This document shows positions 1 to 32,000 of a stretch of DNA of 32,000 nucleotides, piece by piece; within the stretch, counting starts at the first letter, position 1; the number at the start of each line of letters is the position of its first letter. A program made the translations under genes and the position numbers. The notes beneath the pieces are model-generated. The model had not been told where the DNA came from and searched no databases. It was given only the letters and a program-made list of their open reading frames with translations. Where the stretch lies: NCBI RefSeq assembly GCF_000195975.1, contig NC_005070.1, forward strand, positions 330,001-362,000, given 5' to 3'. Source of the stretch: Parasynechococcus marenigrum WH 8102. Its GTDB lineage: Bacteria; Cyanobacteriota; Cyanobacteriia; PCC-6307; Cyanobiaceae.

Positions 1-1
1 G

Positions 2-301
2 GTGCTTCCCGTCGTTCATCTGGCCCTGGGGTTGCTGCTTGCGGCGCTGACCCTGGCGTTCCTGCTGCGGATCGTGCTCACGTGGTATCCCCAGGTGGAC
101 CTGAAGCAAGGCGCCTGGTCCTTGATTGCCTGGCCCACCGAGCCGGTACTGTCACTCACCCGTCGGGTAGTAGCTCCGATCGGTGGGGTTGATGTCACCC
201 CGGTGATCTGGGTTGGGTTGTTGAGTCTGCTGAGGGAGCTTCTCGTGGGACAGCAGGGACTGCTCTCCCAGGTGCTGATGCGCTCTCAGGCGATCAGTTG
301 A
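2..301 (+). CDS. YggT/Ycf19-family small membrane protein
   Basis: The 99-aa ORF has two hydrophobic segments and the family-typical [10 protein letters not shown]...VDVTPVIW pattern. The start is a GTG at the window edge, so the true start could lie upstream. Confidence 0.7.
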
Positions 302-1640
302 GCATGTCCTGCTCGACGAACTTGGTGTGAACGTCGCCGTTGATGAACTCCGGGCGATCCAGCAGGGCTAGATGAAATTCCACCGTGGTGGGAATCCCAG
401 TGACGGCGCATTCATTCAGGGCGCGTTTCATCCGCGATAACGCCACGTCGCGGTTGCGACCCCAGACGATCACCTTTCCGATCAGAGAGTCGTAGAACGG
501 CGGGATGTCGTAGCCGGTGTACACATGGCTATCGACACGGACACCAGGACCGCCCGGTGGAAGCCAGCCGGTGATGCGCCCAGGTGCTGGTCGGAAATTG
601 TGGGTGGCGTCTTCGGCGTTGATCCGGCATTCGATCGCATGGCCGGAGAGGTTGATCTCCCCCTGCTGAACGCTGATGGGCTCTCCACCGGCAATGCGCA
701 GTTGCTCGGCGATCAGGTCGATCCCGGTCACCATCTCCGTCACCGGATGCTCCACCTGGATGCGGGTGTTCATCTCCATGAAATAGAACCCACCGCTGCG
801 GTCGAGCAGGAACTCGACAGTGCCAGCGCCCTCGTAGTTAATGCTGCGGGCTGCGGCCACGGCCGCTTCACCCATGCGACGGCGTAGATCAGGATCCAGG
901 GCCGGGCTGGGGGCTTCCTCCAGCAGTTTCTGATGGCGTCGCTGAATCGAGCAGTCCCGTTCGCCGAGGTGAACGACATTGCCGTGGCGGTCCGCCAGCA
1001 CCTGCACTTCCACGTGCCGGGGGCGATCGATGAATTTCTCCATGTACAGCCCGGGATTACCGAAGGCGGCCTCCGCCTCTCCCTGGGCGGCCTTGAACAG
1101 ATTGTTCAGCTGGTCCGGGCTCTGCACCAGACGCATGCCACGGCCGCCGCCTCCGGCGGTGGCTTTGATCATCACGGGATACCCCATCTGCTCCGCCAGC
1201 ACGGCGGCATCCTGTGGTCCCGCCAGCAATCCCTCGCTGCCGGGAACGGTTGGAACGCCCACGGCCTGCATGGTGGCCTTGGCGGTGGATTTGTCCCCCA
1301 TGGAGCGGATCGCGTGGGGGGAGGGACCGATGAAGGTCAGGCCGTGGTCGCCGCACATCTCGGCGAATTTGTCGTTTTCAGCCAGGAAGCCGTAACCGGG
1401 ATGGATCGCGTCGACCCCGCGGGAGGTGGCGGCGGCCAGGATGTTGGGAACATTGAGATAGCTCTTGCTGCTCAGGGCGTCGCCGACGCAGACCGCTTCA
1501 TCGGCCAGCTGAACATGGAGCGCGTCTTTATCAACCGTGCTGTAAACGGCCACGGTGGCGATGCCGAGTTCGCGGCAGCTGCGCAAGATCCGGAGGGCAA
1601 TTTCGCCGCGGTTGGCGATCAGCACTTTGCCGATGGGCAT
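294..1640 (-). CDS. accC: Acetyl-CoA carboxylase biotin carboxylase subunit
   Basis: The 448-aa ORF begins [16 protein letters not shown]. It has the ATP-grasp glycine loop GGGGRGMR and the [15 protein letters not shown] motif. Length and order match textbook biotin carboxylase. Confidence 0.95.
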
Positions 1641-1758
1641 CCCGCAGCAGTTCAGGCCTGATGGCGGATCGTATCAGTGACGACCGGAATGATCTGGGCC
1701 CTGACCCCCGGTCGGTATGATCACTCCTCGACAAAGCCCGAGCGGCTGAGTCGACCAC

Positions 1759-1840
1759 GCGGATGTGGTGGAATTGGTAGACACGCACGTTTGAGGGGCG
1801 TGTGGCTTCGGCCTTGCGAGTTCAAGTCTCGCCATCCGCA
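1759..1840 (+). tRNA. tRNA-Leu (anticodon GAG), class II with long variable arm
   Basis: Hand-folded cloverleaf: acceptor GCGGATG/CATCCGC, D-arm GTGGAATTGGTAGACAC, anticodon stem CACGT/GCGTG with loop TTGAGGG, a 13-nt variable arm, T-arm GCGAG-TTCAAGT-CTCGC, and discriminator A. CCA is not encoded. Confidence 0.9.
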
Positions 1841-1850
1841 CTCCATTTCC

Positions 1851-3122
1851 TTGGCCAGACCTGCGACCGACGACCCCGGGCCTGCCGTTGTCCTTGTCAC
1901 CAACGGACCCGGAGAACTGACCACCTGGGTTCGTCCGTTGGCGGAACGCCTTCACGCCACCCTCCCCCTGAGGCCGAGAACGTCGGGTACTGCCGCGAGC
2001 CTGCAGTTGGTGCTGGTGCCCTGTCCGAATGCCACCGGTCAGGAACGGGCGGCGGCCGAGCCCTGGGGCCTGTTCGAACGCATCACCCCTGCAGCGCGGT
2101 TCTGGGACCTGCTGCTGCGACCTGGGCGCTACGGCCCCTGGCCTCGGCGAGGGGTTGTGGTGTTCCTGGGAGGCGATCAGTTCTGGACGGTGCTGCTATC
2201 GGCTCGCCTGGGGTATCGACACATCACCTATGCGGAGTGGGTGGCGCGCTGGCCCGGTTGGAACGATCGGGTGGCCGCGATGTCGGAGGCGGTGCTTCAG
2301 CAGCTGCCCCGCCGCTTTCAGCCCCGCTGCCGGGTGGTGGGTGATCTGATGGCGGATCTATCCACGTTTGCTCGACAGGCCACCCCGTTGCCGGAGGGGG
2401 AATGGATCGGTTTGCTGCCGGGCTCCAAGCCGGCCAAGTTGAGCATCGGCATGCCGTTTCTGCTGGAGACGGCGGATCGCCTAGCGCAGCTGCGTCCAGG
2501 TTGCCGCTTTCTGTTGCCGGTGGCGCCGACCACCAGCGTGGGGGAGTTGCTGCGTTTTGCCGGAGAGGCCAATCCCATTGCCCGCGCTTACAGCGGTGCC
2601 GTGATGGATGTCAGCGATGGGGTGCTGCGGACCCAGGCCGGCACTCGCATCGACCTCATCGAGCAGCACCCTGCCCACGGACCCCTCAGTCAATGCCAAT
2701 TGGCCCTGACCACCGTTGGCGCCAACACGGCGGAACTGGGCGCACTGGGGGTGCCGATGATCGTGATCGTGCCAACCCAGCACCTGGAGGTGATGCAGGC
2801 CTGGGATGGAGGCCTGGGTCTGCTGGCCCGTCTGCCCGGTCTGCGGCGGATCATCGGTGTGTTGCTCTCCCTCTGGCGGCTGCGCAACAACGGATGGATG
2901 GCCTGGCCCAACATCAGTGCCGGTCGGGCGGTGGTGCCCGAACGGGTCGGGGCCATCACACCCCAGCAGATCGCCGCGGAAGCAGCGGAATGGCTGGCAG
3001 CACCGGAGCGATTGCAAGGCCAGCGCGCTGACCTTCAGGCTTTGCGAGGGCGACCCGGTGCTGTTTCTGCTCTGGCGGAGGAGGTGCGCCAGTTGCTGCC
3101 TCGCCAGTTGGACTCTGCCTAG
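1851..3122 (+). CDS. Lipid-A-disaccharide synthase-related (GT19/LpxB-like) glycosyltransferase
   Basis: The long ORF has N-terminal VVLVTNGPGELTTW and later TTVGANTAELGALGVPMIV, typical of LpxB-like proteins of cyanobacteria. The tracked ORF start (1677) runs through the tRNA, so the start was moved to the first in-frame TTG after the tRNA. The start remains uncertain. Confidence 0.55.
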   Translation: MARPATDDPGPAVVLVTNGPGELTTWVRPLAERLHATLPLRPRTSGTAASLQLVLVPCPNATGQERAAAEPWGLFERITPAARFWDLLLRPGRYGPWPRRGVVVFLGGDQFWTVLLSARLGYRHITYAEWVARWPGWNDRVAAMSEAVLQQLPRRFQPRCRVVGDLMADLSTFARQATPLPEGEWIGLLPGSKPAKLSIGMPFLLETADRLAQLRPGCRFLLPVAPTTSVGELLRFAGEANPIARAYSGAVMDVSDGVLRTQAGTRIDLIEQHPAHGPLSQCQLALTTVGANTAELGALGVPMIVIVPTQHLEVMQAWDGGLGLLARLPGLRRIIGVLLSLWRLRNNGWMAWPNISAGRAVVPERVGAITPQQIAAEAAEWLAAPERLQGQRADLQALRGRPGAVSALAEEVRQLLPRQLDSA

Positions 3123-3150
3123 GGTTTAACAGCTTTTCCTGAAGTGTCCG

Positions 3151-3546
3151 ATGTCCGAGCGAATCGAACGCTCCCCTGAGGAGTGGAGGCAGACGCTTTC
3201 TCCGGAGCAGTTTCAGGTGGCCCGCTGCGGTGGCACCGAACGGGCATTCACAGGGGCTTACTGGAACAAGAAAGACAGCGGCACCTACCACTGCATCTGC
3301 TGCGACGCACCGCTGTTCAGCTCGCAGACCAAGTTTGAGTCGGGCACCGGCTGGCCCAGCTTCTGGGATGGGGTTTCCTCGGAGGCCATCACCACCAAGC
3401 AGGACCTGAGCCACGGCATGGTGCGCGTGGAGATCAACTGCGCCCGCTGCGATGCCCACCTCGGGCATGTCTTTCCTGATGGCCCCGCTCCCACCCGTCA
3501 GCGTTATTGCGTCAACAGTGCCTCGCTGGACTTCAAGGCCAGTTGA
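3151..3546 (+). CDS. msrB: Peptide-methionine (R)-S-oxide reductase
   Basis: The 131-aa ORF has [17 protein letters not shown] and two CxxC zinc pairs (HCICCD and CARCD). Confidence 0.92.
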
Positions 3547-3549
3547 TCC

Positions 3550-3855
3550 TCAGGGCTGCCAGTGCAGCTGCCCGGTGCCGCCGTTGCAGTAGTTGGTGGC
3601 CTTGTTGCGCTCACTGACGCGCACGTCCTGACGGATCTGGCCATCGCTGAGTCGATGGCCACTGAGGACCTGGCGGTAGCGTTGTTCTACGCAGCGTTCC
3701 AACCCGTCGGGCTTGGCAACGTTGTAAGCAATCAGGCTGAGCAGAATCAAAACCCCGCCGCGGTACAGCCAGGTCCAGGGCTGGCGCCCTGCTGGTATGG
3801 GGGCAGGGACCGCACGCAGACGCCGCTCAGGTCGTCGGACTGGCGGAGACGTCAC
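3550..3855 (-). CDS. Hypothetical small membrane protein
   Basis: The 101-aa ORF has one clear TM helix (GGVLILLSLIAYNV). It is convergent with msrB and no family was recognised. Confidence 0.4.
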   Translation of the reverse strand: MTSPPVRRPERRLRAVPAPIPAGRQPWTWLYRGGVLILLSLIAYNVAKPDGLERCVEQRYRQVLSGHRLSDGQIRQDVRVSERNKATNYCNGGTGQLHWQP

Positions 3856-3892
3856 GCAGGAGTTGGGTGATCACCCGCGAATTACACCGTCC

Positions 3893-4915
3893 TCACCAGG
3901 GGTCGTCCAGGTCGTCGTCAGAAGCTGTCGGCCGGCTGCGGCGCTGCGGTTGTTCGCGCTCCATCGGTTCCCTTCCCATGGGTTCTCTATTTAATGGTTC
4001 CACATCCATGGGCTCAACATCCATGGGCTCAACATCCATCGGCTCACGCTCTGGTGGCATGGCGCGGCGCGACACCGGCATCGAGCGGCGTGGCAGCGGA
4101 TACGGATCCTCAGGCTCCTGATCGAGATAACGGCGCTGAGGCATCTCGTCGCGGCGCTGCTCCTCTAGCTCCACATATTCCAGATCCTCCTCCGGTTCAA
4201 AGCGGGCGGTCTCTGAAGCGGTCAGCCGCCGTTGTTCCTCCTCCACCGGTTGGCCGGAGCTCAACTGGTTCTCCACCGGCACCAGATTGACGCGATAGCG
4301 CTCCCGCTCCTGCTCCTCCCAGCTCGGTCCACCGACCCCAAGCTTCTCCAGCACACCGCTGTTGAGCTGCTTGAGTTTGTCTTCAGCGCCCTCGTAAACA
4401 ATGATCCGATCCGGGCCGCTGCTGACGATCTCCTCCACCGGCATTTCCCAGGTGCTGAGAACGCCTTCCCCCAGCAGGGGCACCCCCAGGGCACCCATCA
4501 CCAGGGTGGTGAGTTCACCGGTTTCGATGTCGAATGCGAACCCGAGCACCCGGCCGAGCTGTCGGCCGGATTCGGTGATTACCTGGCAGTTGATCACCCG
4601 GCCATAGCGCTCAGGATTGAAGCCGTCGCTGAGGGAATCGGCAGAATCCACCAGGATCACGTCCCCCACCTGACGGATGCGGTCCAGCGGCATCCAGCGG
4701 GGCAGACCCGGCAGGAAGCGGGTCAAGGGGTTGTCACGCAGTCCGACGGCCACCACTTCGCGGCGGTCGATGTCGACGATCACCTCGCCGACGACCCCCA
4801 GTCGCCGGCCAGTGTCGCGGGTGATCACCTGGGTTCCCATCAGCTCCGAGCGCAACCAAAGGCGGTCGCTGGGCACCCCGGCCTGGGCGTCGTTCGCGGG
4901 AGGGGTCAGACTCAT
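3893..4915 (-). CDS. PRC-barrel domain protein with acidic repeat-containing C-terminus
   Basis: The 340-aa ORF has two PRC-barrel-like segments (GTQVITRDTGRRLGVVGEVIVD... and INCQVITESGRQLGRVLGFAFD...). Its C-terminus contains EPMDV x3 followed by degenerate copies. Confidence 0.75.
   Translation of the reverse strand: MSLTPPANDAQAGVPSDRLWLRSELMGTQVITRDTGRRLGVVGEVIVDIDRREVVAVGLRDNPLTRFLPGLPRWMPLDRIRQVGDVILVDSADSLSDGFNPERYGRVINCQVITESGRQLGRVLGFAFDIETGELTTLVMGALGVPLLGEGVLSTWEMPVEEIVSSGPDRIIVYEGAEDKLKQLNSGVLEKLGVGGPSWEEQERERYRVNLVPVENQLSSGQPVEEEQRRLTASETARFEPEEDLEYVELEEQRRDEMPQRRYLDQEPEDPYPLPRRSMPVSRRAMPPEREPMDVEPMDVEPMDVEPLNREPMGREPMEREQPQRRSRPTASDDDLDDPW
3961..4046. repeat. Tandem 15-bp in-frame repeat (about 6 units, 3 near-perfect) inside the PRC-barrel gene
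   Basis: acatccatgggctca occurs at 4002-4016 and 4017-4031, and acatccatcggctca at 4032-4046, preceded by degenerate units. On the minus strand they encode EPMDV/EPLNR/EPMGR/EPMER. Confidence 0.85.
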
Positions 4916-4951
4916 CGCGCCATTGTGACGTAAGGGTTCTGCTATGCCAGT

Positions 4952-7900
4952 TCAGGCGGCATCGGGAAGTCCGACCACCTGGGTGTGGGCGCCGCGGGCT
5001 TGGGTCACACCGATGGTCCGTTCCGCCGCCGCAATCATCGGTCGGCGGTGGCTCACCACCATGAACTGGGCCTGCTCGGCCTGCGTGGCAATCAGTGCGG
5101 CCAGGCGTTCCACGTTCACGCCATCAAGAAAGCTGTCCACCTCATCCAGGGCATAGAAGGGGGAGGGGCGGAAGCGCTGCAGCGCAAACAGGAAGCTGAG
5201 GGCGGTGAGGGATTTCTCCCCTCCAGACATTGCCGCCAGCCGCCGCACCGCTTTCCCCTTGGGATGGGCCACCAGGGTCAGGCCTCCCTCGAGGGGGTCG
5301 TCGGGATTCTCCAGTTGCAGTTGGCCGTCGCCATCGGAGAGGGAGGCAAAAATCTCCCTGAAATGACCATCCACGGCGGTGAAGGCCTCCATGAAGGCCT
5401 CCTGGCGCAGGGTGGCGACGGTTTCGATCCGCAGCAGCAGCTCTTCCCGTTCGCTGTTGAGCACCTCCAGTCGTTCGTTGAGTTCGGCCAGCCGTTGCTC
5501 GAGGGCCTCCAGTTCCTCCAGCGCCAGCATGTTCACCGGCTCCAGCGCCTCCATGCGTTGCTGAATCGTCTGCAGGTCGGCCTGCAGGGCTTCCAGCCCT
5601 GCAAGTCGTAGCTCCTCGGGAATCTCAGGTTGGGGATCCGGCAGGGCCTGCTCCATCTCCTGCAGCCTCACGGCGCCACTGCGTTGCTCCTCGATCAGTC
5701 CCTCGCGTTCCTCCTTCAGCCGCTCCAGGTTCCATTCGGCCTGCTGCAACGCCTGCCGTTGGCGGCCCACCTCCGCTTCAGCGGCATCCCTGGCGCGGCG
5801 CTGCTCGCCGAACCGTTCCTGTAGATCCGACTGTTGTTGCTGCAGGGAACTGCGCTGTTGTTGCAGCTGTAGCTGTTGCTCGCGCCAACTGGTGTGGGTT
5901 GCGGCCAGGGCCTGAACAGCCTCCTGCAGCCGGCGCTCCTCCTCCTCAAGGGTCTGGCGCTGGTCCCCCAGACGTTCGATCGCCAGCTGCCGTTCGCGTT
6001 GGGATTGCAGCAGCGCGTCCCGTTCCTTGCGGGCGCTGTCCAGGCGGCCATCAGCCGCCTCCAGATCCTGCTGCAGTTGCTGCCAGGCGCCGGCATCGTC
6101 ATGGCCGTCGCTGTTGCGTTCAGCGGCTTCCAGCTGGTGCAGTTCCTCCTGTAGTGGCGTCAGCTCCTGTCCGATCACCGCCAGCCGTTGCTGCTGATCG
6201 CTCTGCTCCTGTGACAGGCGGCTCAGGCGTTCAGCTCGCTGCCGGCTGCGTTCCAGCAGGGGGCCATGGTTGCGGCGGGCGGCATTGCGTTCGGCCACCA
6301 GGGCGGCCTGGCGTTGTTCCAGCTCCCGCAGTTGTGGTTTCTGCTGCTCCAGGGTCTGGGCCAGCTTTGATTCCTCCCGGCGGCAGGCGGCCAGGGTTTC
6401 CCCCAGTTCCAGCAGGCGCCTCCGCAATGGCTCTGCTTCGTCTTGATCGCTGCTGCGGCCAAAACTCAGTCCACCGCTGCGGGGGGACAGGCTGCCGCCG
6501 GTCATGGCGCCACTTTTCTCCAGCAGCTCACCATCGATGGTGACGGCGCGGCTGCGGCCGAGCTGCTGACGGGCACTGCTGAGATCGCTGAACACCAGCG
6601 TGTCACCGAAGACGTAGGCAAACACCTGGTCGTAGACGGGCTCAAACCGCACCAGGTCGACGGCGCGGCCCACCAAGCCATCGCTGTTCTCGCCTCCGCC
6701 GGCGCGGGGCCCCCGGGCGAAGGCAGCACCGCTGTTGCCACCGCCTGGGGCGCGGATCTTATTGAGGGGCAGGAAGGTGAGCCGGCCGGCGCGGCGGCTT
6801 TTGAGCAACGCGATGGCCTGGGCGGCGATGCGGTCGTCATCGACCACCACCTGACCGAGACGGGCGCCGGCGGCCACTTCAAGGGCGAGTCGGTGACAGT
6901 CCTCCACCTCCCCCAATTGCGCCACCGGGCCATGAATGCCGTTGAGACCGGCCTCCAGCAGCAGGCGCAGGGCGCCGGTGCCGCGGGTCTCCTGCAGTGC
7001 GTCGCGGCGGCTTTCCAACCGAGCGATCTCCCGTTCCAGCCGGGTCTGCTCCTGCTCCAGTCGCGATCGGGTGCGCTGTTGGATCGCCAGGGAGTCTGCG
7101 GTCTGCTGCAGCGCCTGTTTTCCGGACGAGAGGCTCTGGAGCAGGGCCTGCCAGTCCTGCTCCAGCTGCTCCAGTCGCTGCTGCACCGCCTGCTCGTCGT
7201 TGCCGTCCTGCTGTTGCTCCTGCTGCAGTTCCGTCAGCCGTTCCGCGTCCTGCCGCAGCCGCTCCTGCAGTTGCTGCTGTTCCTCCAGCAGCGGTGCCAG
7301 GGCGACCTGCAGCTCCTGGCGACGGCCGCTGCGTCGTTTCTGCTCCTCCAGCCAGGCACCGGAGCGGCCGGCGACATCACCAAGGCGCCGCCTGGAGACC
7401 TCCACCGCTGCTTCCGCCCCCCGACAGGTGGCCTCGGCAGCAGCCAGAGAATTTTGATGGGGATCCTGCTCAAGCTCGCGGGACTGGTGCAGCCAGTCCT
7501 GGCGGCGGTTGGCCAGGTCATGGCGCAACCCCTGCAGCCGCTGTCCTTCCTCCTGATGGCGGCCGGCCTGCCGTTCCAGCTCCCGAGCGCTGGTCTCCAG
7601 ACCCTTCAGCTCCGCCTGAACCGCCAACAGCTGATCTTCCCCCAGGGCTTTCACCTGCTCCTGCAGGGTTTGCAGTTCGGCGCTGGCCTTGCTGAGACTC
7701 TCCTTGCCGCTGGCGATTGCCGCAGCATCCCGTTGCTCCTGGGCTTCAAGGGCCTGCTGACGGCTGGCCAGATCCCTGAGTGCTTGGCCTGCCGCTTCGA
7801 AGGCCAGCACCATCTCCTGACGGCGGCCCAGCTGCAGCCGTTCCCGCAGTTGCTGGTACTGGCGAGCCTTGGCGCAGTCTTTTTCCAGGCGCTGGCGACT

Positions 7901-8563
7901 GGCCAGCAGTTCCTGTTCGATGATCCGGCAGCGGTCCTGCCGCTCCTGCACGTCGTCGAGCTTGCGGCGGGTCTGCTCGATGCGGCTGTCGAACAGGGCA
8001 ACACCGGCCAGTTCGTCGATGAGGCCGCGGCGGTCGCGGTTGCTCATCGAGACGATGCGGGTCACATCGCCCTGCATCACCACATTGCTGCCTTCGGGGT
8101 CGATGCGTAGCCGCCTCAACTGGGTCTGCAGTTGCTGCAGGTTGCAGGCCACCCCATCGGCGCTGTAGCTGGAGCTGTAGGACCCCCCAGGCATCACCCG
8201 CAGCTTGCGGCTCACGGTCCATTCGGTCTGCCCCGGTTTGATCCAGGGACCCTCCTCCGGCGCCTCGAGACCGTCTTCAGCAGCATCCGGCTGCCAGTCG
8301 CTGAGGTCGAAGCGGACGCACACCGTCGTCTCGGCGGCCTTGCCCGCCTTAAGCACGGCGCTGTTGATTAGATCCGGCAGGCGGTCTGCTCGCATCCCCC
8401 GGCTGGTGGCCAGGCCAAGGCAGAACAGGACGCCATCAAGAATGTTGCTCTTGCCCGAGCCATTCGGTCCCGTCACCACGGTGAACCCCTGCTCGAGGGG
8501 GATCGTCATCGCCCCACCGAACGACTTGAACTGCGTCAGCCCGACCTGATTGATGTGAACCAA
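4952..8563 (-). CDS. smc: Chromosome segregation protein SMC
   Basis: The 1203-aa ORF has N-terminal Walker A GPNGSGKSN and long Q/E/L/R coiled coils. It has a central hinge (LNGIHGPVAQLGEV...), the C-terminal signature LSGGEKSLTALSFLFA and Walker B FYALDEVDSFLD. Confidence 0.96.
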   Translation of the reverse strand: MVHINQVGLTQFKSFGGAMTIPLEQGFTVVTGPNGSGKSNILDGVLFCLGLATSRGMRADRLPDLINSAVLKAGKAAETTVCVRFDLSDWQPDAAEDGLEAPEEGPWIKPGQTEWTVSRKLRVMPGGSYSSSYSADGVACNLQQLQTQLRRLRIDPEGSNVVMQGDVTRIVSMSNRDRRGLIDELAGVALFDSRIEQTRRKLDDVQERQDRCRIIEQELLASRQRLEKDCAKARQYQQLRERLQLGRRQEMVLAFEAAGQALRDLASRQQALEAQEQRDAAAIASGKESLSKASAELQTLQEQVKALGEDQLLAVQAELKGLETSARELERQAGRHQEEGQRLQGLRHDLANRRQDWLHQSRELEQDPHQNSLAAAEATCRGAEAAVEVSRRRLGDVAGRSGAWLEEQKRRSGRRQELQVALAPLLEEQQQLQERLRQDAERLTELQQEQQQDGNDEQAVQQRLEQLEQDWQALLQSLSSGKQALQQTADSLAIQQRTRSRLEQEQTRLEREIARLESRRDALQETRGTGALRLLLEAGLNGIHGPVAQLGEVEDCHRLALEVAAGARLGQVVVDDDRIAAQAIALLKSRRAGRLTFLPLNKIRAPGGGNSGAAFARGPRAGGGENSDGLVGRAVDLVRFEPVYDQVFAYVFGDTLVFSDLSSARQQLGRSRAVTIDGELLEKSGAMTGGSLSPRSGGLSFGRSSDQDEAEPLRRRLLELGETLAACRREESKLAQTLEQQKPQLRELEQRQAALVAERNAARRNHGPLLERSRQRAERLSRLSQEQSDQQQRLAVIGQELTPLQEELHQLEAAERNSDGHDDAGAWQQLQQDLEAADGRLDSARKERDALLQSQRERQLAIERLGDQRQTLEEEERRLQEAVQALAATHTSWREQQLQLQQQRSSLQQQQSDLQERFGEQRRARDAAEAEVGRQRQALQQAEWNLERLKEEREGLIEEQRSGAVRLQEMEQALPDPQPEIPEELRLAGLEALQADLQTIQQRMEALEPVNMLALEELEALEQRLAELNERLEVLNSEREELLLRIETVATLRQEAFMEAFTAVDGHFREIFASLSDGDGQLQLENPDDPLEGGLTLVAHPKGKAVRRLAAMSGGEKSLTALSFLFALQRFRPSPFYALDEVDSFLDGVNVERLAALIATQAEQAQFMVVSHRRPMIAAAERTIGVTQARGAHTQVVGLPDAA

Positions 8564-8613
8564 CAGGAGCGGGGGCTGTCAGCGAGCTGAAAGTAGCGGA
8601 GCAGACGAAAAGC

Positions 8614-8973
8614 TCAAGTGCGCGTTAAGGAGCATTGCCCGGCCTGGATTCGCAGCAGACCCTGCAGGTCGCCATCGAGCAGGGTCAACACCAAAGGATC
8701 CGCGGGGTTGTCCGGGAGCGAACCGCTGAAGTGACCGGACATGACGCGCTCCGCCCAACCGCGCCCGCCTGAAACGGCGGCACTGCGGTGCTCCAGCCAC
8801 ACCAGCCGGTGGGGGGCGAGAGGCACAGCTGGCTGGCTGATGCCATTGAGGGCTGGAACCTTGGCCAGGCGCCAGGTGCGGCAGGCGTCGCCGTCCTCCA
8901 GCAGTAGATCAAAGTGGCAGCCGCTGGGGTCGTCCGGGGCGCCGGTGTGGCGCAGTAGGGCGTAACGGGCCAT
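8614..8973 (-). CDS. Hypothetical protein, LigD 3'-phosphoesterase (LigD_N)-like
   Basis: Start taken at MARYALLRH, which directly abuts the stop of the upstream gene. The pattern RH...HFDLLLE...W...P...H...WLEH...GGRGW resembles the HxDLRLE core of the LigD phosphoesterase fold. This call is from motif memory only. Confidence 0.45.
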   Translation of the reverse strand: MARYALLRHTGAPDDPSGCHFDLLLEDGDACRTWRLAKVPALNGISQPAVPLAPHRLVWLEHRSAAVSGGRGWAERVMSGHFSGSLPDNPADPLVLTLLDGDLQGLLRIQAGQCSLTRT

Positions 8974-8975
8974 GG

Positions 8976-9962
8976 TCAACGCTGGAGAGTCCGGCAGATG
9001 CGCCAGCTTTCCCATTCCACAAGCCAACGCTGATGCCAACGAAGTTCAGCTTGTTCAGTTGGGGGCTCGTCGGGGAACAGGGTTGCCCAGTTGGCCTCAC
9101 CCCACACCCGCTGGGCGAACGCGTCGTTGCCGCTGCGGTAGTGCGCCCGGATCTCGCGATAGAGAGCAGGCGTTAGTCCGTTGTAACGCTCCTTGGGCCA
9201 GTCATGGCGCTTGGCCGCGGCTTCAAGCTTGCGAAACGCATGCTTGCGTTCGCGCCGCCCGGTCAGGGGACGTTCCTGGAGAGCGCGCTGATGCAGCACC
9301 TCCAAAGCGGTCGTTATCGCTAGTCGTCCGGGCTGTTCGTTGACACGTTGAATATCTCGCCAGGATGTGGTGCTGGCGGTCCCGATGACGTGGAGAAGTT
9401 GTTGAAACGGATCTGCGGCCTTCGTGCCGCCATAGGGAAGAAGATGTGCGGTCAGACGAGGATCCTCAAGGATCCAGCCGAATAACCGCCAGGGATCGCA
9501 TTCGCCCCGAGCTTTGGTGTGATCCATCTTTCGCCGGGCGAAGGTCTCGAGGCTGCAGTCGAGACCAAACTTCTTGACGTGCTGGGTGTATTGGGAATTG
9601 AGATAGTTGGGTTGATCGCGGATGAAGGCGACCAAGGTCACGCTGCAGCCTTTGTTCAGGAATGCCTCGGTGAGCCAGGTGCCATGACAGTCTCCGGGCT
9701 GGTTCGGCTCGGGTGCCAGCAAATGGGACAGCACCTCGTTGGAAATCAGCAGCGTGCTGTTGTTGCGCTTTCGGGCCTGCCGCAGCTTCTGGCGCCAGGG
9801 CTTGAAATCCCGCTTTTTGGCGGCTGATTTCAGTTGGTTTTTGCTGTCGTCATCGAAACTGATGCCAAGGCGATCGAGAAGTTCAGCATTGGCTTCCAAC
9901 CGTTTTTGAATAGCGGTGGAGCCGGTTTTATGCATGCCGATGTGCAGAACCACCTGCGTCAT
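8976..9962 (-). CDS. Sulfotransferase-like P-loop protein (hypothetical)
   Basis: The 328-aa ORF has N-terminal VVLHIGMHKTGSTAIQ, resembling the PAPS 5'-phosphosulfate-binding loop of sulfotransferase-family proteins. Confidence 0.5.
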   Translation of the reverse strand: MTQVVLHIGMHKTGSTAIQKRLEANAELLDRLGISFDDDSKNQLKSAAKKRDFKPWRQKLRQARKRNNSTLLISNEVLSHLLAPEPNQPGDCHGTWLTEAFLNKGCSVTLVAFIRDQPNYLNSQYTQHVKKFGLDCSLETFARRKMDHTKARGECDPWRLFGWILEDPRLTAHLLPYGGTKAADPFQQLLHVIGTASTTSWRDIQRVNEQPGRLAITTALEVLHQRALQERPLTGRRERKHAFRKLEAAAKRHDWPKERYNGLTPALYREIRAHYRSGNDAFAQRVWGEANWATLFPDEPPTEQAELRWHQRWLVEWESWRICRTLQR

Positions 9963-10053
9963 CGCGATCAGCCCATCTCATTTGTGTTTTCAACTGGATT
10001 GTTGCAGCGGATTGACGCTCACTACCCTGTGAAAAGACTTCTTTCAAGCCGCC

Positions 10054-10467
10054 ATGGACGCGCAGCCCAACGGCAGCTCCGATCATCATTTCCGCGAGCG
10101 CTTTGACAGCCTGCTGCCGAGCATCCGTCGCCGCTGGCCGGACCTGGCCCAGCACACCTTGGAAGCAACTCGAGGAAGCATGGATGAGGTGGTGCGCTTA
10201 ATCGAGCAGAACACTGGACTGACCCCCCAGGGGGTGCGGGAGCAGCTTGAGGAGCTGATGCACTCAGCGGGAGAAGGGGGACGTCATCTGGCCGATAGTC
10301 TTGATCCGCTGGAACAGCAGTTGGAGCAGCTGCTGGATGAGTTGAACACAACCCTGCGGCCTCGGATTGAACAGCCTGTGCGGCAGCGGCCCCTGCTGGC
10401 CGTGGGCGTAGCCCTTGGGGTGGGTGTGCTAATCGGCTCGCTGCTCAGTGGCGGACGGCGTTCTTGA
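10054..10467 (+). CDS. YqjD/ElaB-like (DUF883-type) C-tail-anchored membrane protein
   Basis: The 137-aa ORF has a helical hydrophilic body plus a single C-terminal TM (LLAVGVALGVGVLIGSLL). Its stop overlaps the next start (ATGA at 10464-10467). Confidence 0.5.
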   Translation: MDAQPNGSSDHHFRERFDSLLPSIRRRWPDLAQHTLEATRGSMDEVVRLIEQNTGLTPQGVREQLEELMHSAGEGGRHLADSLDPLEQQLEQLLDELNTTLRPRIEQPVRQRPLLAVGVALGVGVLIGSLLSGGRRS

Positions 10468-10856
10468 TGACCGATTCCCAACAACAACCGCGAGGATTCG
10501 GAGCCGCTGCACGGGTGACGGCATTGGCGGCCTCTGTGATGGATCTGCACGTGCGGATGGCCCTGCAGGAGGTGGATCGGGAGAAGCGCCGGTTGATCAG
10601 TGGTGGGCTGTTCATGGCCATCGGTGGCACCTCGATGCTGTTGGCGCTGCTGGCCGGCGAGGTGGCTCTGGTGCTGTGGATTCAACAGACCTGGAGCCTG
10701 AGCCTGAGTCAGGCCTTGCTGGCTCTGGCCAGCGCCAACCTCGTACTGGCGGGTATCAGCCTGCGCATCGGCGGTCAGGTGCTCAAAGCACCGTTCCTGC
10801 CACAGACCCTTGAAGGTCTGAGCCGAACGGTGCGAGCCGTACTGGGTCGCGATTAA
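10464..10856 (+). CDS. YqjE/holin-X-family-like membrane protein
   Basis: The 130-aa ORF has two TM helices and is translationally coupled to the preceding YqjD-like gene. The pairing mirrors the enterobacterial yqjD-yqjE arrangement. Confidence 0.45.
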   Translation: MMTDSQQQPRGFGAAARVTALAASVMDLHVRMALQEVDREKRRLISGGLFMAIGGTSMLLALLAGEVALVLWIQQTWSLSLSQALLALASANLVLAGISLRIGGQVLKAPFLPQTLEGLSRTVRAVLGRD

Positions 10857-10857
10857 C

Positions 10858-12033
10858 TCAACGGATCCCGTAGTTCAGCCAGCGGCAATCGATACCGCCA
10901 TTGCTCACGGGGATGCGACGGCTGGCCTTAAGCCGTAAGGCACCAGTGAGGGAAGCGTTGCCGCTGAGCAACCACAGCTGCCAGCCTGATGCTTGCTCGC
11001 GCACGAAGGATCCAAGCAATCGGTAGAGCTGTTCGAGATCGTCTTCGCTACCGACGCGGTGGCCGTAGGGCGGATTGCACACCAGCAGCCCTGGCCCTGG
11101 AGGGAGTGTCTGCTGCTCAAAGCTGCCGGAATGAATGGAGATCAGTCCGTCAAGACCGGCGGCTCGGATGTTGTCGCGGGCCTGATCTGCGATCAATGGA
11201 TCCTGCTCATATCCCACGACGGGGGCCAGATCAAGGTCGGAGCGACGGCGTTGGCGAGCCCTGGCGTGTTCGCGCTCCCAAAGCTCACGATCAAAGTCGG
11301 CCCAGCCTTCCAATCCGAACTGTCGACCGAGACCTGGAGCCTGTTGCAGGGCCATCGTGACGGCTTCGATCAACAGAATTCCGCTGCCACAGAAAGGGTC
11401 CACCAGCGGCATCCGACCATCCCAGCCCGTGAGTTGAATCAGCCCAGCAGCCAGGTTCTCCTTCAACGGTGCGGCTCCCATGGCAGCGCGGTAGCCCCGC
11501 CGGTGAAGGCTGACGCCACTGCCATCCAGGCTCAGGACCGCACCACCACGGTTCAGGTGGAGATGCAGAGCCAGGTCTGGATGAGCCAGGTCGATCGACG
11601 AACGCTCTCCCCAAAGCTCCCGTTGCAGATCCACCAGAGTATTCTTCACCTGCAGCGCGGAGTAGTGGCTGTGGTTCAACCCTGGCGCTGTTCCGGTCAC
11701 GTCCACTCGGAAGCTCATCGAGGGATGCAGCCACTGCTCCCAATTCAGCGCGTTGCTGATGCCGTCGTAAAGATCAGCCCGGCCCTGACAGGGAAAAACC
11801 GCCATCTCCCTCAGCAGGCGGAACGGCAGTCGAGCTTGTAGGTGCAGCCGATAGAGGCAGGCCATGTCGGCCTGAAACGCTGCTGCCCGGCGCAGGGGCT
11901 GGACTCCATGGGCCCCCAAAGCGACTAGTTCGTCGCAGCCCAGCGTTTCCAGCCCCTGGGGCAGCACCGCCACGCCATTGAGACGGTTCCCTCGACCCAA
12001 GACCGTTGTGCTCCAGGTCACCACTGCTGTCAC
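10858..12033 (-). CDS. THUMP-domain class I SAM-dependent RNA (RlmL/RlmK-like) methyltransferase
   Basis: The 391-aa ORF has an N-terminal THUMP-like region, SAM-binding DPFCGSGILLIEA and the catalytic LLVCNPPYG motif. Confidence 0.8.
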   Translation of the reverse strand: MTAVVTWSTTVLGRGNRLNGVAVLPQGLETLGCDELVALGAHGVQPLRRAAAFQADMACLYRLHLQARLPFRLLREMAVFPCQGRADLYDGISNALNWEQWLHPSMSFRVDVTGTAPGLNHSHYSALQVKNTLVDLQRELWGERSSIDLAHPDLALHLHLNRGGAVLSLDGSGVSLHRRGYRAAMGAAPLKENLAAGLIQLTGWDGRMPLVDPFCGSGILLIEAVTMALQQAPGLGRQFGLEGWADFDRELWEREHARARQRRRSDLDLAPVVGYEQDPLIADQARDNIRAAGLDGLISIHSGSFEQQTLPPGPGLLVCNPPYGHRVGSEDDLEQLYRLLGSFVREQASGWQLWLLSGNASLTGALRLKASRRIPVSNGGIDCRWLNYGIR

Positions 12034-12039
12034 AATGAC

Positions 12040-12324
12040 AGGGTCCGGTTCACCGGACTAGGTGATCCACACCAGTGTTTCGGACAGCGGTTCGATTCCG
12101 CTCAGCTCCATTCACCCTTCCACAAGGGGCTGCAATGGTTTCGACGGGGCATGAGGAGGGTGACTGAAGCCTGCTCGGTGAGAGCAAACCCGTAACTGCG
12201 AACAACATCGTTCGTTTCTCCCGTCACGCAGCCCCTGTTGCTGCCTGACCCTTAGGGGAGATGGGGTGAAGTCAGCCTTATCACCCAAATGACTCATGGG
12301 GGCTGGAAGGCCCCTCAAACCATT
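12040..12324 (+). ncRNA. ssrA: Two-piece (circularly permuted) tmRNA gene
   Basis: The T-arm GCGG-TTCGATT-CCGC and the acceptor 3' strand CAGCTCC plus A (12103-12110) lie UPSTREAM of the 5' end GGGGCTG (12126-12132). These pair as a 7-bp acceptor stem with the G3:U wobble. The tag ORF at 12198-12248 reads GCG AAC AAC ATC GTT CGT TTC TCC CGT CAC GCA GCC CCT GTT GCT GCC TGA, giving ANNIVRFSRHAAPVAA*. AATGGTTT (12134-12141) can pair with AAACCATT (12317-12324). The outer boundaries are approximate, within about 20 nt. Confidence 0.85.
12271..12324 (+). repeat. tmRNA-proximal att-like direct repeat (copy 1), equal to the 3' end of the tmRNA coding piece
   Basis: gtcagccttatcacccaaatgactcatgggggctggaaggcccctcaaaccatt matches 24550-24603 at about 46 of 54 positions by hand alignment. 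This includes a perfect 19-nt core, acccaaatgactcatgggg. Confidence 0.85.
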
Positions 12325-12836
12325 TCACCGCAGGGGAAGACGGCATTACGCCACTTCCCAAAAATCGCGGTGATGCCATTCCTGATGCCAATATCCCGCC
12401 TGTCTTGGCGGGTATGGATAAGGCGGAGGAAAGCGGCCAGTTCGCAGTGGTGGTTGGCTGCGTCGCCCAGCTCAACAAGATGATGGCTCTAGGTGCAGAC
12501 CAGAAGGGTTTCCGTGGTCATTCGACGCACTACAACCGGCGCTAAAAAGGCATCAGCACAATTGTCCTTACCGGTGTTTCAACGCCTGCTTCCGCTGGTG
12601 CCGTTGTTCATGCTTCTTTTTGGTATCAATTAAGCCAATTGCTTTTGTTCTGTAGCTAATTTTACTCTAGCCTTGTTTTCTATATAGCTAGCACTAATCA
12701 ATTGCTTAATAAAAGCCAAAATACGTTAATCTAATTCGTAGCAATTATTGATAAAGCAATCAATTTGTATTGGTATCCATAATTTTATGGACAACTATTT
12801 TTGATCGATCAATGTATATCCAACGGATCAACTCCG

Positions 12837-13142
12837 ATGCTGAGCACTAACACAAGACTAAAGCTCCAAGAAATCCTCACTCGTTTATCCAAAAACGAGC
12901 TGGTTAGTCTTGACGAGAGAATCCTTATTCAAAAGTATGCAGATAGGAATTCAACAGTTTGGCACTGGTTGCGGAAAGCAAGGTCAATTCAGGCTATGGG
13001 CCACTTAGATCAGCAATCTGTTGGCGGTTTTATGCAGCAGATGAATCTTCCAGGACAGACAACCGAGGACCATTTCAATGGTTCGCAAGATGATTTAGGT
13101 GAATGGTTTCAAGGATCCCCACAATGGGTACGTAGAAGCTGA
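12837..13142 (+). CDS. Hypothetical protein
   Basis: ATG-started 101-aa version of tracked ORF 12801..13142. It is low-GC with plausible codon usage, and no family was recognised. Confidence 0.4.
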   Translation: MLSTNTRLKLQEILTRLSKNELVSLDERILIQKYADRNSTVWHWLRKARSIQAMGHLDQQSVGGFMQQMNLPGQTTEDHFNGSQDDLGEWFQGSPQWVRRS

Positions 13143-13314
13143 AATCACAATCAAAACCTTATGCATGCACGACTACGAAATTAATACAAGCAATTCTTGC
13201 CGTAATTTAGTTTGCGCTGACTGCCTCAACTCAGATTCGGAAGGGAGGGGCCCTGAACCGTTATGGCGATCGACTTTGGTCAGCAAGTTGGGTTGCGTCT
13301 TGCTGGCGGTGCGC

Positions 13315-13929
13315 TCATCTGAGTGATTCGCAAGCTTCTCCATCACCGTCACCATCGAGGTATCGGTGTCCTTTAGTCAAGAGTTGTTGAGCGCGACTCC
13401 AGGAGCCAATGTCCTTGCAGCGGTATTTCCTACTGCTGCTGGAGTTGGTTATACTGCTCCCTCCTCCCTTGCGGTAGTCCCAAGGACGTGTGATTCCCGA
13501 TCGTCCGACAGACCAAATGCCAATACCCCGACGCTTCGCTTCATCCTCAATCCCCAAGTATTTCTGAGCATCGCATTTACGGAGATACTTCCTGTAAGCA
13601 AATGCTTGCCCAGCCCCCACCATCAGTTTGTTCACATTTCCTTGGTAGTTGATTAATTCAGCCACGACCCGCCCGTGCCGGTCTGTTGTCTGAACTCTCA
13701 GAGTGACTTGAGAGCCGATGGGAGTCAGCTGCTTCAGTAGTTCCGTTGATCTCGCTCCCCAGGGTTGTTGGGATCTCTCCGGCGCATCAATGCAAGCAAG
13801 GCGAACCGTAATTTTTTTGTTGCCTTCAGACACTCGTATAGTGTCGCCGTCCCCGACAGAAACCACAGTTGCAGCGTTCACGTTTGTCGTAAGGCAAGCT
13901 GCCAGCAGCAGTGCGGTGGCTGCTTTCAT
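13315..13929 (-). CDS. Secreted thermonuclease (SNase-like) with C-terminal Excalibur calcium-binding domain
   Basis: It has a signal peptide (MKAATALLLAACLTTNVNA), the SNase motif VVSVGDGDTIRV...VRLACIDAPE and RHGRVVAE. The C-terminal CKDIGSWSRAQQLL...DGDGDGEACE matches the Excalibur DxDxDGxxCE signature. Confidence 0.85.
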   Translation of the reverse strand: MKAATALLLAACLTTNVNAATVVSVGDGDTIRVSEGNKKITVRLACIDAPERSQQPWGARSTELLKQLTPIGSQVTLRVQTTDRHGRVVAELINYQGNVNKLMVGAGQAFAYRKYLRKCDAQKYLGIEDEAKRRGIGIWSVGRSGITRPWDYRKGGGSSITNSSSSRKYRCKDIGSWSRAQQLLTKGHRYLDGDGDGEACESLR

Positions 13930-14276
13930 CTTTTCAGCACGTGGTTATAGGCCAAGGATGGCAGAGTCTTTGGAGGTGCCTCAAGTTTGTAAACCGAATA
14001 AGGATGGTTATAGGGATCAATCCGGTATGGCGTTCCAAATGGGTCATCGCAGAGGTCAGGTCTGGGAAGACGTCCAGATACTATTTCGTTTGCTTCAGTC
14101 AGATGGTGTCGGTTATTTGCAGTAGCCCTTAGTAGCGAAATGATATTAAAAAAGGGTACGACTTTGAAAGTCAGCCCCCTTTTTTGTTGATTGCTAGGGC
14201 ACCCCTCGCATTAGTATCTTAGTACGGATAGTTCTTGTTTTCGGGTTGTTTCTTATGGGGAGTTAATCTCTTATGA

Positions 14277-14507
14277 ATGATTTCCCCCGAGCTGCGGAAC
14301 GTGGCAAGCATTCTTGCTTTAATTCATCGGCGCTACCCCGACGCATTACCCGACGCATTACCCGACGTATTGCCGTTGTTCGCCGGGATCGTGCTCATAA
14401 CCCACCGCGAACTGATCGCTCACCTGCTGAACACGGAACCTGACTGGCCATGGCAAAAGCCAACACAGAAGCCACTGCTGAGCGAGTCGATCACCTCCAG
14501 GGAATGA
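14277..14507 (+). CDS. Hypothetical small protein containing YPDALPDALPDVLP repeat (doubtful)
   Basis: The 76-aa ORF overlaps the next gene by 58 nt and contains the 12-bp tandem repeat. Coding status is uncertain. Confidence 0.2.
   Translation: MISPELRNVASILALIHRRYPDALPDALPDVLPLFAGIVLITHRELIAHLLNTEPDWPWQKPTQKPLLSESITSRE
14337..14372. repeat. Tandem 12-bp repeat x3 (cccgacgcatta, cccgacgcatta, cccgacgtattg)
   Basis: Read directly from the sequence. It is in frame with ORF 14277..14507, encoding (P)DAL x3. Confidence 0.85.
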
Positions 14508-14815
14508 TCCTGGCCGGTGAGACCAACACCGCTTGTCTCATATATGCGCGACAAACATGGGGGGTCTCAAGGTCACAGGGCTACAGGCTGATTAAGCGGG
14601 CTTGGCGTCAGATCCATGACGACATCGAAGGCCCCGACCTCAAACGGCAAGAGATGTTGGCTTGGTGCGTCCAGACCTTGATTGAGACGGCTGGTCAGGC
14701 CAAGGCGCAGCGCAACCCGGGTGCTGTTGTTGCTGCAATCCGCCAACTCGATTGGATGTGCGGGCTGGGGATCCACTCATCAGCCGGGCACCGAGTCCAC
14801 CGAACGAGGCTGTGA
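14450..14815 (+). CDS. HTH DNA-binding protein, small-terminase (TerS)-like architecture
   Basis: The 121-aa ORF has the N-terminal HTH ARQTWGVSRSQGYRLIKRA. Its C-terminal helix NPGAVVAAIRQLDWMCGLG resembles the ...AL..L.K..GL end of phage small terminases. A protein of the same architecture lies in element 2 (27664..28044). Confidence 0.5.
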   Translation: MAKANTEATAERVDHLQGMILAGETNTACLIYARQTWGVSRSQGYRLIKRAWRQIHDDIEGPDLKRQEMLAWCVQTLIETAGQAKAQRNPGAVVAAIRQLDWMCGLGIHSSAGHRVHRTRL

Positions 14816-15005
14816 CGTAACTGAGGTTGTGTTGACAGAGGTGGCCGGCGCCGCAGAGGGCTTTTTAGCCTTTTTTTGGTCAGATCCTTTGCAGCGCAGA
14901 TGATTTGCACCGGGGACCTTTGCTCGCGGGTTTAGAGGTACTTTTTCGCTCAGAACGACTGCAGTGCAGTGGACATGAACCGGCCAGCAAGACAAACAGG
15001 ATCAA

Positions 15006-15290
15006 ATGCATTGCTCTGCGGGCGATCTCACCCTGCCGCCGGGAACTGTGCTTGTCGGCGAGCTGGGTCTGGGCGGACAGCTCAGACCTGTCGGTCAGCT
15101 GGAGTTACGCCTGCAGGAGGCGGCGCGGCTCGGATTCCGGCGGGCAGTGGTGCCCCGCGGCAGCGGTCTGGGTGCCTTGGCCGCCGGCTTGATCTTGCCC
15201 TCTTGGAGGCCGATAGGGTCACCGAGGCCTTTTGTGCTGGCCCTCGGCGAGGACTTGACGGATCAGAAGTAGACGTGTAGGTTCGTGTCA
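15006..15290 (+). pseudogene. radA: 3'-terminal fragment of radA/sms (Lon-like C-terminal domain), frameshifted
   Basis: The translation TVLVGELGLGGQLRPVGQLELRLQEAARLGFRRAVVPRGSG matches the conserved RadA C-terminus (GEVGLxGEIRPV...RxxEAxKLGFxxAIVP). The expected tail LDLALLEADRVTEAF continues in another frame (ORF 14969..15280). No N-terminal 300+ aa is present. Confidence 0.7.
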
Positions 15291-15296
15291 TACCAA

Positions 15297-15362
15297 GCGG
15301 TTTGCCCATGTAAGTGGGTCGGAACAAACTCGGAACAGAGCCCGGAACGTGACACGGAACAG
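15297..15362 (+). repeat. GGAACA-rich direct repeat R1 (left flank of low-GC cassette)
   Basis: gcggtttgcccatgtaagtgggtcggaacaaactcggaacagagcccggaacgtgacacggaacag matches 16526-16591 at about 47 of 66 positions by hand. This includes the identical core tgggtcggaacaaac. It contains four GGAAC(A) copies spaced 10-13 bp apart. Confidence 0.75.
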
Positions 15363-15481
15363 ATCCTATTAAGTTTTGTTACATCTTTTTTAGATCCCGT
15401 TACGGTTTTTTTGTAAAAATTGCAAGCCCCGAAAAGGCTCTAAAATCGAAAGTTTTCAGAATCCTGCACGACAAGCAAGAA

Positions 15482-16312
15482 ATGTTCTTCTTTCTATTTG
15501 CCCCTAAGTTTTCAGGCTCAACAGTGATGAGCCAAGTCATTGCAAACTCTGTTAACGGCTACTTACCGTCATTCACAAACAACGAAGGTCAAATGGTCCC
15601 TGCTGTCAAAAAAATCATCTTTGCTCAAGATCGCTGGGATCCAAACGTTGATTACAAGTGGGACCCGATCAAAAGCACATGGCTTTCACTACTTCATAAT
15701 TCGCAAAAAGATATTTTCATCGAAGCATCACCTCCAAATATCATGAGACTTGAGTCGATCAAGAGAAATTTTTCTGAAGACATGACAGGAGTAATCTCTA
15801 TTTCATCTCCGTACATGCAGATCACTTCAGCAATAAAAAAGAAATACCACAACATGGTTGAAAACAAAAAGTTGCGCTCGAGAGACCAGATTCCCGAGAA
15901 GTTGATTCGCAAAGCAACCAACAGCTGGGTCCTCATGGCCAAAGCACAACGCAACAATGTCAAGTCAAATCCATCCATGCCATTGGTGACGTATGAGCAG
16001 TTCTGCAAGAATCCCCAAAAACTAATCAAAGCTTTCTGCAATCAAGCACAGATTCAAACAAAAAGCTATAAACCACAAAAGATCGGCGGAAAAAAATTCA
16101 CAGGAATTACAGGAATCATGGACATGACATGCAAGAATCTTTCGTTCTTGTCGCTCAAGGAGATCGAAATATTAACAAGAAACCTCAAGCGTCACCGCAG
16201 TTTACTTCGCTTTTTCGGCTACCAATTGCTAACCACCCAAGACGTTACGGCGATGTACGAAAGACATATGCCTCTTGTAATTGATGGGATGCATTCCCGC
16301 TTGCATCGATAA
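15482..16312 (+). CDS. Sulfotransferase-like protein (low-GC cargo gene)
   Basis: The 276-aa AT-rich ORF begins FFLFAPKFSGSTVMSQ, resembling the sulfotransferase PAPS-binding loop (PKxGTT/ST). The function call rests on this motif only. Confidence 0.5.
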   Translation: MFFFLFAPKFSGSTVMSQVIANSVNGYLPSFTNNEGQMVPAVKKIIFAQDRWDPNVDYKWDPIKSTWLSLLHNSQKDIFIEASPPNIMRLESIKRNFSEDMTGVISISSPYMQITSAIKKKYHNMVENKKLRSRDQIPEKLIRKATNSWVLMAKAQRNNVKSNPSMPLVTYEQFCKNPQKLIKAFCNQAQIQTKSYKPQKIGGKKFTGITGIMDMTCKNLSFLSLKEIEILTRNLKRHRSLLRFFGYQLLTTQDVTAMYERHMPLVIDGMHSRLHR

Positions 16313-16322
16313 ACCCAAAAAA

Positions 16323-16348
16323 AACTCCTCACGCAAGCGAGAGGAGTT
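16323..16348. terminator. Hairpin aactcctc-N10-gaggagtt flanked by an A-run on the left (T-run on the minus strand)
   Basis: An 8-bp perfect stem sits 11 nt after the stop of 15482..16312. The U-tract is only on the minus-strand reading, so it may be bidirectional or minus-directed. Confidence 0.4.
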
Positions 16349-16525
16349 AAAAACAGAACAGCAGCCAAGTGAAATAATTCAGGCGGTGCGCAAGTTTCCC
16401 CTGAATTTCACGCTTTTATAATAAGTAAGTATTGCCTAAGCGTATCTCGTCAAATCGCGCTCTAAGACTCGATTCTTGGAAGTTACATTTGTCAGAAGTA
16501 GACATCAACGTTCTTGTCATCCTAA

Positions 16526-16591
16526 CGGGTTTGCTCTTGTGGATGGGTCGGAACAAACCTGGAACAGGGGTGTGCTCTGGACACGGAACAA
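16526..16591 (+). repeat. GGAACA-rich direct repeat R2 (right flank of low-GC cassette)
   Basis: cgggtttgctcttgtggatgggtcggaacaaacctggaacaggggtgtgctctggacacggaacaa is the partner of R1. Confidence 0.75.
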
Positions 16592-16836
16592 TGCTTGGCC
16601 GCGGCTCCAGACTGGCAATAGAGACTTGCTTTTGTGTTTTGTATTAGAGCAAATGCAGCAGAAAGCCTTTCAGTTGATTCAGAGCCATCGCGCTCCTCGA
16701 CTGCGGTTCAAGAACCTTCGCTGAGAACGGCGTGATTGACTGTCAGCAAGAGAGGAAGGCCGCCCTTCCCGGTGGAAAGACGGCCTAAATTGCTCGCATG
16801 AGCGTGGTTTAACAAACACTGGAACTGTTTGCCAAG

Positions 16837-17112
16837 TTAACTTTGTTTATTGGCCATAAACTCTCTGTCTGTTTCGGTCATCGTATCTTCATCATCATGA
16901 AAAAAGCATCCATAAAGTAGATTCTCTATTCTTGCAACGTCCATATCGAGATCTGCTACTTCTTGCCATAGATAGATTTCCCGAAATCTGTTTCCAAGAT
17001 AGAATTGCGCTTCGGAAATGTCTCTTGCTATTTTAAAATAAGCAGACTGTTCCTTGGCTTTTGGCGACACATAGGTCAGGATTTTCCTCCCGATTGACTG
17101 CATGGTTGTCAT
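16837..17112 (-). CDS. Hypothetical protein
   Basis: 91-aa AT-rich ORF; no family recognised. Confidence 0.4.
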   Translation of the reverse strand: MTTMQSIGRKILTYVSPKAKEQSAYFKIARDISEAQFYLGNRFREIYLWQEVADLDMDVARIENLLYGCFFHDDEDTMTETDREFMANKQS

Positions 17113-17220
17113 AGTTCGATCCAGAACCTATAAAGATTTTAGTAGCAAGCACTACAAAATCAATGGGTCGTAATGCCTGTTCCGAGGTCTCCATTGCCCG
17201 GCCCAAAGCCTGTGCGGTGA

Positions 17221-17424
17221 TCAGATGAGGTCGTAAGCCCTCAATACCTGAACACGGATGCCCCCAAGCTTTTGCCATGCCTCCAGTGCTTCCTTTTTTG
17301 ACTGAAAGGGAAGCCAGTCGTCTTCTTCTAAGCGGCGTTTGATATGAGCCGCGACTCTTTGAGCTACAACCGCGTCGCTTTTAAAGCGAACACTTATGTT
17401 TCGGCCGTTGATTTTCAACTGCAT
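17221..17424 (-). CDS. Hypothetical small protein
   Basis: Internal-Met version (MQLKINGRNISVRF...) of tracked ORF 17221..17586. The N-terminal extension is Ser/Arg-rich and looks non-coding. Confidence 0.3.
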   Translation of the reverse strand: MQLKINGRNISVRFKSDAVVAQRVAAHIKRRLEEDDWLPFQSKKEALEAWQKLGGIRVQVLRAYDLI

Positions 17425-17527
17425 CAGCGAATCAAGAGTGTCGTCAGTTTGGCGCTGACAACCGCTGTCGCTGCATCTGTTCTGACGGAAGTTGGATGAA
17501 CTCAGGAGTCCGGTTGAGATGGAGGAG

Positions 17528-17749
17528 CTAGAGCCCTCGAGCCTGACGAAAGGCCGTTGAGTATGGGAAGAGAAATCCCGTCTCAAGGGCGCCTAACTCT
17601 TGCTCTGCCGAATAAAGGCTCCTTGTAACGCGGCAATGGTTTTCGCCATCGCAAACCAAGAAATGGCCATCTTCGGTCCTTTGGATAGTGGCGCCATGCG
17701 GCGTCTTAACTATGAGGTTAGCTTTCGCCATGCTGGGGTGAAGCGACAT
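17528..17749 (-). CDS. Hypothetical small protein
   Basis: The 73-aa ORF competes with antisense ORF 17600..17941 (+). The strand cannot be resolved by eye. Confidence 0.25.
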   Translation of the reverse strand: MSLHPSMAKANLIVKTPHGATIQRTEDGHFLVCDGENHCRVTRSLYSAEQELGALETGFLFPYSTAFRQARGL

Positions 17750-17897
17750 CCTTGTTATGGCCCTGGTCTTACCTGGGTGGGCGTAGCTGACAATATTGAT
17801 CTGGAAATCAGCACGCTCCCATACCCCCTTCAGGAGCTTCCGGCGCTGGCAGTCGTAACTAGCCTTACGGAGCCAAACTGGTTCCAGGCAAAAAAGC

Positions 17898-18713
17898 TTG
17901 ATGTCTGGTCAGTACCCACCAGGAAGCGAAGGATGGCGTGACGCTCTGGACTACCCGCCAGAAACCAGGGCAGATGTATCGGAAAATCGCCGCCGGTATC
18001 TCAAGGAGGCAAAAAAATTTCGAAAGGAAAGCGATGCTTGGGAGGAAGGAAGGATCGTTGGAGTTTTCGAAAGTCAGCTCTCTGATGGTGGTTCAACCTC
18101 TAAACAGTCCAAGGAGCCGACTCCTGAAGATGTTCGCTTGGCAAAAGAGCGAGCTGAGTTCAAGGAAATGATGCAGGCCAAGCGTGAGGCCAAGCAGGTA
18201 GCTCGCGCGGCGGATGAAAAAGCGGAGTTTCGCGAGTTCATGCGCGAATGGATAGCGACCAAGTGGGATGGTGAAACTCCTGATCACCTCAAAAAAGCAC
18301 TGCCCACAGGGGATCCAAAGGATCTCGGGATGCTCATCAGCGAATGGCACTCTTACGGCGGCAGGAAGAACAACCACGCCAGTGATGCCACTTTGACTCG
18401 GTATCTTTACTTCCCTCCCGCTGACCAGAGCCCAGTAGTAGACACGCCTCCAGCGGGGTTCGTTTACTTCGTCAGGAACGAGGATCTCTTCAAAATCGGG
18501 ATTACAGAAAACATGCTGCGGAGGCTGAAGCAACTTGCGCCGGATGAGCTTCTAAATGTCGTTCGCTGCTCCAACTTCCAGGAGGTCGAACGGGAGCTGC
18601 ATCGACGTTTCAAGGATGTTCGCTTGCCTCAAACGGAGTACTTCCGGCTGAGTGATCAGCAGGTGCAGGAGGTCCACCAACTCATGGTGAAGTTGGCGGA
18701 GTTCCAGTCGTAA
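17898..18713 (+). CDS. T5orf172/MUG113 (GIY-YIG-superfamily) domain protein
   Basis: The C-terminal GFVYFVRNEDLFKIGITENMLRRLKQL...ELHRRF...EYFRL matches the T5orf172 pattern (GxVYhh....hKIGxT....RhxxL...E..hH..F....EWF). The N-terminal half is charged and coiled. Confidence 0.7.
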   Translation: MMSGQYPPGSEGWRDALDYPPETRADVSENRRRYLKEAKKFRKESDAWEEGRIVGVFESQLSDGGSTSKQSKEPTPEDVRLAKERAEFKEMMQAKREAKQVARAADEKAEFREFMREWIATKWDGETPDHLKKALPTGDPKDLGMLISEWHSYGGRKNNHASDATLTRYLYFPPADQSPVVDTPPAGFVYFVRNEDLFKIGITENMLRRLKQLAPDELLNVVRCSNFQEVERELHRRFKDVRLPQTEYFRLSDQQVQEVHQLMVKLAEFQS

Positions 18714-18747
18714 CGGGAATTGCGTAATGAAAAAGCCCCAATATTTA

Positions 18748-18771
18748 CCGTGTTCCGGAACACGGTTTTTT
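18748..18771 (+). terminator. Rho-independent terminator
   Basis: The perfect palindrome ccgtgttcc/ggaacacgg is followed by tttttt, 35 nt after the stop of 17898..18713. Confidence 0.8.
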
Positions 18772-18886
18772 GATCCCTTTGGTCTTCCGACTTCATTTCT
18801 AGGGGCCTTTGACGTTCTTCTGAAGTGATGGTCTGGTTGATTTCAGTCACACCAGGATTTTTGGAAAACGATCTCTAGGGACTGTT

Positions 18887-20005
18887 TTAATTTGCCGCCG
18901 GTGGAAGTGAGTTCAGCCCGCTATTAACTGCCTGCTCCAATCGTCTGGGGTTGTAAAGCGCCCCAACCGAATCGAACATCGCCAGCATCCTGGTGATCGC
19001 ATCAACATGGCCGGTGGCTTCTGAGCTGGCAGCTCTGTTTTCTGATTCCCACTGCTTGTGGCCGGAGTGGCTTAACCACTGCCACAGCTCATCACGTATC
19101 AATGAACGGGCAGCAGTTGGATTGGCGATCAGCGCATTGGCTTCTACCTTTCGCGGCCCGTACGTCTCCAGGTAGTCCTGCACATACGGGAACTTGCGGT
19201 GCTTGTGATTTGGGTTGGCCAAGTCACCACCACTGCTGGTTTCAAGACCGTCGATCCACACCAGACCGGCATTGTCCACAAACTCGGCGTTTAGCCCAAA
19301 GCGCACGATTCGACCGTCGTCAGCCATGTCTTCCAGGGAATCGTCCCAGTTCAGAACCTTGGCCAATGGCCTCAGGTTTTCAGCGATTGCGTCGGACATC
19401 TTGACCCCCATCGGATCAAGGTCGCCGCAATAAAGAACCACCGGTTCCAGTCCCTGCAACTCGGCCCAATCACATTCCTGAATCAGCGCCACCCTGCTGT
19501 TCACGTCAGCCTGGCCTTTGCTGGCAAAACGGCGGATTGCGTTGGGCAATTCCGGCTCGAACAGCTTGATCAGGTCACGTTTTTCAGTCCAGATGATCGG
19601 GAAGTACTCCTGATGCTTCCAGTAGCTGGCAGGCCAGTAATGCTTGGCTTGATCCAGCGATTCCCGCAGCTGACGGTTGATGTATTCCCGCGGGGTTTCT
19701 TCTTTGTCGTAGACGTCAGAACCAGACAGAGCACGGGTTGAATCCGCACCGACAAGTTCAAACGGAATCAGCCCTTCTTTGCGGCGATCAGCAAGCCACT
19801 TACCAGACCAAGTGAAATCGCCTTTAGTGATGATGCCTTCTGATTCCAGGGCATACAGCCAGGAGCGAGCAACAGGAGCAAAACCGAGACGCGCAACGTA
19901 TTGGCGCATCCAAGCCACTACTTCATGCATATCTGCATGAAATTGCAGTCTTTTGGCTTCACTAATCCTGCCGCTGCCCATTCGGGGTAGTGCGGTGATG
20001 ATCAC
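18887..20005 (-). CDS. Topo-VI-A/Spo11-like Toprim protein (stand-alone, mini-A or JetD-like)
   Basis: The 372-aa ORF has IIWTEKRDLIKLF (Toprim Glu, cf. vVEKdavF), VLYCGDLDPMGVKM (DxDPxG metal site) and KVEANAL (cf. ElEAL). The N-terminal ARSWLYALESEG offers a candidate RxxxY catalytic Tyr in a winged-helix-like segment. Confidence 0.55.
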   Translation of the reverse strand: MIITALPRMGSGRISEAKRLQFHADMHEVVAWMRQYVARLGFAPVARSWLYALESEGIITKGDFTWSGKWLADRRKEGLIPFELVGADSTRALSGSDVYDKEETPREYINRQLRESLDQAKHYWPASYWKHQEYFPIIWTEKRDLIKLFEPELPNAIRRFASKGQADVNSRVALIQECDWAELQGLEPVVLYCGDLDPMGVKMSDAIAENLRPLAKVLNWDDSLEDMADDGRIVRFGLNAEFVDNAGLVWIDGLETSSGGDLANPNHKHRKFPYVQDYLETYGPRKVEANALIANPTAARSLIRDELWQWLSHSGHKQWESENRAASSEATGHVDAITRMLAMFDSVGALYNPRRLEQAVNSGLNSLPPAAN

Positions 20006-20101
20006 GGGTGAAGTTGCAAAAAATGGATTACGTAGTCACCCCCAACACCCAAGAATCCAGAACTGGATAAATGGGTGAGAGGGGAATAAGGGGAGGGGTT
20101 A

Positions 20102-22072
20102 TTAGTCCGGGCGACTCGGGTTCCAGAAGGCCCTAACCCACTTGCCGGTGCCGATGCGGCGTTGGTCATAGAGCCACCCGTGATGGGTCATCAACTCCCG
20201 GATGCGTTGGGCGTTGAAGTTGTTCTGGCGTTCCGGACCGATCTCCAGGAAGTCGTAGATCTGCTGGCGCTGGACGTAAGCCGCAGTGCCCTGGCGTTTA
20301 AGCCAGTCGCCGATCAGATCCGACCACGGGTCCACGAGGTCGTAGTCGCTGTTCCTGGTGAGGATGCGATCCATCTCCTCATCGGTGCTCCACGTCTGGA
20401 GACCGTTCTGGAACTCCCGCAGTGCCTTGGTCCAGATGGCGTCTCTGGCTTCGGCGATCCGCTGAACGGGCAGCTTTTCGTCACCGACGGGGATCATCAC
20501 GAACCTGGTGGAGCCGGTGTTGTCCGTCAGCGGCGACTTGTTCGTCGTCGCGAAGAACACGGACCGCCGGTGGATCGGTTCAGTGCCTGGGGCGTACTTA
20601 CGGCGCACTAAGTCCACCCGCCTACTCAGGAAGGCTTTGAGCTTTTCCTGTTGAGTCCGGCGGGTGATGCCGTTCAGCTCGCCCAGCTCCATGCCCCACA
20701 CGAACTGGAGTCGGGTCACGTCGTCGATGTCCAGCGCGGAGGAAAGTCCGTCGCCGTAGAACTCGTGGCCGAACAGGCTCCTGCCTGCCTCCGTCTTCCC
20801 GATCCCCTGGCCGCCAAGAATGCACGGGGTCTGACGTTGCTGGCAGCCGGGGACTTTGACCCTGGCCACGGCGCTGGTCAGATACCGAGGCATGAATGCG
20901 TCGGCGATGGGGTCGTCGACGTTGAACAGGAAGCGACCCAGATGATTCCAGTCCTCATCAGGCAGGGGGTCCGCCGAGAGGTTGGACAGGTAGACATCCA
21001 CGGGATCGAACTGATGCTCGTGAGCCAGCTCAATAAACGCATCGCGAGCGATCTTCTGGCTCCACCGGTTGGGGCTCGGTGGCATCGACAGGCGGAGGTA
21101 GAGGTTCTCCGTCTGGGTCGCCGTGGCCTCTGCACCGTTGATGTGGATGCCGCGGCTTCGCAGGTTCAGTCGGGGTACATCGCCCAGCTGCTCAGCCATC
21201 AATTTGAGGGCGTCGCCTGCCTGGACTTTCTTTTGACGTAAATCCTGTTGCTCCACATGGATCCGGAACACCGCGGCGTTGCCAACGGCTGTCTCGCGAT
21301 CACCGCAGTAGGCCCAGGTGACCCCTCCCTTAACGACCGTCTCGCCCTTGGCCATCACCGGTGGCGACCAACGCTTGCCGTAGTGGCAGAGGATCACCTT
21401 CCCGTCGGCGGATTGGCGGCAATCAGGTTCTGTGCGCCCACAGATCGGGCAAGGGATGGCGTCATGCCAATCCCCGACCTGTTTATGGGATCGCCTGTTT
21501 TCCGTCTTGGCCATGGCCTTTTGCCATAACGCCCACCAGTCATCGGGGATGGGGGCGATCCGCTCCGGATTGCGCTGGGTCCAGACGTATTCGCCGCCAG
21601 ATTGGCGGTGCTCGCCGGCAACGATGCACTGGCCTGTGGACCAGAAGATCTCGACCTTCTCGTTCCCGTCGGCCTTCACCTCGCATTTGCCTGGAAGGTG
21701 TTCCCACCGTTCCTTTGGCACTCTGAAGAAGAGCTTGTAGCGGTTGGAATCGGTATTCCGACCAACCATCCAGGTGACCGGCTGGTGCTCGATCCCCATC
21801 CTGATCAGCTCGCTGATGGCACTGAGCCCATCGATGTCGAAGCAGACGATGCCGCCTGCGTCAGGGCCTAGGCGTGTGCCGACACACAGGACCTTTGGTC
21901 CCATTGCCGCGATCTCATCGGGAGTGAACGACATGTGTTGCCAGCCCTTCGCACCGAAGCCAGTGGAGGGATCAATGGGCGCCTTGAACTTTTCCCCTGC
22001 ACCACAGGGGATGAGAGGGAGGCCAGTGAGCTGCGGGAGCAGCTTCTGCCTCCAGTTGCTGACTGGTTTCAT
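20102..22072 (-). CDS. Bifunctional primase-polymerase (prim-pol) / zinc ribbon / VirE-D5-type P-loop helicase
   Basis: The 656-aa ORF has the N-terminal prim-pol pattern LPLIPCGAGEKFKAP...GWQ...VGTRLG...IVCFDIDG. Its central part is CPICGRTEPDCRQSADGKVILCHYG. Its C-terminal part has Walker A GGQGIGKTE and WGMELGEL, typical of VirE-family ATPases. Confidence 0.85.
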   Translation of the reverse strand: MKPVSNWRQKLLPQLTGLPLIPCGAGEKFKAPIDPSTGFGAKGWQHMSFTPDEIAAMGPKVLCVGTRLGPDAGGIVCFDIDGLSAISELIRMGIEHQPVTWMVGRNTDSNRYKLFFRVPKERWEHLPGKCEVKADGNEKVEIFWSTGQCIVAGEHRQSGGEYVWTQRNPERIAPIPDDWWALWQKAMAKTENRRSHKQVGDWHDAIPCPICGRTEPDCRQSADGKVILCHYGKRWSPPVMAKGETVVKGGVTWAYCGDRETAVGNAAVFRIHVEQQDLRQKKVQAGDALKLMAEQLGDVPRLNLRSRGIHINGAEATATQTENLYLRLSMPPSPNRWSQKIARDAFIELAHEHQFDPVDVYLSNLSADPLPDEDWNHLGRFLFNVDDPIADAFMPRYLTSAVARVKVPGCQQRQTPCILGGQGIGKTEAGRSLFGHEFYGDGLSSALDIDDVTRLQFVWGMELGELNGITRRTQQEKLKAFLSRRVDLVRRKYAPGTEPIHRRSVFFATTNKSPLTDNTGSTRFVMIPVGDEKLPVQRIAEARDAIWTKALREFQNGLQTWSTDEEMDRILTRNSDYDLVDPWSDLIGDWLKRQGTAAYVQRQQIYDFLEIGPERQNNFNAQRIRELMTHHGWLYDQRRIGTGKWVRAFWNPSRPD

Positions 22073-22088
22073 GCGAGGGGGGTGCTCC

Positions 22089-22352
22089 TCAAACCGTCAG
22101 CGGCGCGGTGTCTCTGCCGAAGGTTTCAACCTCCGCCGAAGACTCCCGCTTGTGGTTCCACAGGCTTTGGATTGCCTGCTCCTTGTTCCATCTGACCTTG
22201 CGAGTGCCGAGGCCGATGAACTGCCAATCCCGGTGCTGTTGGAAAGGACCGTTGGGGTCCCGCCGCATCCGAAGAATTGTCTCTGGACTGAGCTGAGCCG
22301 CCTGGGCGACTTCAGCGGTTGTGGACGCAATTTCCATTTCGAGGGCACGCAC
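22089..22352 (-). CDS. Small HTH protein, excisionase/AlpA-like regulator
   Basis: It has the HTH TTAEVAQAAQLSPETILRM and the start may be ATG at 22337. It is clearly homologous to 31316..31528 in element 2 (shared ..DW......R..L.WN.E.A......W.........VETF). It sits immediately upstream of the primase gene. Confidence 0.55.
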   Translation of the reverse strand: MRALEMEIASTTAEVAQAAQLSPETILRMRRDPNGPFQQHRDWQFIGLGTRKVRWNKEQAIQSLWNHKRESSAEVETFGRDTAPLTV

Positions 22353-22354
22353 CC

Positions 22355-22615
22355 TCAGGTGCGCGGGGTGCCATCCCAGTTCTCATGGTGCAGAAGTTCC
22401 GCCTGGAGCTTGGCCATGAAGTTGGCCTTTTTGTCCCGGCGTCCCTGATCAGGATTGCCTTTGTCAAGCGTTCCAATAGAGAAGCCCTCGTCTAGTCGCA
22501 CCCGCGCGCGGGTGAAATAGCGAACAAGACGTTCCAGGTGCTGACGTTCATGACCCTCAGGCCAATGAGTCAAGCGACCAGGACGAATCGGAATTGGGCG
22601 ATCAGGACCTTGCAT
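22355..22615 (-). CDS. Hypothetical protein
   Basis: Met-36 version of tracked ORF 22355..22720. Its stop lies 2 nt from the start of the next gene, consistent with an operon. Confidence 0.35.
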   Translation of the reverse strand: MQGPDRPIPIRPGRLTHWPEGHERQHLERLVRYFTRARVRLDEGFSIGTLDKGNPDQGRRDKKANFMAKLQAELLHHENWDGTPRT

Positions 22616-22812
22616 CCAGCAGGGATGACGTGTTCGGTTTGATCCCCCGGAGGCAGACGCGCTGCTGCTGTTCCGACATCTCGAAGGCAACGTAACACCA
22701 CTGATCGGGATCGTCAGCAAATTTCCCCACCGATGCCACTACGGATGGTGTCAGCAGCTGGAAGTGTCTAGAGCAGTTGGGAGAGGTTGCAAGGATTGAA
22801 TAAATCTATGCC

Positions 22813-22862
22813 GATAATGATTATCATTCTTTTGTGCCAATAATGAGAATTATTCTTATACT
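22813..22862 (+). promoter_or_regulatory. Two Fur/Zur-type boxes overlapping a candidate promoter of the metallothionein gene
   Basis: Box 1 is GATAATGATTATCATT (22813-22828), with the perfect core AATGA-TTA-TCATT. Box 2 is AATAATGAGAATTATTC (22839-22855). A candidate -35 ttgtgc lies at 22832-22837 and a -10 tatact at 22857-22862. Confidence 0.55.
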
Positions 22863-22915
22863 TTAGGCCGCTTATTGGTCTAGTGTTGTGGCTGAAAATT
22901 GCCTGGCCACATCAA

Positions 22916-23086
22916 ATGTCTACAGCAATCAAATGTGCATGCCCTAAGTGCACCTGTATGGTCGCAGAAGAGAGCGCAATTGTTCTTCAAGGTAAGTTCT
23001 TTTGCTCGACGTCCTGTTCAACAGGGCATGCCAATAATGAGCCCTGTCATGGCGAAGGCTCTTGTGGATGTAAGTGCGGAGAGTAA
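22916..23086 (+). CDS. bmtA: Bacterial metallothionein (SmtA/BmtA family)
   Basis: The 56-aa protein is MSTAIKCACPKCTCMVAEESAIVLQGKFFCSTSCSTGHANNEPCHGEGSCGCKCGE. Its Cys/His spacing follows SmtA (KCACxxCxCxV....AI...G..yCS..C..GH......C......C.C). Confidence 0.85.
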   Translation: MSTAIKCACPKCTCMVAEESAIVLQGKFFCSTSCSTGHANNEPCHGEGSCGCKCGE

Positions 23087-23144
23087 TCGGGGCGGTGGCC
23101 AGGCATGGCGGTGCTTTAAGCCCGCCTTCAACGTTGGGGTGGTG

Positions 23145-24425
23145 TCAGGGCAGCGGGATCGTGCCGGTCTTGGCGGCGAAGTCGCGGGTCCTCATCCCCA
23201 GGGTCATGGTCCGATAGCTGTGCGAGTGCACCGCTTCGCTGTGGCCCATCGCGTCGCAGATCGACGCCACCGGCACTCCCTCTCGGTGGCAGCGGATCGA
23301 GTAGGTGTCCCGAAAGCTGTAGGGCCGCAACCACTCGCTCGGATCCTGTTTGTCGTAGTGCTCCACCAGCTCTGCCCAATAGATCTGAACCGCACCGCTG
23401 GGCTTGCCTGTCGATCGTGACTTCCGGTGGATGTAGCAGTTCACCGCGCTCCCAGAGAGCTTGCGGACATCACCATCCCTGCCGGTGGGCAGCTGCAAGG
23501 TTCCGTCGGCCATCGCCTGCTCCAGGGGCCACACCACCGGCTGATCGTTGCCGTCGCGGATGTACATCGCTTCCAGGAAGCGGGGATCGGTTTCCTCTTC
23601 ACCGCCGGTCTTCCTGTAATTGCACCAGATGGCTGGCTTGCCGGTCACCGGGTTGACTCGGCTGCTCAGATGCTGAAGCTCGATGGGTCTTAAACCAAAT
23701 TGCGTCAATAGTCGGAACACGTTGCCCCACCTGACGTTTACCGAGTCGGCCAGCTCAATCAGGCGCAGCATCTCTAGGTCGTCCAGCACCGCTTTAAGCC
23801 TCGGCTTCGGTGCCTTGGGGATCAGCTCGTCCTTGTCGAACTCGGTGATCAGCCAGCTCGCTGGGGCCTTGTGCCGGGACACCGCGAACTGCATAAACAG
23901 GCCGAGGTAGCGGCCGCACTCCACCTTCATCGTGGGAGCCCCTTCCCAGTTCTTCAGAGCCTCCTTCAACAGGCCATAGCCGTCGTGGGCCTTGCCGGTG
24001 TTGATGAGCCTCACGGCGTAGTCGATGAATGGCCGCCAGTTCTTCCGGAAGGTGTGGGCGCTGCACTTCTGCGACTGCTGCACCCGGGACGCCTCCATTG
24101 CGTCTGCGATTTGTGCCCATGTTTTGGCCTTCTCCTCTCCTTGGAGATCGCTTGTGTCGTGAGCGTCGGCGACTGCTGCCTTCAGCGTTTTCTCGCCGTT
24201 GTCCCACGCCTTGTAGACCGCCTCAATCCACCGGATGGCGTTGCGGTGGTGCACCTCATCCCAGGTGTTGGGCCGCGGCAAGTAGGCGGTCTCTGCGGGG
24301 CGGCCACGCTTCCTGACGCGCAGCACGATCCGGTCGCGGACGCGGGAGATGCTCCAGCCGTTCCAAGGCTCAGTTGTCTCGACCAGGCGCTGTTCCCACC
24401 GGGGGCGCGAGTCATCCGGAGCCAA
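23145..24425 (-). CDS. int: Tyrosine site-specific recombinase (integrase)
   Basis: The 426-aa ORF has the C-terminal catalytic region LRPIELQHL...(R), YSFRDTYSIRC (HxxR-type box), and DAMGHSEAVHSHSYR (H...Y). The annotated start is TTG and is not certain. Confidence 0.9.
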   Translation of the reverse strand: MAPDDSRPRWEQRLVETTEPWNGWSISRVRDRIVLRVRKRGRPAETAYLPRPNTWDEVHHRNAIRWIEAVYKAWDNGEKTLKAAVADAHDTSDLQGEEKAKTWAQIADAMEASRVQQSQKCSAHTFRKNWRPFIDYAVRLINTGKAHDGYGLLKEALKNWEGAPTMKVECGRYLGLFMQFAVSRHKAPASWLITEFDKDELIPKAPKPRLKAVLDDLEMLRLIELADSVNVRWGNVFRLLTQFGLRPIELQHLSSRVNPVTGKPAIWCNYRKTGGEEETDPRFLEAMYIRDGNDQPVVWPLEQAMADGTLQLPTGRDGDVRKLSGSAVNCYIHRKSRSTGKPSGAVQIYWAELVEHYDKQDPSEWLRPYSFRDTYSIRCHREGVPVASICDAMGHSEAVHSHSYRTMTLGMRTRDFAAKTGTIPLP

Positions 24426-24429
24426 TGGA

Positions 24430-24453
24430 GTGATGCCAAAAGTGATGCCAAAA
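24430..24453. repeat. Perfect tandem 12-mer x2 (gtgatgccaaaa) abutting the integrase start
   Basis: Read directly at 24430-24441 and 24442-24453. It lies 5 nt upstream of the int start on the minus strand. Confidence 0.85.
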
Positions 24454-24549
24454 AGATCCTATTCAGTCGTTCTCTGTCGTCAAGGGTTGCCAACAGACCA
24501 GGGCTCTGACTATGTTCTGCCCGTGATCGTTGTTTCCGTAAGGAAAGCA

Positions 24550-24603
24550 GTCAGTTGTATTACCCAAATGACTCATGGGGCCTGGAAGGGCCCTTCAACC
24601 ATT
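24550..24603 (+). repeat. Distal att-like direct repeat (copy 2): an orphan copy of the tmRNA 3' end
   Basis: gtcagttgtattacccaaatgactcatggggcctggaagggcccttcaaccatt is the partner of 12271-12324. No tmRNA body lies upstream of it. Confidence 0.85.
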
Positions 24604-24891
24604 GCCAATACTTGAGTCACGGATGCGACTAGGCCGAGATTTTGGAGCTGCGACCCAGGGTGTGACCCGAAGGTCGTCGTTTTAGGGCTAAGTGACCCAT
24701 GCGGGGTCACAGAGGACTGCTGCGGAAACCTGCTGAATCTTGGAGAAGTTGGTAGAAGTCAAGTGAGCACAAGGGTAGAAGCCTTTCTTTTGTTATTGCA
24801 AGACAATAAAATAAGGGCGGTGCATCACTCCGCCCCTAGGAATCACCAACATCTATAGATGAGAGATCTGCTCCTTTAGTTTAGTTCAACG

Positions 24892-25059
24892 ATGCCTAAA
24901 CGTACACTTCCTGTCTATGTGGAAATGGTGCTTTCTCAAATACTGCAAGAGTCAGCATTAGAGAAGCAATCAATTGATGATGATTGTCCCTCAGTCCCGC
25001 AGGGCTGCCCTCTTTCCACCCCCCAAAGCCGTCTTACTGCAGTTGAGGTTAACCAATGA
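24892..25059 (+). CDS. Hypothetical small protein (55 aa, not in ORF track)
   Basis: The ATG at 24892 opens MPKRTLPVYVEMVLSQILQES.... Its TGA overlaps the ATG of the next ORF (ATGA at 25056-25059), suggesting translational coupling. Confidence 0.35.
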   Translation: MPKRTLPVYVEMVLSQILQESALEKQSIDDDCPSVPQGCPLSTPQSRLTAVEVNQ

Positions 25060-25454
25060 TTGATTTAGATCAGGCCATTGATCAGTCCTATCGAGAAGCA
25101 TCTGATGCTGAGGCTGTTGCCCGGCGCTTAGAAGCCAGGATTGAGCAGATTCCAGGTGCACAAGGGTTGCTCCCCCGCAGAAAATATGGAACGCCCGTGA
25201 ACTTCAAGGCGATCCAAGAAAATCTCACCTTGGCCTCGTTGATTACACAGGCTGATGCAGCACTAGCGAACTACTGCGGGCTGGATGCCTCGGTGAAGCG
25301 CCGCATGGATGAAGAGAGGGAGGCTCAAAAGCTTCGTGTTGAGGCTTTGAGGATGCGCACAGAGTGCCTGAGGGAGGCCAACGAACGTGCTGCCAAGACT
25401 CGCGAGCAGCAGCTCGTCAGTGGCATCAACCCCATGACTGGGAGGTACTTCTGA
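25056..25454 (+). CDS. Hypothetical coiled-coil protein
   Basis: 132-aa ORF. It is coupled to both neighbours by overlapping stop and start codons. Confidence 0.5.
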   Translation: MIDLDQAIDQSYREASDAEAVARRLEARIEQIPGAQGLLPRRKYGTPVNFKAIQENLTLASLITQADAALANYCGLDASVKRRMDEEREAQKLRVEALRMRTECLREANERAAKTREQQLVSGINPMTGRYF

Positions 25455-25801
25455 TGCTTGCTCGGCCGCACCCTTGCCTTGGTTGGCTCCATTGCCAACC
25501 ACAGGACAGCAGACGACTTCTCGATCGACAGCTAACCCATCGCGATCATGTGCTGGAGGCTGACCCAAGCTTCAGCGGTATGCCAGCGAGCTTCGTTGAG
25601 GAGACCTGGGTCGACTGGTTGCCGAAGGCTGTCGCTCAACCCTTCTACAGAGACCAGCTCACCGCCCATGTTGCAGAGCTGGAACGCCAAATCTCCAACC
25701 TCAGCCGGGAGATTGAACTGCAGTCCGGCGGCCTGCTCGATCAACGAGATGCAGCTGTGGATCTCAGGCAACGTCTCAAGCATCTGCTGGAGACCTCATA
25801 A
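25454..25801 (+). CDS. Hypothetical protein
   Basis: Met-31 version (MLARPHP...) of tracked ORF 25364..25801. Its ATG overlaps the upstream TGA (TGATG). Confidence 0.45.
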   Translation: MLARPHPCLGWLHCQPQDSRRLLDRQLTHRDHVLEADPSFSGMPASFVEETWVDWLPKAVAQPFYRDQLTAHVAELERQISNLSREIELQSGGLLDQRDAAVDLRQRLKHLLETS

Positions 25802-25840
25802 CCCTGGTCAACCATCAGTTTCCAGACGCACCCGATACCG

Positions 25841-26032
25841 ATGCCAAACATTCTTGATCACGTCTCACAAGCACCAGTCCTTGAAATAGACGTCTGGCCA
25901 CGCTCAGCAACACGCAAAGAATGGTTCGCCATCACGCGACGCATTATTCAAGACACCATCGCTGACATGAACCTCGATCCTGCTGCTGAAGCAGAAATGA
26001 TCGATGCCTTTACTGGTGCTGGGCTGCTGTGA
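25841..26032 (+). CDS. Hypothetical small protein
   Basis: 63-aa ORF, last in the co-directional cluster. Confidence 0.35.
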   Translation: MPNILDHVSQAPVLEIDVWPRSATRKEWFAITRRIIQDTIADMNLDPAAEAEMIDAFTGAGLL

Positions 26033-26380
26033 CAGTCCGCTGGTGACTCCTTACGCGTAACGGCCCTGTCCTGTTCAAGCGGTGGCTGTATGGCGGCATC
26101 CAAGACCTAGGAAAACCAGCAGTGACGGAGCTGCTGCTGGATTGTATTGACCCGTTCATTTGTTAAGTTGAGCGGGACAGGATGGTGGCGTGGCACCTAG
26201 GCGTGAGCTTCTAGTTTGAAGCGGCATTGAACCACGCGCATCCAGCATTTGGGGGAGAAGAAGCCCTTATATTGATTGATATATCACTCAGTAATTGATG
26301 AGCCAAGATGAGCTAGGTATCACTTAATGCAATTCTTAGATTAATGGAATGCTATTCTTAGTTTATCGCTATACAAGTCA

Positions 26381-27640
26381 ATGGCAATTTTAGCATGGGA
26401 AGACATTTCAGGGGACAAATTTATTCATACATTCGATTTACATCGAAAAATTCCTAATGCAAAAAATCCTGAACCTGATTGCCCGGTTGAAATAGAAGCG
26501 TCGGAGTCTAATAAAAATGCGGCTGGTTATATATCATTTATCGGCGATAGTTTGTTGGATATGGTAGATCCCTCGGCTTTGGAGTCCAATTTGTACGGTT
26601 CACCTAGATCGTACGGTGGTGACACTGCCAGTAATTGTTCAATCCAAATGCAATTAATGGGTAAAGGTTATGACATTGGCGAAAATGCAGCCAAGGGCAG
26701 TGCTGTGATTGGCCAAGCCGCGGTGGACTGGGCGTTGAGTTCGGAGGGACTATCACTAGCAAATATTAGCGACCTATATGATACATTAAAAAATAGCTTA
26801 TCAGATGATAAATTTGACACACTAATGATTTCAGGTGGTATAGGAAATGTACTTAATATCCCGGATGGCGAGAATCCGGTCGACTGGTCGAATCAGGCTG
26901 CGGATCAGATGGAGAGCCTCATAAATTCAATATTAGCGGATAACCTTTGGAGTAAAATCGTAATAGTAGGATATGCAATAAGTGCAACACATCCACGCAA
27001 TTTTATACAAATACTCCACAATAAATTTAGTTACTTAGCTGAAAATAATAGTAAAGTAGAATTTATTAATACCGATTATCTTTATGACCAACGTGCTGGT
27101 GGCGATGCAGTTTTGCGTGAATCATTATTCGGTGGTGATGGAAATCACGGTGGTGTTGAAGGACACAGGCTTGTAGTAGAGAGCTTTGATACTTTGCAGG
27201 GGCTGCAACTAAAACCCGCACCAGAGCCAGAGGAATACGACAGCATCATTGAATCGGTTCTTGGCAAGGGCAAATTAAAAGGAACGACGGGTGCAGATGC
27301 CTTCACTTTTGATTCCTTTGAAGCATTCACAAAGAAATCTGCTGATAAGATCATTGGATTTAATGCGTCGCAAGGAGACACAATTGCTGTCGGTCCCAAT
27401 GCGTTCCCTTCCTTGCAAGGTGTCTCCGATATCAGCTTTGCATCGACTAGGAGCAAGAAGGAATTCAAGCAAATGTCCAAGGAGGATTACGACTTTGTAT
27501 ATTTTGAGAAGAAAGGTCGCCTCTACTTCGATGGAAATGGCGCAGAGAAGAACTGGGGCAACAGTAGTGAGGGAGGTCTTGTGGCAATCCTGAAAGGAAA
27601 GCCTGAGCTAACTGCTGAAGACATAACACTGTTGGCTTGA
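26381..27640 (+). CDS. GDSL/SGNH-family hydrolase with RTX-like (T1SS-type) C-terminal region
   Basis: The 419-aa AT-rich ORF has SGNH block I FIGDSLLD, block III-like GGIGNV and block V DGNH. The C-terminus (GTTGADAFTFDS...DKIIGFNASQGDTIAV...GRLYFDGNG...LVAILKGKPELTAEDITLL) follows the pattern seen at the ends of RTX/T1SS substrates. Confidence 0.6.
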   Translation: MAILAWEDISGDKFIHTFDLHRKIPNAKNPEPDCPVEIEASESNKNAAGYISFIGDSLLDMVDPSALESNLYGSPRSYGGDTASNCSIQMQLMGKGYDIGENAAKGSAVIGQAAVDWALSSEGLSLANISDLYDTLKNSLSDDKFDTLMISGGIGNVLNIPDGENPVDWSNQAADQMESLINSILADNLWSKIVIVGYAISATHPRNFIQILHNKFSYLAENNSKVEFINTDYLYDQRAGGDAVLRESLFGGDGNHGGVEGHRLVVESFDTLQGLQLKPAPEPEEYDSIIESVLGKGKLKGTTGADAFTFDSFEAFTKKSADKIIGFNASQGDTIAVGPNAFPSLQGVSDISFASTRSKKEFKQMSKEDYDFVYFEKKGRLYFDGNGAEKNWGNSSEGGLVAILKGKPELTAEDITLLA

Positions 27641-27663
27641 CAAAGCTTTAACGCTGAACACCA

Positions 27664-28044
27664 ATGGCAATCACCACCAGAGCACAACGACAACAACGCC
27701 GTAACGAGGCTCTACAGCTGATTAGCAGTGGTGTCCCGCCAACTGACGCTGCGTCTCAGTTGACTGTGAAGTGGGGGTGCAGCAGGCGAACGAGTCTGCG
27801 TGACATAGAAATCGCGCAGAGTGAACTAGCGAACGCCTTGGACTCGGTTGAGCTTCAGCAGATGGTGGGTTGGTTGGCGACGCAATATCAACGTCTAGCC
27901 GCCAAAGCTGAACGCGATGGTCAGTATTCAGCAGCCGTTGGTGCTCTGAATGCGTTGAGAGCAATGGTTGTGCAGCCACAACTGGATGCGCAGTTTGCTG
28001 CTCACTTCCGTGGCCGGTTTACGCACCATTCCTACCGGCGGTGA
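27664..28044 (+). CDS. HTH DNA-binding protein, TerS-like architecture (counterpart of 14450..14815)
   Basis: The 126-aa ORF has ASQLTVKWGCSRRTSLRDIEIA (HTH) and a later helix YSAAVGALNALRAMVV. It is alignable by eye with the element-1 protein. Confidence 0.5.
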   Translation: MAITTRAQRQQRRNEALQLISSGVPPTDAASQLTVKWGCSRRTSLRDIEIAQSELANALDSVELQQMVGWLATQYQRLAAKAERDGQYSAAVGALNALRAMVVQPQLDAQFAAHFRGRFTHHSYRR

Positions 28045-28375
28045 TATGGCAATCTTCGGGGCTTGCTCAATGCCCCATGGATTACAAGGATTTTTGCCTC
28101 ACCTGTCTGGTTACGTTGGCGGCCATCAACACGGTGCTGAATGTGCGCGCTCTTCGAAGACGCTGAGCTGCGGCAAAGGAGCAAAGGCCAGTTTGTCAGT
28201 GCCACTCCGATCTCACTGGCCGGTTGAGTCTCAAGATTGCTGGACTCGATTTGGACGTGATGGAGGTTGTCTCGTCGCATCCCATTCCCGTCTCAGTCGC
28301 CGGGACCCCTGGCCCCGCAGGGCCGGAGTCTCAACGGATCAGCTGGACTGTCCTGCGTCACTGTGTTTGTGGCCG

Positions 28376-28537
28376 TTACGCAGCACTGTCTCCCATCAGT
28401 TCTGAAACGCTGGGCATCGGGTCTGGCTTGCCATCGGCAATGGCTCGAGCGCGGAGGTAGAACCAGCTTTCCGTGTCGCCCTTGGCTTCCATGCTTTCGG
28501 CGATGGTCTGCCAGTTGTTGATTTCGGCTTGGTCCAT
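28376..28537 (-). CDS. Hypothetical small protein (53 aa, not in ORF track)
   Basis: MDQAEINNWQTIAESMEAKGDTESWFYLRARAIADGKPDPMPSVSELMGDSAA has a natural-looking composition, unlike the overlapping Arg-rich tracked ORFs. It lies downstream of the RepA-like gene on the same strand. Confidence 0.3.
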   Translation of the reverse strand: MDQAEINNWQTIAESMEAKGDTESWFYLRARAIADGKPDPMPSVSELMGDSAA

Positions 28538-28626
28538 AGGGGGTGAGTCTTTGAAAAGATCCCCGGGCTCTCACCTCCGGGGACTGTTGTACGTCTTCTC
28601 GCAGCTCCGCAAGAGACGGCAGAAAA

Positions 28627-30171
28627 CTAAGAACCTTGATCTGGATCTGTCGGTTCGGATGACCGACGCCCAGCCTTGTTCTTGCATTCCCGGCTGCAGA
28701 AAATCTTTGGCCGCCCACGCTTGTTGGCCGGGAAAGTCGTCCCGCACTCAGGACACTCCCGTTCTTCTGTGGCATCGGACTTTTCGGACCTTTCGGACGG
28801 TGGCTCTGAGGCCGGCGGCGAAACAGGGTCCGATATGTCCGATACATCCGTAGCTGGGAAGAAGGGCAGCACTGCGTCGACCGGTCTGAACAATCTGGTC
28901 GGCTGACCCCTGCCACCACCTCGTGCCGGGCGTTCCCGGTCGAACTGGATCAACTTCTTCTGTAGAAGCGCATCCATCACTTCCTTTGACCGCTTTCGAT
29001 CCAGGTCAAGCGCAGCGCCCAGGTGCGGCCGATCCACACCCAGCTGGGTGGTGACCCAGTGATGGGTCATGTCTCTGAGGGCATCACTTTGCCGCTCGGT
29101 GAGTTTGTCGAGGATTTCCTCCATCGCCTGCTGCCGGGCAACCTCTGCAGCGGAGCCATGGCTGATCCAGTTGAAGCCTTCATCGACTTGCTCGATCAGC
29201 AGATCCAATGGCCTGCCAGCACGGCCTTCAGTTGTGAGCTTGACCCGATAGTCCGCCGGGGCCAACGGGTTGTCCCCTGGGTCAGAGACCCACGCCAGGC
29301 TCACGGTCTGACTCACTGCTGCCGGGAGAGCAGTGGTTCCACGAGAGGCGCTGGAGGCCCGGCCCTTTGCCGAGTGACGGTTGCTGTGGTGAATGACGAT
29401 CAGGCTTGCGTCGTACGGAGCGATCGCTTCCTGCAGATCTATCAGTGGGTCGGCATAGCTGTTCGACTTCTCCTCCAGGCCCAGCGCAGCGGTGGCCGCG
29501 GCGTAAGAATCCAAAAGGATGATCAGGCTGGAGAAGTCCCTGCAGAACTCCACGATCTGATCGATGCCACCTTCGTCCAGGTGCAGGGGACAGCCCTTGT
29601 GAAATACGCCAACGACGGCGTCGACGAGGTTCCCCTCGGGATCACTCAGCCCTGCGCGGACCAAACACTCTTGCCAGTCGTCTTCGGTTTGATCCGGGCC
29701 GACGATCAAGATCAGCGGCTCCGATGCCGGTAGCGCGTGACCCAGGAATGAATGGTCCCCGCGCCGGATCCGGCCGAGCACCATCGTCATCAGCCGCGAC
29801 TTTCCTACCTTCGGCAAAGCGATCACGAGTGTGGTGGTCGCTGCCATCACCACACCTGTCCATAACCATCGGGCCTTGGAGAGCTTGAGCTTCCCGCCGC
29901 GTGGCACCGGCGTTGCCGCACCAGCCAGCTCCCGGCGGGCATCCCACAGGTACTGCTTCAGCTCTTGGTTGGAGAACTCAGCTTCGTAATCACGGGCGGC
30001 ATCCTTTATGTGAATCATCCGATCCCTCGATCCGATGGAGTCGTCGATGACGATTTCCTTGGCCTTCGACTTGATTCGTTTGATGTCAGCGGCCGGGCCG
30101 AAGCCGACAGCGGCAGGACCGGTGCCGTTCTTCAGCTCTGCGCTGAGGTTTGGATGCTGTTGTTCTGCCAT
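28627..30171 (-). CDS. RepA-like (AAA_25/RecA-fold) replicative ATPase with C-terminal zinc ribbon
   Basis: It has Walker A ALPKVGKSRL, Walker B LIILLDSYAAA and IVIHHSNRH. The C-terminus is CPECGTTFPANKRGRPKIFCSRECKNKAGRR. Start taken at MAEQQH, whose ATG overlaps the upstream stop by 1 nt. Confidence 0.7.
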   Translation of the reverse strand: MAEQQHPNLSAELKNGTGPAAVGFGPAADIKRIKSKAKEIVIDDSIGSRDRMIHIKDAARDYEAEFSNQELKQYLWDARRELAGAATPVPRGGKLKLSKARWLWTGVVMAATTTLVIALPKVGKSRLMTMVLGRIRRGDHSFLGHALPASEPLILIVGPDQTEDDWQECLVRAGLSDPEGNLVDAVVGVFHKGCPLHLDEGGIDQIVEFCRDFSSLIILLDSYAAATAALGLEEKSNSYADPLIDLQEAIAPYDASLIVIHHSNRHSAKGRASSASRGTTALPAAVSQTVSLAWVSDPGDNPLAPADYRVKLTTEGRAGRPLDLLIEQVDEGFNWISHGSAAEVARQQAMEEILDKLTERQSDALRDMTHHWVTTQLGVDRPHLGAALDLDRKRSKEVMDALLQKKLIQFDRERPARGGGRGQPTRLFRPVDAVLPFFPATDVSDISDPVSPPASEPPSERSEKSDATEERECPECGTTFPANKRGRPKIFCSRECKNKAGRRSSEPTDPDQGS

Positions 30172-31004
30172 CACTCCACCTCCCCGAGGTAGTGCCACCG
30201 GAAGTGGTCGGCCATGCGTTTCTGTTTCTTGAGTGCGGCCGCAGCCGTCTCAAGCACGGTGATCTGGTGATCCCAGCCCTGCCGGGTGTCGGCCTTCACC
30301 TTGGTGAGGCAGTCATCCACCAGTTCAGTGCTGACGTTGATCAGTGCCAGCAGGTGCTGCAGCTCTGGCGGTGGAGTGTTGTGCAGCTGGAAGTCGGTGA
30401 TGGCGAGCGCTGTGTCGGCGTCCGCGATGAGCACCTCGATCCATGCCATGTAGCCGGAGTCCTTCGGGGCAGGTTTGGCGACCTGCCGGGCCCGGGTTCT
30501 GTTGAGCGCGGTGTGAGCGCGGAAGACATAGCTGTTGCCTGAATGCCCGCCATCGGTGGCAACCAGTGCGGCATGCTCACCATTGATATCGATGACATCA
30601 CCGATGCGGATGTTGCTGGGTGGGTGGTTGGTGTCACCCACGAAGCAATTCCAGACGCCATCACCCCATCGGCAGTGACCGTTGCGGACTCGACCACACA
30701 CCGGGCAAGGGGAGCGCCTGCTGGATGACTGCGCTATCCGGCCATGCCGCTGCTCTGCCTGTATCGCAGGTACGCGGCCGGATCGGCGTCTCACGCCACC
30801 ACGACGACTGCGTTGTCGCCGGGCTTCCTGAGACTGTCGCGGATCAGTCTCGTTGTGGACTGAGTTGTTATTGAGAATTGGACACGAGTCTGTGTCCAAG
30901 ACAGGCTGTGACTGAGGAGACTGTTGCTCCCAGGCGGCCGGGCCTAAATTTGAATAGTTGAAATCCAGATCCAGGCCCGCCGCGGCAACGGCGGGCTTTT
31001 TCAT
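30171..31004 (-). CDS. Zinc-ribbon protein (replication-associated; module shared with element-1 primase)
   Basis: CPVCGRVRNGHCRWGDGVWNCFVGDTNHPP...GNSYVFRAH aligns by eye with CPICGRTEPDCRQSADGKVILCHYGKRWSPP...GNAAVFRIH in 20102..22072. It is translationally coupled to the RepA-like gene. Confidence 0.55.
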   Translation of the reverse strand: MKKPAVAAAGLDLDFNYSNLGPAAWEQQSPQSQPVLDTDSCPILNNNSVHNETDPRQSQEARRQRSRRGGVRRRSGRVPAIQAEQRHGRIAQSSSRRSPCPVCGRVRNGHCRWGDGVWNCFVGDTNHPPSNIRIGDVIDINGEHAALVATDGGHSGNSYVFRAHTALNRTRARQVAKPAPKDSGYMAWIEVLIADADTALAITDFQLHNTPPPELQHLLALINVSTELVDDCLTKVKADTRQGWDHQITVLETAAAALKKQKRMADHFRWHYLGEVE

Positions 31005-31007
31005 GGA

Positions 31008-31316
31008 TCAGTCGGCCTCCACCTTGGAGAGCTGTTGGTGCAGCTCTCGCGACATTGCTCTCTGCAGAGGTGTTTCCCTTCCAAGAGCAATTGTTAGCTG
31101 TTCGTGGAACGCCTCTCCTCGCATCGTTTCGTCGACACTTTGATCCCAAAGCAGGTCCGCAAGCATCTCGAAAGTTTTCTGCCACCAGCTGAGATCAGGC
31201 TTGTTGGCGTAATGCTTCTTCAGAGCATCGAGGACTCCATGCTTTTCAAGAGTGTGGCCATCTAATTCGATGGAAGACTCTCCACAATGGATCACGAGTT
31301 TGATGTTTTTATCCAT
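31008..31316 (-). CDS. Hypothetical protein
   Basis: Met-32 version (MDKNIKLVIHCG...) of tracked ORF 31008..31409. Its ATG overlaps the upstream stop by 1 nt. Confidence 0.4.
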   Translation of the reverse strand: MDKNIKLVIHCGESSIELDGHTLEKHGVLDALKKHYANKPDLSWWQKTFEMLADLLWDQSVDETMRGEAFHEQLTIALGRETPLQRAMSRELHQQLSKVEAD

Positions 31317-31528
31317 CACTTCGCCTCCACTGCTTCGAAGGTTTCCACGGTGCTGGGAGCTGGACGCTTCCAGTTGGTAAAAGCCCGCTCGACGGCCTCC
31401 TCGTTCCACTGCAGGGGGCTACGGGCTGACGCGCCTTTGCGTCGCCAGTCCTGCCCCTCGCGGAACATTGTGGTGTTGTTCTTGAGGGCGAGAGGTGTTT
31501 TGTCGCTGATGCCGAGGATCTTTTTCAT
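31316..31528 (-). CDS. Small HTH protein, excisionase/AlpA-like (homologue of 22089..22352)
   Basis: MKKILGISDKTPLALKNNTTMFREGQDWRRKG...PLQWNEEAVERAFTNWKRPAPSTVETF aligns with the element-1 protein, including the shared VETF. Confidence 0.5.
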   Translation of the reverse strand: MKKILGISDKTPLALKNNTTMFREGQDWRRKGASARSPLQWNEEAVERAFTNWKRPAPSTVETFEAVEAK

Positions 31529-31566
31529 CCTCGCGGTGTCGATCCAATTAATTGGATGGGTAAATG

Positions 31567-31779
31567 TTATCCCCGCATCATTTCCACAGCTTCTCTAACC
31601 CAAGGCTGACACCTATAAAGCCAGTTCTCTTCTGGATTCTCGGCGTGAGCTTTGGCAATGATTGAAGCAACAAACTCGACGCCGTCAATCTCTAACTGAG
31701 GAGTGCCAGCGGGGAACTTTAGGGTCCGACCGTTGATTCTCTTGGATTTGAGTTGGGCGTATTTGTCGTGCTTAGCCAT
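31567..31779 (-). CDS. Hypothetical small protein
   Basis: 70-aa ORF, first gene of the minus-strand module; no family recognised. Confidence 0.4.
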   Translation of the reverse strand: MAKHDKYAQLKSKRINGRTLKFPAGTPQLEIDGVEFVASIIAKAHAENPEENWLYRCQPWVREAVEMMRG

Positions 31780-32000
31780 GGCTTAATCGGGGGTGATCTT
31801 GAGGCTTGTCCTAGATCAACTCCCCTCAGCCCACCGAATAATCGATAGTCAGGTTCTCAGAAAGGGAACCCGCCGGATATACGATCGGCGGGGCAACTTT
31901 CGAGTGATATTTCATCTCTAGCAGTATGTTGCCTGTTCGTCTACCCCCAAATTCCTTTCAATTCCGTCCCGCGGCCCGCTCGAACGCATCCAACATCGTT

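What the first reader, a model, noticed from the sequence alone, without database searches (positions are those of the whole stretch)
12271..12324. Imperfect att repeats carry a compensatory base-pair swap that preserves a hairpin
Copy 1 reads GGGGC-TGGAAG-GCCCC and copy 2 (24550-24603) reads GGGCC-TGGAAG-GGCCC. The G-to-C and C-to-G differences are the two partners of one base pair, so both copies keep a 5-bp stem. Other mismatches cluster at the two ends, flanking a perfect 19-nt core that is a likely crossover zone. This implies one copy derives from a tmRNA allele of a different host lineage. It also implies the resident tmRNA 3' end may now be chimeric and element-supplied.
Basis: seen in the sequence. 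Interest (0 to 1): 0.65.

Follow-up and report, generated by a model that had tools for sequence, protein, structure and literature searches.

The report
Mobile element rebuilds tmRNA gene end
The two imperfect repeats are the junctions of a 12-kb mobile element inserted into the end of a cyanobacterial tmRNA gene, and the paired G/C swap is real because each repeat carries a working version of the gene's last hairpin; this is expected behaviour for such elements, not a new mechanism.

Summary
The repeats are 12270-12324 and 24549-24603, 47/55 identical with a perfect 19-nt block. They differ at 12302:12311 (G:C) versus 24581:24590 (C:G), the two partners of one base pair.

That hairpin is the last helix of a permuted (two-piece) cyanobacterial tmRNA gene (Rfam RF01851, 315 bits). 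In 83 distinct resident genes it is 97.8% paired. The pair in question is its only covarying pair: C-G 63, G-C 14, A-U 4.

Between the repeats lies a 12.2-kb low-GC element. It encodes a divergent tyrosine integrase, a PrimPol/VapE primase-helicase and paired arm-type repeats at both ends.

A different host (flank about 73-77% identical, different tag peptide) carries the identical 46-nt gene end joined to the same element arm.

Two refinements:
- Comparative data place the crossover in TATCACC (12279-12285), at the left edge of the 19-nt block.
- Copy 2 is probably not native. It is the left junction of a second tmRNA-targeting element, and a third copy lies just beyond the window.

This is a Synechococcus member of known tmRNA-site integrative elements (tycheposon-like). 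Interest is modest.

The parts
12027..12314 (+). Permuted (two-piece) tmRNA gene ssrA, in the order acceptor piece, intervening segment, coding piece
   Evidence: Rfam RF01851 cyano_tmRNA, 315 bits, full model 1-288. ARAGORN reports a permuted tmRNA at 12021-12339.
12198..12248 (+). Tag reading frame ANNIVRFSRHAAPVAA plus stop codon
   Evidence: ARAGORN places the coding part at 178-228 within the gene. The sequence was read.
12257..12294 (+). Last pseudoknot of the coding piece. Helix 1 is 12257-58 and 12260-67 with 12275-82 and 12285-86. Helix 2 is AGUCA 12270-74 with UGACU 12290-94.
   Evidence: Helix 1 is in the Rfam structure. Helix 2 is 100% paired in 84 sequences, with A-U/G-C covariation at its outer pair.
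12298..12315 (+). Terminal hairpin, copy 1: GGGGGCU-GGAA-GGCCCCU. The pair 12302:12311 is G:C.
12270..12324 (+). att copy 1 (attL of element 1), forming the 3' end of the resident ssrA
   Evidence: the repeat finder family D3. The nhmmer 3'-end profile scores it at E 1.8e-17.
12279..12285 (+). Proposed strand-exchange (overlap) segment TATCACC, flanked by half-sites AGTCAGCCT (12270-78) and CAAATGACT (12286-94)
   Evidence: Inference. The homology boundary of displaced fragments in other genomes falls at T(A/G)TC. Element copies carry a 9-bp inverted repeat around a 7-nt spacer.
12371..12390 (+). Candidate arm-type integrase sites: TGATGCCA twice, 12 nt apart, at the left end of element 1
   Evidence: 9 matches against 1.95 expected. 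The doublet is conserved in L138, L140 and L141.
12325..24548 (.). Element 1, a 12.2-kb integrative element of low GC (0.44-0.61, against 0.58-0.68 upstream, mostly 0.62 or higher)
13315..13929 (-). Cargo gene: secreted-type nuclease with SNase and Excalibur domains
   Evidence: Pfam PF00565 at 1.3e-17 and PF05901.
17898..18713 (+). T5orf172/MUG113-domain protein
   Evidence: Pfam.
18887..20005 (-). Protein matching a PHROG family annotated as topoisomerase
   Evidence: phrog_6247 at 6.4e-33.
20102..22072 (-). PrimPol plus VapE/D5-like primase-helicase, the replication module
   Evidence: Pfam PF09250 and PF05272. PHROG helicase and primase families.
23145..24425 (-). Divergent tyrosine recombinase (integrase), 137 nt left of the 19-nt block of copy 2 and transcribed away from it
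   Evidence: Pfam PF00589 at 4.3e-4, below its cut-off. PHROG integrase families. Invariant R246, K272, R372, H395, H400, Y404 in 14 relatives. All 10 near-full-length homologues in other loci have the same position relative to a displaced ssrA fragment.
24431..24450 (+). Candidate arm-type sites: GTGATGCCAAAA twice, at the right end of element 1
   Evidence: Identical in L137. Changed in concert to GTGTTGCCAAAA twice in L135.
24549..24603 (+). att copy 2: attR of element 1 and probable attL of element 2. Half-site AGTCAGTTG, spacer TATTACC (24558-64), half-site CAAATGACT. Hairpin at 24577-24594 with pair 24581:24590 = C:G.
24604..32000 (.). Element 2 (cut by the window end), a second tmRNA-targeting element. 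It has a RepA/AAA_25-like gene at 28627-30198(-) and GTGACCC repeats at 24662, 24692 and 24704. Its integrase homologue and a third att copy lie 1.0-1.4 kb past the window end.

Best explanation
The window carries a circularly permuted (two-piece) tmRNA gene of an estuarine Synechococcus-type picocyanobacterium. A 12.2-kb integrative element has inserted into its 3' end by tyrosine-recombinase site-specific recombination.

The element's attachment site is a copy of the last roughly 55 nt of the coding piece. It includes the 3' strand of the last pseudoknot and the terminal hairpin.

Strand exchange most likely occurs in the 7-nt TATCACC, between two inverted half-sites built on the pseudoknot strands AGTCA and TGACT. 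After integration, everything 3' of that point in the resident gene comes from the element (12286-12324, including the hairpin with G:C at 12302:12311). The previous 3' end is pushed 12.3 kb downstream as copy 2 (C:G at 24581:24590).

Both versions were selected as the functional end of a tmRNA gene, so both keep the stem. The difference is one instance of the natural C-G/G-C/A-U covariation at that pair.

The locus is a tandem array. Copy 2 is also the left junction of a second, related element, and a third copy with yet another stem version lies just past the window end.

Shown directly: the repeats, the helix and its covariation, the gene content, the fact that the 3' end travels with the element arm, and the array. 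Inferred: the exact crossover position, the arm-site function, and current mobility.
For: - The gene and its helix are established. Searches give the repeats.
- Covariation at exactly this pair, with the hairpin 97.8% paired in 84 sequences, comes.
- The stem-arm combinations seen in 83 resident genes are almost all in register, and none combines a copy-1 5' arm with a copy-2 3' arm or the reverse.
- Low GC between the repeats. Integrase, PrimPol/VapE and other element genes. Tyrosine-recombinase residues invariant in the family.
- L141 has a different host background: the THUMP-gene flank is 739/1006 identical and the tag has Q for H. Yet TATC..CCATT is 46/46 identical, the following element arm is 99/105 identical, and homology is lost after that.
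- The end GCCCC-TCAAACCATT occurs only in junctions with this element family (window, L138, L140, L141). It is absent from the other 82 resident genes.
- Relatives of the integrase (81-84% identical) have att fragments next to the integrase that share the element-side left part but carry different hairpins.
- All 10 near-full-length homologues in other picocyanobacterial loci lie 170-251 nt left of a displaced ssrA fragment on the opposite strand, as in the window.
- Paired arm repeats sit at both ends and changed in concert in a relative.
Against: - No empty site (attB) and no excised form (attP) was recovered. Every context of the flanking proteins either contains the element or breaks inside ssrA. 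The metagenome scan gave three attL junctions and one junction with another element.
- The spacer differs between the two copies (TATCACC versus TATTACC). That is awkward for a strict overlap-identity model.
- The 9-bp inverted repeat has one mismatch, and the repeat finder at seed 6 did not report it.
- Hybrid stems can still fold in a shifted register (-10.1 and -14.0 kcal/mol). Folding alone therefore does not exclude a crossover inside the loop.
- The integrase's Pfam score is below the curated cut-off.
- The window's hairpin is not followed by a U-run, and the mature 3' end is unmapped. Where exactly the structural constraint acts is therefore not proven.
Confidence: 0.8

Rival explanations
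1. The integration is as described, but the crossover lies 3' of the hairpin, for example in AACCATT at 12318-12324. The resident hairpin would then be native host sequence, and the copy-2 hairpin would be the version carried by element 1.
For: AACCATT is a 7-nt identity block shared by both copies. No attB or attP was recovered to settle the matter. Allele A is common in marine Synechococcus.
Against: - Copy 2's left part is element-type only up to TAT, and its identity to native genes starts there, as it does in more than ten other displaced fragments.
- The unusual end GCCCC-TCAAACC is shared by junctions in a different host and continues into the shared arm.
- Close relatives of the element show different hairpins next to the same element-side sequence.
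- Copy 2's 3' side continues into a second element, not into element 1.
Confidence: 0.1
2. Copy 2 is a decaying pseudo-fragment, and the apparent compensatory swap is two independent neutral substitutions that happen to fall on pairing partners.
For: There are only two copies with eight differences. Short G+C-rich stems re-pair easily, as the shifted-register folds show.
Against: The random-placement null gives P about 0.017. The same pair is the one covarying pair of this helix in 83 genes, and both versions are common natural alleles. A third copy also keeps the stem with a further variant.
Confidence: 0.03
3. The island was not inserted by site-specific recombination. It arrived by homologous recombination or gene conversion between diverged chromosomal segments, and the repeats are by-products of replacement at a flexible genomic island.
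For: tRNA-proximal islands in picocyanobacteria are recombination hot spots. The element interiors are mosaic: L140 and L141 share only the first roughly 105 nt of the element with the window.
Against: Several features are the hallmarks of an integrase-driven event:
- precise direct repeats ending at the same position in many genomes;
- a dedicated integrase family always 137-251 nt from the displaced fragment;
- paired arm-type repeats at both ends;
- tandem copies.
Confidence: 0.05

Closest known systems
Tycheposons of Prochlorococcus (Hackl et al., bioRxiv 10.1101/2020.12.28.424599; later published in Cell 2023, from my own knowledge)
   Same: They are tyrosine-recombinase elements flanked by a full and a partial tRNA or tmRNA gene, and the tmRNA gene is one of their seven attachment sites. 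They have a primase or primase-helicase replication module, with topoisomerase and endonuclease genes among the gene labels in a figure legend of that paper. They form tandem arrays and leave degenerate partial copies in islands. Integrase homologues 36-38% identical sit next to displaced ssrA fragments in Prochlorococcus single-cell genomes AG-363-O16 and AG-409-O23.
   Different: The host here is a high-GC estuarine Synechococcus-type cell, not Prochlorococcus. The integrase was not compared with the authors' reference set. No evidence of activity was found. The allele difference between the att copies, and its mapping onto the pseudoknot and hairpin, does not appear in the passages I read.
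[quoted passage not shown] Cited from my own knowledge; the paper was not held.
   Same: A tyrosine integrase recombines inside the 3' part of ssrA. The element carries a replacement 3' segment, so the gene stays intact. A displaced fragment marks the far end, and tandem arrays are common.
   Different: In a standard gene the target is the tRNA-like T-arm and acceptor 3' end. In this permuted gene the tRNA-like 3' end lies in the middle (about 12110). The target here is the non-tRNA-like end of the coding piece, that is, the last pseudoknot and the terminal hairpin.
tRNA-gene integration with a symmetric stem-loop as core site (Williams, Nucleic Acids Res 2002, sublocation classes; from my own knowledge, cited as ref. 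29)
   Same: The proposed core uses two complementary RNA-helix strands (AGTCA and TGACT) as inverted half-sites around a 7-nt exchange segment. This is analogous to the way anticodon or T stem-loops are used.
   Different: The helix is a pseudoknot stem whose strands lie 15 nt apart in the host gene. The element extends the left half-site (AGTCAGTTG/AGTCATTTG) to leave a 7-nt spacer. This is inferred here, not demonstrated.
Phage-inducible chromosomal islands and other satellites with an integrase plus PrimPol
   Same: Small size (12 kb), an integrase, a PrimPol/VapE replication module, and small ORFs between them.
   Different: No packaging or capsid-redirection genes were recognised, and no helper is known.

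Membership tests
Cyanobacterial permuted tmRNA (Rfam RF01851) | Score above the gathering threshold over the full model, including the terminal hairpin | tested here: met
   315 bits against a gathering score of 70, model positions 1-288. ARAGORN also calls a permuted tmRNA.
Cyanobacterial permuted tmRNA (Rfam RF01851) | Permuted order (acceptor piece before coding piece) with a tag reading frame ending in AA plus stop | tested here: met
   Tag ANNIVRFSRHAAPVAA* at 12198-12248. The T-arm and acceptor 3' strand precede the GGGGCUG 5' strand.
Cyanobacterial permuted tmRNA (Rfam RF01851) | The terminal hairpin is present in the mature coding piece | not testable with these tools
   This needs 3'-RACE or RNA-seq. 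The experimental paper (Gaudin et al. 2002) was not held.
Tyrosine-integrase element inserted in the 3' end of a tRNA or tmRNA gene | Direct repeats, one forming the 3' end of the intact gene and the other a displaced fragment | tested here: met
   12270-12324 and 24549-24603. A partial Rfam hit covers copy 2.
Tyrosine-integrase element inserted in the 3' end of a tRNA or tmRNA gene | An integrase gene inside the element next to one junction, with the catalytic R..K..R..H..Y residues | tested here: met
   Gene at 23145-24425(-). R246, K272, R372, H395/H400 and Y404 are invariant. PHROG integrase families match. The Pfam PF00589 score is below its cut-off, and the usual His of the HxxR box is replaced by Tyr369.
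Tyrosine-integrase element inserted in the 3' end of a tRNA or tmRNA gene | An empty site in relatives, or an excised attP form | tested here: inconclusive
   None was found in exact-protein contexts, the metagenome pattern scan or the viral contigs. The element-borne nature of the 3' end is inferred from L141 instead.
Tyrosine-integrase element inserted in the 3' end of a tRNA or tmRNA gene | Arm-type repeats flanking the core on both arms (lambda-type integrases) | tested here: inconclusive
   TGATGCCA doublets occur at both ends, conserved or changed in concert in relatives. Binding was not tested.
Tycheposon | Attachment at one of the reported tRNA or tmRNA sites, flanked by a full and a partial copy | tested here: met
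   The site is tmRNA. The family definition was read.
Tycheposon | Integrase belongs to the tycheposon tyrosine-recombinase clade | tested here: inconclusive
   Homologues 36-38% identical lie next to ssrA fragments in Prochlorococcus single-cell genomes.
Tycheposon | Replication module (primase or helicase) and demonstrated mobility | tested here: inconclusive
   A PrimPol/VapE gene is present. Mobility cannot be tested here.
Intrinsic (Rho-independent) terminator | A G+C-rich hairpin followed directly by a U-run | tested here: not met
   No terminator-like site occurs in 11900-12600. The tails are TCAAACCA and TTCAACCA. By contrast, 68 of 83 resident genes in relatives have at least 4 T in the 8 nt after the stem.

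The most novel reading that the evidence does not exclude
In picocyanobacteria the last roughly 40 nt of tmRNA may routinely be supplied by integrative elements. This stretch comprises the 3' strand of the final pseudoknot and the terminal hairpin. If so, the alleles of this hairpin, and part of the covariation recorded for the RNA family, would be spread horizontally by elements rather than inherited with the host. Compatibility between host-encoded 5' strands and element-encoded 3' strands would then act as a host-range filter. One hint: A26 with C50 is never seen, while G26 with U50 occurs four times.
Probability: 0.3. Interest if true: 0.5.

Novelty: new member of a known kind. Interest (0 to 1): 0.3.

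Why it matters
It gives a clean, base-pair-level example that the attachment site of a tmRNA-targeting element behaves as a functional gene fragment. Right of the crossover the element's copy keeps the RNA structure. Left of the crossover it has decayed. As a result the host expresses a chimeric tmRNA.

It also shows how integrases cope with a permuted tmRNA gene, in which the usual tRNA-like target is no longer at the gene's end. They appear to use the terminal pseudoknot and hairpin instead.

Practical consequences are modest:
- The 3' ends of ssrA in these genomes should not be used as host phylogenetic markers.
- tmRNA alignments of picocyanobacteria mix host-derived and element-derived sequence.
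- The displaced fragments give precise borders for mapping islands in Synechococcus and Cyanobium genomes.

Tried and rejected
- **Viral contigs, 19-nt block:** the only match was a chance hit inside a phage coding region.
- **Empty site through exact-protein contexts:** I looked up the flanking genes (328-aa protein, 388-aa THUMP protein, 132-aa protein). Every contig either holds the element or ends inside ssrA. The first look-up failed because I used the wrong start codon.
- **Metagenome scan for all four att combinations:** it returned three attL junctions and L139. L139 at first looked like the predicted attB, with the same tmRNA body and the copy-2 end. It is in fact a junction with a different RepA-type element, so I rejected it as an empty site.
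- **Native flank reading of 24549-24902:** I first took its homology to the DNA just downstream of ssrA in Synechococcus AG-670-B23 as proof that copy 2 sits on native flank. I dropped this once I found GTGACCC arm repeats, a second integrase homologue and a third att copy.
- **Excluding a loop crossover by folding:** this is not decisive, because hybrid stems refold in a shifted register. The argument now rests on the absence of hybrid arm combinations in 83 genes.
- **Inverted-repeat search at seed 6:** it reported nothing. The 8-of-9 inverted repeat is read directly from the sequence.
- **Integrase relatives in IMG/VR:** they are distant (22-28% identical) and have no ssrA fragment. Two sit beside tRNA-Lys.
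- **Literature:** the papers by Williams (2003), Gaudin et al. (2002) and Sharkady and Williams (2004) were not held.

Full report
**1. What is at the coordinates**

ARAGORN finds a permuted tmRNA gene at 12021-12339 with the tag ANNIVRFSRHAAPVAA. Rfam's cyano_tmRNA model (RF01851) matches 12027-12314 over its full length at 315 bits. The gene is circularly permuted. The T-arm and acceptor 3' strand come first (to about 12110), followed by a short intervening segment. The coding piece starts at GGGGCUG (12126).

The 3' end of the gene is therefore not tRNA-like. It consists of a pseudoknot followed by a terminal hairpin, which is the last helix of the Rfam model (positions 273-288).

**2.

The repeat finder reports 12270-12324 and 24549-24603 as a 55-nt direct repeat at 85% identity. 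The 19-nt block ACCCAAATGACTCATGGGG occurs only at 12283-12301 and 24562-24580, with 0.01 expected by chance. The eight differences are at 12276-12278, 12282, 12302, 12311, 12316 and 12317.

Copy 1 has the stem GGGGGCU/GGCCCCU and copy 2 has GGGGCCU/GGGCCCU, both around a GGAA loop. The only stem differences are 12302 (G to C) and 12311 (C to G), which pair with each other. Both hairpins fold at -12.8 kcal/mol. Placing eight random substitutions in 55 nt gives a pair-preserving double change with an intact stem in about 1.7% of trials.

**3. The helix is real and this pair is its variable pair**

A scan of one genome per species found the 19-nt block (one position left free) in 112 stretches, nearly all picocyanobacterial: Cyanobium, Synechococcus and Prochlorococcus. 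I aligned 83 distinct resident 3' regions together with copy 2 and counted pairs.
- The terminal hairpin is 97.8% paired.
- The columns that correspond to 12302:12311 read C-G in 63 sequences, G-C in 14 and A-U in 4. No other pair of the hairpin changes on both sides.
- The second pseudoknot helix, AGUCA (12270-74) with UGACU (12290-94), is 100% paired and shows A-U/G-C covariation at its outer pair.
- The stem-arm combinations in resident genes are in register. No gene joins a copy-1-type 5' arm to a copy-2-type 3' arm or the reverse.

Both versions in the window are thus ordinary functional alleles. The copy-2 type dominates in freshwater and brackish Cyanobium. The copy-1 type is common in marine Synechococcus such as WH7803.

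In 68 of 83 resident genes the stem is followed by at least 4 T in 8 nt, so in most lineages the hairpin looks like the gene's terminator as well. The window's copies lack a U-run, and no terminator-like site is called.

**4. What lies between the repeats**

GC falls from 0.58-0.68 upstream (mostly 0.62 or higher) to 0.44-0.61 between the repeats. The interval encodes:
- a 426-aa protein at 23145-24425(-), with weak Pfam (4.3e-4, below cut-off) and PHROG integrase matches;
- a PrimPol/VapE primase-helicase at 20102-22072(-);
- a protein matching a topoisomerase PHROG at 18887-20005(-);
- a T5orf172 protein at 17898-18713(+);
- an SNase/Excalibur nuclease at 13315-13929(-).

In an alignment with 13 relatives, R246, K272, R372, H395, H400 and Y404 are invariant. 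This fits a tyrosine recombinase in which the usual His of the HxxR box is replaced by Tyr369.

The family is small: 68 clusters at 90% identity in 5.8 billion sequences. In the other picocyanobacterial loci, all 10 near-full-length homologues lie 170-251 nt to the left of a displaced ssrA fragment on the opposite strand. These include two Prochlorococcus single-cell genomes. The window shows the same arrangement, with a 137-nt gap to the 19-nt block. This integrase family is therefore dedicated to this site.

TGATGCCA doublets 12 nt apart sit inside both ends of the element, at 12371/12383 and 24431/24443. The window has 9 matches against 1.95 expected. They are identical in a relative with an 84%-identical integrase (L137). 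In a relative with an 81%-identical integrase (L135), both copies have changed in concert to TGTTGCCA. That is the behaviour expected of arm-type integrase sites.

**5. Which side is element-supplied**

The window comes from a 453-kb estuary-metagenome contig. The nearest species representatives are only about 77% identical in the flanks. No empty site turned up in any context of the flanking proteins.

A metagenome scan for all four possible att combinations returned three further left junctions: L138, L140 and L141. L141 is a different host. Its THUMP-gene flank is 739/1006 identical, its tmRNA body differs, and its tag has Q where the window has H. Yet from TATC to CCATT it is 46/46 identical to the window, and the next 105 nt, which hold the TGATGCCA doublet, are 99/105 identical. 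After that, homology is lost.

The end GCCCC-TCAAACCATT occurs only in these junctions. It is absent from the other 82 resident genes, whose marine versions read GCCCCC-TCAACCATT. Conversely, the fragments next to closely related integrases (L135, L137) share the element-side left part, GTTTCCGTAAGGAAAGC.GTCA.TTGTATC-ACCCAAATGACT. To its right they carry different hairpins.

The simplest reading is that the sequence right of the crossover in copy 1, hairpin included, travels with the element.

**6. Where the crossover is**

Copy 1 is host-like through CCTTATC. Copy 2 reads TTGTATT there. In more than ten displaced fragments from other genomes, similarity to the native gene begins at T(A/G)TC, immediately before ACCC.

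In the element-side copies, AGTCAGTTG or AGTCATTTG is an 8-of-9 inverted repeat of CAAATGACT around a 7-nt spacer TAT(C/T)ACC. In the window these are 24549-57, 24558-64 and 24565-73, and the same arrangement is seen in L135 and L137. This is the usual geometry of a tyrosine-recombinase core site.

This is an inference. The spacer differs at one position between the two copies, and the repeat finder at seed 6 does not report the imperfect inverted repeat.

**7. Copy 2 is not simply the native end**

A profile of the 3' region finds a third copy 1.35 kb beyond the window end, at L123 18296-18352. Its stem is GGGGGGU/GUCCCCC.

Just before it lies a 410-aa protein that is 29% identical to the 426-aa integrase (E 1e-36). 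Its position and orientation relative to copy 3 match those of the 426-aa integrase relative to copy 2.

GTGACCC repeats occur just after copy 2 at 24662, 24692 and 24704, and again just before copy 3.

So 24604 to about 33350 is a second element of the same general type. It carries a RepA/AAA_25-like gene at 28627-30198(-). The right half of copy 2 was probably supplied by this second element when it integrated earlier.

L139 points the same way. It has the window's tmRNA body joined to the copy-2 end, followed by yet another RepA-type element. After copy 3 comes a XerC-like integrase, an arrangement also seen in L135 and L137.

The locus is a tandem array, and each member brought its own structure-preserving version of the gene's end. 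The truly native end was not reached.

**8. Comparison with known systems**

Integration into the 3' end of tRNA and tmRNA genes, with the element restoring the gene, is textbook biology. ssrA is a favoured site, and tandem arrays there are described (Williams 2003, from my own knowledge; Nawrocki et al. 2025, state that islands frequently use the tmRNA gene).

In Prochlorococcus, tycheposons are reported to use the tmRNA gene as one of seven sites. They are flanked by full and partial copies and pile up in arrays. The window's element matches that description in site, recombinase type and replication module, and it has homologues in Prochlorococcus single-cell genomes. I did not compare it with the authors' reference set.

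Two things stand out, without being new in kind:
- The target in this permuted gene is a pseudoknot and hairpin rather than a tRNA-like arm.
- The two junction copies happen to carry different natural alleles of the covarying pair.

In most other genomes where both a resident and a displaced copy were seen, the hairpins are the same.

**9. Verdict**

It needs two corrections: the crossover position, and the nature of copy 2. The phenomenon follows from known biology, so I rate it a new member of a known kind, of modest interest.

The most novel reading not excluded is that element-borne 3' ends drive the distribution of hairpin alleles in picocyanobacterial tmRNA and limit element host range through RNA-structure compatibility.

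Noticed in passing
window 15263-15361 and 16492-16590: A 99-nt direct repeat (75% identical). Each copy ends in a cluster of about four (C/T)GGAAC motifs spaced 11-12 nt apart. The two copies flank an unannotated 276-aa ORF (15482-16312). They look like iterons and could be a replication origin of element 1.
   Followed up: no
window 15360-15374 versus 24453-24467: AGATCCTATT(A/C)AGT follows the GGAAC cluster inside the element and also follows the TGATGCCA arm repeats at the right junction. It may be a vestige of an older element boundary inside element 1.
   Followed up: no
window 24604-32000 and L123 16903-18352 (1.0-1.4 kb beyond the window end): A second tmRNA-targeting element. It has a RepA/AAA_25-like gene (28627-30198, minus strand), GTGACCC repeats at both ends, a 410-aa integrase homologue (29% identical) and a third att copy whose stem is GGGGGGU/GUCCCCC.
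   Followed up: partly
L123 18317-19228; L135 19384-20343 and 8702-9772; L137 6200-7096: A XerC-like integrase of about 300-356 aa repeatedly sits directly after an ssrA 3' end or fragment, reading away from it. This suggests a third class of element at the same site.
   Followed up: no
window 24508-24548: Left of the crossover, the element's copy keeps degenerate similarity to the tmRNA (UAAGGA...AGUCAG). Rfam gives a partial hit of 28 bits covering model positions 196-288. This fits an attachment site that began as a longer captured gene fragment and decayed where no RNA function is selected.
   Followed up: partly
L139 100-175: CGGGATAAATC occurs three times just after an ssrA end, upstream of a 553-aa RepA-like gene. 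These are probably arm-type sites of yet another element at this site.
   Followed up: no
alignment A1, columns 26 and 50 (window 12270 and 12294): The outer pair of the pseudoknot helix is G-C in 61 sequences, A-U in 19 and G-U in 4. It is never A with C. The G-U cases could be evolutionary intermediates, or host-element hybrids tolerated as wobble pairs.
   Followed up: no
window 1759-1841: A tRNA-Leu(GAG) gene with no sign of an adjacent island in this window.
   Followed up: no
L122 1-181 and L134 1-132: Several long assemblies of the same population end inside ssrA. This is probably an assembly break caused by the repeated 3' end or by variation in island content among cells.
   Followed up: partly

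What the first reader, a model, noticed from the sequence alone, without database searches (positions are those of the whole stretch)
12325..24603. 12.3-kb integrase + primase-helicase + Toprim element with nutrient/stress cargo at the tmRNA locus
The direct repeats bound a mosaic element. Its right-hand 6 kb is a lifecycle module: Toprim protein, prim-pol/VirE helicase, Xis-like HTH and tyrosine integrase reading inward from the distal repeat. Its left-hand 6 kb is a patchwork of AT-rich cargo. No capsid, portal, tail or large-terminase genes are present. As far as I recall, this architecture matches the tycheposon-type elements described for Prochlorococcus, or phage satellites. Here it is in a high-GC Synechococcus background and at a two-piece tmRNA.
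Basis: partly seen in the sequence, partly recalled or inferred. Interest (0 to 1): 0.8.

Follow-up and report, generated by a model that had tools for sequence, protein, structure and literature searches.

The report
Tycheposon-like mobile element at Synechococcus tmRNA
A 12.3-kb mobile DNA island, with its own integrase, excisionase-like gene and DNA-replication genes, sits in the end of the tmRNA gene of a marine Synechococcus; it is a Synechococcus relative of the "tycheposon" elements already described in Prochlorococcus, so it is a solid but not a new kind of finding.

Summary
A 55-nt direct repeat (12270-12324 and 24549-24603, 85% identical, with a 19-nt identical core) copies the 3' end of a permuted cyanobacterial tmRNA gene. 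It bounds a low-GC mosaic.

- **Right half:** one minus-strand module of a divergent tyrosine integrase, a conserved 121-aa ORF, an Xis-like HTH protein, a Prim-Pol/VapE primase-helicase and a TopoVI-A-type Toprim protein.
- **No virion genes** were found.
- **Right boundary:** homology to five related contigs stops at 24599-24606.
- **E1-free state:** in Synechococcus AG-670-B23 the tmRNA is followed directly by the DNA that here lies beyond 24603.
- **Link to tycheposons:** the integrase is not XerC/D and has no phage homologue. It is 34% identical to the integrase of a 9-kb repeat-flanked tmRNA element in Prochlorococcus. It is 28% identical to one beside tRNA-Arg(TCT) in Synechococcus WH 8017. 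Both are published tycheposon target sites.

- The interval is composite. It holds a decayed Xer-like second integrase at attL and a radA 3' fragment with a nested repeat.
- It is the first unit of a tandem array; a second element starts at 24604.
- The only clear stress cargo is a metallothionein.
- Prochlorococcus tmRNA is also permuted, so the two-piece target is not a distinguishing feature.

Verdict: a new member of a known kind.

The parts
12027..12314 (+). Permuted (two-piece) tmRNA gene, the integration target. It is intact.
   Evidence: Rfam RF01851 over the full model, 315 bits. ARAGORN places it at 12021-12339 with tag ANNIVRFSRHAAPVAA.
12270..12324 (+). attL. It covers the loop and 3' strand of the penultimate helix, the spacer, and the terminal GGAA hairpin of the tmRNA coding piece.
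   Evidence: Left of 12270 is tmRNA body. Right of 12324 the sequence changes to the arm that precedes intA in relatives.
12300..12540 (+). Decayed N-terminal remnant of a second, Xer-like tyrosine recombinase (intA).
   Evidence: tblastn of the L086 intA protein gives 32% identity over 99 aa with deletions, E 1.4e-5. Intact intA occupies this position in L001, L005, L009, L010, L061, L086 and L113. It has SAM_1 + Phage_integrase domains. Its XerC score is 124 bits against a cutoff of 335.
12801..13142 (+). AT-rich cargo ORF shared with T4-like cyanophages; function unknown.
   Evidence: phrog_507, E 7e-17. Homologues in 210 Synechococcus/Prochlorococcus phage records at about 36-38% identity.
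13315..13929 (-). Nuclease (SNase + Excalibur Ca-binding domain) with a hydrophobic, signal-peptide-like N-terminus; cargo.
   Evidence: Pfam SNase E 1e-17 and Excalibur E 7e-5. The N-terminus is read from the translation.
14277..14815 (+). Conserved pair of small genes (76 aa and 121 aa) that recurs in the left part of related tmRNA elements. The 121-aa protein is all-helical and HTH-like, a presumed DNA-binding regulator.
   Evidence: Homologues lie in the same order in L086, L010, L001, L085 and L091. AF2 model pLDDT 78, five helices, no fold match. 636 clusters in metagenomes.
15006..15272 (+). 3'-terminal fragment of radA, a captured piece of a chromosomal gene.
   Evidence: PDB RadA 5lkq E 1e-7, aligned to residues 383-429 of the 452-aa chain 5lkm. 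Pfam ChlI weak hit.
15263..16590 (+). Nested 99-nt direct repeats (15263-15361 and 16492-16590, 75% identical). They start at the radA stop codon and flank a GC-0.42 segment with a 276-aa ORF (15482-16312).
   Evidence: The ORF has no family or PDB hit.
17898..18713 (+). MUG113/T5orf172 (GIY-YIG-like) domain protein; cargo, possibly defence-related.
   Evidence: Pfam E 1e-15 and 4e-13. PADLOC PDC-S57 E 2e-9. A 65% homologue lies next to intA in L091.
18887..20005 (-). TopoVI-A/Spo11/JetD-type Toprim protein, with an N-terminal helical domain carrying an invariant Tyr. Part of the replication module.
   Evidence: phrog_6247 'DNA topoisomerase', E 6e-33. AF2 pLDDT 90.5. Foldseek M. mazei Top6A, prob 0.92 but E 0.16. 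Family members weakly hit DUF2399, JetD_C and TOP6A Toprim. E141, D195xD197 and Y51 are invariant. An 82% homologue sits in the same gene run as a D5_N primase-helicase (three small ORFs between) in another element.
20102..22072 (-). Prim-Pol + VapE/VirE (SF3) primase-helicase; replication of the excised element.
   Evidence: Pfam VapE-like 1e-45 and Prim-Pol 6e-11. PHROG DNA helicase 4e-47.
22089..22352 (-). Xis-like small HTH protein, the probable recombination directionality factor.
   Evidence: Always found downstream of the integrase in relatives, including Prochlorococcus L035 and E2. Hits are weak only: phrog_66 E 0.006; HTH_17 in 5 of 11 members, best E 0.014.
22355..22720 (-). Conserved 85-121-aa ORF between xis and int; function unknown.
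   Evidence: Homologues at 54-100% identity in L084-L089, L090, L096, L098 and L111-L113. No family hit.
22883..23086 (+). SmtA/BmtA-type metallothionein; a cargo gene inserted inside the lifecycle module.
   Evidence: Pfam Metallothio_Pro 47.4 bits against cutoff 33. The window stretch 22752-23147 has no counterpart in L084, whose integrase is 94% identical. It is present in L090. It also lies, at 84% nt identity, beside a different integrase in L157.
23145..24425 (-). intB, a divergent tyrosine integrase of 426 aa. It is the enzyme inferred to recombine attP with the tmRNA 3' end.
   Evidence: R246, K272, Y369xxR372, H395 and Y404 are invariant in 38 homologues. The profile hits XerC-like/XerA structures only in the catalytic C-terminus, E 2.6e-5. 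Pfam score is below cutoff. 34% identical to the Prochlorococcus tmRNA-element integrase, E 6e-74. 28% identical to a tRNA-Arg(TCT) element integrase, E 1e-40. 205 clusters at 50% identity score E<=1e-30.
24549..24603 (+). attR, a partial tmRNA 3' end. Its hairpin carries a compensatory G-C to C-G change, which is a natural tmRNA allele.
   Evidence: Homology to L001, L084, L090, L091 and L092 ends at 24603-24606, and to L093 at 24599.
24604..32000 (.). Second, related element (E2), cut by the window end. Plus strand: a 55-aa ORF, then ORFs starting at 25056, 25364 and 25841, a low-GC 419-aa ORF, and an ORF at 27664 related to the 121-aa protein above. Minus strand: an AAA_25 protein (28627-30198), an xis-like gene (31316-31528), and the integrase C-terminus at 31961-31999.
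   Evidence: 83.7% identical to the element that directly follows the tmRNA in L012..

Best explanation
The segment is an integrative, probably self-replicating element of the tycheposon type. It is inserted by site-specific recombination into the 3' end of the permuted tmRNA gene of a marine Synechococcus.

**Shown**
- The element is bounded by a 55-nt duplication of the tmRNA 3' end, with an identical 19-nt core flanked by diverged arms.
- The tmRNA stays intact. The distal copy carries a different but structurally valid hairpin allele.
- An intact tyrosine integrase with all catalytic residues lies about 125 nt inside the distal repeat. Behind it come a conserved small ORF, an Xis-like gene, a Prim-Pol/VapE primase-helicase and a TopoVI-A-type Toprim protein.
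- Relatives of this module end at the same att boundary but have different DNA beyond it.

**Inferred**
- IntB recombines attP on a circular form with the tmRNA 3' end.
- IntB plus Xis excise the element.
- The primase-helicase and the Toprim protein replicate the circle.
- Transfer between cells relies on vehicles the element does not encode.
- Cargo such as the metallothionein rides along.

The interval is composite. A decayed Xer-like integrase abuts attL. A radA 3' fragment with its own nested repeat, a cyanophage-shared gene and a nuclease fill the left half. The element is the first unit of a tandem array at this hotspot; a second element (E2) follows at 24604.
For: - **att repeat:** its existence and significance; arm structure; the distal copy recognised as a tmRNA 3' fragment; both hairpin alleles occur in genuine tmRNAs.
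- **Module genes:**
- **Boundary:** homology with L001, L084, L090, L091, L092 and L093 stops at 24599-24606. Beyond the att lies E2 here, intA in L001, L085 and L091, and other genes in L084.
- **E1-free state:** L012 runs tmRNA-att-E2-like DNA without interruption. Window 10062-12327 and 24549-26032 both align to it and overlap at the att.
- **Variable occupancy:** content differs across the 18 marine Synechococcus tmRNA loci mapped.
- **Same family at tycheposon sites:** Prochlorococcus L035 has a 9-kb element flanked by 69-nt tmRNA repeats, with a 34%-identical integrase, an xis-like gene and a DUF3987 protein. WH 8017 has a tRNA-Arg(TCT) element with a 28%-identical integrase, an 82%-identical Toprim protein and a D5_N primase-helicase.
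- **Published definition:** Hackl et al. list tmRNA and Arg-tct among the seven tycheposon sites, with about 40-bp partial duplications and with YR, xis, Prim-Pol and hel_VirE as hallmark genes.
- **Present in nature:** a 99.6%-identical copy of 19842-24603 lies on an independent metagenome contig.
Against: - No circular form or attP was observed.
- No relative was found in IMG/VR viral contigs, so transfer in virus particles is unsupported here.
- Membership of the integrase in the published tycheposon clades was not tested against the authors' sequences.
- The published 'top' hallmark is Topoisom_I, which is a different protein from the Toprim protein here.
- The Xis assignment rests on weak HMM hits plus conserved position.
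- The left half is degraded and mosaic. The 12.3-kb unit may no longer move as a whole.
- Two integrase genes in one att-att interval is not the published architecture.
Confidence: 0.8

Rival explanations
1. Immobile relic. The repeats and genes are left over from several past integrations. The 12.3 kb is a fused remnant of a cryptic intA element and a tycheposon, and it no longer excises as a unit.
For: intA has decayed to about 80 residues with deletions. A radA fragment, a nested repeat and AT-rich patches fill the left half. The att copies are only 85% identical. Hackl et al. report that most island material is not active element.
Against: intB, xis, the primase-helicase and the Toprim protein are full-length ORFs with invariant catalytic residues. 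A 19-nt identical core persists. A 99.6%-identical copy of the right-hand module exists in a metagenome. Integrases 92-94% identical sit next to three different downstream neighbours, which points to recent recombination at this att.
Confidence: 0.2
2. Phage satellite (PICI-like). The element is induced by a helper cyanophage and packaged in its capsids.
For: It matches the size and gene set of satellites (integrase, primase-helicase, no virion genes). Hackl et al. describe PICI-like tycheposons. One cargo ORF is shared with cyanomyophages.
Against: No terS, capsid, or packaging or interference gene was found by Pfam or PHROGs. The candidate small HTH protein has no TerS-like fold match. No relatives appear in IMG/VR.
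Confidence: 0.08
3. Defective prophage remnant.
For: It has an integrase next to a tRNA-like gene and flanking repeats.
Against: No structural, lysis or terminase genes were found. The integrase has no homologue in 50,697 phage records.
Confidence: 0.02

Closest known systems
Tycheposons of Prochlorococcus (Hackl et al., bioRxiv 10.1101/2020.12.28.424599; tmRNA-specific group 'YR_tm')
   Same: - Same target gene, a permuted tmRNA, with partial duplication of its 3' end.
- Tyrosine integrase + xis + primase/helicase (Prim-Pol, VirE-type) module with variable cargo and no virion or conjugation genes.
- Tandem arrays inside a genomic island.
- The integrase is homologous to that of a Prochlorococcus tmRNA element (34%).
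   Different: - The host is a high-GC marine Synechococcus.
- The duplication is 55 nt rather than about 40.
- The TopoVI-A-type Toprim protein is not among the published hallmark profiles. Their 'top' is Topoisom_I and their Toprim primase is DUF3854.
- A second, Xer-like integrase or its remnant lies at the tmRNA-proximal end.
Tycheposon-like insertions at tRNA-Phe upstream of the phycobilisome rod region in marine Synechococcus (Grebert et al. 2022, PMC8995045)
   Same: Marine Synechococcus host. The integrase sits at the distal end next to a partial copy of the tRNA. Cargo is variable.
   Different: The target is different (tRNA-Phe versus tmRNA). Replication genes were not reported as a feature there. 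Relatedness of the integrases was not tested.
Cryptic_A elements, integrase YR_4, 'tmRNA-associated' (Hackl et al., Suppl. Table 5)
   Same: A conventional integrase right beside the tmRNA with few other hallmark genes. This resembles intA, which abuts the att and reads away from it.
   Different: YR_4 elements have about 20-bp repeats and a small serine recombinase. No such repeat or serine recombinase was seen here. Homology of intA to YR_4 was not tested.
PICIs / P4-like satellites
   Same: Integrase + primase-helicase, 10-15 kb, integration into tRNA-type genes.
   Different: No packaging-redirection, terS, capsid or repressor genes were found. The integrase family is unrelated to phage integrases in the collection searched.

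Membership tests
Tycheposon | Integration at one of seven tRNA-type genes (Pro, Ser, Ala, Thr, Arg-tct, Met, tmRNA) with a partial duplication of about 40 bp of the gene | tested here: met
   The 55-nt duplication of the tmRNA 3' end flanks the element.
Tycheposon | Site-specific tyrosine (or large serine) recombinase belonging to the tycheposon integrase clades | tested here: inconclusive
   The catalytic residues are conserved. There is full-length homology to integrases at the Prochlorococcus tmRNA (34%) and at Synechococcus tRNA-Arg(TCT) (28%).
Tycheposon | Hallmark replication genes (Prim-Pol, VirE-type helicase, etc.) | tested here: met
   Prim-Pol 6e-11 and VapE-like 1e-45 in one 656-aa protein.
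Tycheposon | Excisionase (xis1) with the integrase | tested here: inconclusive
   A conserved 80-90-aa HTH protein follows the integrase in all relatives. HMM hits are weak only.
Tycheposon | No capsid, conjugation or plasmid-maintenance machinery; carries cargo or a terS/MCP gene | tested here: met
   No such families were hit. Cargo present: metallothionein, nuclease, MUG113 protein. No terS or MCP was found.
Tycheposon | Mobility: excision or induction (e.g. by mitomycin C), presence in vesicles or capsids | not testable with these tools
   Indirect evidence only: different neighbours beyond the att. There were no IMG/VR hits.
PICI / phage satellite | Genes that hijack helper-phage packaging (terS, capsid-size or interference genes) and a helper-responsive repressor | tested here: not met
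   No hits. The candidate small HTH protein gave no TerS-like fold match.
XerC/XerD housekeeping recombinase (for intB) | Scores above the equivalog cutoffs; two-domain SAM-like + catalytic architecture; chromosome-dimer resolution context | tested here: not met
   The only NCBIfam hit is XerA at 21.9 bits against a cutoff of 220. The PDB profile hit is confined to the catalytic C-terminus. The gene lies inside a variable island.
Toprim-fold, TopoVI-A/Spo11/JetD branch (for the 372-aa protein) | Conserved acidic Glu and DxD motif on a Toprim fold | tested here: met
   E141 and D195-x-D197 are invariant. The model is confident. Top6A is the only high-probability fold hit, at prob 0.92 but E 0.16. 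Members give weak DUF2399, JetD_C and TOP6A_Toprim hits. phrog_6247 E 6e-33. No catalytic activity is shown.

The most novel reading that the evidence does not exclude
The mobile unit may carry two unrelated tyrosine recombinases: the Xer-like intA and the divergent intB. Each abuts one att copy and reads inward, so on the excised circle they would flank attP divergently.

Four lineages show tmRNA-att-intA...intB-att with no third att (L086-L088/L096, L112/L113, L001, and the window with intA decayed). In L091 the closest relatives of the window's intB and of its left-module genes sit on either side of a single att.

If this reading is right, these elements would use a dual-recombinase system. 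For example, one enzyme could handle the tmRNA site and the other could capture, resolve or exchange neighbouring units in the array. That would give a concrete mechanism for how tRNA/tmRNA-anchored islands grow.
Probability: 0.3. Interest if true: 0.55.

Novelty: new member of a known kind. Interest (0 to 1): 0.4.

Why it matters
It extends tmRNA-targeting tycheposon-type elements from Prochlorococcus to high-GC marine Synechococcus. The case is well delimited, with exact att boundaries, a comparison locus that lacks E1, and a near-identical copy in a metagenome.

It also shows that the integrase family behind these elements scores below Pfam's curated cut-off for its integrase family. Even so, the family has about 200 clusters at 50% identity that score E<=1e-30.

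Three smaller points are testable:
- A TopoVI-A-like Toprim protein travels with the primase-helicase.
- A metallothionein has been inserted inside the lifecycle module.
- Integration swaps the terminal hairpin allele of the tmRNA.

None of this overturns current understanding.

Tried and rejected
- **TerS idea.** I suspected that the small HTH proteins at 14450-14815 and 27664-28044 might be small terminase subunits, which would have made the element PICI-like. The AF2 model (pLDDT 78) has five helices and no meaningful Foldseek match. There is no Pfam or PHROG hit. Rejected as unsupported.
- **Third att copy.** A hidden copy would split the interval into an intA element and an intB element. 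None was found with up to 3 mismatches, with blastn-short, or with an nhmmer profile of 71 copies. This holds in the window, L001, L086 and L112/L113.
- **Viral contigs (IMG/VR).** I searched with the Toprim protein, the integrase, the primase-helicase and an integrase alignment. No relatives were found. The first alignment was too divergent to seed a search.
- **Far-side core gene.** No gene is shared within 10 kb downstream of the tmRNA in the 18 Synechococcus loci mapped. A classical empty site with core genes on both sides therefore could not be shown. Only the E1-free tmRNA-E2 arrangement in L012 was found.
- **Toprim protein against PDB.** Sequence and profile searches gave nothing.
- **276-aa low-GC ORF.** No hit in Pfam, PHROGs, NCBIfam, PADLOC or PDB.
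- **WH 8017 tRNA-Arg element.** No partial tRNA duplication was found within 15 kb.
- **Literature.** Williams' 'Traffic at the tmRNA gene' is not held. The integrase family of Flamholz et al. (PMC10187409) sits at tRNA-Phe/Cys, and its relation to intB could not be tested.

Full report
**Observation**

The window has a high-GC core (GC 0.61-0.69 over 1-12000, apart from one 0.55 bin at 9501-10000). GC then drops to 0.40-0.57 from about 12500, and there are further low-GC stretches out to about 28000. A permuted, two-piece cyanobacterial tmRNA gene lies at 12027-12314 (Rfam, full model, 315 bits). ARAGORN places it at 12021-12339.

Its last 45-55 nt recur 12.3 kb downstream. The copies at 12270-12324 and 24549-24603 are 55 nt long and 85% identical. 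A 19-nt core is identical in both and occurs only twice in the window, where 0.01 matches are expected by chance. An nhmmer profile of 71 such copies from related loci finds no third copy. Rfam itself recognises the distal copy as a tmRNA 3' fragment (E 6e-6).

**Anatomy of the att site**

I aligned both copies with the corresponding sites of five related loci.
- To the left of 12270, attL is tmRNA body. The left arm of attR is instead a sequence conserved next to the integrase in L091, L001 and L085.
- To the right of ...CCATT (12324/24603), the sequences diverge according to what follows. An 'intA-type' arm follows attL. An 'E2-type' arm follows attR, and this arm matches the genuine tmRNA flank of L012.

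On the Rfam structure, the repeat covers the loop and 3' strand of the penultimate helix, the single-stranded spacer, and the terminal 6-bp GGAA hairpin. The two copies differ in that hairpin by a compensatory G-C to C-G change. Both hairpin alleles occur among genuine tmRNA genes (17 and 7 of 38) and among distal copies (17 and 7 of 33). The distal copy is therefore a real tmRNA end of a different allele. Integration has swapped the tmRNA's terminal hairpin while leaving the gene intact. This is the usual logic of elements that integrate into the 3' ends of tRNA-type genes.

**The lifecycle module (18887-24425, all minus strand)**

- **Integrase (intB, 426 aa).** It scores below Pfam's cutoff (20.5 against 27.1 bits) and hits PHROG integrases only weakly. 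In an alignment of 38 homologues down to 25% identity, R246, K272, Y369-x-x-R372, H395 and Y404 are invariant. The profile matches XerC-like/XerA structures across box II and the nucleophile tyrosine (E 2.6e-5). It is thus a divergent tyrosine recombinase.
- **Not XerC/D.** The only NCBIfam hit is XerA at 21.9 bits against a cutoff of 220.
- **No phage relative.** tblastn finds no homologue in 50,697 phage records.
- **Family size.** 205 clusters at 50% identity score E<=1e-30, and 594 score E<=1e-10.
- **Genes behind the integrase.** These are a conserved ORF of unknown function (22355-22720) and an 87-aa HTH protein. The HTH protein follows the integrase in every relative, including Prochlorococcus and E2. 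It has only weak excisionase-type hits.
- **Replication genes.** A Prim-Pol + VapE primase-helicase comes next, followed by a 372-aa protein with no Pfam hit.
- **The 372-aa protein.** It matches phrog_6247 'DNA topoisomerase' (E 6e-33). Its AF2 model is confident (pLDDT 90.5). Foldseek gives no hit with E<=0.001; M. mazei topoisomerase VI-A is the only hit with high probability (0.92, E 0.16). Family members weakly hit DUF2399, JetD_C and TOP6A-Toprim. E141 and D195-x-D197 are invariant, as is Y51 in the N-terminal helical domain. 'Toprim protein' is therefore right, and more precisely it belongs to the TopoVI-A/Spo11/JetD branch.
- **Same partnership elsewhere.** An 82% homologue sits in the same gene run as a D5_N primase-helicase, with three small ORFs between them, in another element in Synechococcus WH 8017.

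**The left half (12325-18800)**

This half is a mosaic.
- **Second integrase remnant.** Directly after attL lies the decayed N-terminus of a second integrase, intA (12300-12540; tblastn E 1.4e-5, with internal deletions). Intact intA is a 360-aa Xer-like recombinase with SAM_1 + Phage_integrase domains. It scores 124 bits for XerC against a cutoff of 335. It occupies exactly this position in L001, L005, L009, L010, L061, L086 and L113.
- **AT-rich ORF.** The ORF at 12801-13142 has homologues in 210 cyanomyophages.
- **Nuclease.** An SNase + Excalibur nuclease follows.
- **Small-gene pair.** The pair at 14277-14815 recurs in the left part of related elements.
- **radA fragment.** A radA 3' fragment lies at 15006-15272 (E 1e-7).
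- **Nested repeat.** A 99-nt direct repeat starts at the radA stop codon and flanks a 1.1-kb low-GC segment.
- **Remaining ORFs.** Three small ORFs and a MUG113/T5orf172 protein complete the half.

A metallothionein gene sits inside the lifecycle module, between the 121-aa ORF and intB. That 396-nt stretch has no counterpart in L084, whose integrase is 94% identical. It is present in L090. It also lies, at 84% nt identity, beside a different integrase in L157.

None of the 22 E1 ORFs scanned hit a capsid, portal, tail or terminase family.

**Boundaries, mobility and the empty site**

Homology between the window and six independent relatives of the integrase module ends at the right edge of attR. 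The end points are 24603 in L001, L084, L090 and L092, 24606 in L091, and 24599 in L093. What lies beyond the att differs between loci:
- E2 in the window.
- An intact intA in L001, L085 and L091.
- Other genes in L084.

L090 (MDTB01001835.1) is 99.6% identical to window 19842-24603, and that contig breaks at the att.

In Synechococcus sp. AG-670-B23 (L012) the tmRNA runs straight into DNA that is 83.7% identical to window 24549-26032. Window 10062-12327 aligns to the other side, and the two alignments overlap at the att. This is the arrangement expected if E1 were removed.

Among the 18 marine Synechococcus tmRNA loci mapped, from the one-genome-per-species scan plus L001, the DNA downstream of the tmRNA differs almost everywhere. 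Only L001 holds a close relative of E1. No shared core gene lies within 10 kb downstream. The locus is therefore a hotspot, and a classical empty site with core genes on both sides was not found.

**Tandem array**

From 24604 a second element begins.
- **Left module (plus strand):** a conserved 55-aa ORF, then ORFs starting at 25056, 25364 and 25841, a low-GC 419-aa ORF, and a relative of the 121-aa HTH protein at 27664.
- **Right module (minus strand):** an AAA_25 protein (phrog_30286, E 3e-77), an xis-like gene at 31316-31528, and the C-terminus of an integrase at 31961-31999, cut by the window end.

Its L012 counterpart ends with a 432-aa integrase of the same superfamily (28% identity) and a distal att.

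**Comparison with what is known**

Hackl et al. define tycheposons in Prochlorococcus by four features:
- Integration at seven tRNA-type genes, including the tmRNA and tRNA-Arg(tct).
- Partial duplications of about 40 bp.
- Tyrosine integrases in site-specific groups, among them YR_tm.
- Hallmark genes xis, Prim-Pol and VirE-type helicase.

I found the same architecture in Prochlorococcus AG-402-B05 (L035). There a 9-kb element lies between 69-nt repeats of the permuted tmRNA's 3' end. At its distal end sits an integrase 34% identical to intB over its full length (E 6e-74). It also has an xis-like gene and a DUF3987 protein.

A 28%-identical integrase (E 1e-40) lies immediately downstream of tRNA-Arg(TCT) in Synechococcus WH 8017, together with the Toprim protein and a D5_N primase-helicase.

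Grebert et al. reported tycheposon-like insertions with a distal integrase in marine Synechococcus at tRNA-Phe.

The element therefore works like a tycheposon and meets the testable membership criteria. Placement of the integrase in the published clades remains inferred. The permuted tmRNA is not a distinguishing feature, because the Prochlorococcus target is permuted as well.

**What remains odd**

In four lineages the att-att unit holds both integrases with no third att between them. These are L086-L088/L096, L112/L113, L001, and the window with intA decayed.

The junction intB-att-intA, with the two genes reading away from the att, is seen in L001, L085, L091, L102 and L145. It would look the same for a tandem array and for the attP of an excised circle.

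In L091 both sides of that junction are the closest relatives of window E1 genes (92.8% nt for intB, 89.5% nt for the 121-aa gene region). This hints that the two modules travel together. Other elements (E2, L012, L153) lack intA.

I could not decide between two readings: one element with two recombinases, or a cryptic intA element fused to a tycheposon (compare YR_4, 'cryptic_A, tmRNA-associated').

**Verdict**

This is a real, well-delimited integrative element of the tycheposon type in a marine Synechococcus. It is composite, and it is the first unit of a tandem array. It is a new member of a known kind and of moderate interest. The dual-integrase arrangement and the TopoVI-A-like replication partner are the parts most worth follow-up.

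Noticed in passing
window 24604-32000: A second, related integrative element (E2) starts right after attR and runs off the window. It has conserved small plus-strand genes, a low-GC 419-aa ORF, and on the minus strand an AAA_25/phrog_30286 protein, an xis-like gene and the integrase C-terminus at 31961-31999. It is 83.7% identical at its left end to the element that directly follows the tmRNA in Synechococcus AG-670-B23 (L012).
   Followed up: partly
window 12300-12540: Decayed N-terminal remnant of a Xer-like tyrosine recombinase (intA). In many related loci the intact gene sits immediately after an att copy and reads away from it. The attL-proximal part of this remnant (window 12277-12429, att included) is 91% identical to a stretch beside yet another integrase in L152.
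   Followed up: yes
window 15006-16590: A radA 3'-terminal fragment ends exactly where a 99-nt direct repeat begins (15263-15361 and 16492-16590, 75% identical, containing GGAACA motifs). The repeats flank a 1.1-kb GC-0.42 segment with a 276-aa ORF that has no detectable family. It looks like a second att-type duplication, at the radA 3' end, carried into this island.
   Followed up: partly
window 12801-13142: An AT-rich 113-aa ORF (phrog_507) has homologues at about 36-38% identity in 210 T4-like cyanophage genomes, all annotated as hypothetical.
   Followed up: partly
window 22752-23147: The metallothionein gene with a promoter-like site (22834-22862) is a 396-nt replacement inside the lifecycle module. 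The stretch has no counterpart in L084 (94%-identical integrase). It is present in the 99.6%-identical L090. It also lies, at 84% nt identity, next to a different integrase in L157, so it behaves like a small mobile moron.
   Followed up: partly
L170 (Synechococcus WH 8017, CP138928.1) 6233-14706: Another element lies at tRNA-Arg(TCT). It has an intB-family integrase (28%, E 1e-40) directly downstream of the tRNA, a DUF6011 protein, a Toprim protein 82% identical to the window's, and a D5_N primase-helicase. No partial tRNA duplication was found within 15 kb.
   Followed up: partly
window 24604-25059 and L012 9259-9712: The left end of E2 has a conserved non-coding stretch with hairpin-forming GTGACCC...GGGTCAC motifs, followed by a conserved 55-aa ORF (24892-25059) that is also recognisable in L086. 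Function unknown; it could be a regulatory or arm-site region.
   Followed up: no
window 24508-24548: The integrase-proximal arm of attR keeps weak similarity to the tmRNA further upstream than the 55-nt repeat (Rfam model positions 196-288, 28 bits). The element may once have copied about 95 nt of the tmRNA.
   Followed up: no

What the first reader, a model, noticed from the sequence alone, without database searches (positions are those of the whole stretch)
18887..20005. Stand-alone Topo-VI-A/Spo11-like Toprim protein next to the primase-helicase
The 372-aa protein shows three colinear type-IIB A-subunit Toprim signatures: TEKRDLIKLF, GDLDPMG and VEANAL. It also has a possible catalytic RxxxY (ARSWLY) in the N-terminal part. 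There is no B subunit and there are no JetABC partners nearby. Orphan mini-A-like proteins on mobile elements are barely characterised. Here the gene is in an operon-like position with the replication genes, suggesting a role in replication initiation, decatenation or excision of the circular form.
Basis: partly seen in the sequence, partly recalled or inferred. Interest (0 to 1): 0.7.

Follow-up and report, generated by a model that had tools for sequence, protein, structure and literature searches.

The report
Orphan topoisomerase-like "mini-A" gene in island
The gene encodes a stand-alone relative of the DNA-cutting half of archaeal-type (type IIB) topoisomerases, a "Topo mini-A" protein. 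It sits in the replication module of a 12-kb mobile element inserted at the tmRNA gene of a marine Synechococcus, and it is a real and well-conserved member of a known family that nobody has yet characterised.

Summary
The 372-aa ORF and all four motifs are real. Across 216 full-length relatives, Y51, E141, D195 and D197 are invariant, R47 is kept in 214 and E288 in 215. No Pfam, NCBIfam or PADLOC model hits the protein. Its family profile matches canonical phage Topo mini-A (NP1 gp49 type) at 99.8% probability, E 1e-29. Mini-A links to the Topo VIII A-half, and that links to Top6A/Spo11. A 33%-identical Asgard-element homologue is already annotated "Topo mini-A".

The protein belongs to a distinct "long" sub-clade (RGWCY…KVEANAL, versus RQLYY…WELDAL), separated with 100% bootstrap. 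That sub-clade also supplies the A-half of 730–890-aa fusions whose N-terminal GHKL half is Topo VIII-type. No such B-half lies in the 32-kb window, and 75 of 80 related genome loci lack one.

The host element is tycheposon-like. It runs from the tmRNA gene through cargo, mini-A, PrimPol–VapE and an HTH gene to the integrase and a tmRNA 3′ remnant. In other elements and phages the gene again sits in replication modules, next to varying primase-helicase families.

The most likely function is a Mg²⁺/tyrosine DNA breakage–rejoining enzyme that serves element replication. This is inferred, not shown. Verdict: new member of a known, uncharacterised family; moderate interest.

The parts
18887..20005 (-). 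Gene for the 372-aa 'long' Topo mini-A-type protein (5Y-CAP-like N-terminal part, Toprim domain, T2BI box, C-terminal helices)
   Evidence: ORF. PHROG 6247 'DNA topoisomerase' E 6e-33. hhalign to canonical Mini-A 99.8%. AF2 pLDDT 91 and 90.
19853..19867 (-). R47-S-W-L-Y51: candidate catalytic tyrosine with its upstream arginine (RxxxY)
   Evidence: Y51 is 216/216 and R47 is 214/216. It aligns with RQLYY of Mini-A and with STLRELYY of Top6A in the relaxed profile alignment.
19574..19585 (-). E141-K-R-D144: Toprim acidic residue at the end of strand b1
   Evidence: E141 is 216/216. It follows strand 134-140 in the model and aligns with VEKxAL of Mini-A and IE(T)GG of Top6A.
19406..19426 (-). G194-D-L-D-P-M-G200: Toprim DxD metal-binding motif
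   Evidence: D195, D197 and G200 are 216/216. The motif aligns with GDHDPSG of Mini-A and TDGDP of Top6A. An intein is inserted exactly before CGDHDP in homologue P0287.
19130..19150 (-). K286-V-E-A-N-A-L292: T2BI-type box, (R/K)xExx(A/S)
   Evidence: K286 is 216/216 and E288 is 215/216. It aligns with SWELDAL of Mini-A and KAEQQAL of Top6A. The box is defined in PMC7671362.
20102..22072 (-). PrimPol + VapE/VirE-like (SF3) primase-helicase, immediately upstream on the same strand (96-bp gap)
   Evidence: Pfam Prim-Pol 5.9e-11 and VapE-like_dom 1.3e-45. PHROG DNA helicase/primase.
22089..22352 (-). Small HTH protein (excisionase/regulator-like), 16 bp upstream of the primase-helicase
   Evidence: Only weak HTH_17 and Sigma70_r3 hits, E about 0.1. 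HTH_17 or AlpA genes occupy the same position in related loci.
22355..22720 (-). 121-aa ORF of unknown function heading the leftward string; a promoter-like site lies at 22849-22820
   Evidence: ORF. No Pfam hit. Promoter-like match.
23145..24425 (-). [quoted passage not shown]
   Evidence: Weak Phage_integrase (4e-4) and XerA (1e-4) hits. Homologues of 28-29% identity lie next to tRNA genes and mini-A genes in Synechococcus WH 8017 and AG-679-A04.
12027..12314 (+). Cyanobacterial (permuted) tmRNA gene, the integration target
   Evidence: Rfam cyano_tmRNA 315 bits. ARAGORN.
12270..12324 (+). Proximal att repeat (3' end of the tmRNA gene)
   Evidence: 55-nt direct repeat, 85% identical to 24549-24603.
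24549..24603 (+). Distal att repeat (displaced tmRNA 3' remnant) just outside the integrase gene; together with the proximal repeat it bounds a 12.3-kb element
   Evidence: No third copy in the window.
18747..18766 (.). GC-rich hairpin between the convergent mini-A and T5orf172 genes (terminator-like on the + strand)

Best explanation
The gene encodes a stand-alone Topo mini-A-type protein. This is the DNA-cleavage half (5Y-CAP tyrosine plus Toprim plus T2BI box) of a type IIB topoisomerase, without the GHKL ATPase half. It belongs to a 'long' sub-clade of about 340-380 aa with the motifs RGWCY/RSWLY, VEKxD, GDxDPxG and RKVEANAL. That sub-clade is sister to the canonical phage Mini-A and also supplies the A-half of some Topo VIII-like single-chain enzymes.

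The gene is part of the replication module (HTH - PrimPol/VapE primase-helicase - mini-A) of a 12.3-kb tycheposon-like integrative element at the tmRNA gene of a marine Synechococcus.

The most likely mechanism is as follows. After integrase-mediated excision the protein acts, probably as a homodimer, on the element's circular DNA. The Toprim acidic cluster (E141, D195, D197) binds Mg2+, and Tyr51, positioned by Arg47 and Glu288, attacks the backbone to form a transient 5'-phosphotyrosyl link. This gives ATP-independent breakage and rejoining that supports replication driven by the primase-helicase. The support could be relief of torsional stress or unlinking of daughter circles, or a defined nick that primes rolling-circle copying.

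Shown here: the ORF, conservation of the catalytic residues, homology to Mini-A and to Topo VIII-like A-halves, absence of a B-half, the element boundaries, and recurrent placement in replication modules. Inferred: dimerisation, cleavage chemistry, substrate and biological role.
For: Identity. PHROG 6247 'DNA topoisomerase' hits at E 6e-33. hhalign of family versus canonical Mini-A (which includes NP1 gp49, a reference Mini-A of PMC7671362) gives 99.8%, E 1.3e-29, 263 columns. Mini-A versus classical Topo VIII A-half gives 89%, E 2e-6, and Topo VIII A-half versus Top6A+Spo11 gives 95.6%, E 1e-8. The broad profile versus Top6A+Spo11+Topo VIII-A gives E 2.7e-4 with all four motifs in register. 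The Asgard 10H_0 'Topo mini-A' is 33% identical.

Fused relatives. Proteins of 730-890 aa carry an N-terminal GHKL domain. That half is 34-42% identical to the B-half of Topo VIII from pPPM1a and pMPPla107. Their C-half matches the family profile at E 1e-127 to 1e-77.

Catalytic residues are invariant. Inteins are inserted at CGDHDP and at the KGW motif in two homologues.

No B-half was found in the window, and none in 75 of 80 genome loci.

Context. In the window the order is HTH, PrimPol/VapE, mini-A. Elsewhere the gene lies next to Toprim_3+DUF3631, D5_N, PolB-D5, AAA_25, VirE, PriCT_2+DUF3987, DnaB_C or Toprim_3+DUF927, downstream of integrase and HTH/AlpA genes or inside phage DNA-metabolism modules.

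Element. tmRNA gene plus a 55-nt repeat. A distal integrase followed by a tRNA remnant is the layout described for Synechococcus tycheposon-like insertions (PMC8995045).
Confidence: 0.55

Rival explanations
1. Replication initiator. The protein is a sequence-specific nickase that uses Tyr51 to cut one strand at an origin and starts rolling-circle (sigma) replication of the excised element, analogous to HUH Rep proteins. The primase-helicase then acts as the replicative helicase and lagging-strand primase.
For: Medvedeva et al. proposed this for skuldviruses, whose only replication-type gene is Topo mini-A (bioRxiv 10.1101/2021.07.29.453957). The 8.8-kb Asgard element 7H_11 carries a mini-A and no other annotated replication gene. 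The Tyr/Mg2+ chemistry would suit it. The position right after int/xis matches that of initiators.
Against: Here and in most loci a primase-helicase of the self-initiating SF3 or DnaB-type kind is present as well. No iterons or origin-like repeats were found next to the gene, but no scan of the kind that would settle it was run: the only repeat search was for direct repeats with a 12-nt seed and 18-nt minimum length, and inverted repeats were never searched. Type IIB A subunits cut both strands as dimers (established knowledge), and the T2BI dimer-interface residues are conserved.
Confidence: 0.2
2. A-subunit of a split type IIB topoisomerase. It works with a GHKL B-half encoded elsewhere, in the host or on another element, as a full ATP-dependent Topo VIII-like decatenase.
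For: Close relatives exist as B-A fusions with intact N, G1 and G2 ATP-binding boxes. The N-terminal LPxxxRGRxS motif of the solo proteins corresponds to the B-A linker of the fusions.
Against: An HMM of the B-half finds nothing in the 32-kb window. In the 80 related genome loci it finds B only when fused (5 of 80), never as a separate neighbouring gene. The query lies in a 100%-supported clade made only of solo forms. The rest of the host genome could not be searched.
Confidence: 0.1
3. Defence or competition nuclease. It is a Spo11/JetD-like DNA breaker that the element uses against infecting phage or rival elements rather than for its own replication.
For: The neighbouring convergent gene is a T5orf172/MUG113 protein that hits a PADLOC candidate system, PDC-S57, at 2e-9. 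In two related loci the adjacent large gene is a restriction-modification enzyme. Tycheposons can be PICI-like phage parasites.
Against: PADLOC gives no hit to the protein itself. Homologues sit inside the DNA-metabolism modules of lytic-type phages such as the Cellulophaga phi38:2 group and Chryseobacterium MA9V-3 and in 36 IMG/VR viral contigs. The catalytic tyrosine, which JetD-type nucleases do not need, is invariant.
Confidence: 0.1
4. Different Toprim class (DnaG-like primase, OLD/PARIS-type nuclease or RecR-like), with only a chance resemblance to type IIB motifs.
For: No Pfam type IIB model (TP6A_N, TOP6A-Spo11_Toprim) scores at E<=1. The direct hhalign to Top6A is not significant.
Against: No Pfam Toprim, DnaG or OLD family scores either, and PADLOC is negative. 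The hhalign control against DnaG-type Toprim_3 gives E 0.35 over 25 columns away from the motifs. The chain to Mini-A, Topo VIII-A and Top6A is strong. GHKL-fused relatives exist. Top6A is the best Foldseek PDB hit.
Confidence: 0.03

Closest known systems
Topo mini-A, canonical form (Takahashi et al. 2020, PMC7671362), e.g. Pseudomonas phage NP1 gp49, Salmonella Chi-like phage BP12C gp28, Listeria phage LWP01
   Same: Both are stand-alone proteins without a B subunit and are encoded by mobile elements or viruses. Both have a colinear RxxxY tyrosine box, VEKxxL, GDxDPxG and a C-terminal xxExxAL box. hhalign gives 99.8%, E 1e-29. Function is unknown for both.
   Different: Identity is only about 21%. 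This protein is longer (372 aa versus about 300 aa). It has an N-terminal LPxxGxGR tail, a 30-40-aa insertion (WIDGLETSSG...HxxH...YVQ) before the T2BI box, and a long C-terminal helical extension. The signature is KVEANAL instead of the xWELDAL that the authors use to define Mini-A, and RSWLY/RGWCY instead of RQLYY. The two groups separate with 100% bootstrap.
'Topo mini-A' of Asgard archaeal element 10H_0 (BDI55083, LC711081; Medvedeva et al.)
   Same: Same 'long' subtype: SARGWCYLLE, VEKIDV, GDFDPAG, RKVEANAI, and the LPVSRKGRRS N-terminus. It is 33% identical over 84% of the query, E 4e-39. It is solo and borne on a mobile element.
   Different: Its host is an archaeon and it lies on an 84-kb circular element. 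It has no adjacent primase-helicase in the annotated neighbourhood.
Topo VIII (Gadelle et al. 2014; Takahashi et al. 2020), e.g. Paenibacillus polymyxa pPPM1a WP_014600290 and P. amygdali pMPPla107 WP_005742844
   Same: Both are type IIB enzymes exclusive to mobile elements. The T2BI box is of the xVExNAx type (RVELNAM versus KVEANAL). A set of 730-890-aa B-A fusions joins a Topo VIII-type B-half (34-42% identity) to an A-half of this protein's family.
   Different: This protein has no GHKL/transducer half. The classical Topo VIII A-half has RQLYY followed by R-P at Y+3/+4, plus a HDADAAG box. Its direct profile match to this family is not significant, at E 0.04-0.09.
Topo VI subunit A / Spo11 (PDB 1D3Y, 2Q2E, 9O7O, 8URQ)
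   Same: Same predicted chemistry and motif order: R...Y, Toprim E, DxD, and (K/R)xExxA at the dimer interface. Top6A is the best Foldseek hit in the PDB. All four motifs align in the relaxed profile alignment.
   Different: No significant direct sequence or profile match for this family, at E 0.12-0.46. No Pfam TP6A_N or Toprim hit. [quoted passage not shown] It has no B partner.
JetD/MksG of Wadjet (Toprim nuclease related to Top6A)
   Same: Both are Toprim proteins of the Top6A lineage that act without a GHKL ATPase.
   Different: No PADLOC hit to the protein, and none on the other two genes scanned with PADLOC, PrimPol-VapE and T5orf172. The window's only SMC gene is a hinge-containing Smc outside the island with a PRC-barrel gene beside it; the remaining ORFs of the window were not run against JetA/B/C models. 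The invariant catalytic tyrosine points to transesterification rather than hydrolysis.

Membership tests
Topo mini-A (Takahashi et al. 2020) | [quoted passage not shown] | tested here: met
   hhalign against an alignment containing NP1 gp49, BP12C, LWP01, HCIV-1, Pam3, RDJL2 and TCUEAP2 gives 99.8%, E 1.3e-29, 263 columns. PHROG 6247 hits at E 6e-33.
Topo mini-A (Takahashi et al. 2020) | Stand-alone protein with no GHKL/Bergerat-fold partner in the neighbourhood | tested here: met
   The B-half HMM finds nothing in the window and nothing in 75 of 80 related loci. No HATPase_c hit in any of the island ORFs scanned.
Topo mini-A (Takahashi et al. 2020) | Conserved catalytic Tyr preceded by Arg, Toprim E, and DxDxxG | tested here: met
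   R47, Y51, E141, D195, D197 and G200 are invariant or nearly so in 216 sequences.
Topo mini-A (Takahashi et al. 2020) | Discriminating C-terminal T2BI signature xWELDAL, and a length of about 300 aa | tested here: not met
   The box reads RKVEANAL, with K286, E288, N290 and A291 conserved, and the protein is 372 aa. By this motif criterion it is a separate sub-clade, split with 100% bootstrap. Later authors did include the subtype in 'Topo mini-A'.
Topo mini-A (Takahashi et al. 2020) | Encoded by viruses or integrated mobile elements | tested here: met
   The window element is bounded by tmRNA repeats and carries an integrase. Homologues occur in phages, in 36 IMG/VR contigs and in integrase-bearing islands.
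Topo VIII | Single chain (or split pair) with an N-terminal GHKL ATPase plus transducer | tested here: not met
   The protein starts at the B-A linker-equivalent motif, and there is no B-half in the window.
Topo VIII | A-half signatures: RxxY/F/M-Y, Arg three residues after the Tyr, and RVELNAM | tested here: not met
   The protein has RSWLY-ALE, with E54 at Y+3 in 215 of 216 sequences, and KVEANAL. The criteria come from PMC7671362.
Topo VI subunit A / Spo11 | Significant match to TP6A_N / TOP6A-Spo11 Toprim models or to solved Top6A/Spo11 sequences | tested here: not met
   No Pfam hit at E<=1. PDB sequence and profile searches find nothing. hhalign gives E 0.12-0.46. Only the broad superfamily profile reaches E 2.7e-4.
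Topo VI subunit A / Spo11 | Top6A-like fold (5Y-CAP plus Toprim) | tested here: inconclusive
Wadjet JetD | Match to JetD models and a JetABC operon context | tested here: not met
   PADLOC gave no hit on the three genes scanned: mini-A, PrimPol-VapE and T5orf172. The only SMC is a hinge-containing Smc outside the island. The other ORFs of the window were not run against JetA/B/C models.
DnaG/OLD-type Toprim proteins | Match to Toprim, Toprim_2/3/4 or DUF4435 models | tested here: not met
   No Pfam hit. hhalign against two Toprim_3 primases gives E 0.35 over 25 columns outside the motifs.
Tycheposon (Hackl et al.), for the host element | tRNA/tmRNA target with a partial repeat; inward-facing tyrosine recombinase at one end; small replication module next to it; cargo | tested here: met
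   tmRNA gene and 55-nt repeat. Integrase at 23145-24425 faces inward, followed by HTH, PrimPol-VapE and mini-A. Cargo-like SNase, metallothionein and unknowns. The definition is, and the Synechococcus layout with a distal recombinase plus tRNA remnant is.
Tycheposon (Hackl et al.), for the host element | Integrase belongs to the tycheposon-specific tyrosine-recombinase lineage | not testable with these tools
   The authors' profiles are not available here. Only weak Pfam and NCBIfam integrase hits were obtained.

The most novel reading that the evidence does not exclude
The 'long' mini-A clade may be the A-module of an unrecognised branch of Topo VIII-like enzymes that has repeatedly gained or shed its GHKL half. 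The fused forms are polyphyletic among the solo forms, and their Tyr box (RGWCY, with Glu at Y+3) lies outside every motif class reported for the 82 published Topo VIII sequences. On this reading the solo proteins, including this one, would be autonomous ATP-independent DNA-gate or nicking enzymes dedicated to replicating tRNA/tmRNA-integrating elements and phages. That would be a new functional class of type IIB-derived enzyme and a live example of how A and B halves assemble.
Probability: 0.3. Interest if true: 0.75.

Novelty: new member of a known kind. Interest (0 to 1): 0.45.

Why it matters
Topo mini-A is one of three branches of the type IIB topoisomerase/Spo11 superfamily and the only one with no known activity. 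How an A subunit could work without its ATPase bears on how Spo11 is controlled and on how type IIB enzymes originated.

This locus offers a compact and tractable setting: a 12-kb element in a cultivable group of marine cyanobacteria, with defined ends and a three-gene replication string. The survey adds three points that sharpen hypotheses:

- There is a distinct long sub-clade.
- That sub-clade shares its A-domain with GHKL-fused, Topo VIII-like proteins.
- The gene is embedded in replication modules whose helicase family is interchangeable.

The work also annotates a conserved but unnamed gene of tycheposon-like islands, which shape the ecology of ocean picocyanobacteria.

Tried and rejected
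- **Family libraries.** Pfam, NCBIfam and PADLOC scans of the protein gave nothing usable; the DUF3146 hit at E 0.044 is noise.
- **PDB sequence searches.** Single-sequence and profile searches returned only spurious hits such as p18 and a lectin.
- **Foldseek.** Searches against PDB and BFVD gave no hit at E<=0.001. Top6A is the best or highest-probability PDB hit but weak.
- **Direct hhalign to Top6A.** The family profile against 58 archaeal Top6A sequences with or without yeast Spo11 was not significant. This was resolved only through the chain via Mini-A and Topo VIII-A and with a broader profile.
- **Tycheposon 'top' gene.** I checked whether the tycheposon hallmark 'top' is this gene. 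It is not; that profile is Topoisom_I.
- **B subunit.** I looked for a B subunit ('Mini-B') among unannotated neighbours using a B-half HMM. The neighbours included the 413-aa gene after the Xanthobacteraceae homologue and gp63 of Cellulophaga phi38:2. None was found.
- **Specific PrimPol/VirE co-occurrence.** This was rejected as too narrow. The association is with replication modules in general, and the helicase family varies. Some neighbours are restriction-modification genes or unknowns.
- **First NJ bootstrap run.** It was invalid because saturated distances produced NaN values. It was redone with Poisson distances.
- **The 1203-aa SMC gene.** I considered it as a Wadjet JetC. It was rejected because it has a hinge domain, lies in high-GC host DNA outside the att repeats, and the one neighbouring ORF that gave a Pfam hit is a PRC-barrel protein rather than JetA or JetB.
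- **Supplementary tables.** The Mini-A paper's supplementary tables are not held, so its exact sequence list could not be compared.
Full report
**1. Observation.**

The window contains a 372-aa ORF on the minus strand at 18887..20005 with a GTG start.

The ORF is a real, widely conserved gene. It has 444 homologues at E<=1e-3, all annotated 'hypothetical' and with no Pfam domain. A profile of 35 family members finds 4515 clusters at E<=1e-3 in the 1.84-billion-representative library, 1798 at 1e-10 and 370 at 1e-30.

In 216 full-length relatives, Y51, K61, E141, G164, D195, D197, G200 and K286 are invariant. E288 is kept in 215 and R47 in 214.

Two independent AlphaFold2 models are confident, with pLDDT 91.0 and 90.2 and pTM 0.80-0.81. 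They place E141 at the end of a beta strand (134-140) and the DxD directly after strand 187-193. This is the standard Toprim arrangement.

**2. What it is.**

Curated libraries are silent. Pfam, NCBIfam and PADLOC give no hit. PDB sequence and profile searches give only noise. PHROGs places the protein in phrog_6247, 'DNA topoisomerase', at E 6.4e-33 over nearly the full length.

tblastn against phage genomes finds 33-34%-identical proteins in the Cellulophaga phi38:2 group and in Chryseobacterium phage MA9V-3. It also gives a weak match to an Elizabethkingia phage 'DNA topoisomerase'. That Elizabethkingia protein belongs to the group containing Pseudomonas phage NP1 gp49, Chi-like Salmonella phages and a Listeria phage. 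These are the reference 'Topo mini-A' proteins of Takahashi et al. (PMC7671362).

An alignment of seven such proteins shows their signatures: LTxRQLYYQL, VEKxAL, GDHDPSG and SWELDAL. Profile-profile comparison of my family alignment with it gives 99.8% probability, E 1.3e-29, 263 aligned columns and 21% identity. Tyr, Glu, DxD and the C-terminal Glu box are all in register.

Independently, a plasmid-database search finds an Asgard-archaeal element (10H_0, LC711081). Its protein is 33% identical over 84% of the query (E 4e-39) and is deposited as 'Topo mini-A'. It comes from the study that proposed Mini-A as a possible rolling-circle initiator.

**3. Link to type IIB topoisomerases.**

The direct comparison of the family profile with 58 archaeal Top6A sequences, with or without yeast Spo11, is not significant (E 0.12-0.46). 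Even so, the DxD and KVEANAL/KAEQQAL boxes align. The Top6A and Spo11 sequences were retrieved.

The connection holds through a chain of comparisons:
- Canonical Mini-A versus the classical Topo VIII A-half (pPPM1a, pMPPla107): 89%, E 2.3e-6.
- Topo VIII A-half versus Top6A+Spo11: 95.6%, E 1.2e-8.
- A DnaG-type Toprim_3 control: E 0.35 over 25 irrelevant columns.

A broad profile of 222 long and canonical Mini-A sequences was compared with Top6A+Spo11+Topo VIII-A. It reaches E 2.7e-4, and in the relaxed alignment it pairs SSRGWCY with STLRELYY, VEK with IE(T), GDhDP with TDgDP, and RKvEANAL with KKaEQQA.

**4. A distinct sub-clade with GHKL-fused relatives.**

By the motif that Takahashi et al. 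use to tell the subfamilies apart, this protein is neither canonical Mini-A (xWELDAL) nor Topo VIII (RVELNAM, with Arg at Y+3). It has RKVEANAL, and a Glu at Y+3 in 215 of 216 sequences. It is also longer, carrying an N-terminal LPxxGxGR tail, an insertion before the T2BI box and a C-terminal helical extension. In a neighbour-joining tree the long family separates from canonical Mini-A with 100% bootstrap.

Among the best hits of the family profile are proteins of 730-890 aa. They have these features:
- Their N-terminal halves carry a GHKL ATPase (HATPase_c; N-box KELxDNALD, DxGxG, RGALGNxL).
- That half is 34-42% identical to the B-half of bona fide Topo VIII from pPPM1a, pMPPla107 and pBASL58, at E 1e-58 to 1e-83.
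- Their C-terminal halves are of this protein's type (RGWCYxLE, VEKIDL, GDHDPxG, RKxEANAL), about 31% identical, matching the profile at E 1e-127 to 1e-77.
- Such fusions occur in, for example, Bradyrhizobium sp. URHD0069 and a Desulfobacterium MAG.

The fusions form at least four well-supported small groups scattered among solo forms. The query lies in a 100%-supported clade of solo proteins. The published Topo VIII motif tallies (RxxY/FY 59, RxxMY 18, HxxY/FY 5, total 82) leave no room for RxxCY. These fusions therefore appear not to be in that data set. I could not check the sequence list itself.

**5. No B partner.**

An HMM built from eight B-halves detects only the two classical Topo VIII genes among all six-frame ORFs of the window and the first 18 loci. 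Across 80 related genome loci it detects only fused genes, 5 of 80, one of them frameshifted. It never finds a separate neighbouring B gene.

The only SMC gene in the window (4952-8563) has a hinge domain, lies in high-GC host DNA outside the island, and has a PRC-barrel gene at 3893-4915 beside it. I read it as the housekeeping Smc, not a Wadjet JetC.

**6. Genomic setting.**

A cyanobacterial tmRNA gene lies at 12027-12314. Its last 55 nt (12270-12324) recur at 24549-24603 with 85% identity. The difference includes a compensatory G/C swap in the terminal hairpin, and there is no third copy in the window. GC content drops from about 63% to 44-55% across the interval.

Reading leftward from the distal repeat, the element contains:
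- a 426-aa tyrosine recombinase (23145-24425);
- a metallothionein gene on the other strand (22883-23086);
- a 121-aa ORF (22355-22720);
- a small HTH protein (22089-22352);
- a PrimPol+VapE primase-helicase (20102-22072);
- the mini-A gene.

A T5orf172/MUG113 gene converges on it across a hairpin. An inward-facing recombinase at the distal end followed by a tRNA remnant, an adjacent small replication module, and cargo match the definition of tycheposons and the layout reported for Synechococcus. The tycheposon hallmark 'top' is a type IB topoisomerase, not this gene.

The closest homologues are in Synechococcus sp. WH 8017 (82% identity) and AG-679-A04 (84%). There the gene lies downstream of tRNA-Arg(TCT) or tRNA-Thr(CGT) and of a related integrase (28-29% identity to the window's integrase). 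In those elements it is paired with a different helicase, D5_N in WH 8017.

**7. Conserved context.**

In every locus examined in detail the gene lies in a mobile-element replication or DNA-metabolism module:
- integrase - HTH_17 - x - mini-A - Toprim_3 primase - DUF3631 helicase;
- integrase - AlpA - x - mini-A followed by phage head genes;
- integrase - mini-A - DUF6011 - PolB/D5;
- mini-A with an AAA_25 helicase;
- mini-A - x - VirE in Cellulophaga phages.

Of ten further large ORFs directly adjacent in other genomes, three are primase-helicases (PriCT_2+DUF3987, DnaB_C, Toprim_3+DUF927). One is an SNF2 helicase, one carries DUF6371 with a zinc ribbon, two are restriction-modification enzymes and three are unknown.

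Among the two largest neighbours in 48 loci, the Phage_integrase domain was found in 11 of the 96 ORFs scanned. The tool reports members rather than loci, so this is at most 11 loci. Diverse replicative helicases, terminases, portals and capsids also recur. Thirty-six IMG/VR viral contigs encode relatives.

The family spans many bacterial phyla and several archaeal lineages. Two homologues carry inteins. One is inserted exactly before CGDHDP, the other before the conserved (S/K)KGW motif. This is the pattern typical of catalytically important sites in replication proteins.

**8. Mechanism.**

The Tyr/Arg pair, the Toprim acidic triad and the T2BI Lys/Glu are all conserved, and in Top6A the T2BI residues contact the Tyr and Arg across the dimer. 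This argues for a Top6A-like, Mg2+-dependent, tyrosine-mediated breakage-rejoining enzyme that probably acts as a dimer.

Its constant placement with primase-helicases and integrase/excisionase genes argues that it serves replication of the excised circle. Possible roles are topological relief or unlinking, or a nick that switches replication to a rolling-circle mode.

The function remains inference. No Mini-A has been characterised, and Top6A itself needs its B subunit to cleave, which is established knowledge.

The rivals are rated lower for the reasons given in their entries. They are a rolling-circle initiator, a split enzyme with a distant B, a defence nuclease, and another Toprim class.

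**9. Verdict.**

The finding is correct and its reading is supported. It is a new member of the known but uncharacterised Topo mini-A group, in a sub-clade whose separate identity and GHKL-fused relatives deserve mention. Interest is moderate. The family has been known since 2019-2020, but this locus and the fusion data make its function more testable.

Noticed in passing
window 15263-15361 and 16492-16590: Two 99-nt imperfect direct repeats (75% identity, 1229 bp apart) bracket a low-GC (44%) 276-aa ORF (15482-16312) that has no Pfam hit. This looks like a small inserted cassette inside the island.
   Followed up: no
window 15006-15272 (+): An 88-aa ORF resembles the C-terminal Lon/ChlI-like domain of RadA/ComM (Pfam ChlI, E 2.6e-4). 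It may be a fragment of a host gene carried inside the island, or a remnant of another integration site.
   Followed up: partly
window 22883-23086 (+): A prokaryotic metallothionein (SmtA-type; Metallothio_Pro, E 2e-12) sits between the replication string and the integrase, on the opposite strand. It is likely metal-homeostasis cargo.
   Followed up: partly
window 17898-18713 (+): A 271-aa protein with a C-terminal T5orf172/MUG113 (GIY-YIG-like) domain hits the PADLOC candidate defence family PDC-S57 (2e-9). It converges on the mini-A gene across a shared hairpin at 18747-18766.
   Followed up: partly
window 13315-13929 (-): A staphylococcal-nuclease homologue with an Excalibur Ca-binding domain and a hydrophobic N-terminus that looks like a signal peptide (judged by eye; no predictor was run) lies in the cargo part of the island.
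   Followed up: no
window 24604-31000, especially 28627-30198 (-): Beyond the distal att repeat the DNA stays atypical, with GC of 44-47% at 26-28 kb. It encodes a 523-aa AAA_25 (RepA/DnaB-like) protein and several ORFs without Pfam hits. This may be the remnant of a second mobile element, although no further tmRNA repeat was found.
   Followed up: partly
window 12270-12324 vs 24549-24603: The two tmRNA 3'-end copies differ by a compensatory G/C exchange that keeps the terminal hairpin (GGGGGC..GCCCC versus GGGGCC..GGCCC). This is expected if one copy came in with the element.
   Followed up: partly
L002 (Cellulophaga phi38:2), L003 (Chryseobacterium MA9V-3), L004 (Pseudomonas NP1, Queuovirinae), L005 (Salmonella BP12C): Both long and canonical Mini-A genes in phages lie among 7-deazaguanine/queuosine-type DNA-modification genes (folE, queE, queF, a tRNA-ribosyltransferase-like gene, PAPS-reductase-like genes). 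This could be coincidence within DNA-metabolism modules, or a functional link.
   Followed up: no
P0287 and P0297 (homologues found): Two family members carry inteins. One intein starts CIPENE and ends THN immediately before CGDHDP. The other contains a LAGLIDADG domain and lies immediately before SKGW.
   Followed up: yes
window residues 5-16 of the protein (about 19958-19993); P0246, P0247 and 10H_0 in alignment A4/A5: The N-terminal LPxxxRGRxS motif of the solo proteins is conserved. In the GHKL-fused relatives it sits exactly at the junction between the B-half and the A-half, so it may be a linker or DNA-binding element retained after loss of B.
   Followed up: partly
window 4952-8563 (-): A 1203-aa SMC protein (SMC_N plus hinge) is in the flanking host DNA. 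It is the housekeeping condensin subunit and is unrelated to the island.
   Followed up: yes

What the first reader, a model, noticed from the sequence alone, without database searches (positions are those of the whole stretch)
22813..23086. Metallothionein bmtA with tandem Fur/Zur boxes carried between the integrase and the replication module
A textbook SmtA/BmtA-type metallothionein is preceded by two Fur-family operators (GATAATGATTATCATT and AATAATGAGAATTATTC). One lies upstream of the candidate -35 and one overlaps the spacer and -10. The gene is wedged, on the opposite strand, inside the lifecycle module of a mobile element. As I recall, Zur has been reported to control bmtA and zinc quota in marine Synechococcus. 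Here the zinc-buffering gene and its host-regulon operators appear horizontally mobile. The dual box geometry (one upstream, one core) could give both activation and repression.
Basis: partly seen in the sequence, partly recalled or inferred. Interest (0 to 1): 0.7.

Follow-up and report, generated by a model that had tools for sequence, protein, structure and literature searches.

The report
Known zinc-regulated metallothionein gene, on a mobile element
This is the already published, experimentally characterised zinc-sensor (Zur)-activated metallothionein gene bmtA (SYNW0359) of the marine cyanobacterium Synechococcus WH8102.

Summary
Eight window proteins were looked up and seven match Synechococcus (Parasynechococcus marenigrum) WH8102 exactly. 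BmtA is SYNW0359 and the neighbouring integrase is SYNW0360. Both 23-nt boxes, and their distances from the ATG, are identical to the two WH8102 Zur boxes of Mikhaylina et al. 2022. That paper showed Zn-dependent Zur binding and 16-125-fold Zur-dependent activation of bmtA.

The mobile-element reading also holds:
- The gene lies in a 12.3-kb element integrated at the tmRNA gene, resembling a tycheposon, with att repeats at 12270-12326 and 24549-24605.
- It sits between a distal integrase and an orf121-orf87-PrimPol/helicase-topoisomerase module.
- Three relatives of that module (81-94% integrase identity) lack bmtA.

In WH8102, bmtA occupies a 394-bp insertion flanked by 12-nt direct repeats at the integrase stop codon. 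The 276-bp unit from box 1 to the bmtA stop recurs in islands at tmRNA, tRNA-Arg(TCT) and tRNA-Ala(GGC). It is 77-79% identical between two strains whose core flank is 96% identical.

The suggested dual activation and repression has no support, because expression plateaus at high zinc. Interest is low to moderate.

The parts
12021..12339 (+). tmRNA (ssrA) gene. Its 3' part (12270-12326) is the attL copy of the element's attachment repeat.
   Evidence: ARAGORN finds the gene. A direct repeat, 85% identical, links 12270-12324 to 24549-24603, and the alignment is.
18887..20005 (-). Topoisomerase-like ORF (372 aa) at the end of the replication module.
   Evidence: It matches phrog_6247 (DNA topoisomerase) at E = 6.4e-33.
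20102..22072 (-). PrimPol + VapE-type primase/helicase (SYNW0356).
   Evidence: Pfam matches are PF09250 at 5.9e-11 and PF05272 at 1.3e-45. PHROGs gives helicase/primase families. The protein is an exact match to CAE06871.1.
22089..22352 (-). orf87 (CAE06872.1), a small protein conserved in the module and a possible excisionase or regulator.
   Evidence: It is syntenic in L010-L014. The only family signal is a non-significant HTH_17 hint at E = 0.12. UniRef names it 'DNA-binding protein'.
22355..22720 (-). orf121, conserved next to the integrase in related elements.
   Evidence: tblastn gives 72-100% identity in L012, L013 and L014. It has no family match.
22743..22754 (+). Left 12-nt direct repeat GGATGGTGTCAG bounding the 394-bp insertion.
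   Evidence: Boundary alignments are and the pattern search. The cassette-free locus L010 has a single copy.
22747..22800 (+). Remnant (codons 39-55 plus stop) of a small ORF, here called X, that is intact upstream of bmtA in other loci.
   Evidence: tblastn with the L003 X protein gives 94% identity over 17 aa.
22811..22833 (.). Distal Zur box (box 1), core AATGATTATCATT at 22816-22828, abutting the -35.
   Evidence: It is identical to the published WH8102 box aaaagaatgataatcattatcgg, read as reverse complement. It scores 35.0 bits with the weight matrix and is an exact consensus match.
22834..22862 (+). Candidate promoter: -35 GTGCCA, 17-nt spacer, -10 TATACT.
   Evidence: The consensus scan gives 9 of 12 matches. 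This agrees with the description of Fig. 4c in PMC9337993. No transcription start site has been mapped.
22837..22859 (.). Proximal Zur box (box 2), core AATGAGAATTATT at 22842-22854, in the promoter spacer.
   Evidence: It is identical to the published WH8102 box ataagaataattctcattattgg, read as reverse complement. It scores 24.5 bits. A box at the same position is present in 14 of 14 related loci.
22863..22883 (+). Conserved stem-loop (TAGGCC-N7-GGTCTA core) directly after the -10, probably the 5' end of the bmtA mRNA.
   Evidence: 87.5% of cells pair against 25-52% in slid controls, and 3 of 6 pairs have compensatory changes, in 8 sequences.
22916..23086 (+). bmtA coding sequence (SYNW0359, 56 aa plus stop).
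   Evidence: Pfam PF02069 is matched above its cut-off. The protein is an exact match to CAE06874.1. Cys/His positions align with SmtA.
23089..23146 (+). Two further fragments of X-family coding sequence (GGGQAWRC..., then L*ARLQRWGGV, which corresponds to X residues 30-40).
   Evidence: tblastn is, and the donor-like locus L016 is compared.
23137..23148 (+). Right 12-nt direct repeat GGGTGGTGTCAG. It contains the integrase stop codon (23145-23147).
23145..24425 (-). Tyrosine recombinase/integrase (SYNW0360), convergent with bmtA and facing into the element from its distal end.
   Evidence: The Pfam PF00589 match is weak at 20.5 bits, below the 27.1 cut-off. PHROGs integrase families match. 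The protein is an exact match to CAE06875.1, named 'Weak similarity to phage integrase family'. The search returned 68 homologues.
24549..24605 (+). attR: the displaced partial copy of the tmRNA 3' end.
   Evidence: The same remnant lies next to the integrase in L010 and L013.

Best explanation
This is the bmtA (SYNW0359) locus of Synechococcus sp. WH8102.

How it works (established in published experiments). When intracellular free Zn2+ rises into the femtomolar range, zinc-loaded Zur dimers bind the two operators. One abuts the -35 and the other lies in the -35/-10 spacer. Binding activates bmtA transcription. The metallothionein then buffers the zinc that accumulates. The same Zur represses znuABC at slightly lower zinc. 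How a Fur-family protein activates from these positions is not known.

What the comparison adds (inferred here). The operators, promoter and gene form a self-contained 276-bp module. In WH8102 this module sits inside a 394-bp insertion flanked by 12-nt direct repeats, at the stop codon of the integrase of a 12.3-kb tmRNA-integrated, tycheposon-like element. The most likely route of entry is recombination at a short sequence shared with a small ORF (X) that precedes bmtA in donor-type loci. Zur belongs to the core genome, so the module would be correctly regulated in any recipient strain.
For: Identity of the locus:
- Seven of the eight window proteins looked up are exact matches to WH8102 entries, including CAE06874.1 (BmtA) and CAE06875.1 (integrase).
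- Both boxes and their offsets from the ATG (57-79 and 83-105) equal the published WH8102 entries.

Published function (PMC9337993):
- EMSA shows Zn-dependent SynZur binding to the bmtA promoter, with one and then two dimers bound.
- bmtA transcripts are 125-fold lower in the zur mutant at 772 nM Zn and 16-17-fold induced by zinc in the wild type.
- The dissociation constants for the two promoters are 1.8-7.0 fM free Zn.

Statistics: the two boxes are the top two weight-matrix scores in the window.

Element:
- tmRNA gene and att repeats.
- The order int-orf121-orf87-PrimPol is conserved in L010-L014.
- Hallmark genes are present.

Insertion:
- L010 joins window 22762 directly to 23136, with a single copy of the repeat.
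- L012 and L013 also lack bmtA.
- L016 shows the arrangement X-boxes-bmtA-partial X, and the window carries exactly one unit of it.

Module portability:
- Homology with RS9915, BOUM118 and CP047956 starts at box 1 (22813) and ends at the bmtA stop (23088), at 77-79% identity. The core flank is 96% identical to BOUM118.
- bmtA lies in islands at tmRNA, tRNA-Arg(TCT) and tRNA-Ala(GGC).
- The proximal box is present in 14 of 14 loci and the distal box in 12 of 14, at fixed offsets.
Against: - The activation mechanism is unexplained: a box in the spacer would normally repress.
- No transcription start site has been mapped, so the -35/-10 assignment rests on consensus only.
- Insertion and deletion cannot be told apart. 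L010 could be a deletion product of recombination between the flanking repeats.
- No excised circle of the element or of the cassette was seen.
- No copy was found in IMG/VR viral contigs or in phage genomes.
- The weight matrix was built from homologous bmtA promoters, so it is not independent of common descent. The Zur boxes of znuA in the same genome could not be retrieved.
Confidence: 0.85

Rival explanations
1. Occupancy of the distal box activates, and additional occupancy of the spacer box at higher zinc represses. bmtA expression would then be bell-shaped.
For: Box 2 lies between the -35 and -10, the classic repressor position. Ferguson analysis shows one dimer bound at low Zur and two at high Zur.
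Against: RT-qPCR shows the same 16-17-fold induction at 772 nM and 2.5 uM Zn, with no decline. The proximal box is the more conserved of the two, present in 14 of 14 loci. Strains with only that box (A18-46.1) still carry it at the same offset. That pattern fits a primary positive role better.
Confidence: 0.1
2. The boxes are generic Fur-family operators used mainly by the iron regulator Fur, so that bmtA is iron-regulated.
For: GATAATGATTATCATT matches 15 of 19 positions of the E. coli Fur-box consensus GATAATGATAATCATTATC. The consensus is recalled from my own knowledge and the count is by my own reading of the sequence.
Against: SynZur binds this promoter in a Zn-dependent way, and the zur mutant loses induction. 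The sequences match the cyanobacterial Zur consensus NTNANAATGATNATCATTNTNAN at 14 of 16 and 13 of 16 specified positions (consensus; counted by reading the sequence).
Confidence: 0.05
3. bmtA is not cargo that moves with the element. It is an ordinary island gene placed next to the integrase by random island rearrangement, and it spreads, if at all, only by homologous recombination of flanking island DNA.
For: In BOUM118, RS9915, CP047956, CP047960 and A18-46.1, bmtA lies among small island ORFs without the int-PrimPol module. The flanking repeat is only 12 nt. No circle or viral copy was found.
Against: In WH8102 and in an independent metagenome contig (L014, 99.56% identical over window 19842-24603), bmtA lies inside the att-bounded element between syntenic module genes. 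It would therefore move whenever the element does. The breakpoints are exact at the repeat.
Confidence: 0.3

Closest known systems
Zur-activated bmtA (synw0359) of Synechococcus sp. WH8102 (Mikhaylina et al. 2022, PMC9337993; Zur boxes first noted by Barnett et al. 2012, PMC3323870)
   Same: It is the same locus. The BmtA and integrase proteins are identical. The two Zur boxes are identical and lie at the same offsets. The description of the geometry is the same, and so is the neighbour described as having 'weak similarity to phage integrase'.
   Different: Nothing differs in the regulatory part. The papers do not analyse the mobile-element context. In the main text 'island' occurs 0 times and 'integrase' once.
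Tycheposons (Hackl et al., bioRxiv 10.1101/2020.12.28.424599; Synechococcus examples in Grebert et al. 2022, PMC8995045)
   Same: - Integration at the tmRNA gene, one of the seven Prochlorococcus tycheposon sites, leaving a partial tRNA-like remnant.
- An inward-facing tyrosine recombinase at one end, and at the distal end as described for Synechococcus.
- An adjacent small replication module (primase/helicase, topoisomerase).
- Niche-related cargo. Zinc homeostasis is a listed cargo class.
   Different: - Whether this integrase belongs to the tycheposon-specific recombinase lineage was not tested.
- The cargo gene sits inside the integration/replication module rather than in a separate cargo block.
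- Metallothionein has not been reported as tycheposon cargo in the searchable library.
- bmtA is absent from Prochlorococcus.
SmtA/SmtB system of Synechococcus PCC 7942
   Same: The metallothionein fold family is the same. PF02069 is matched, the protein is 41% identical to SmtA, and the Cys/His ligand positions are conserved.
   Different: Control is by activation through Zur (Fur family) rather than derepression of an ArsR/SmtB repressor. Marine strains lack SmtB.
Zur as activator of zitB in Streptomyces coelicolor and of XC2976 in Xanthomonas
   Same: A Zn-loaded Zur activates a gene that handles excess zinc.
   Different: Those cases involve oligomerisation upstream of the promoter. The published Ferguson analysis found no oligomerisation beyond two dimers here.

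Membership tests
Prokaryotic metallothionein BmtA/SmtA (PF02069) | Sequence match to the family profile above the curated threshold | tested here: met
   48.2 bits against a cut-off of 33, E = 1.2e-12, covering residues 2-52 of 56.
Prokaryotic metallothionein BmtA/SmtA (PF02069) | Conserved Cys/His metal ligands of the Zn4 cluster | tested here: met
   In the alignment with SmtA, C7, C9, C12, C14, C30, C34, H38, C52 and C54 are invariant.
Prokaryotic metallothionein BmtA/SmtA (PF02069) | Binds zinc | not testable with these tools
   Zinc binding is inferred in PMC9337993 from zinc quotas. No binding assay could be run here.
Cyanobacterial Zur regulon operator | Match to the Zur-box consensus above background | tested here: met
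   Box 1 is an exact match and box 2 has 2 mismatches to the core AATGATNATCATT. They are the top two weight-matrix scores in 32 kb.
Cyanobacterial Zur regulon operator | Zn-dependent binding by Zur, and Zur-dependent expression | not testable with these tools
   Shown experimentally for this same DNA in PMC9337993 by EMSA, RNA-seq and RT-qPCR.
Cyanobacterial Zur regulon operator | Similarity to the znuA operator of the same genome | not tested
   The znuA promoter sequence was not retrievable.
Tycheposon | Integration at one of the island-associated tRNA/tmRNA genes, with a partial gene copy at the far end | tested here: met
   tmRNA gene at 12021-12339 and a 57-nt repeat at 24549-24605.
Tycheposon | Inward-facing tyrosine recombinase at one end, with a small replication module next to it | tested here: met
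   The order is int, orf121, orf87, PrimPol/VapE, topoisomerase-like.
Tycheposon | Integrase belongs to the tycheposon-specific tyrosine-recombinase lineage | not tested
   No reference tycheposon integrase sequences were available. The Pfam match is weak at 20.5 bits, below the cut-off.
Tycheposon | Evidence of excision or mobility | tested here: inconclusive
   A 99.56% identical copy occurs in a metagenome contig that ends at attR. Related modules sit at the same tmRNA site in another genome. No circular junction was seen.
Integron gene cassette | IntI-type integrase with attI, and cassettes ending in attC hairpins | tested here: not met
   The match to NF040815 is only 21.9 bits against a cut-off of 220. 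The cassette 3' region folds no better than shuffled sequence, z = 0.32. The boundaries are 12-nt direct repeats.

The most novel reading that the evidence does not exclude
Two linked readings are not excluded by the evidence.

(1) The Zur-box-bmtA unit is a discrete cassette that moves between tRNA/tmRNA islands and elements. It would do so through a circular or one-unit intermediate that recombines at the GGGGTGGTGTCAG core inside the small ORF X.

(2) In WH8102 the zinc-activated bmtA promoter fires, with no terminator, into the 3' end of the convergent integrase gene 58 bp away. The published 'co-regulation' of synw0360 by Zur and zinc would then be antisense read-through. That read-through could couple zinc status to integrase expression and so to the stability of the element.
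Probability: 0.3. Interest if true: 0.55.

Novelty: already known. Interest (0 to 1): 0.3.

Why it matters
The regulatory finding itself adds nothing to Mikhaylina et al. 2022.

The context analysis adds a modest point. A zinc-storage trait that sets the zinc quota of an abundant ocean phototroph is packaged with its own operators for a core-genome sensor, so it can work on arrival. It sits in hypervariable tRNA/tmRNA islands and, in WH8102, inside a probably mobile element.

This helps explain two things. One is the patchy distribution and copy number of bmtA among Synechococcus clades. The other is the otherwise puzzling Zur/zinc regulation of an integrase gene, for which it offers a testable explanation.

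Tried and rejected
- **Exact look-up of BmtA** by the look-up of encoding contigs found nothing. The cluster look-up later identified it as WH8102 CAE06874.1.
- **The first homology search with BmtA** returned only two proteins, because the word index handles a 56-aa query poorly.
- **The genome-contig scan** gave only one marine locus.
- **IMG/VR viral contigs and GenBank phages** contain no bmtA relative, so a phage-borne origin is unsupported.
- **ORF X, orf121 and orf87** match no Pfam or NCBIfam family.
- **An integron-type cassette** was considered and rejected.
- **An intrinsic terminator** between bmtA and the integrase was sought and not found.
- **A site for the adjacent integrase at the cassette junction** was considered. 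The junction core and the left edge of the att repeat share only (A/T)GTCAG, which is too short to count as evidence.
- **A weak Zur-like site at 24968-24990** (9.2 bits) was considered as a sense promoter signal for the integrase. It lies beyond attR, 543 bp upstream of the integrase start, and I take it to be chance.

Full report
**Observation.**
- GATAATGATTATCATT lies at 22813-22828 and AATAATGAGAATTATTC at 22840-22856.
- A 56-codon ORF follows at 22916-23086. It matches Pfam PF02069 (prokaryotic metallothionein) at 48.2 bits, above the cut-off of 33.
- The ORF keeps the Cys/His positions of SmtA.
- Box 1 is the only exact match in the window to GATAATNATTATC and to the cyanobacterial Zur core AATGATNATCATT. 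Box 2 matches the core with two mismatches. Chance expectation with up to two mismatches is 0.3 and 0.7 hits per window.
- A weight matrix built from 25 published bmtA Zur boxes of other strains ranks the two sites first and second in 32 kb, at 35.0 and 24.5 bits. The next unrelated site scores 13.1.
- A consensus scan gives a -35 (GTGCCA) at 22834-22839, a 17-nt spacer and a -10 (TATACT) at 22857-22862. Box 1 therefore abuts the -35 and box 2 fills the spacer.

**Identity of the locus.** Eight window proteins were looked up and seven are exact matches to entries of Parasynechococcus marenigrum (Synechococcus sp.) WH8102.
- BmtA is CAE06874.1.
- The integrase is CAE06875.1, named 'Weak similarity to phage integrase family'.
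- The PrimPol/VapE protein is CAE06871.1, labelled SYNW0356.

Supplementary Table 6 of Mikhaylina et al. 2022 (PMC9337993) lists two Zur boxes for WH8102. Their reverse complements equal window 22811-22833 and 22837-22859 at 23/23 positions each. The tabulated positions (83-105 and 57-79 of the 150 bp upstream of the gene) equal the window distances from the ATG. The finding is therefore the published synw0359 locus.

**What is already known about it.** Barnett et al. 2012 had already noted two Zur boxes upstream of SYNW0359. Mikhaylina et al. 2022 then showed the following:
- SynZur binds the bmtA promoter only when zinc-loaded, as one dimer and then two.
- bmtA transcripts are 125-fold lower in the zur mutant at 772 nM Zn.
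- The wild type induces bmtA 16-17-fold at both 772 nM and 2.5 uM Zn.
- znuABC is repressed at slightly lower free zinc. The two dissociation constants are 1.8 and 7.0 fM.
- One box overlaps the -10 and -35 elements and the other lies beyond the -35.
- The neighbouring gene synw0360 is co-regulated with bmtA.
[quoted passage not shown] **The mobile element.**
- GC content falls from about 0.63-0.68 in the core genes (accC, SMC, RlmL) to 0.42-0.56 from 12 kb onwards.
- A tmRNA gene lies at 12021-12339. Its 3' part (12270-12326) is repeated at 24549-24605. These repeats bound a 12.3-kb element.
- The integrase (23145-24425, -) faces into the element from the distal end, next to the tmRNA remnant. 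Grebert et al. 2022 describe this layout for tycheposon-like insertions in Synechococcus. tmRNA is one of the seven tycheposon attachment genes in Prochlorococcus.
- After the integrase come orf121, orf87, a PrimPol/VapE primase-helicase and a topoisomerase-like ORF.
- The same order, int-orf121-orf87-PrimPol, is found in relatives with 81-94% integrase identity (L010/L011, L012, L013). In L010 it lies in the island beside the same RlmL-tmRNA site.
- A metagenome contig (L014) carries the WH8102 arrangement at 99.56% identity and ends at attR.

**bmtA is an insertion in that module.**
- None of L010-L013 encodes BmtA.
- L010 joins window 22762 directly to 23136.
- In WH8102 the intervening segment is bounded by GGATGGTGTCAG (22743-22754) and GGGTGGTGTCAG (23137-23148), 394 bp apart. 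L010 has a single copy at the junction. The right copy contains the integrase stop codon.
- The left end of the insertion encodes the last 17 codons of a small ORF, called X here (55-56 aa, no family match). X is intact upstream of bmtA in L002, L003, L019 and L026, and present with a frame disruption in L001 and L016.
- The right end encodes X residues 30-40, ending at the same WGGV codons.
- L016 shows the likely donor arrangement: X, Zur boxes, bmtA, partial X. The WH8102 insertion equals exactly one unit between equivalent points of the two X copies.
- This pattern is what a single crossover between a circle (or a one-unit copy) and a 12-13-nt target would leave. Deletion in L010 by recombination between the repeats is equally possible, so the direction of the event is not established.

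**The gene and its operators travel together.**
- In clade III strains RS9915 (L028), CP047956 (L027) and BOUM118 (L029), the upstream neighbour of bmtA is not X. It is a divergent homologue of window orf126 (27664-28044).
- Homology to the window begins exactly at box 1 (22813) and ends at the bmtA stop (23088).
- This unit is 77-79% identical between those strains and WH8102, whereas the core flank 6716-12327 is 96% identical to BOUM118. The WH8102 cassette is closer to L003 and L016, at 90-91%.
- bmtA lies in islands at three kinds of attachment gene:
  - tmRNA, in WH8102, BOUM118 and CP047960;
  - tRNA-Arg(TCT), in CP047956 (with a 31%-identical integrase about 1 kb away) and A18-46.1;
  - tRNA-Ala(GGC), in the YX04-3 MAG, between capsid-like and phage-OMP-like genes.
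- It also occurs at other positions, in CP047931 and RS9915.
- Across 14 loci with enough upstream sequence, the proximal box core starts 69-74 nt before the ATG in all 14. The distal box starts 95-100 nt before it in 12. This agrees with the published table.
- No paper in the searchable library links metallothionein to tycheposons or discusses the island context of synw0359/0360.

**A possible explanation for the co-regulated integrase.** bmtA and the integrase are convergent. Their stop codons are 58 bp apart, and no terminator-like hairpin lies between them. The region folds no better than shuffled sequence, z = 0.32. The published libraries were strand-specific, but the featureCounts settings are not stated. 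Read-through from the zinc-activated bmtA promoter into the antisense strand of synw0360 is therefore a simple and untested explanation for the reported co-regulation.

**Verdict.** The core is already known, for this very strain. The comparative result is a modest extension of known kinds (Zur regulon, tycheposon-like islands). That result comprises a 276-bp self-regulated module, a 394-bp repeat-flanked insertion at the integrase stop codon, and several island contexts.

Noticed in passing
window 22863-22883 (and 22884-22913): A conserved stem-loop (TAGGCC-N7-GGTCTA core) lies directly after the -10 of bmtA. In 8 related promoters 87.5% of cells pair and 3 of 6 pairs show compensatory changes, for example TAGAGC/GCTCTA in L019. 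It could be a 5'-terminal mRNA hairpin or a second palindromic operator. A second predicted hairpin precedes the ATG.
   Followed up: partly
window 22747-22800 and 23089-23146; L003 2159-2326; L002 5726-5896; L016 635-801 and 1113-1190: A small ORF family, called X here (55-56 aa, motif RWGG..W.RLE.LG), has no Pfam or NCBIfam match. It lies immediately upstream of bmtA in most non-clade-III loci. Fragments of it flank bmtA in WH8102, L003 and L016, as if X sequences were the recombination substrates.
   Followed up: partly
window 15263-15361 and 16492-16590: A 99-nt direct repeat (75% identical) flanks the lowest-GC stretch of the element (GC about 0.42) and a 276-aa ORF (15482-16312) that has no family match. 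It may be another cassette-like insertion.
   Followed up: no
window 24606-32000: Low-GC island DNA continues beyond attR. It includes orf63 (25841-26032) and orf126 (27664-28044), which are neighbours of bmtA in other strains. It also includes an AAA_25/HNH-like protein (28627-30198; phrog_30286 at E = 3e-77). This looks like an older element remnant in a tandem array.
   Followed up: partly
L001 8569-10536 (Synechococcus sp. YX04-3 MAG): bmtA with both Zur boxes sits between a Phage_capsid gene and a Phage_OMP gene in a tRNA-Ala(GGC) island that also carries an AAA_25 protein. This would be a PICI-like element carrying cargo, which Hackl et al. say they never observed in Prochlorococcus.
   Followed up: no
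P0001, P0002, P0072 (BmtA homologues): Several NCBI records name 56-aa BmtA homologues 'conjugal transfer protein TrbI'. This is an apparent annotation error that has propagated among Synechococcus genomes.
   Followed up: no
window 13315-13929 and 17898-18713: The cargo of the element includes a secreted-type SNase/Excalibur nuclease and a T5orf172/MUG113 (GIY-YIG-like) protein. Both have weak PADLOC matches, to C3a212 and PDC-S57, so a defence role is possible.
   Followed up: partly
window 24968-24990 and 27066-27088: Two weaker Zur-box-like sites score 9.2 and 13-14 bits, above the 99.9th percentile of the window. The first lies 543 bp upstream of the integrase start, beyond attR. The second lies inside ORF 26381-27640. 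Both are probably chance.
   Followed up: no
window 1759-1841: A tRNA-Leu(GAG) gene is overlapped by the mechanically listed ORF 1677-3122, so the start of that ORF is probably an artefact.
   Followed up: no

What the first reader, a model, noticed from the sequence alone, without database searches (positions are those of the whole stretch)
24604..32000. Second, related element in tandem; integrase and third att copy predicted beyond the window
After att copy 2 come a new lifecycle set (Xis-like HTH, zinc-ribbon protein, RepA-like ATPase, TerS-like HTH) and new cargo. There is no integrase and no further copy of the tmRNA 3' end before 32000. Element 1 keeps int at its tmRNA-distal end. By analogy, element 2 should end with an integrase and a third repeat to the right of the window. 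Tandem accretion at one RNA gene would make this locus an island-building hotspot.
Basis: inference. Interest (0 to 1): 0.65.

Follow-up and report, generated by a model that had tools for sequence, protein, structure and literature searches.

The report
Second tmRNA-targeting island, integrase found
The window cuts through a second 8.8-kb integrative element lying behind the first at the tmRNA gene of marine Synechococcus WH8102, and its predicted integrase and third repeat do sit 1.4 kb past the window's end; this is a clear but already-described kind of island building.

Summary
The prediction holds. A 725-kb scaffold matches the window 100% over window 18627-32000, and two exact protein matches identify the source as Synechococcus WH8102 or a near-identical strain. 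This scaffold supplied the sequence to the right. Element 2 runs from att copy 2 (24562) to a third copy of the tmRNA 3' end at window-equivalent 33366-33384, a length of 8804 bp. It ends with an inward-facing 410-aa tyrosine recombinase at 31958-33190(-), 29% identical to element 1's integrase. The last 13 codons of this gene lie inside the window.

Other genomes carry each element alone. SAG AG-670-B23 has an element-2 type directly at its tmRNA gene. Metagenome contigs have element 1 joined to the sequence that follows element 2 in WH8102.

The left and right arms of the att copies travel with the element type and switch within ACCCAAATGACT. Each element has its own short repeats in both arms.

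Past copy 3 come broken XerC-like integrase genes and remnants of further elements. Low-GC island DNA continues for at least 40 kb.

Only the RepA-like label has database support. "TerS-like" is unsupported.

This matches tycheposon-type island building, already described in Prochlorococcus and Synechococcus. It is a new member of a known kind.

The parts
12021..12339 (+). Two-piece (circularly permuted) tmRNA gene. Its 3' terminal hairpins hold att copy 1. The similarity between copies spans about 12270-12325. The 19-nt block shared with copy 2 is 12283-12301. The 12-nt core shared by all WH8102 copies, ACCCAAATGACT, is 12283-12294.
   Evidence: ARAGORN; Rfam RF01851, 315 bits, with structure alignment; repeat search; alignments
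12302..24561 (.). Element 1, 12279 bp from core to core. It carries a 121-aa HTH protein (14450-14815 +), a T5orf172 protein (17901-18713 +), PrimPol-VapE (20102-22072 -), an 82-aa Xis-like protein (22089-22337 -) and a 426-aa integrase (23145-24425 -). TGATGCCA repeats lie in both arms at 12371, 12383, 24431 and 24443.
24562..24580 (+). att copy 2, the junction between elements 1 and 2. Its left arm is of element-1 type and its right arm of element-2 type. The displaced tmRNA terminal hairpin is kept through a compensatory G-C to C-G change.
24661..24711 (.). Element 2, right (P') arm: three TGTGACCC-type repeats at 24662 (+), 24692 (+) and 24704 (-). These are candidate arm-type integrase binding sites and are conserved in the AG-670-B23 element. 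The matching pair in the left (P) arm lies beyond the window, at window-equivalent 33236 and 33248, 12 bp apart.
24892..26032 (+). Conserved left-end genes of element 2 (55, 132, 115 and 63 aa). They are 73-92% identical to those of the AG-670-B23 element, 81-92% for the three larger ones. No known family matches them.
26381..27640 (+). Cargo gene of 419 aa in the lowest-GC stretch (0.42-0.44). It has an FIGDSL motif near its N-terminus and matches no family. It lies between the 63-aa and 126-aa genes, which are neighbours in the AG-670-B23 element and in the distal remnants.
27664..28044 (+). 126-aa all-helical HTH protein, a hallmark gene of these elements. Paralogues are present in element 1, in two distal remnants, in the SAG and in IMG/VR relatives.
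28376..28537 (-). 53-aa conserved small protein, with paralogues at window-equivalent 43027-43239 and 48321-48479.
28627..30171 (-). RepA-like ATPase or helicase of 514 aa (AAA_25) with a C-terminal CxxC...C zinc ribbon. Its nearest phage relatives are gp45 of cyanosiphoviruses S-CBS3 and S-CBS1.
30171..31004 (-). 277-aa zinc-ribbon protein. It is homologous to the linker between the PrimPol and VapE domains of element 1's replication protein.
31008..31779 (-). Three small genes: 102 aa (31008-31316), 70 aa (31316-31528, homologous to element 1's 82-aa protein and with an AlpA/Xis-like sequence pattern) and 70 aa (31567-31779).
31958..32000 (-). 3' end of the element 2 integrase gene: the last 13 codons and the stop at 31958-31999. 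The window cuts the gene. The whole gene is window-equivalent 31958-33190 (410 aa; 421 aa from a TTG start at 33223), where window-equivalent = 40172 minus the L001 position. It faces inward and is a tyrosine recombinase.

Beyond the window, in window-equivalent coordinates:
- att copy 3, ACCCAAATGACTGCTGGGG, at 33366-33384 (+), the right end of element 2.
- A XerC/D-type integrase pseudogene at 33372-34458 (+).
- A second integrase C-terminal fragment at 34827-35135 (+).

Best explanation
Positions 24562 to 33384 (the last 1.4 kb lies beyond the window) form one discrete integrative element of 8804 bp. It is of the tycheposon-like kind and sits in tandem behind a related 12.3-kb element at the tmRNA gene of Synechococcus WH8102.

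Proposed mechanism:
1. Each element encodes its own lambda-type tyrosine recombinase at the end far from the tmRNA gene, reading inward.
2. The recombinase exchanges strands within a short core, ACCCAAATGACT. This core lies in the single-stranded stretch between the last two hairpins of the coding piece of the two-piece tmRNA.
3. The element's right arm brings a replacement terminal hairpin, so the tmRNA gene stays whole. The displaced 3' end is left at the far side of the element.
4. Repeated use of the same core, by integrases that read different arm repeats (TGATGCCA for element 1, TGTGACCC for element 2), stacks elements one behind another.
5. Older elements decay in place, and this builds an island of at least 40 kb.

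Shown: the three repeats, the two integrases and their fold, the way arms travel with element type, and each element occurring alone in other genomes.

Inferred: that the arm repeats are integrase binding sites; that the 70-aa protein sets the direction of recombination; that the excised circle replicates with the RepA-like helicase and the zinc-ribbon protein; and how the element moves between cells, which remains unknown.
For: Extension of the sequence and source:
- Scaffold L001 is 100% identical to window 18627-32000.
- Two proteins from the scaffold extension just beyond the window are exact matches to WH8102 proteins CAE06893 and CAE06894.

The predicted features:
- The third att copy is at window-equivalent 33366-33384.
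- The 410-aa protein ends 176 bp from it and is 29% identical to element 1's integrase (E 1e-36).

The protein is a tyrosine recombinase:
- The family keeps R252, K280, Y356 (in place of His), R359, H382 and Y391.
- A family profile hits the XerC-like structure 4a8e (7.6e-5).
- 5 of 12 members hit PF00589.
- An AlphaFold model (pLDDT 85) matches Tn1549 Int, lambda Int, Cre and XerA with probability 1.00. It shows an N-terminal three-strand sheet plus helix, as in arm-binding domains.
- dN/dS is 0.05-0.07 against homologues in the SAG and in a metagenome contig.

Independent occurrence:
- AG-670-B23 has tmRNA, then a 7.85-kb element-2 type, then an att copy, with no element 1.
- L031 is 99.6% identical to element 1, but its far att copy has the right arm of WH8102 copy 3.

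Other support:
- Arms switch within ACCCAAATGACT.
- The terminal hairpin is kept in 97.6% of cells, with two pairs showing compensatory changes.
- Arm repeats are enriched: 5 of 14 GTGACCC and 4 of 9 TGATGCCA fall in the arms, and the element-2 repeats are conserved in the SAG.
- The two elements share four homologous genes.
- IMG/VR relatives with the same hallmark genes lie next to tRNA-Arg and tRNA-Pro.
- Tandem elements separated by partial tRNA copies, and the tmRNA gene as a target, are described for tycheposons (bioRxiv 10.1101/2020.12.28.424599). An integrase at the far end is described in Synechococcus (PMC8995045).
Against: - Excision has not been seen directly. No attP-type junction and no att core were found in IMG/VR.
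- The RepA-like protein has no relative in IMG/VR.
- Every contig that carries the exact 132-aa protein shows the same element 1 + element 2 tandem. These contigs come from about 23 assemblies and probably all represent the WH8102 clone.
- The element 2 integrase itself does not reach any Pfam model.
- The integrase family is small: 13 clusters in 5.8 billion proteins.
- The arm-repeat statistics are post hoc.
- No packaging, capsid or conjugation gene was found, so the transfer route is unexplained.
- Whether these integrases belong to the tycheposon clade could not be tested.
Confidence: 0.85

Rival explanations
1. Element 2 is a phage satellite (PICI-like tycheposon). A helper cyanosiphovirus of the S-CBS1/S-CBS3 type would induce it, and it would travel in that phage's capsids. 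The 126-aa HTH protein would act as a small terminase or as a phage-sensing regulator.
For: - The RepA-like helicase is 31-33% identical to gp45 of S-CBS3 and S-CBS1, which are its only phage relatives.
- It matches phrog_30286 at 3e-77.
- Its size and its content of integrase, Xis-like protein, replication genes and a small HTH protein resemble PICIs as described.
- The 126-aa family has 382 representative members and recurs in every element.
Against: - No TerS, capsid or interference gene was found by Pfam, PHROGs, NCBIfam, PADLOC, a PDB sequence profile or a fold search. The best TerS fold match has E = 2.3 and probability 0.15.
- The HTH protein and the integrase have no match in 50,697 phage records.
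- The element carries a cargo gene. PICI-like tycheposons were never seen with additional cargo.
- It is absent from IMG/VR.
Confidence: 0.15
2. Element 2 was once mobile but is now a fixed, immobile part of the WH8102 island. The integrase and att copies would be relics that no longer recombine.
For: - All contigs with the exact element-2 protein show one and the same arrangement.
- No excised form was seen in public viral contigs.
- The neighbouring elements to the right are clearly decayed.
- Copy 3 differs from the tmRNA copy at 2 of 19 positions.
Against: - The integrase reading frame is intact, keeps every catalytic residue and has dN/dS 0.05-0.07.
- Both arms and their repeats are conserved between strains whose elements are about 81-84% identical in DNA.
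- The 12-nt core is identical in all three WH8102 copies.
- Each element occurs alone in other genomes.
Confidence: 0.25
3. There is only one composite island. The internal repeat at 24562 would be a chance match or a local duplication, so 'element 2' would be cargo of element 1.
For: None beyond the fact that only two repeat copies are visible inside the window.
Against: - A 19-nt exact repeat has a chance expectation of 0.01.
- A third copy follows, with its own integrase.
- The two intervals occur separately in other genomes, with arms that match accordingly.
Confidence: 0.02

Closest known systems
Tycheposons (Hackl et al., bioRxiv 10.1101/2020.12.28.424599; the Synechococcus variant in Grebert et al. 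2022, PMC8995045)
   Same: - Integration next to a tRNA or tmRNA gene, with a partial gene copy at the far end.
- An inward-facing tyrosine recombinase at one end, with a small replication module beside it.
- Cargo genes of unknown or adaptive function.
[quoted passage not shown]
- Decayed integrases and fragments further into the island.
- The integrase at the far end, as reported for Synechococcus.
   Different: - The host is Synechococcus clade III, and the target is the tmRNA gene rather than tRNA-Phe.
- The integrases are about 410-426 aa with a long N-terminal part, and most members escape PF00589.
- Placement in the tycheposon integrase clade and matches to the published hallmark-gene profiles could not be tested.
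- Mobility has not been shown here.
[quoted passage not shown] 2015, PMC4383910; Williams 2003, cited there)
   Same: - The island splits the 3' end of the target gene and restores it.
- The displaced fragment marks the far end.
- A tandem array is called when each member has its own integrase and fragment. Both conditions are met here.
   Different: - In a permuted tmRNA gene the 3' end is the end of the coding piece, not the T-arm and acceptor region. The crossover therefore lies outside the three tRNA-like sublocations listed for such islands.
- Islander finds integrases with PF00589. The element 2 integrase does not reach it, so that screen would probably miss this array.
Phage-inducible chromosomal islands and other phage satellites
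   Same: Similar size (8-12 kb), a site-specific integrase, an Xis-like protein, own replication genes, and a replication helicase related to that of a phage of the same host genus.
   Different: No small terminase, capsid, redirecting or interference gene was detected, and no helper phage is known. The element carries cargo.
Lambda and Tn916/Tn1549-type heterobivalent tyrosine integrases
   Same: - The predicted fold matches lambda Int and Tn1549 Int.
- The N-terminal sheet-plus-helix domain resembles an arm-binding domain.
- Short repeats lie in both arms around a common core, and a small Xis-like gene is nearby.
   Different: Sequence identity is 13-14%, His is replaced by Tyr in the HxxR motif, and binding to the arm repeats is untested.

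Membership tests
Tycheposon | Integrated next to a tRNA or tmRNA gene and flanked by the full gene on one side and a partial copy on the other | tested here: met
   tmRNA gene at 12021-12339. Partial copies at 24562-24580 and at window-equivalent 33366-33384.
Tycheposon | Site-specific integrase at one end, facing inward, with an optional small replication module beside it or at the other end | tested here: met
   Integrase at 31958-33190(-), 176 bp from copy 3. The small genes, the zinc-ribbon protein and the RepA-like gene follow on the same strand.
Tycheposon | Integrase belongs to the tycheposon-specific clade of tyrosine recombinases | not testable with these tools
   No reference sequences of that clade were at hand. 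Indirect evidence only: relatives of this integrase lie in IMG/VR contigs that also carry tRNA-Pro(tgg) or tRNA-Arg(cct).
Tycheposon | Shares the family's hallmark mobility and replication genes (published profiles) | tested here: inconclusive
   PrimPol/VapE, a RepA-like helicase and an Xis-like protein are present. This gene set recurs in relatives. The published profiles themselves were not available.
Tycheposon | Carries cargo or phage-packaging genes | tested here: met
   A 419-aa low-GC gene is inserted between two backbone genes. No TerS or capsid gene was found.
Tycheposon | Mobility: excision, a circular form, and patchy distribution among strains | tested here: inconclusive
   Patchy distribution is shown, since each element occurs alone elsewhere. 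No circular junction was found in IMG/VR. Culture experiments were not possible.
Tyrosine recombinase (Phage_integrase, PF00589) | Catalytic residues R, K, H, R, H/W and Y in order | tested here: met
   R252, K280, R359, H382 and Y391 are invariant in 12 sequences. The first His is replaced by the invariant Y356.
Tyrosine recombinase (Phage_integrase, PF00589) | Tyrosine recombinase fold | tested here: met
   A model of a 98% identical family member (pLDDT 85) matches Tn1549 Int, lambda Int, Cre and XerA, with E 6e-5 to 9e-4 and probability 1.00.
Tyrosine recombinase (Phage_integrase, PF00589) | Reaches the Pfam model | tested here: not met
   The element 2 integrase has no Pfam hit at E up to 0.1. 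5 of 12 family members do, with a best E of 1.6e-5. A family profile hits the XerC-like structure 4a8e at 7.6e-5.
Tandem tDNA island array (Islander definition) | Each member has its own integrase gene and its own fragment of the target gene, in the same orientation | tested here: met
   Element 1: integrase 23145-24425, fragment at 24562. Element 2: integrase 31958-33190, fragment at 33366. All are direct repeats on the + strand.
Phage satellite (PICI-like) | A gene that redirects phage packaging (small terminase, capsid or size-redirecting protein) | tested here: not met
   The 126-aa 'TerS-like' protein has no TerS match by Pfam, PHROGs, a PDB sequence profile or fold. The best TerS fold match has E = 2.3. 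No other candidate was found.
Prophage | Virion structural and lysis genes | tested here: not met
   No element 2 protein gave a PHROG structural or lysis hit.

The most novel reading that the evidence does not exclude
These elements may form a Synechococcus-specific lineage in which several integrases share one 12-nt crossover core in a part of a two-piece tmRNA that is not tRNA-like. Each integrase would read a private set of arm repeats, so different elements could stack and leave independently at one RNA gene. Element 2, with its cyanosiphovirus-type RepA helicase, could be a phage-dependent satellite with a packaging factor of an unrecognised kind. The ubiquitous 126-aa HTH protein is the candidate for that factor.
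Probability: 0.15. Interest if true: 0.6.

Novelty: new member of a known kind. Interest (0 to 1): 0.35.

Why it matters
- The work gives a precisely mapped example, in a model strain, of how islands grow at a marine picocyanobacterial RNA gene. It shows two intact elements, their crossover core, their candidate arm sites, and a gradient of decay behind them.
- WH8102 can be cultured and has genetic tools, so excision, integration and transfer of tycheposon-like elements could be tested directly there.
- The integrase family mostly escapes Pfam-based screens, and NCBIfam gave no hit for the element 2 integrase. Arrays of this kind are therefore probably under-counted.
- The integrase and attB pairs could serve as insertion tools for marine Synechococcus.
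- The principle itself, tandem accretion at a tRNA or tmRNA gene, is already published.

Tried and rejected
- A look-up of the 523-aa GTG-start form of RepA found nothing. The 514-aa ATG form worked.
Ids obtained from the listing of cluster members were accepted, and this allowed the walk to window-equivalent 52685.
- The right border of the island was not reached.
- IMG/VR has no relative of RepA and no copy of the att core or of the element-2 P-arm junction.
- The one GTDB scan gave a single locus, and the one metagenome scan gave four short contigs.
- The third homologue search failed on a time-out but still counted. As a result the 126-aa protein was modelled from a two-sequence alignment (pLDDT 72.7), and the fold search gave nothing significant.
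- TerS was tested and not supported.
- PADLOC and NCBIfam gave nothing for any element 2 protein.
- The integrase and the HTH protein have no match in phage records.
- No fourth att copy was found up to window-equivalent 45288 (ext3) by a short-word BLAST. Window-equivalent 45289-52685 was not scanned for att copies.
- The paper 'Traffic at the tmRNA gene' could not be read. No accessible paper describes this WH8102 array explicitly.
Those features are now described in text under the last part.

Full report
**1. What is in the window**

The window holds a circularly permuted (two-piece) cyanobacterial tmRNA gene at 12021-12339 (ARAGORN; Rfam RF01851, 315 bits, 12027-12314). With up to three mismatches it occurs nowhere else in the window (chance expectation 0.01). 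The similarity between the two copies extends over about 55 bp.

GC falls from 0.62-0.68 left of the tmRNA gene to 0.42-0.62 from 12.3 kb to the end of the window.

Right of copy 2 there are two gene blocks:
- On the + strand: 55, 132, 115 and 63 aa, then 419 aa, then 126 aa.
- On the - strand: 53 aa, 514 aa, 277 aa, 102 aa, 70 aa and 70 aa.

**2. What the labels are worth**

- **RepA-like (514 aa).** This is the only protein with a database match. It hits AAA_25 (1e-9) and phrog_30286 (3e-77). Its only phage relatives are gp45 of the Synechococcus siphoviruses S-CBS3 and S-CBS1, which in S-CBS3 is annotated as a hexameric RepA helicase (31-33% identity).
- **Zinc-ribbon (277 aa).** It has a CPVCG...C...C motif. 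It is homologous to the zinc-ribbon linker of element 1's PrimPol-VapE protein.
- **Xis-like (70 aa, 31316-31528).** It is homologous to the 82-aa protein in the same position in element 1 (6e-7). It has an AlpA/Xis-like sequence pattern but matches no family.
- **TerS-like (126 aa).** This label is unsupported.
  - The protein belongs to a family of 382 representative sequences.
  - It is predicted to be all-helical (pLDDT 72.7).
  - It shows only weak HTH signals. No terminase match was found by Pfam, PHROGs, a PDB sequence profile or a fold search, where the best TerS hit has E = 2.3.
- NCBIfam and PADLOC found nothing for any element 2 protein.

**3. Extending the sequence**

A look-up of the 514-aa protein returned a 725-kb scaffold. 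It is 100% identical to window 18627-32000, in reverse orientation. Further look-ups extended the sequence to window-equivalent 52685. Two proteins just beyond the window are exact matches to CAE06893.1 and CAE06894.1 of Synechococcus (Parasynechococcus marenigrum) WH8102. The window therefore comes from WH8102 or a near-identical strain.

**4. The prediction is met**

- A 410-aa protein (421 aa from a TTG start) lies at window-equivalent 31958-33190 on the minus strand. It is 29% identical to element 1's 426-aa integrase over its full length (E 1e-36).
- Its last 13 codons and stop lie inside the window, at 31958-31999.
- A third copy of the tmRNA 3' end lies 176 bp beyond its start: ACCCAAATGACTGCTGGGG at 33366-33384, within a longer similar stretch.
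- Element 2 is therefore 8804 bp from core to core, and element 1 is 12279 bp.
- Both elements have the same layout: a + strand block with an HTH gene, then a - strand block running integrase, small genes, replication genes.
- They share four homologous genes.

**5. The integrase is a tyrosine recombinase**

- The family is small, with 13 clusters in 5.8 billion proteins.
- R252, K280, Y356 (in place of the usual His), R359, H382 and Y391 are invariant.
- The family profile hits an archaeal XerC-like structure (7.6e-5).
- Five of twelve members reach PF00589. The element 2 protein itself does not.
- A model of a 98% identical member (pLDDT 85) matches Tn1549 Int, lambda Int, Cre and XerA with probability 1.00. 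It has an N-terminal three-strand sheet plus helix, like an arm-binding domain.
- dN/dS against two homologues is 0.05-0.07.

**6. The two elements are separate units**

- In Synechococcus sp. AG-670-B23, a 7.85-kb element sits directly at the tmRNA gene with no element 1 in front of it.
  - Its integrase is 92% identical to element 2's.
  - Its left-end genes are 73-92% identical to element 2's.
  - Its middle differs: it has a PrimPol/VapE replication module and no 419-aa gene.
- Metagenome contig L031 is 99.6% identical to element 1 over 4.8 kb. Its far att copy carries the right arm that follows element 2 in WH8102. L032 is similar. Element 1 therefore also occurs without element 2.
- Across seven att copies, left arms go with the integrase next to them and right arms go with the element that follows. 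The switch lies within (TAT[C/T])ACCCAAATGACT.

**7. Anatomy of the site**

In the Rfam structure, the core lies in the single-stranded stretch between the last two hairpins of the coding piece of the tmRNA. This is not a tRNA-like part of the gene, because the gene is permuted.

The terminal 6-bp hairpin with a GGAA loop is kept in every displaced copy. 97.6% of cells are paired, and two pairs show changes on both sides. This fits an element arm that must supply a working tmRNA 3' end.

Each element has its own short repeats in both arms:
- Element 2: TGTGACCC at 24662, 24692, 24704 (-), 33236 and 33248. These are conserved in the SAG.
- Element 1: TGATGCCA at 12371, 12383, 24431 and 24443.

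They are candidate arm-type binding sites. The statistics are post hoc.

**8. Beyond copy 3**

Core genes do not resume. The following features come next, in order:
- A XerC/D-type integrase gene starts at the att copy. It is broken in WH8102, with a second C-terminal fragment after it. It is intact in metagenome contig L033.
- Cargo-like genes follow: a periplasmic binding protein, PAP_fibrillin, MIF and DUF411.
- Two further [63-65 aa + 126-129 aa HTH] modules follow. One of them is 84-94% identical to element 2 and ends in a fragment of RepA.
- No further att copy was detected up to window-equivalent 45288, the sequence in hand at that call.
- Low GC continues to at least 52685.
- The distal part also holds a Cyano-2 RNA and two glutamine-II riboswitch aptamers.

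**9. Comparison with what is known**

Hackl et al. describe tycheposons in Prochlorococcus. These elements:
- integrate at seven tRNA genes, including the tmRNA gene;
- have an inward-facing tyrosine recombinase at one end and a small replication module;
- carry cargo;
- are sometimes found in tandem, separated only by a partial tRNA copy;
- leave decayed fragments deeper in the island.

Grebert et al. report the integrase at the far end in Synechococcus. The Islander definition of a tandem array is also met.

Relatives of this integrase family in IMG/VR carry the same hallmark genes next to tRNA-Arg and tRNA-Pro.

I could not test whether the integrases fall in the tycheposon clade. I also found no direct sign of excision. 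No accessible paper describes this WH8102 array explicitly.

**10. Verdict**

The locus is a tandem array of two intact, related, independently occurring integrative elements, followed by older wreckage. It is a well-resolved new member of a known kind. Its main value is as a tractable test case in a model strain.

Noticed in passing
window-equivalent 33372-35135 (L001 5037-6800); L033 1858-3159: A XerC/D-type integrase gene starts right at att copy 3 and reads away from the tmRNA gene. It is broken in WH8102 (PF00589 positions 18-118 only), and a second C-terminal fragment follows. The gene is intact in metagenome contig L033, where a T5orf172-like gene and an element-1-type HTH gene follow it.
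   Followed up: partly
window-equivalent 46591-48701 (L034 about 3985-6095): A truncated second copy of an element-2-type backbone lies deep in the island: a 63-aa gene (84% identical), a 126-aa HTH gene (87%), a 53-aa gene (94%) and the last 40 codons of RepA (70%). An element of this type has therefore entered, or been duplicated in, the island at least twice.
   Followed up: partly
L034 10400-10600(+), 3451-3510(-), 6312-6372(+) (window-equivalent 42086-42286, 49176-49235, 46314-46374); L007 6965-7167(-): The distal island holds a Cyano-2 RNA (187 bits) and two glutamine-II riboswitch aptamers (67 and 60 bits), each upstream of a small ORF. In AG-670-B23 a Cyano-2 RNA lies just past the XerC-like gene.
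   Followed up: no
window 12405-12545 (+): A 46-aa ORF just after the tmRNA gene is 65% identical to the C-terminal part of the distal 129-aa HTH protein (window-equivalent 40100-40489). The first 240 bp after copies 1 and 3 are also alike. Element 1's left end thus carries a fragment of an HTH gene and resembles the left end of the third element.
   Followed up: no
window 26381-27640 (+): The 419-aa cargo protein has an FIGDSL motif like GDSL/SGNH hydrolases and lies in the lowest-GC stretch (0.42-0.44). It sits between two backbone genes that are neighbours in other copies, which marks a cargo insertion point. No family matches it.
   Followed up: partly
window 24574: Copy 2 in WH8102 reads GTATTACCC. 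The same arm in L031-L033, the tmRNA copy and copy 3 all read TATCACCC. This is a single C-to-T difference one base left of the core.
   Followed up: no
L001, L002, L018 and others (ENA ERZ23491930, ERZ922678, ERZ922660; Logan SRR10229831, ERR5431281): Assemblies labelled as estuary or other metagenomes contain scaffolds of several hundred kb that are 99.97-100% identical to this WH8102 region. This suggests cultures, spike-ins or contamination rather than wild populations.
   Followed up: no
L014 1338-2519 and 6482-7642: An IMG/VR contig carries two integrases of this family about 5 kb apart. This may be another tandem array of small elements.
   Followed up: no
window 1759-1841 (+): A tRNA-Leu(gag) gene lies in the high-GC core, 10 kb left of the tmRNA gene, with no sign of an island beside it.
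   Followed up: no
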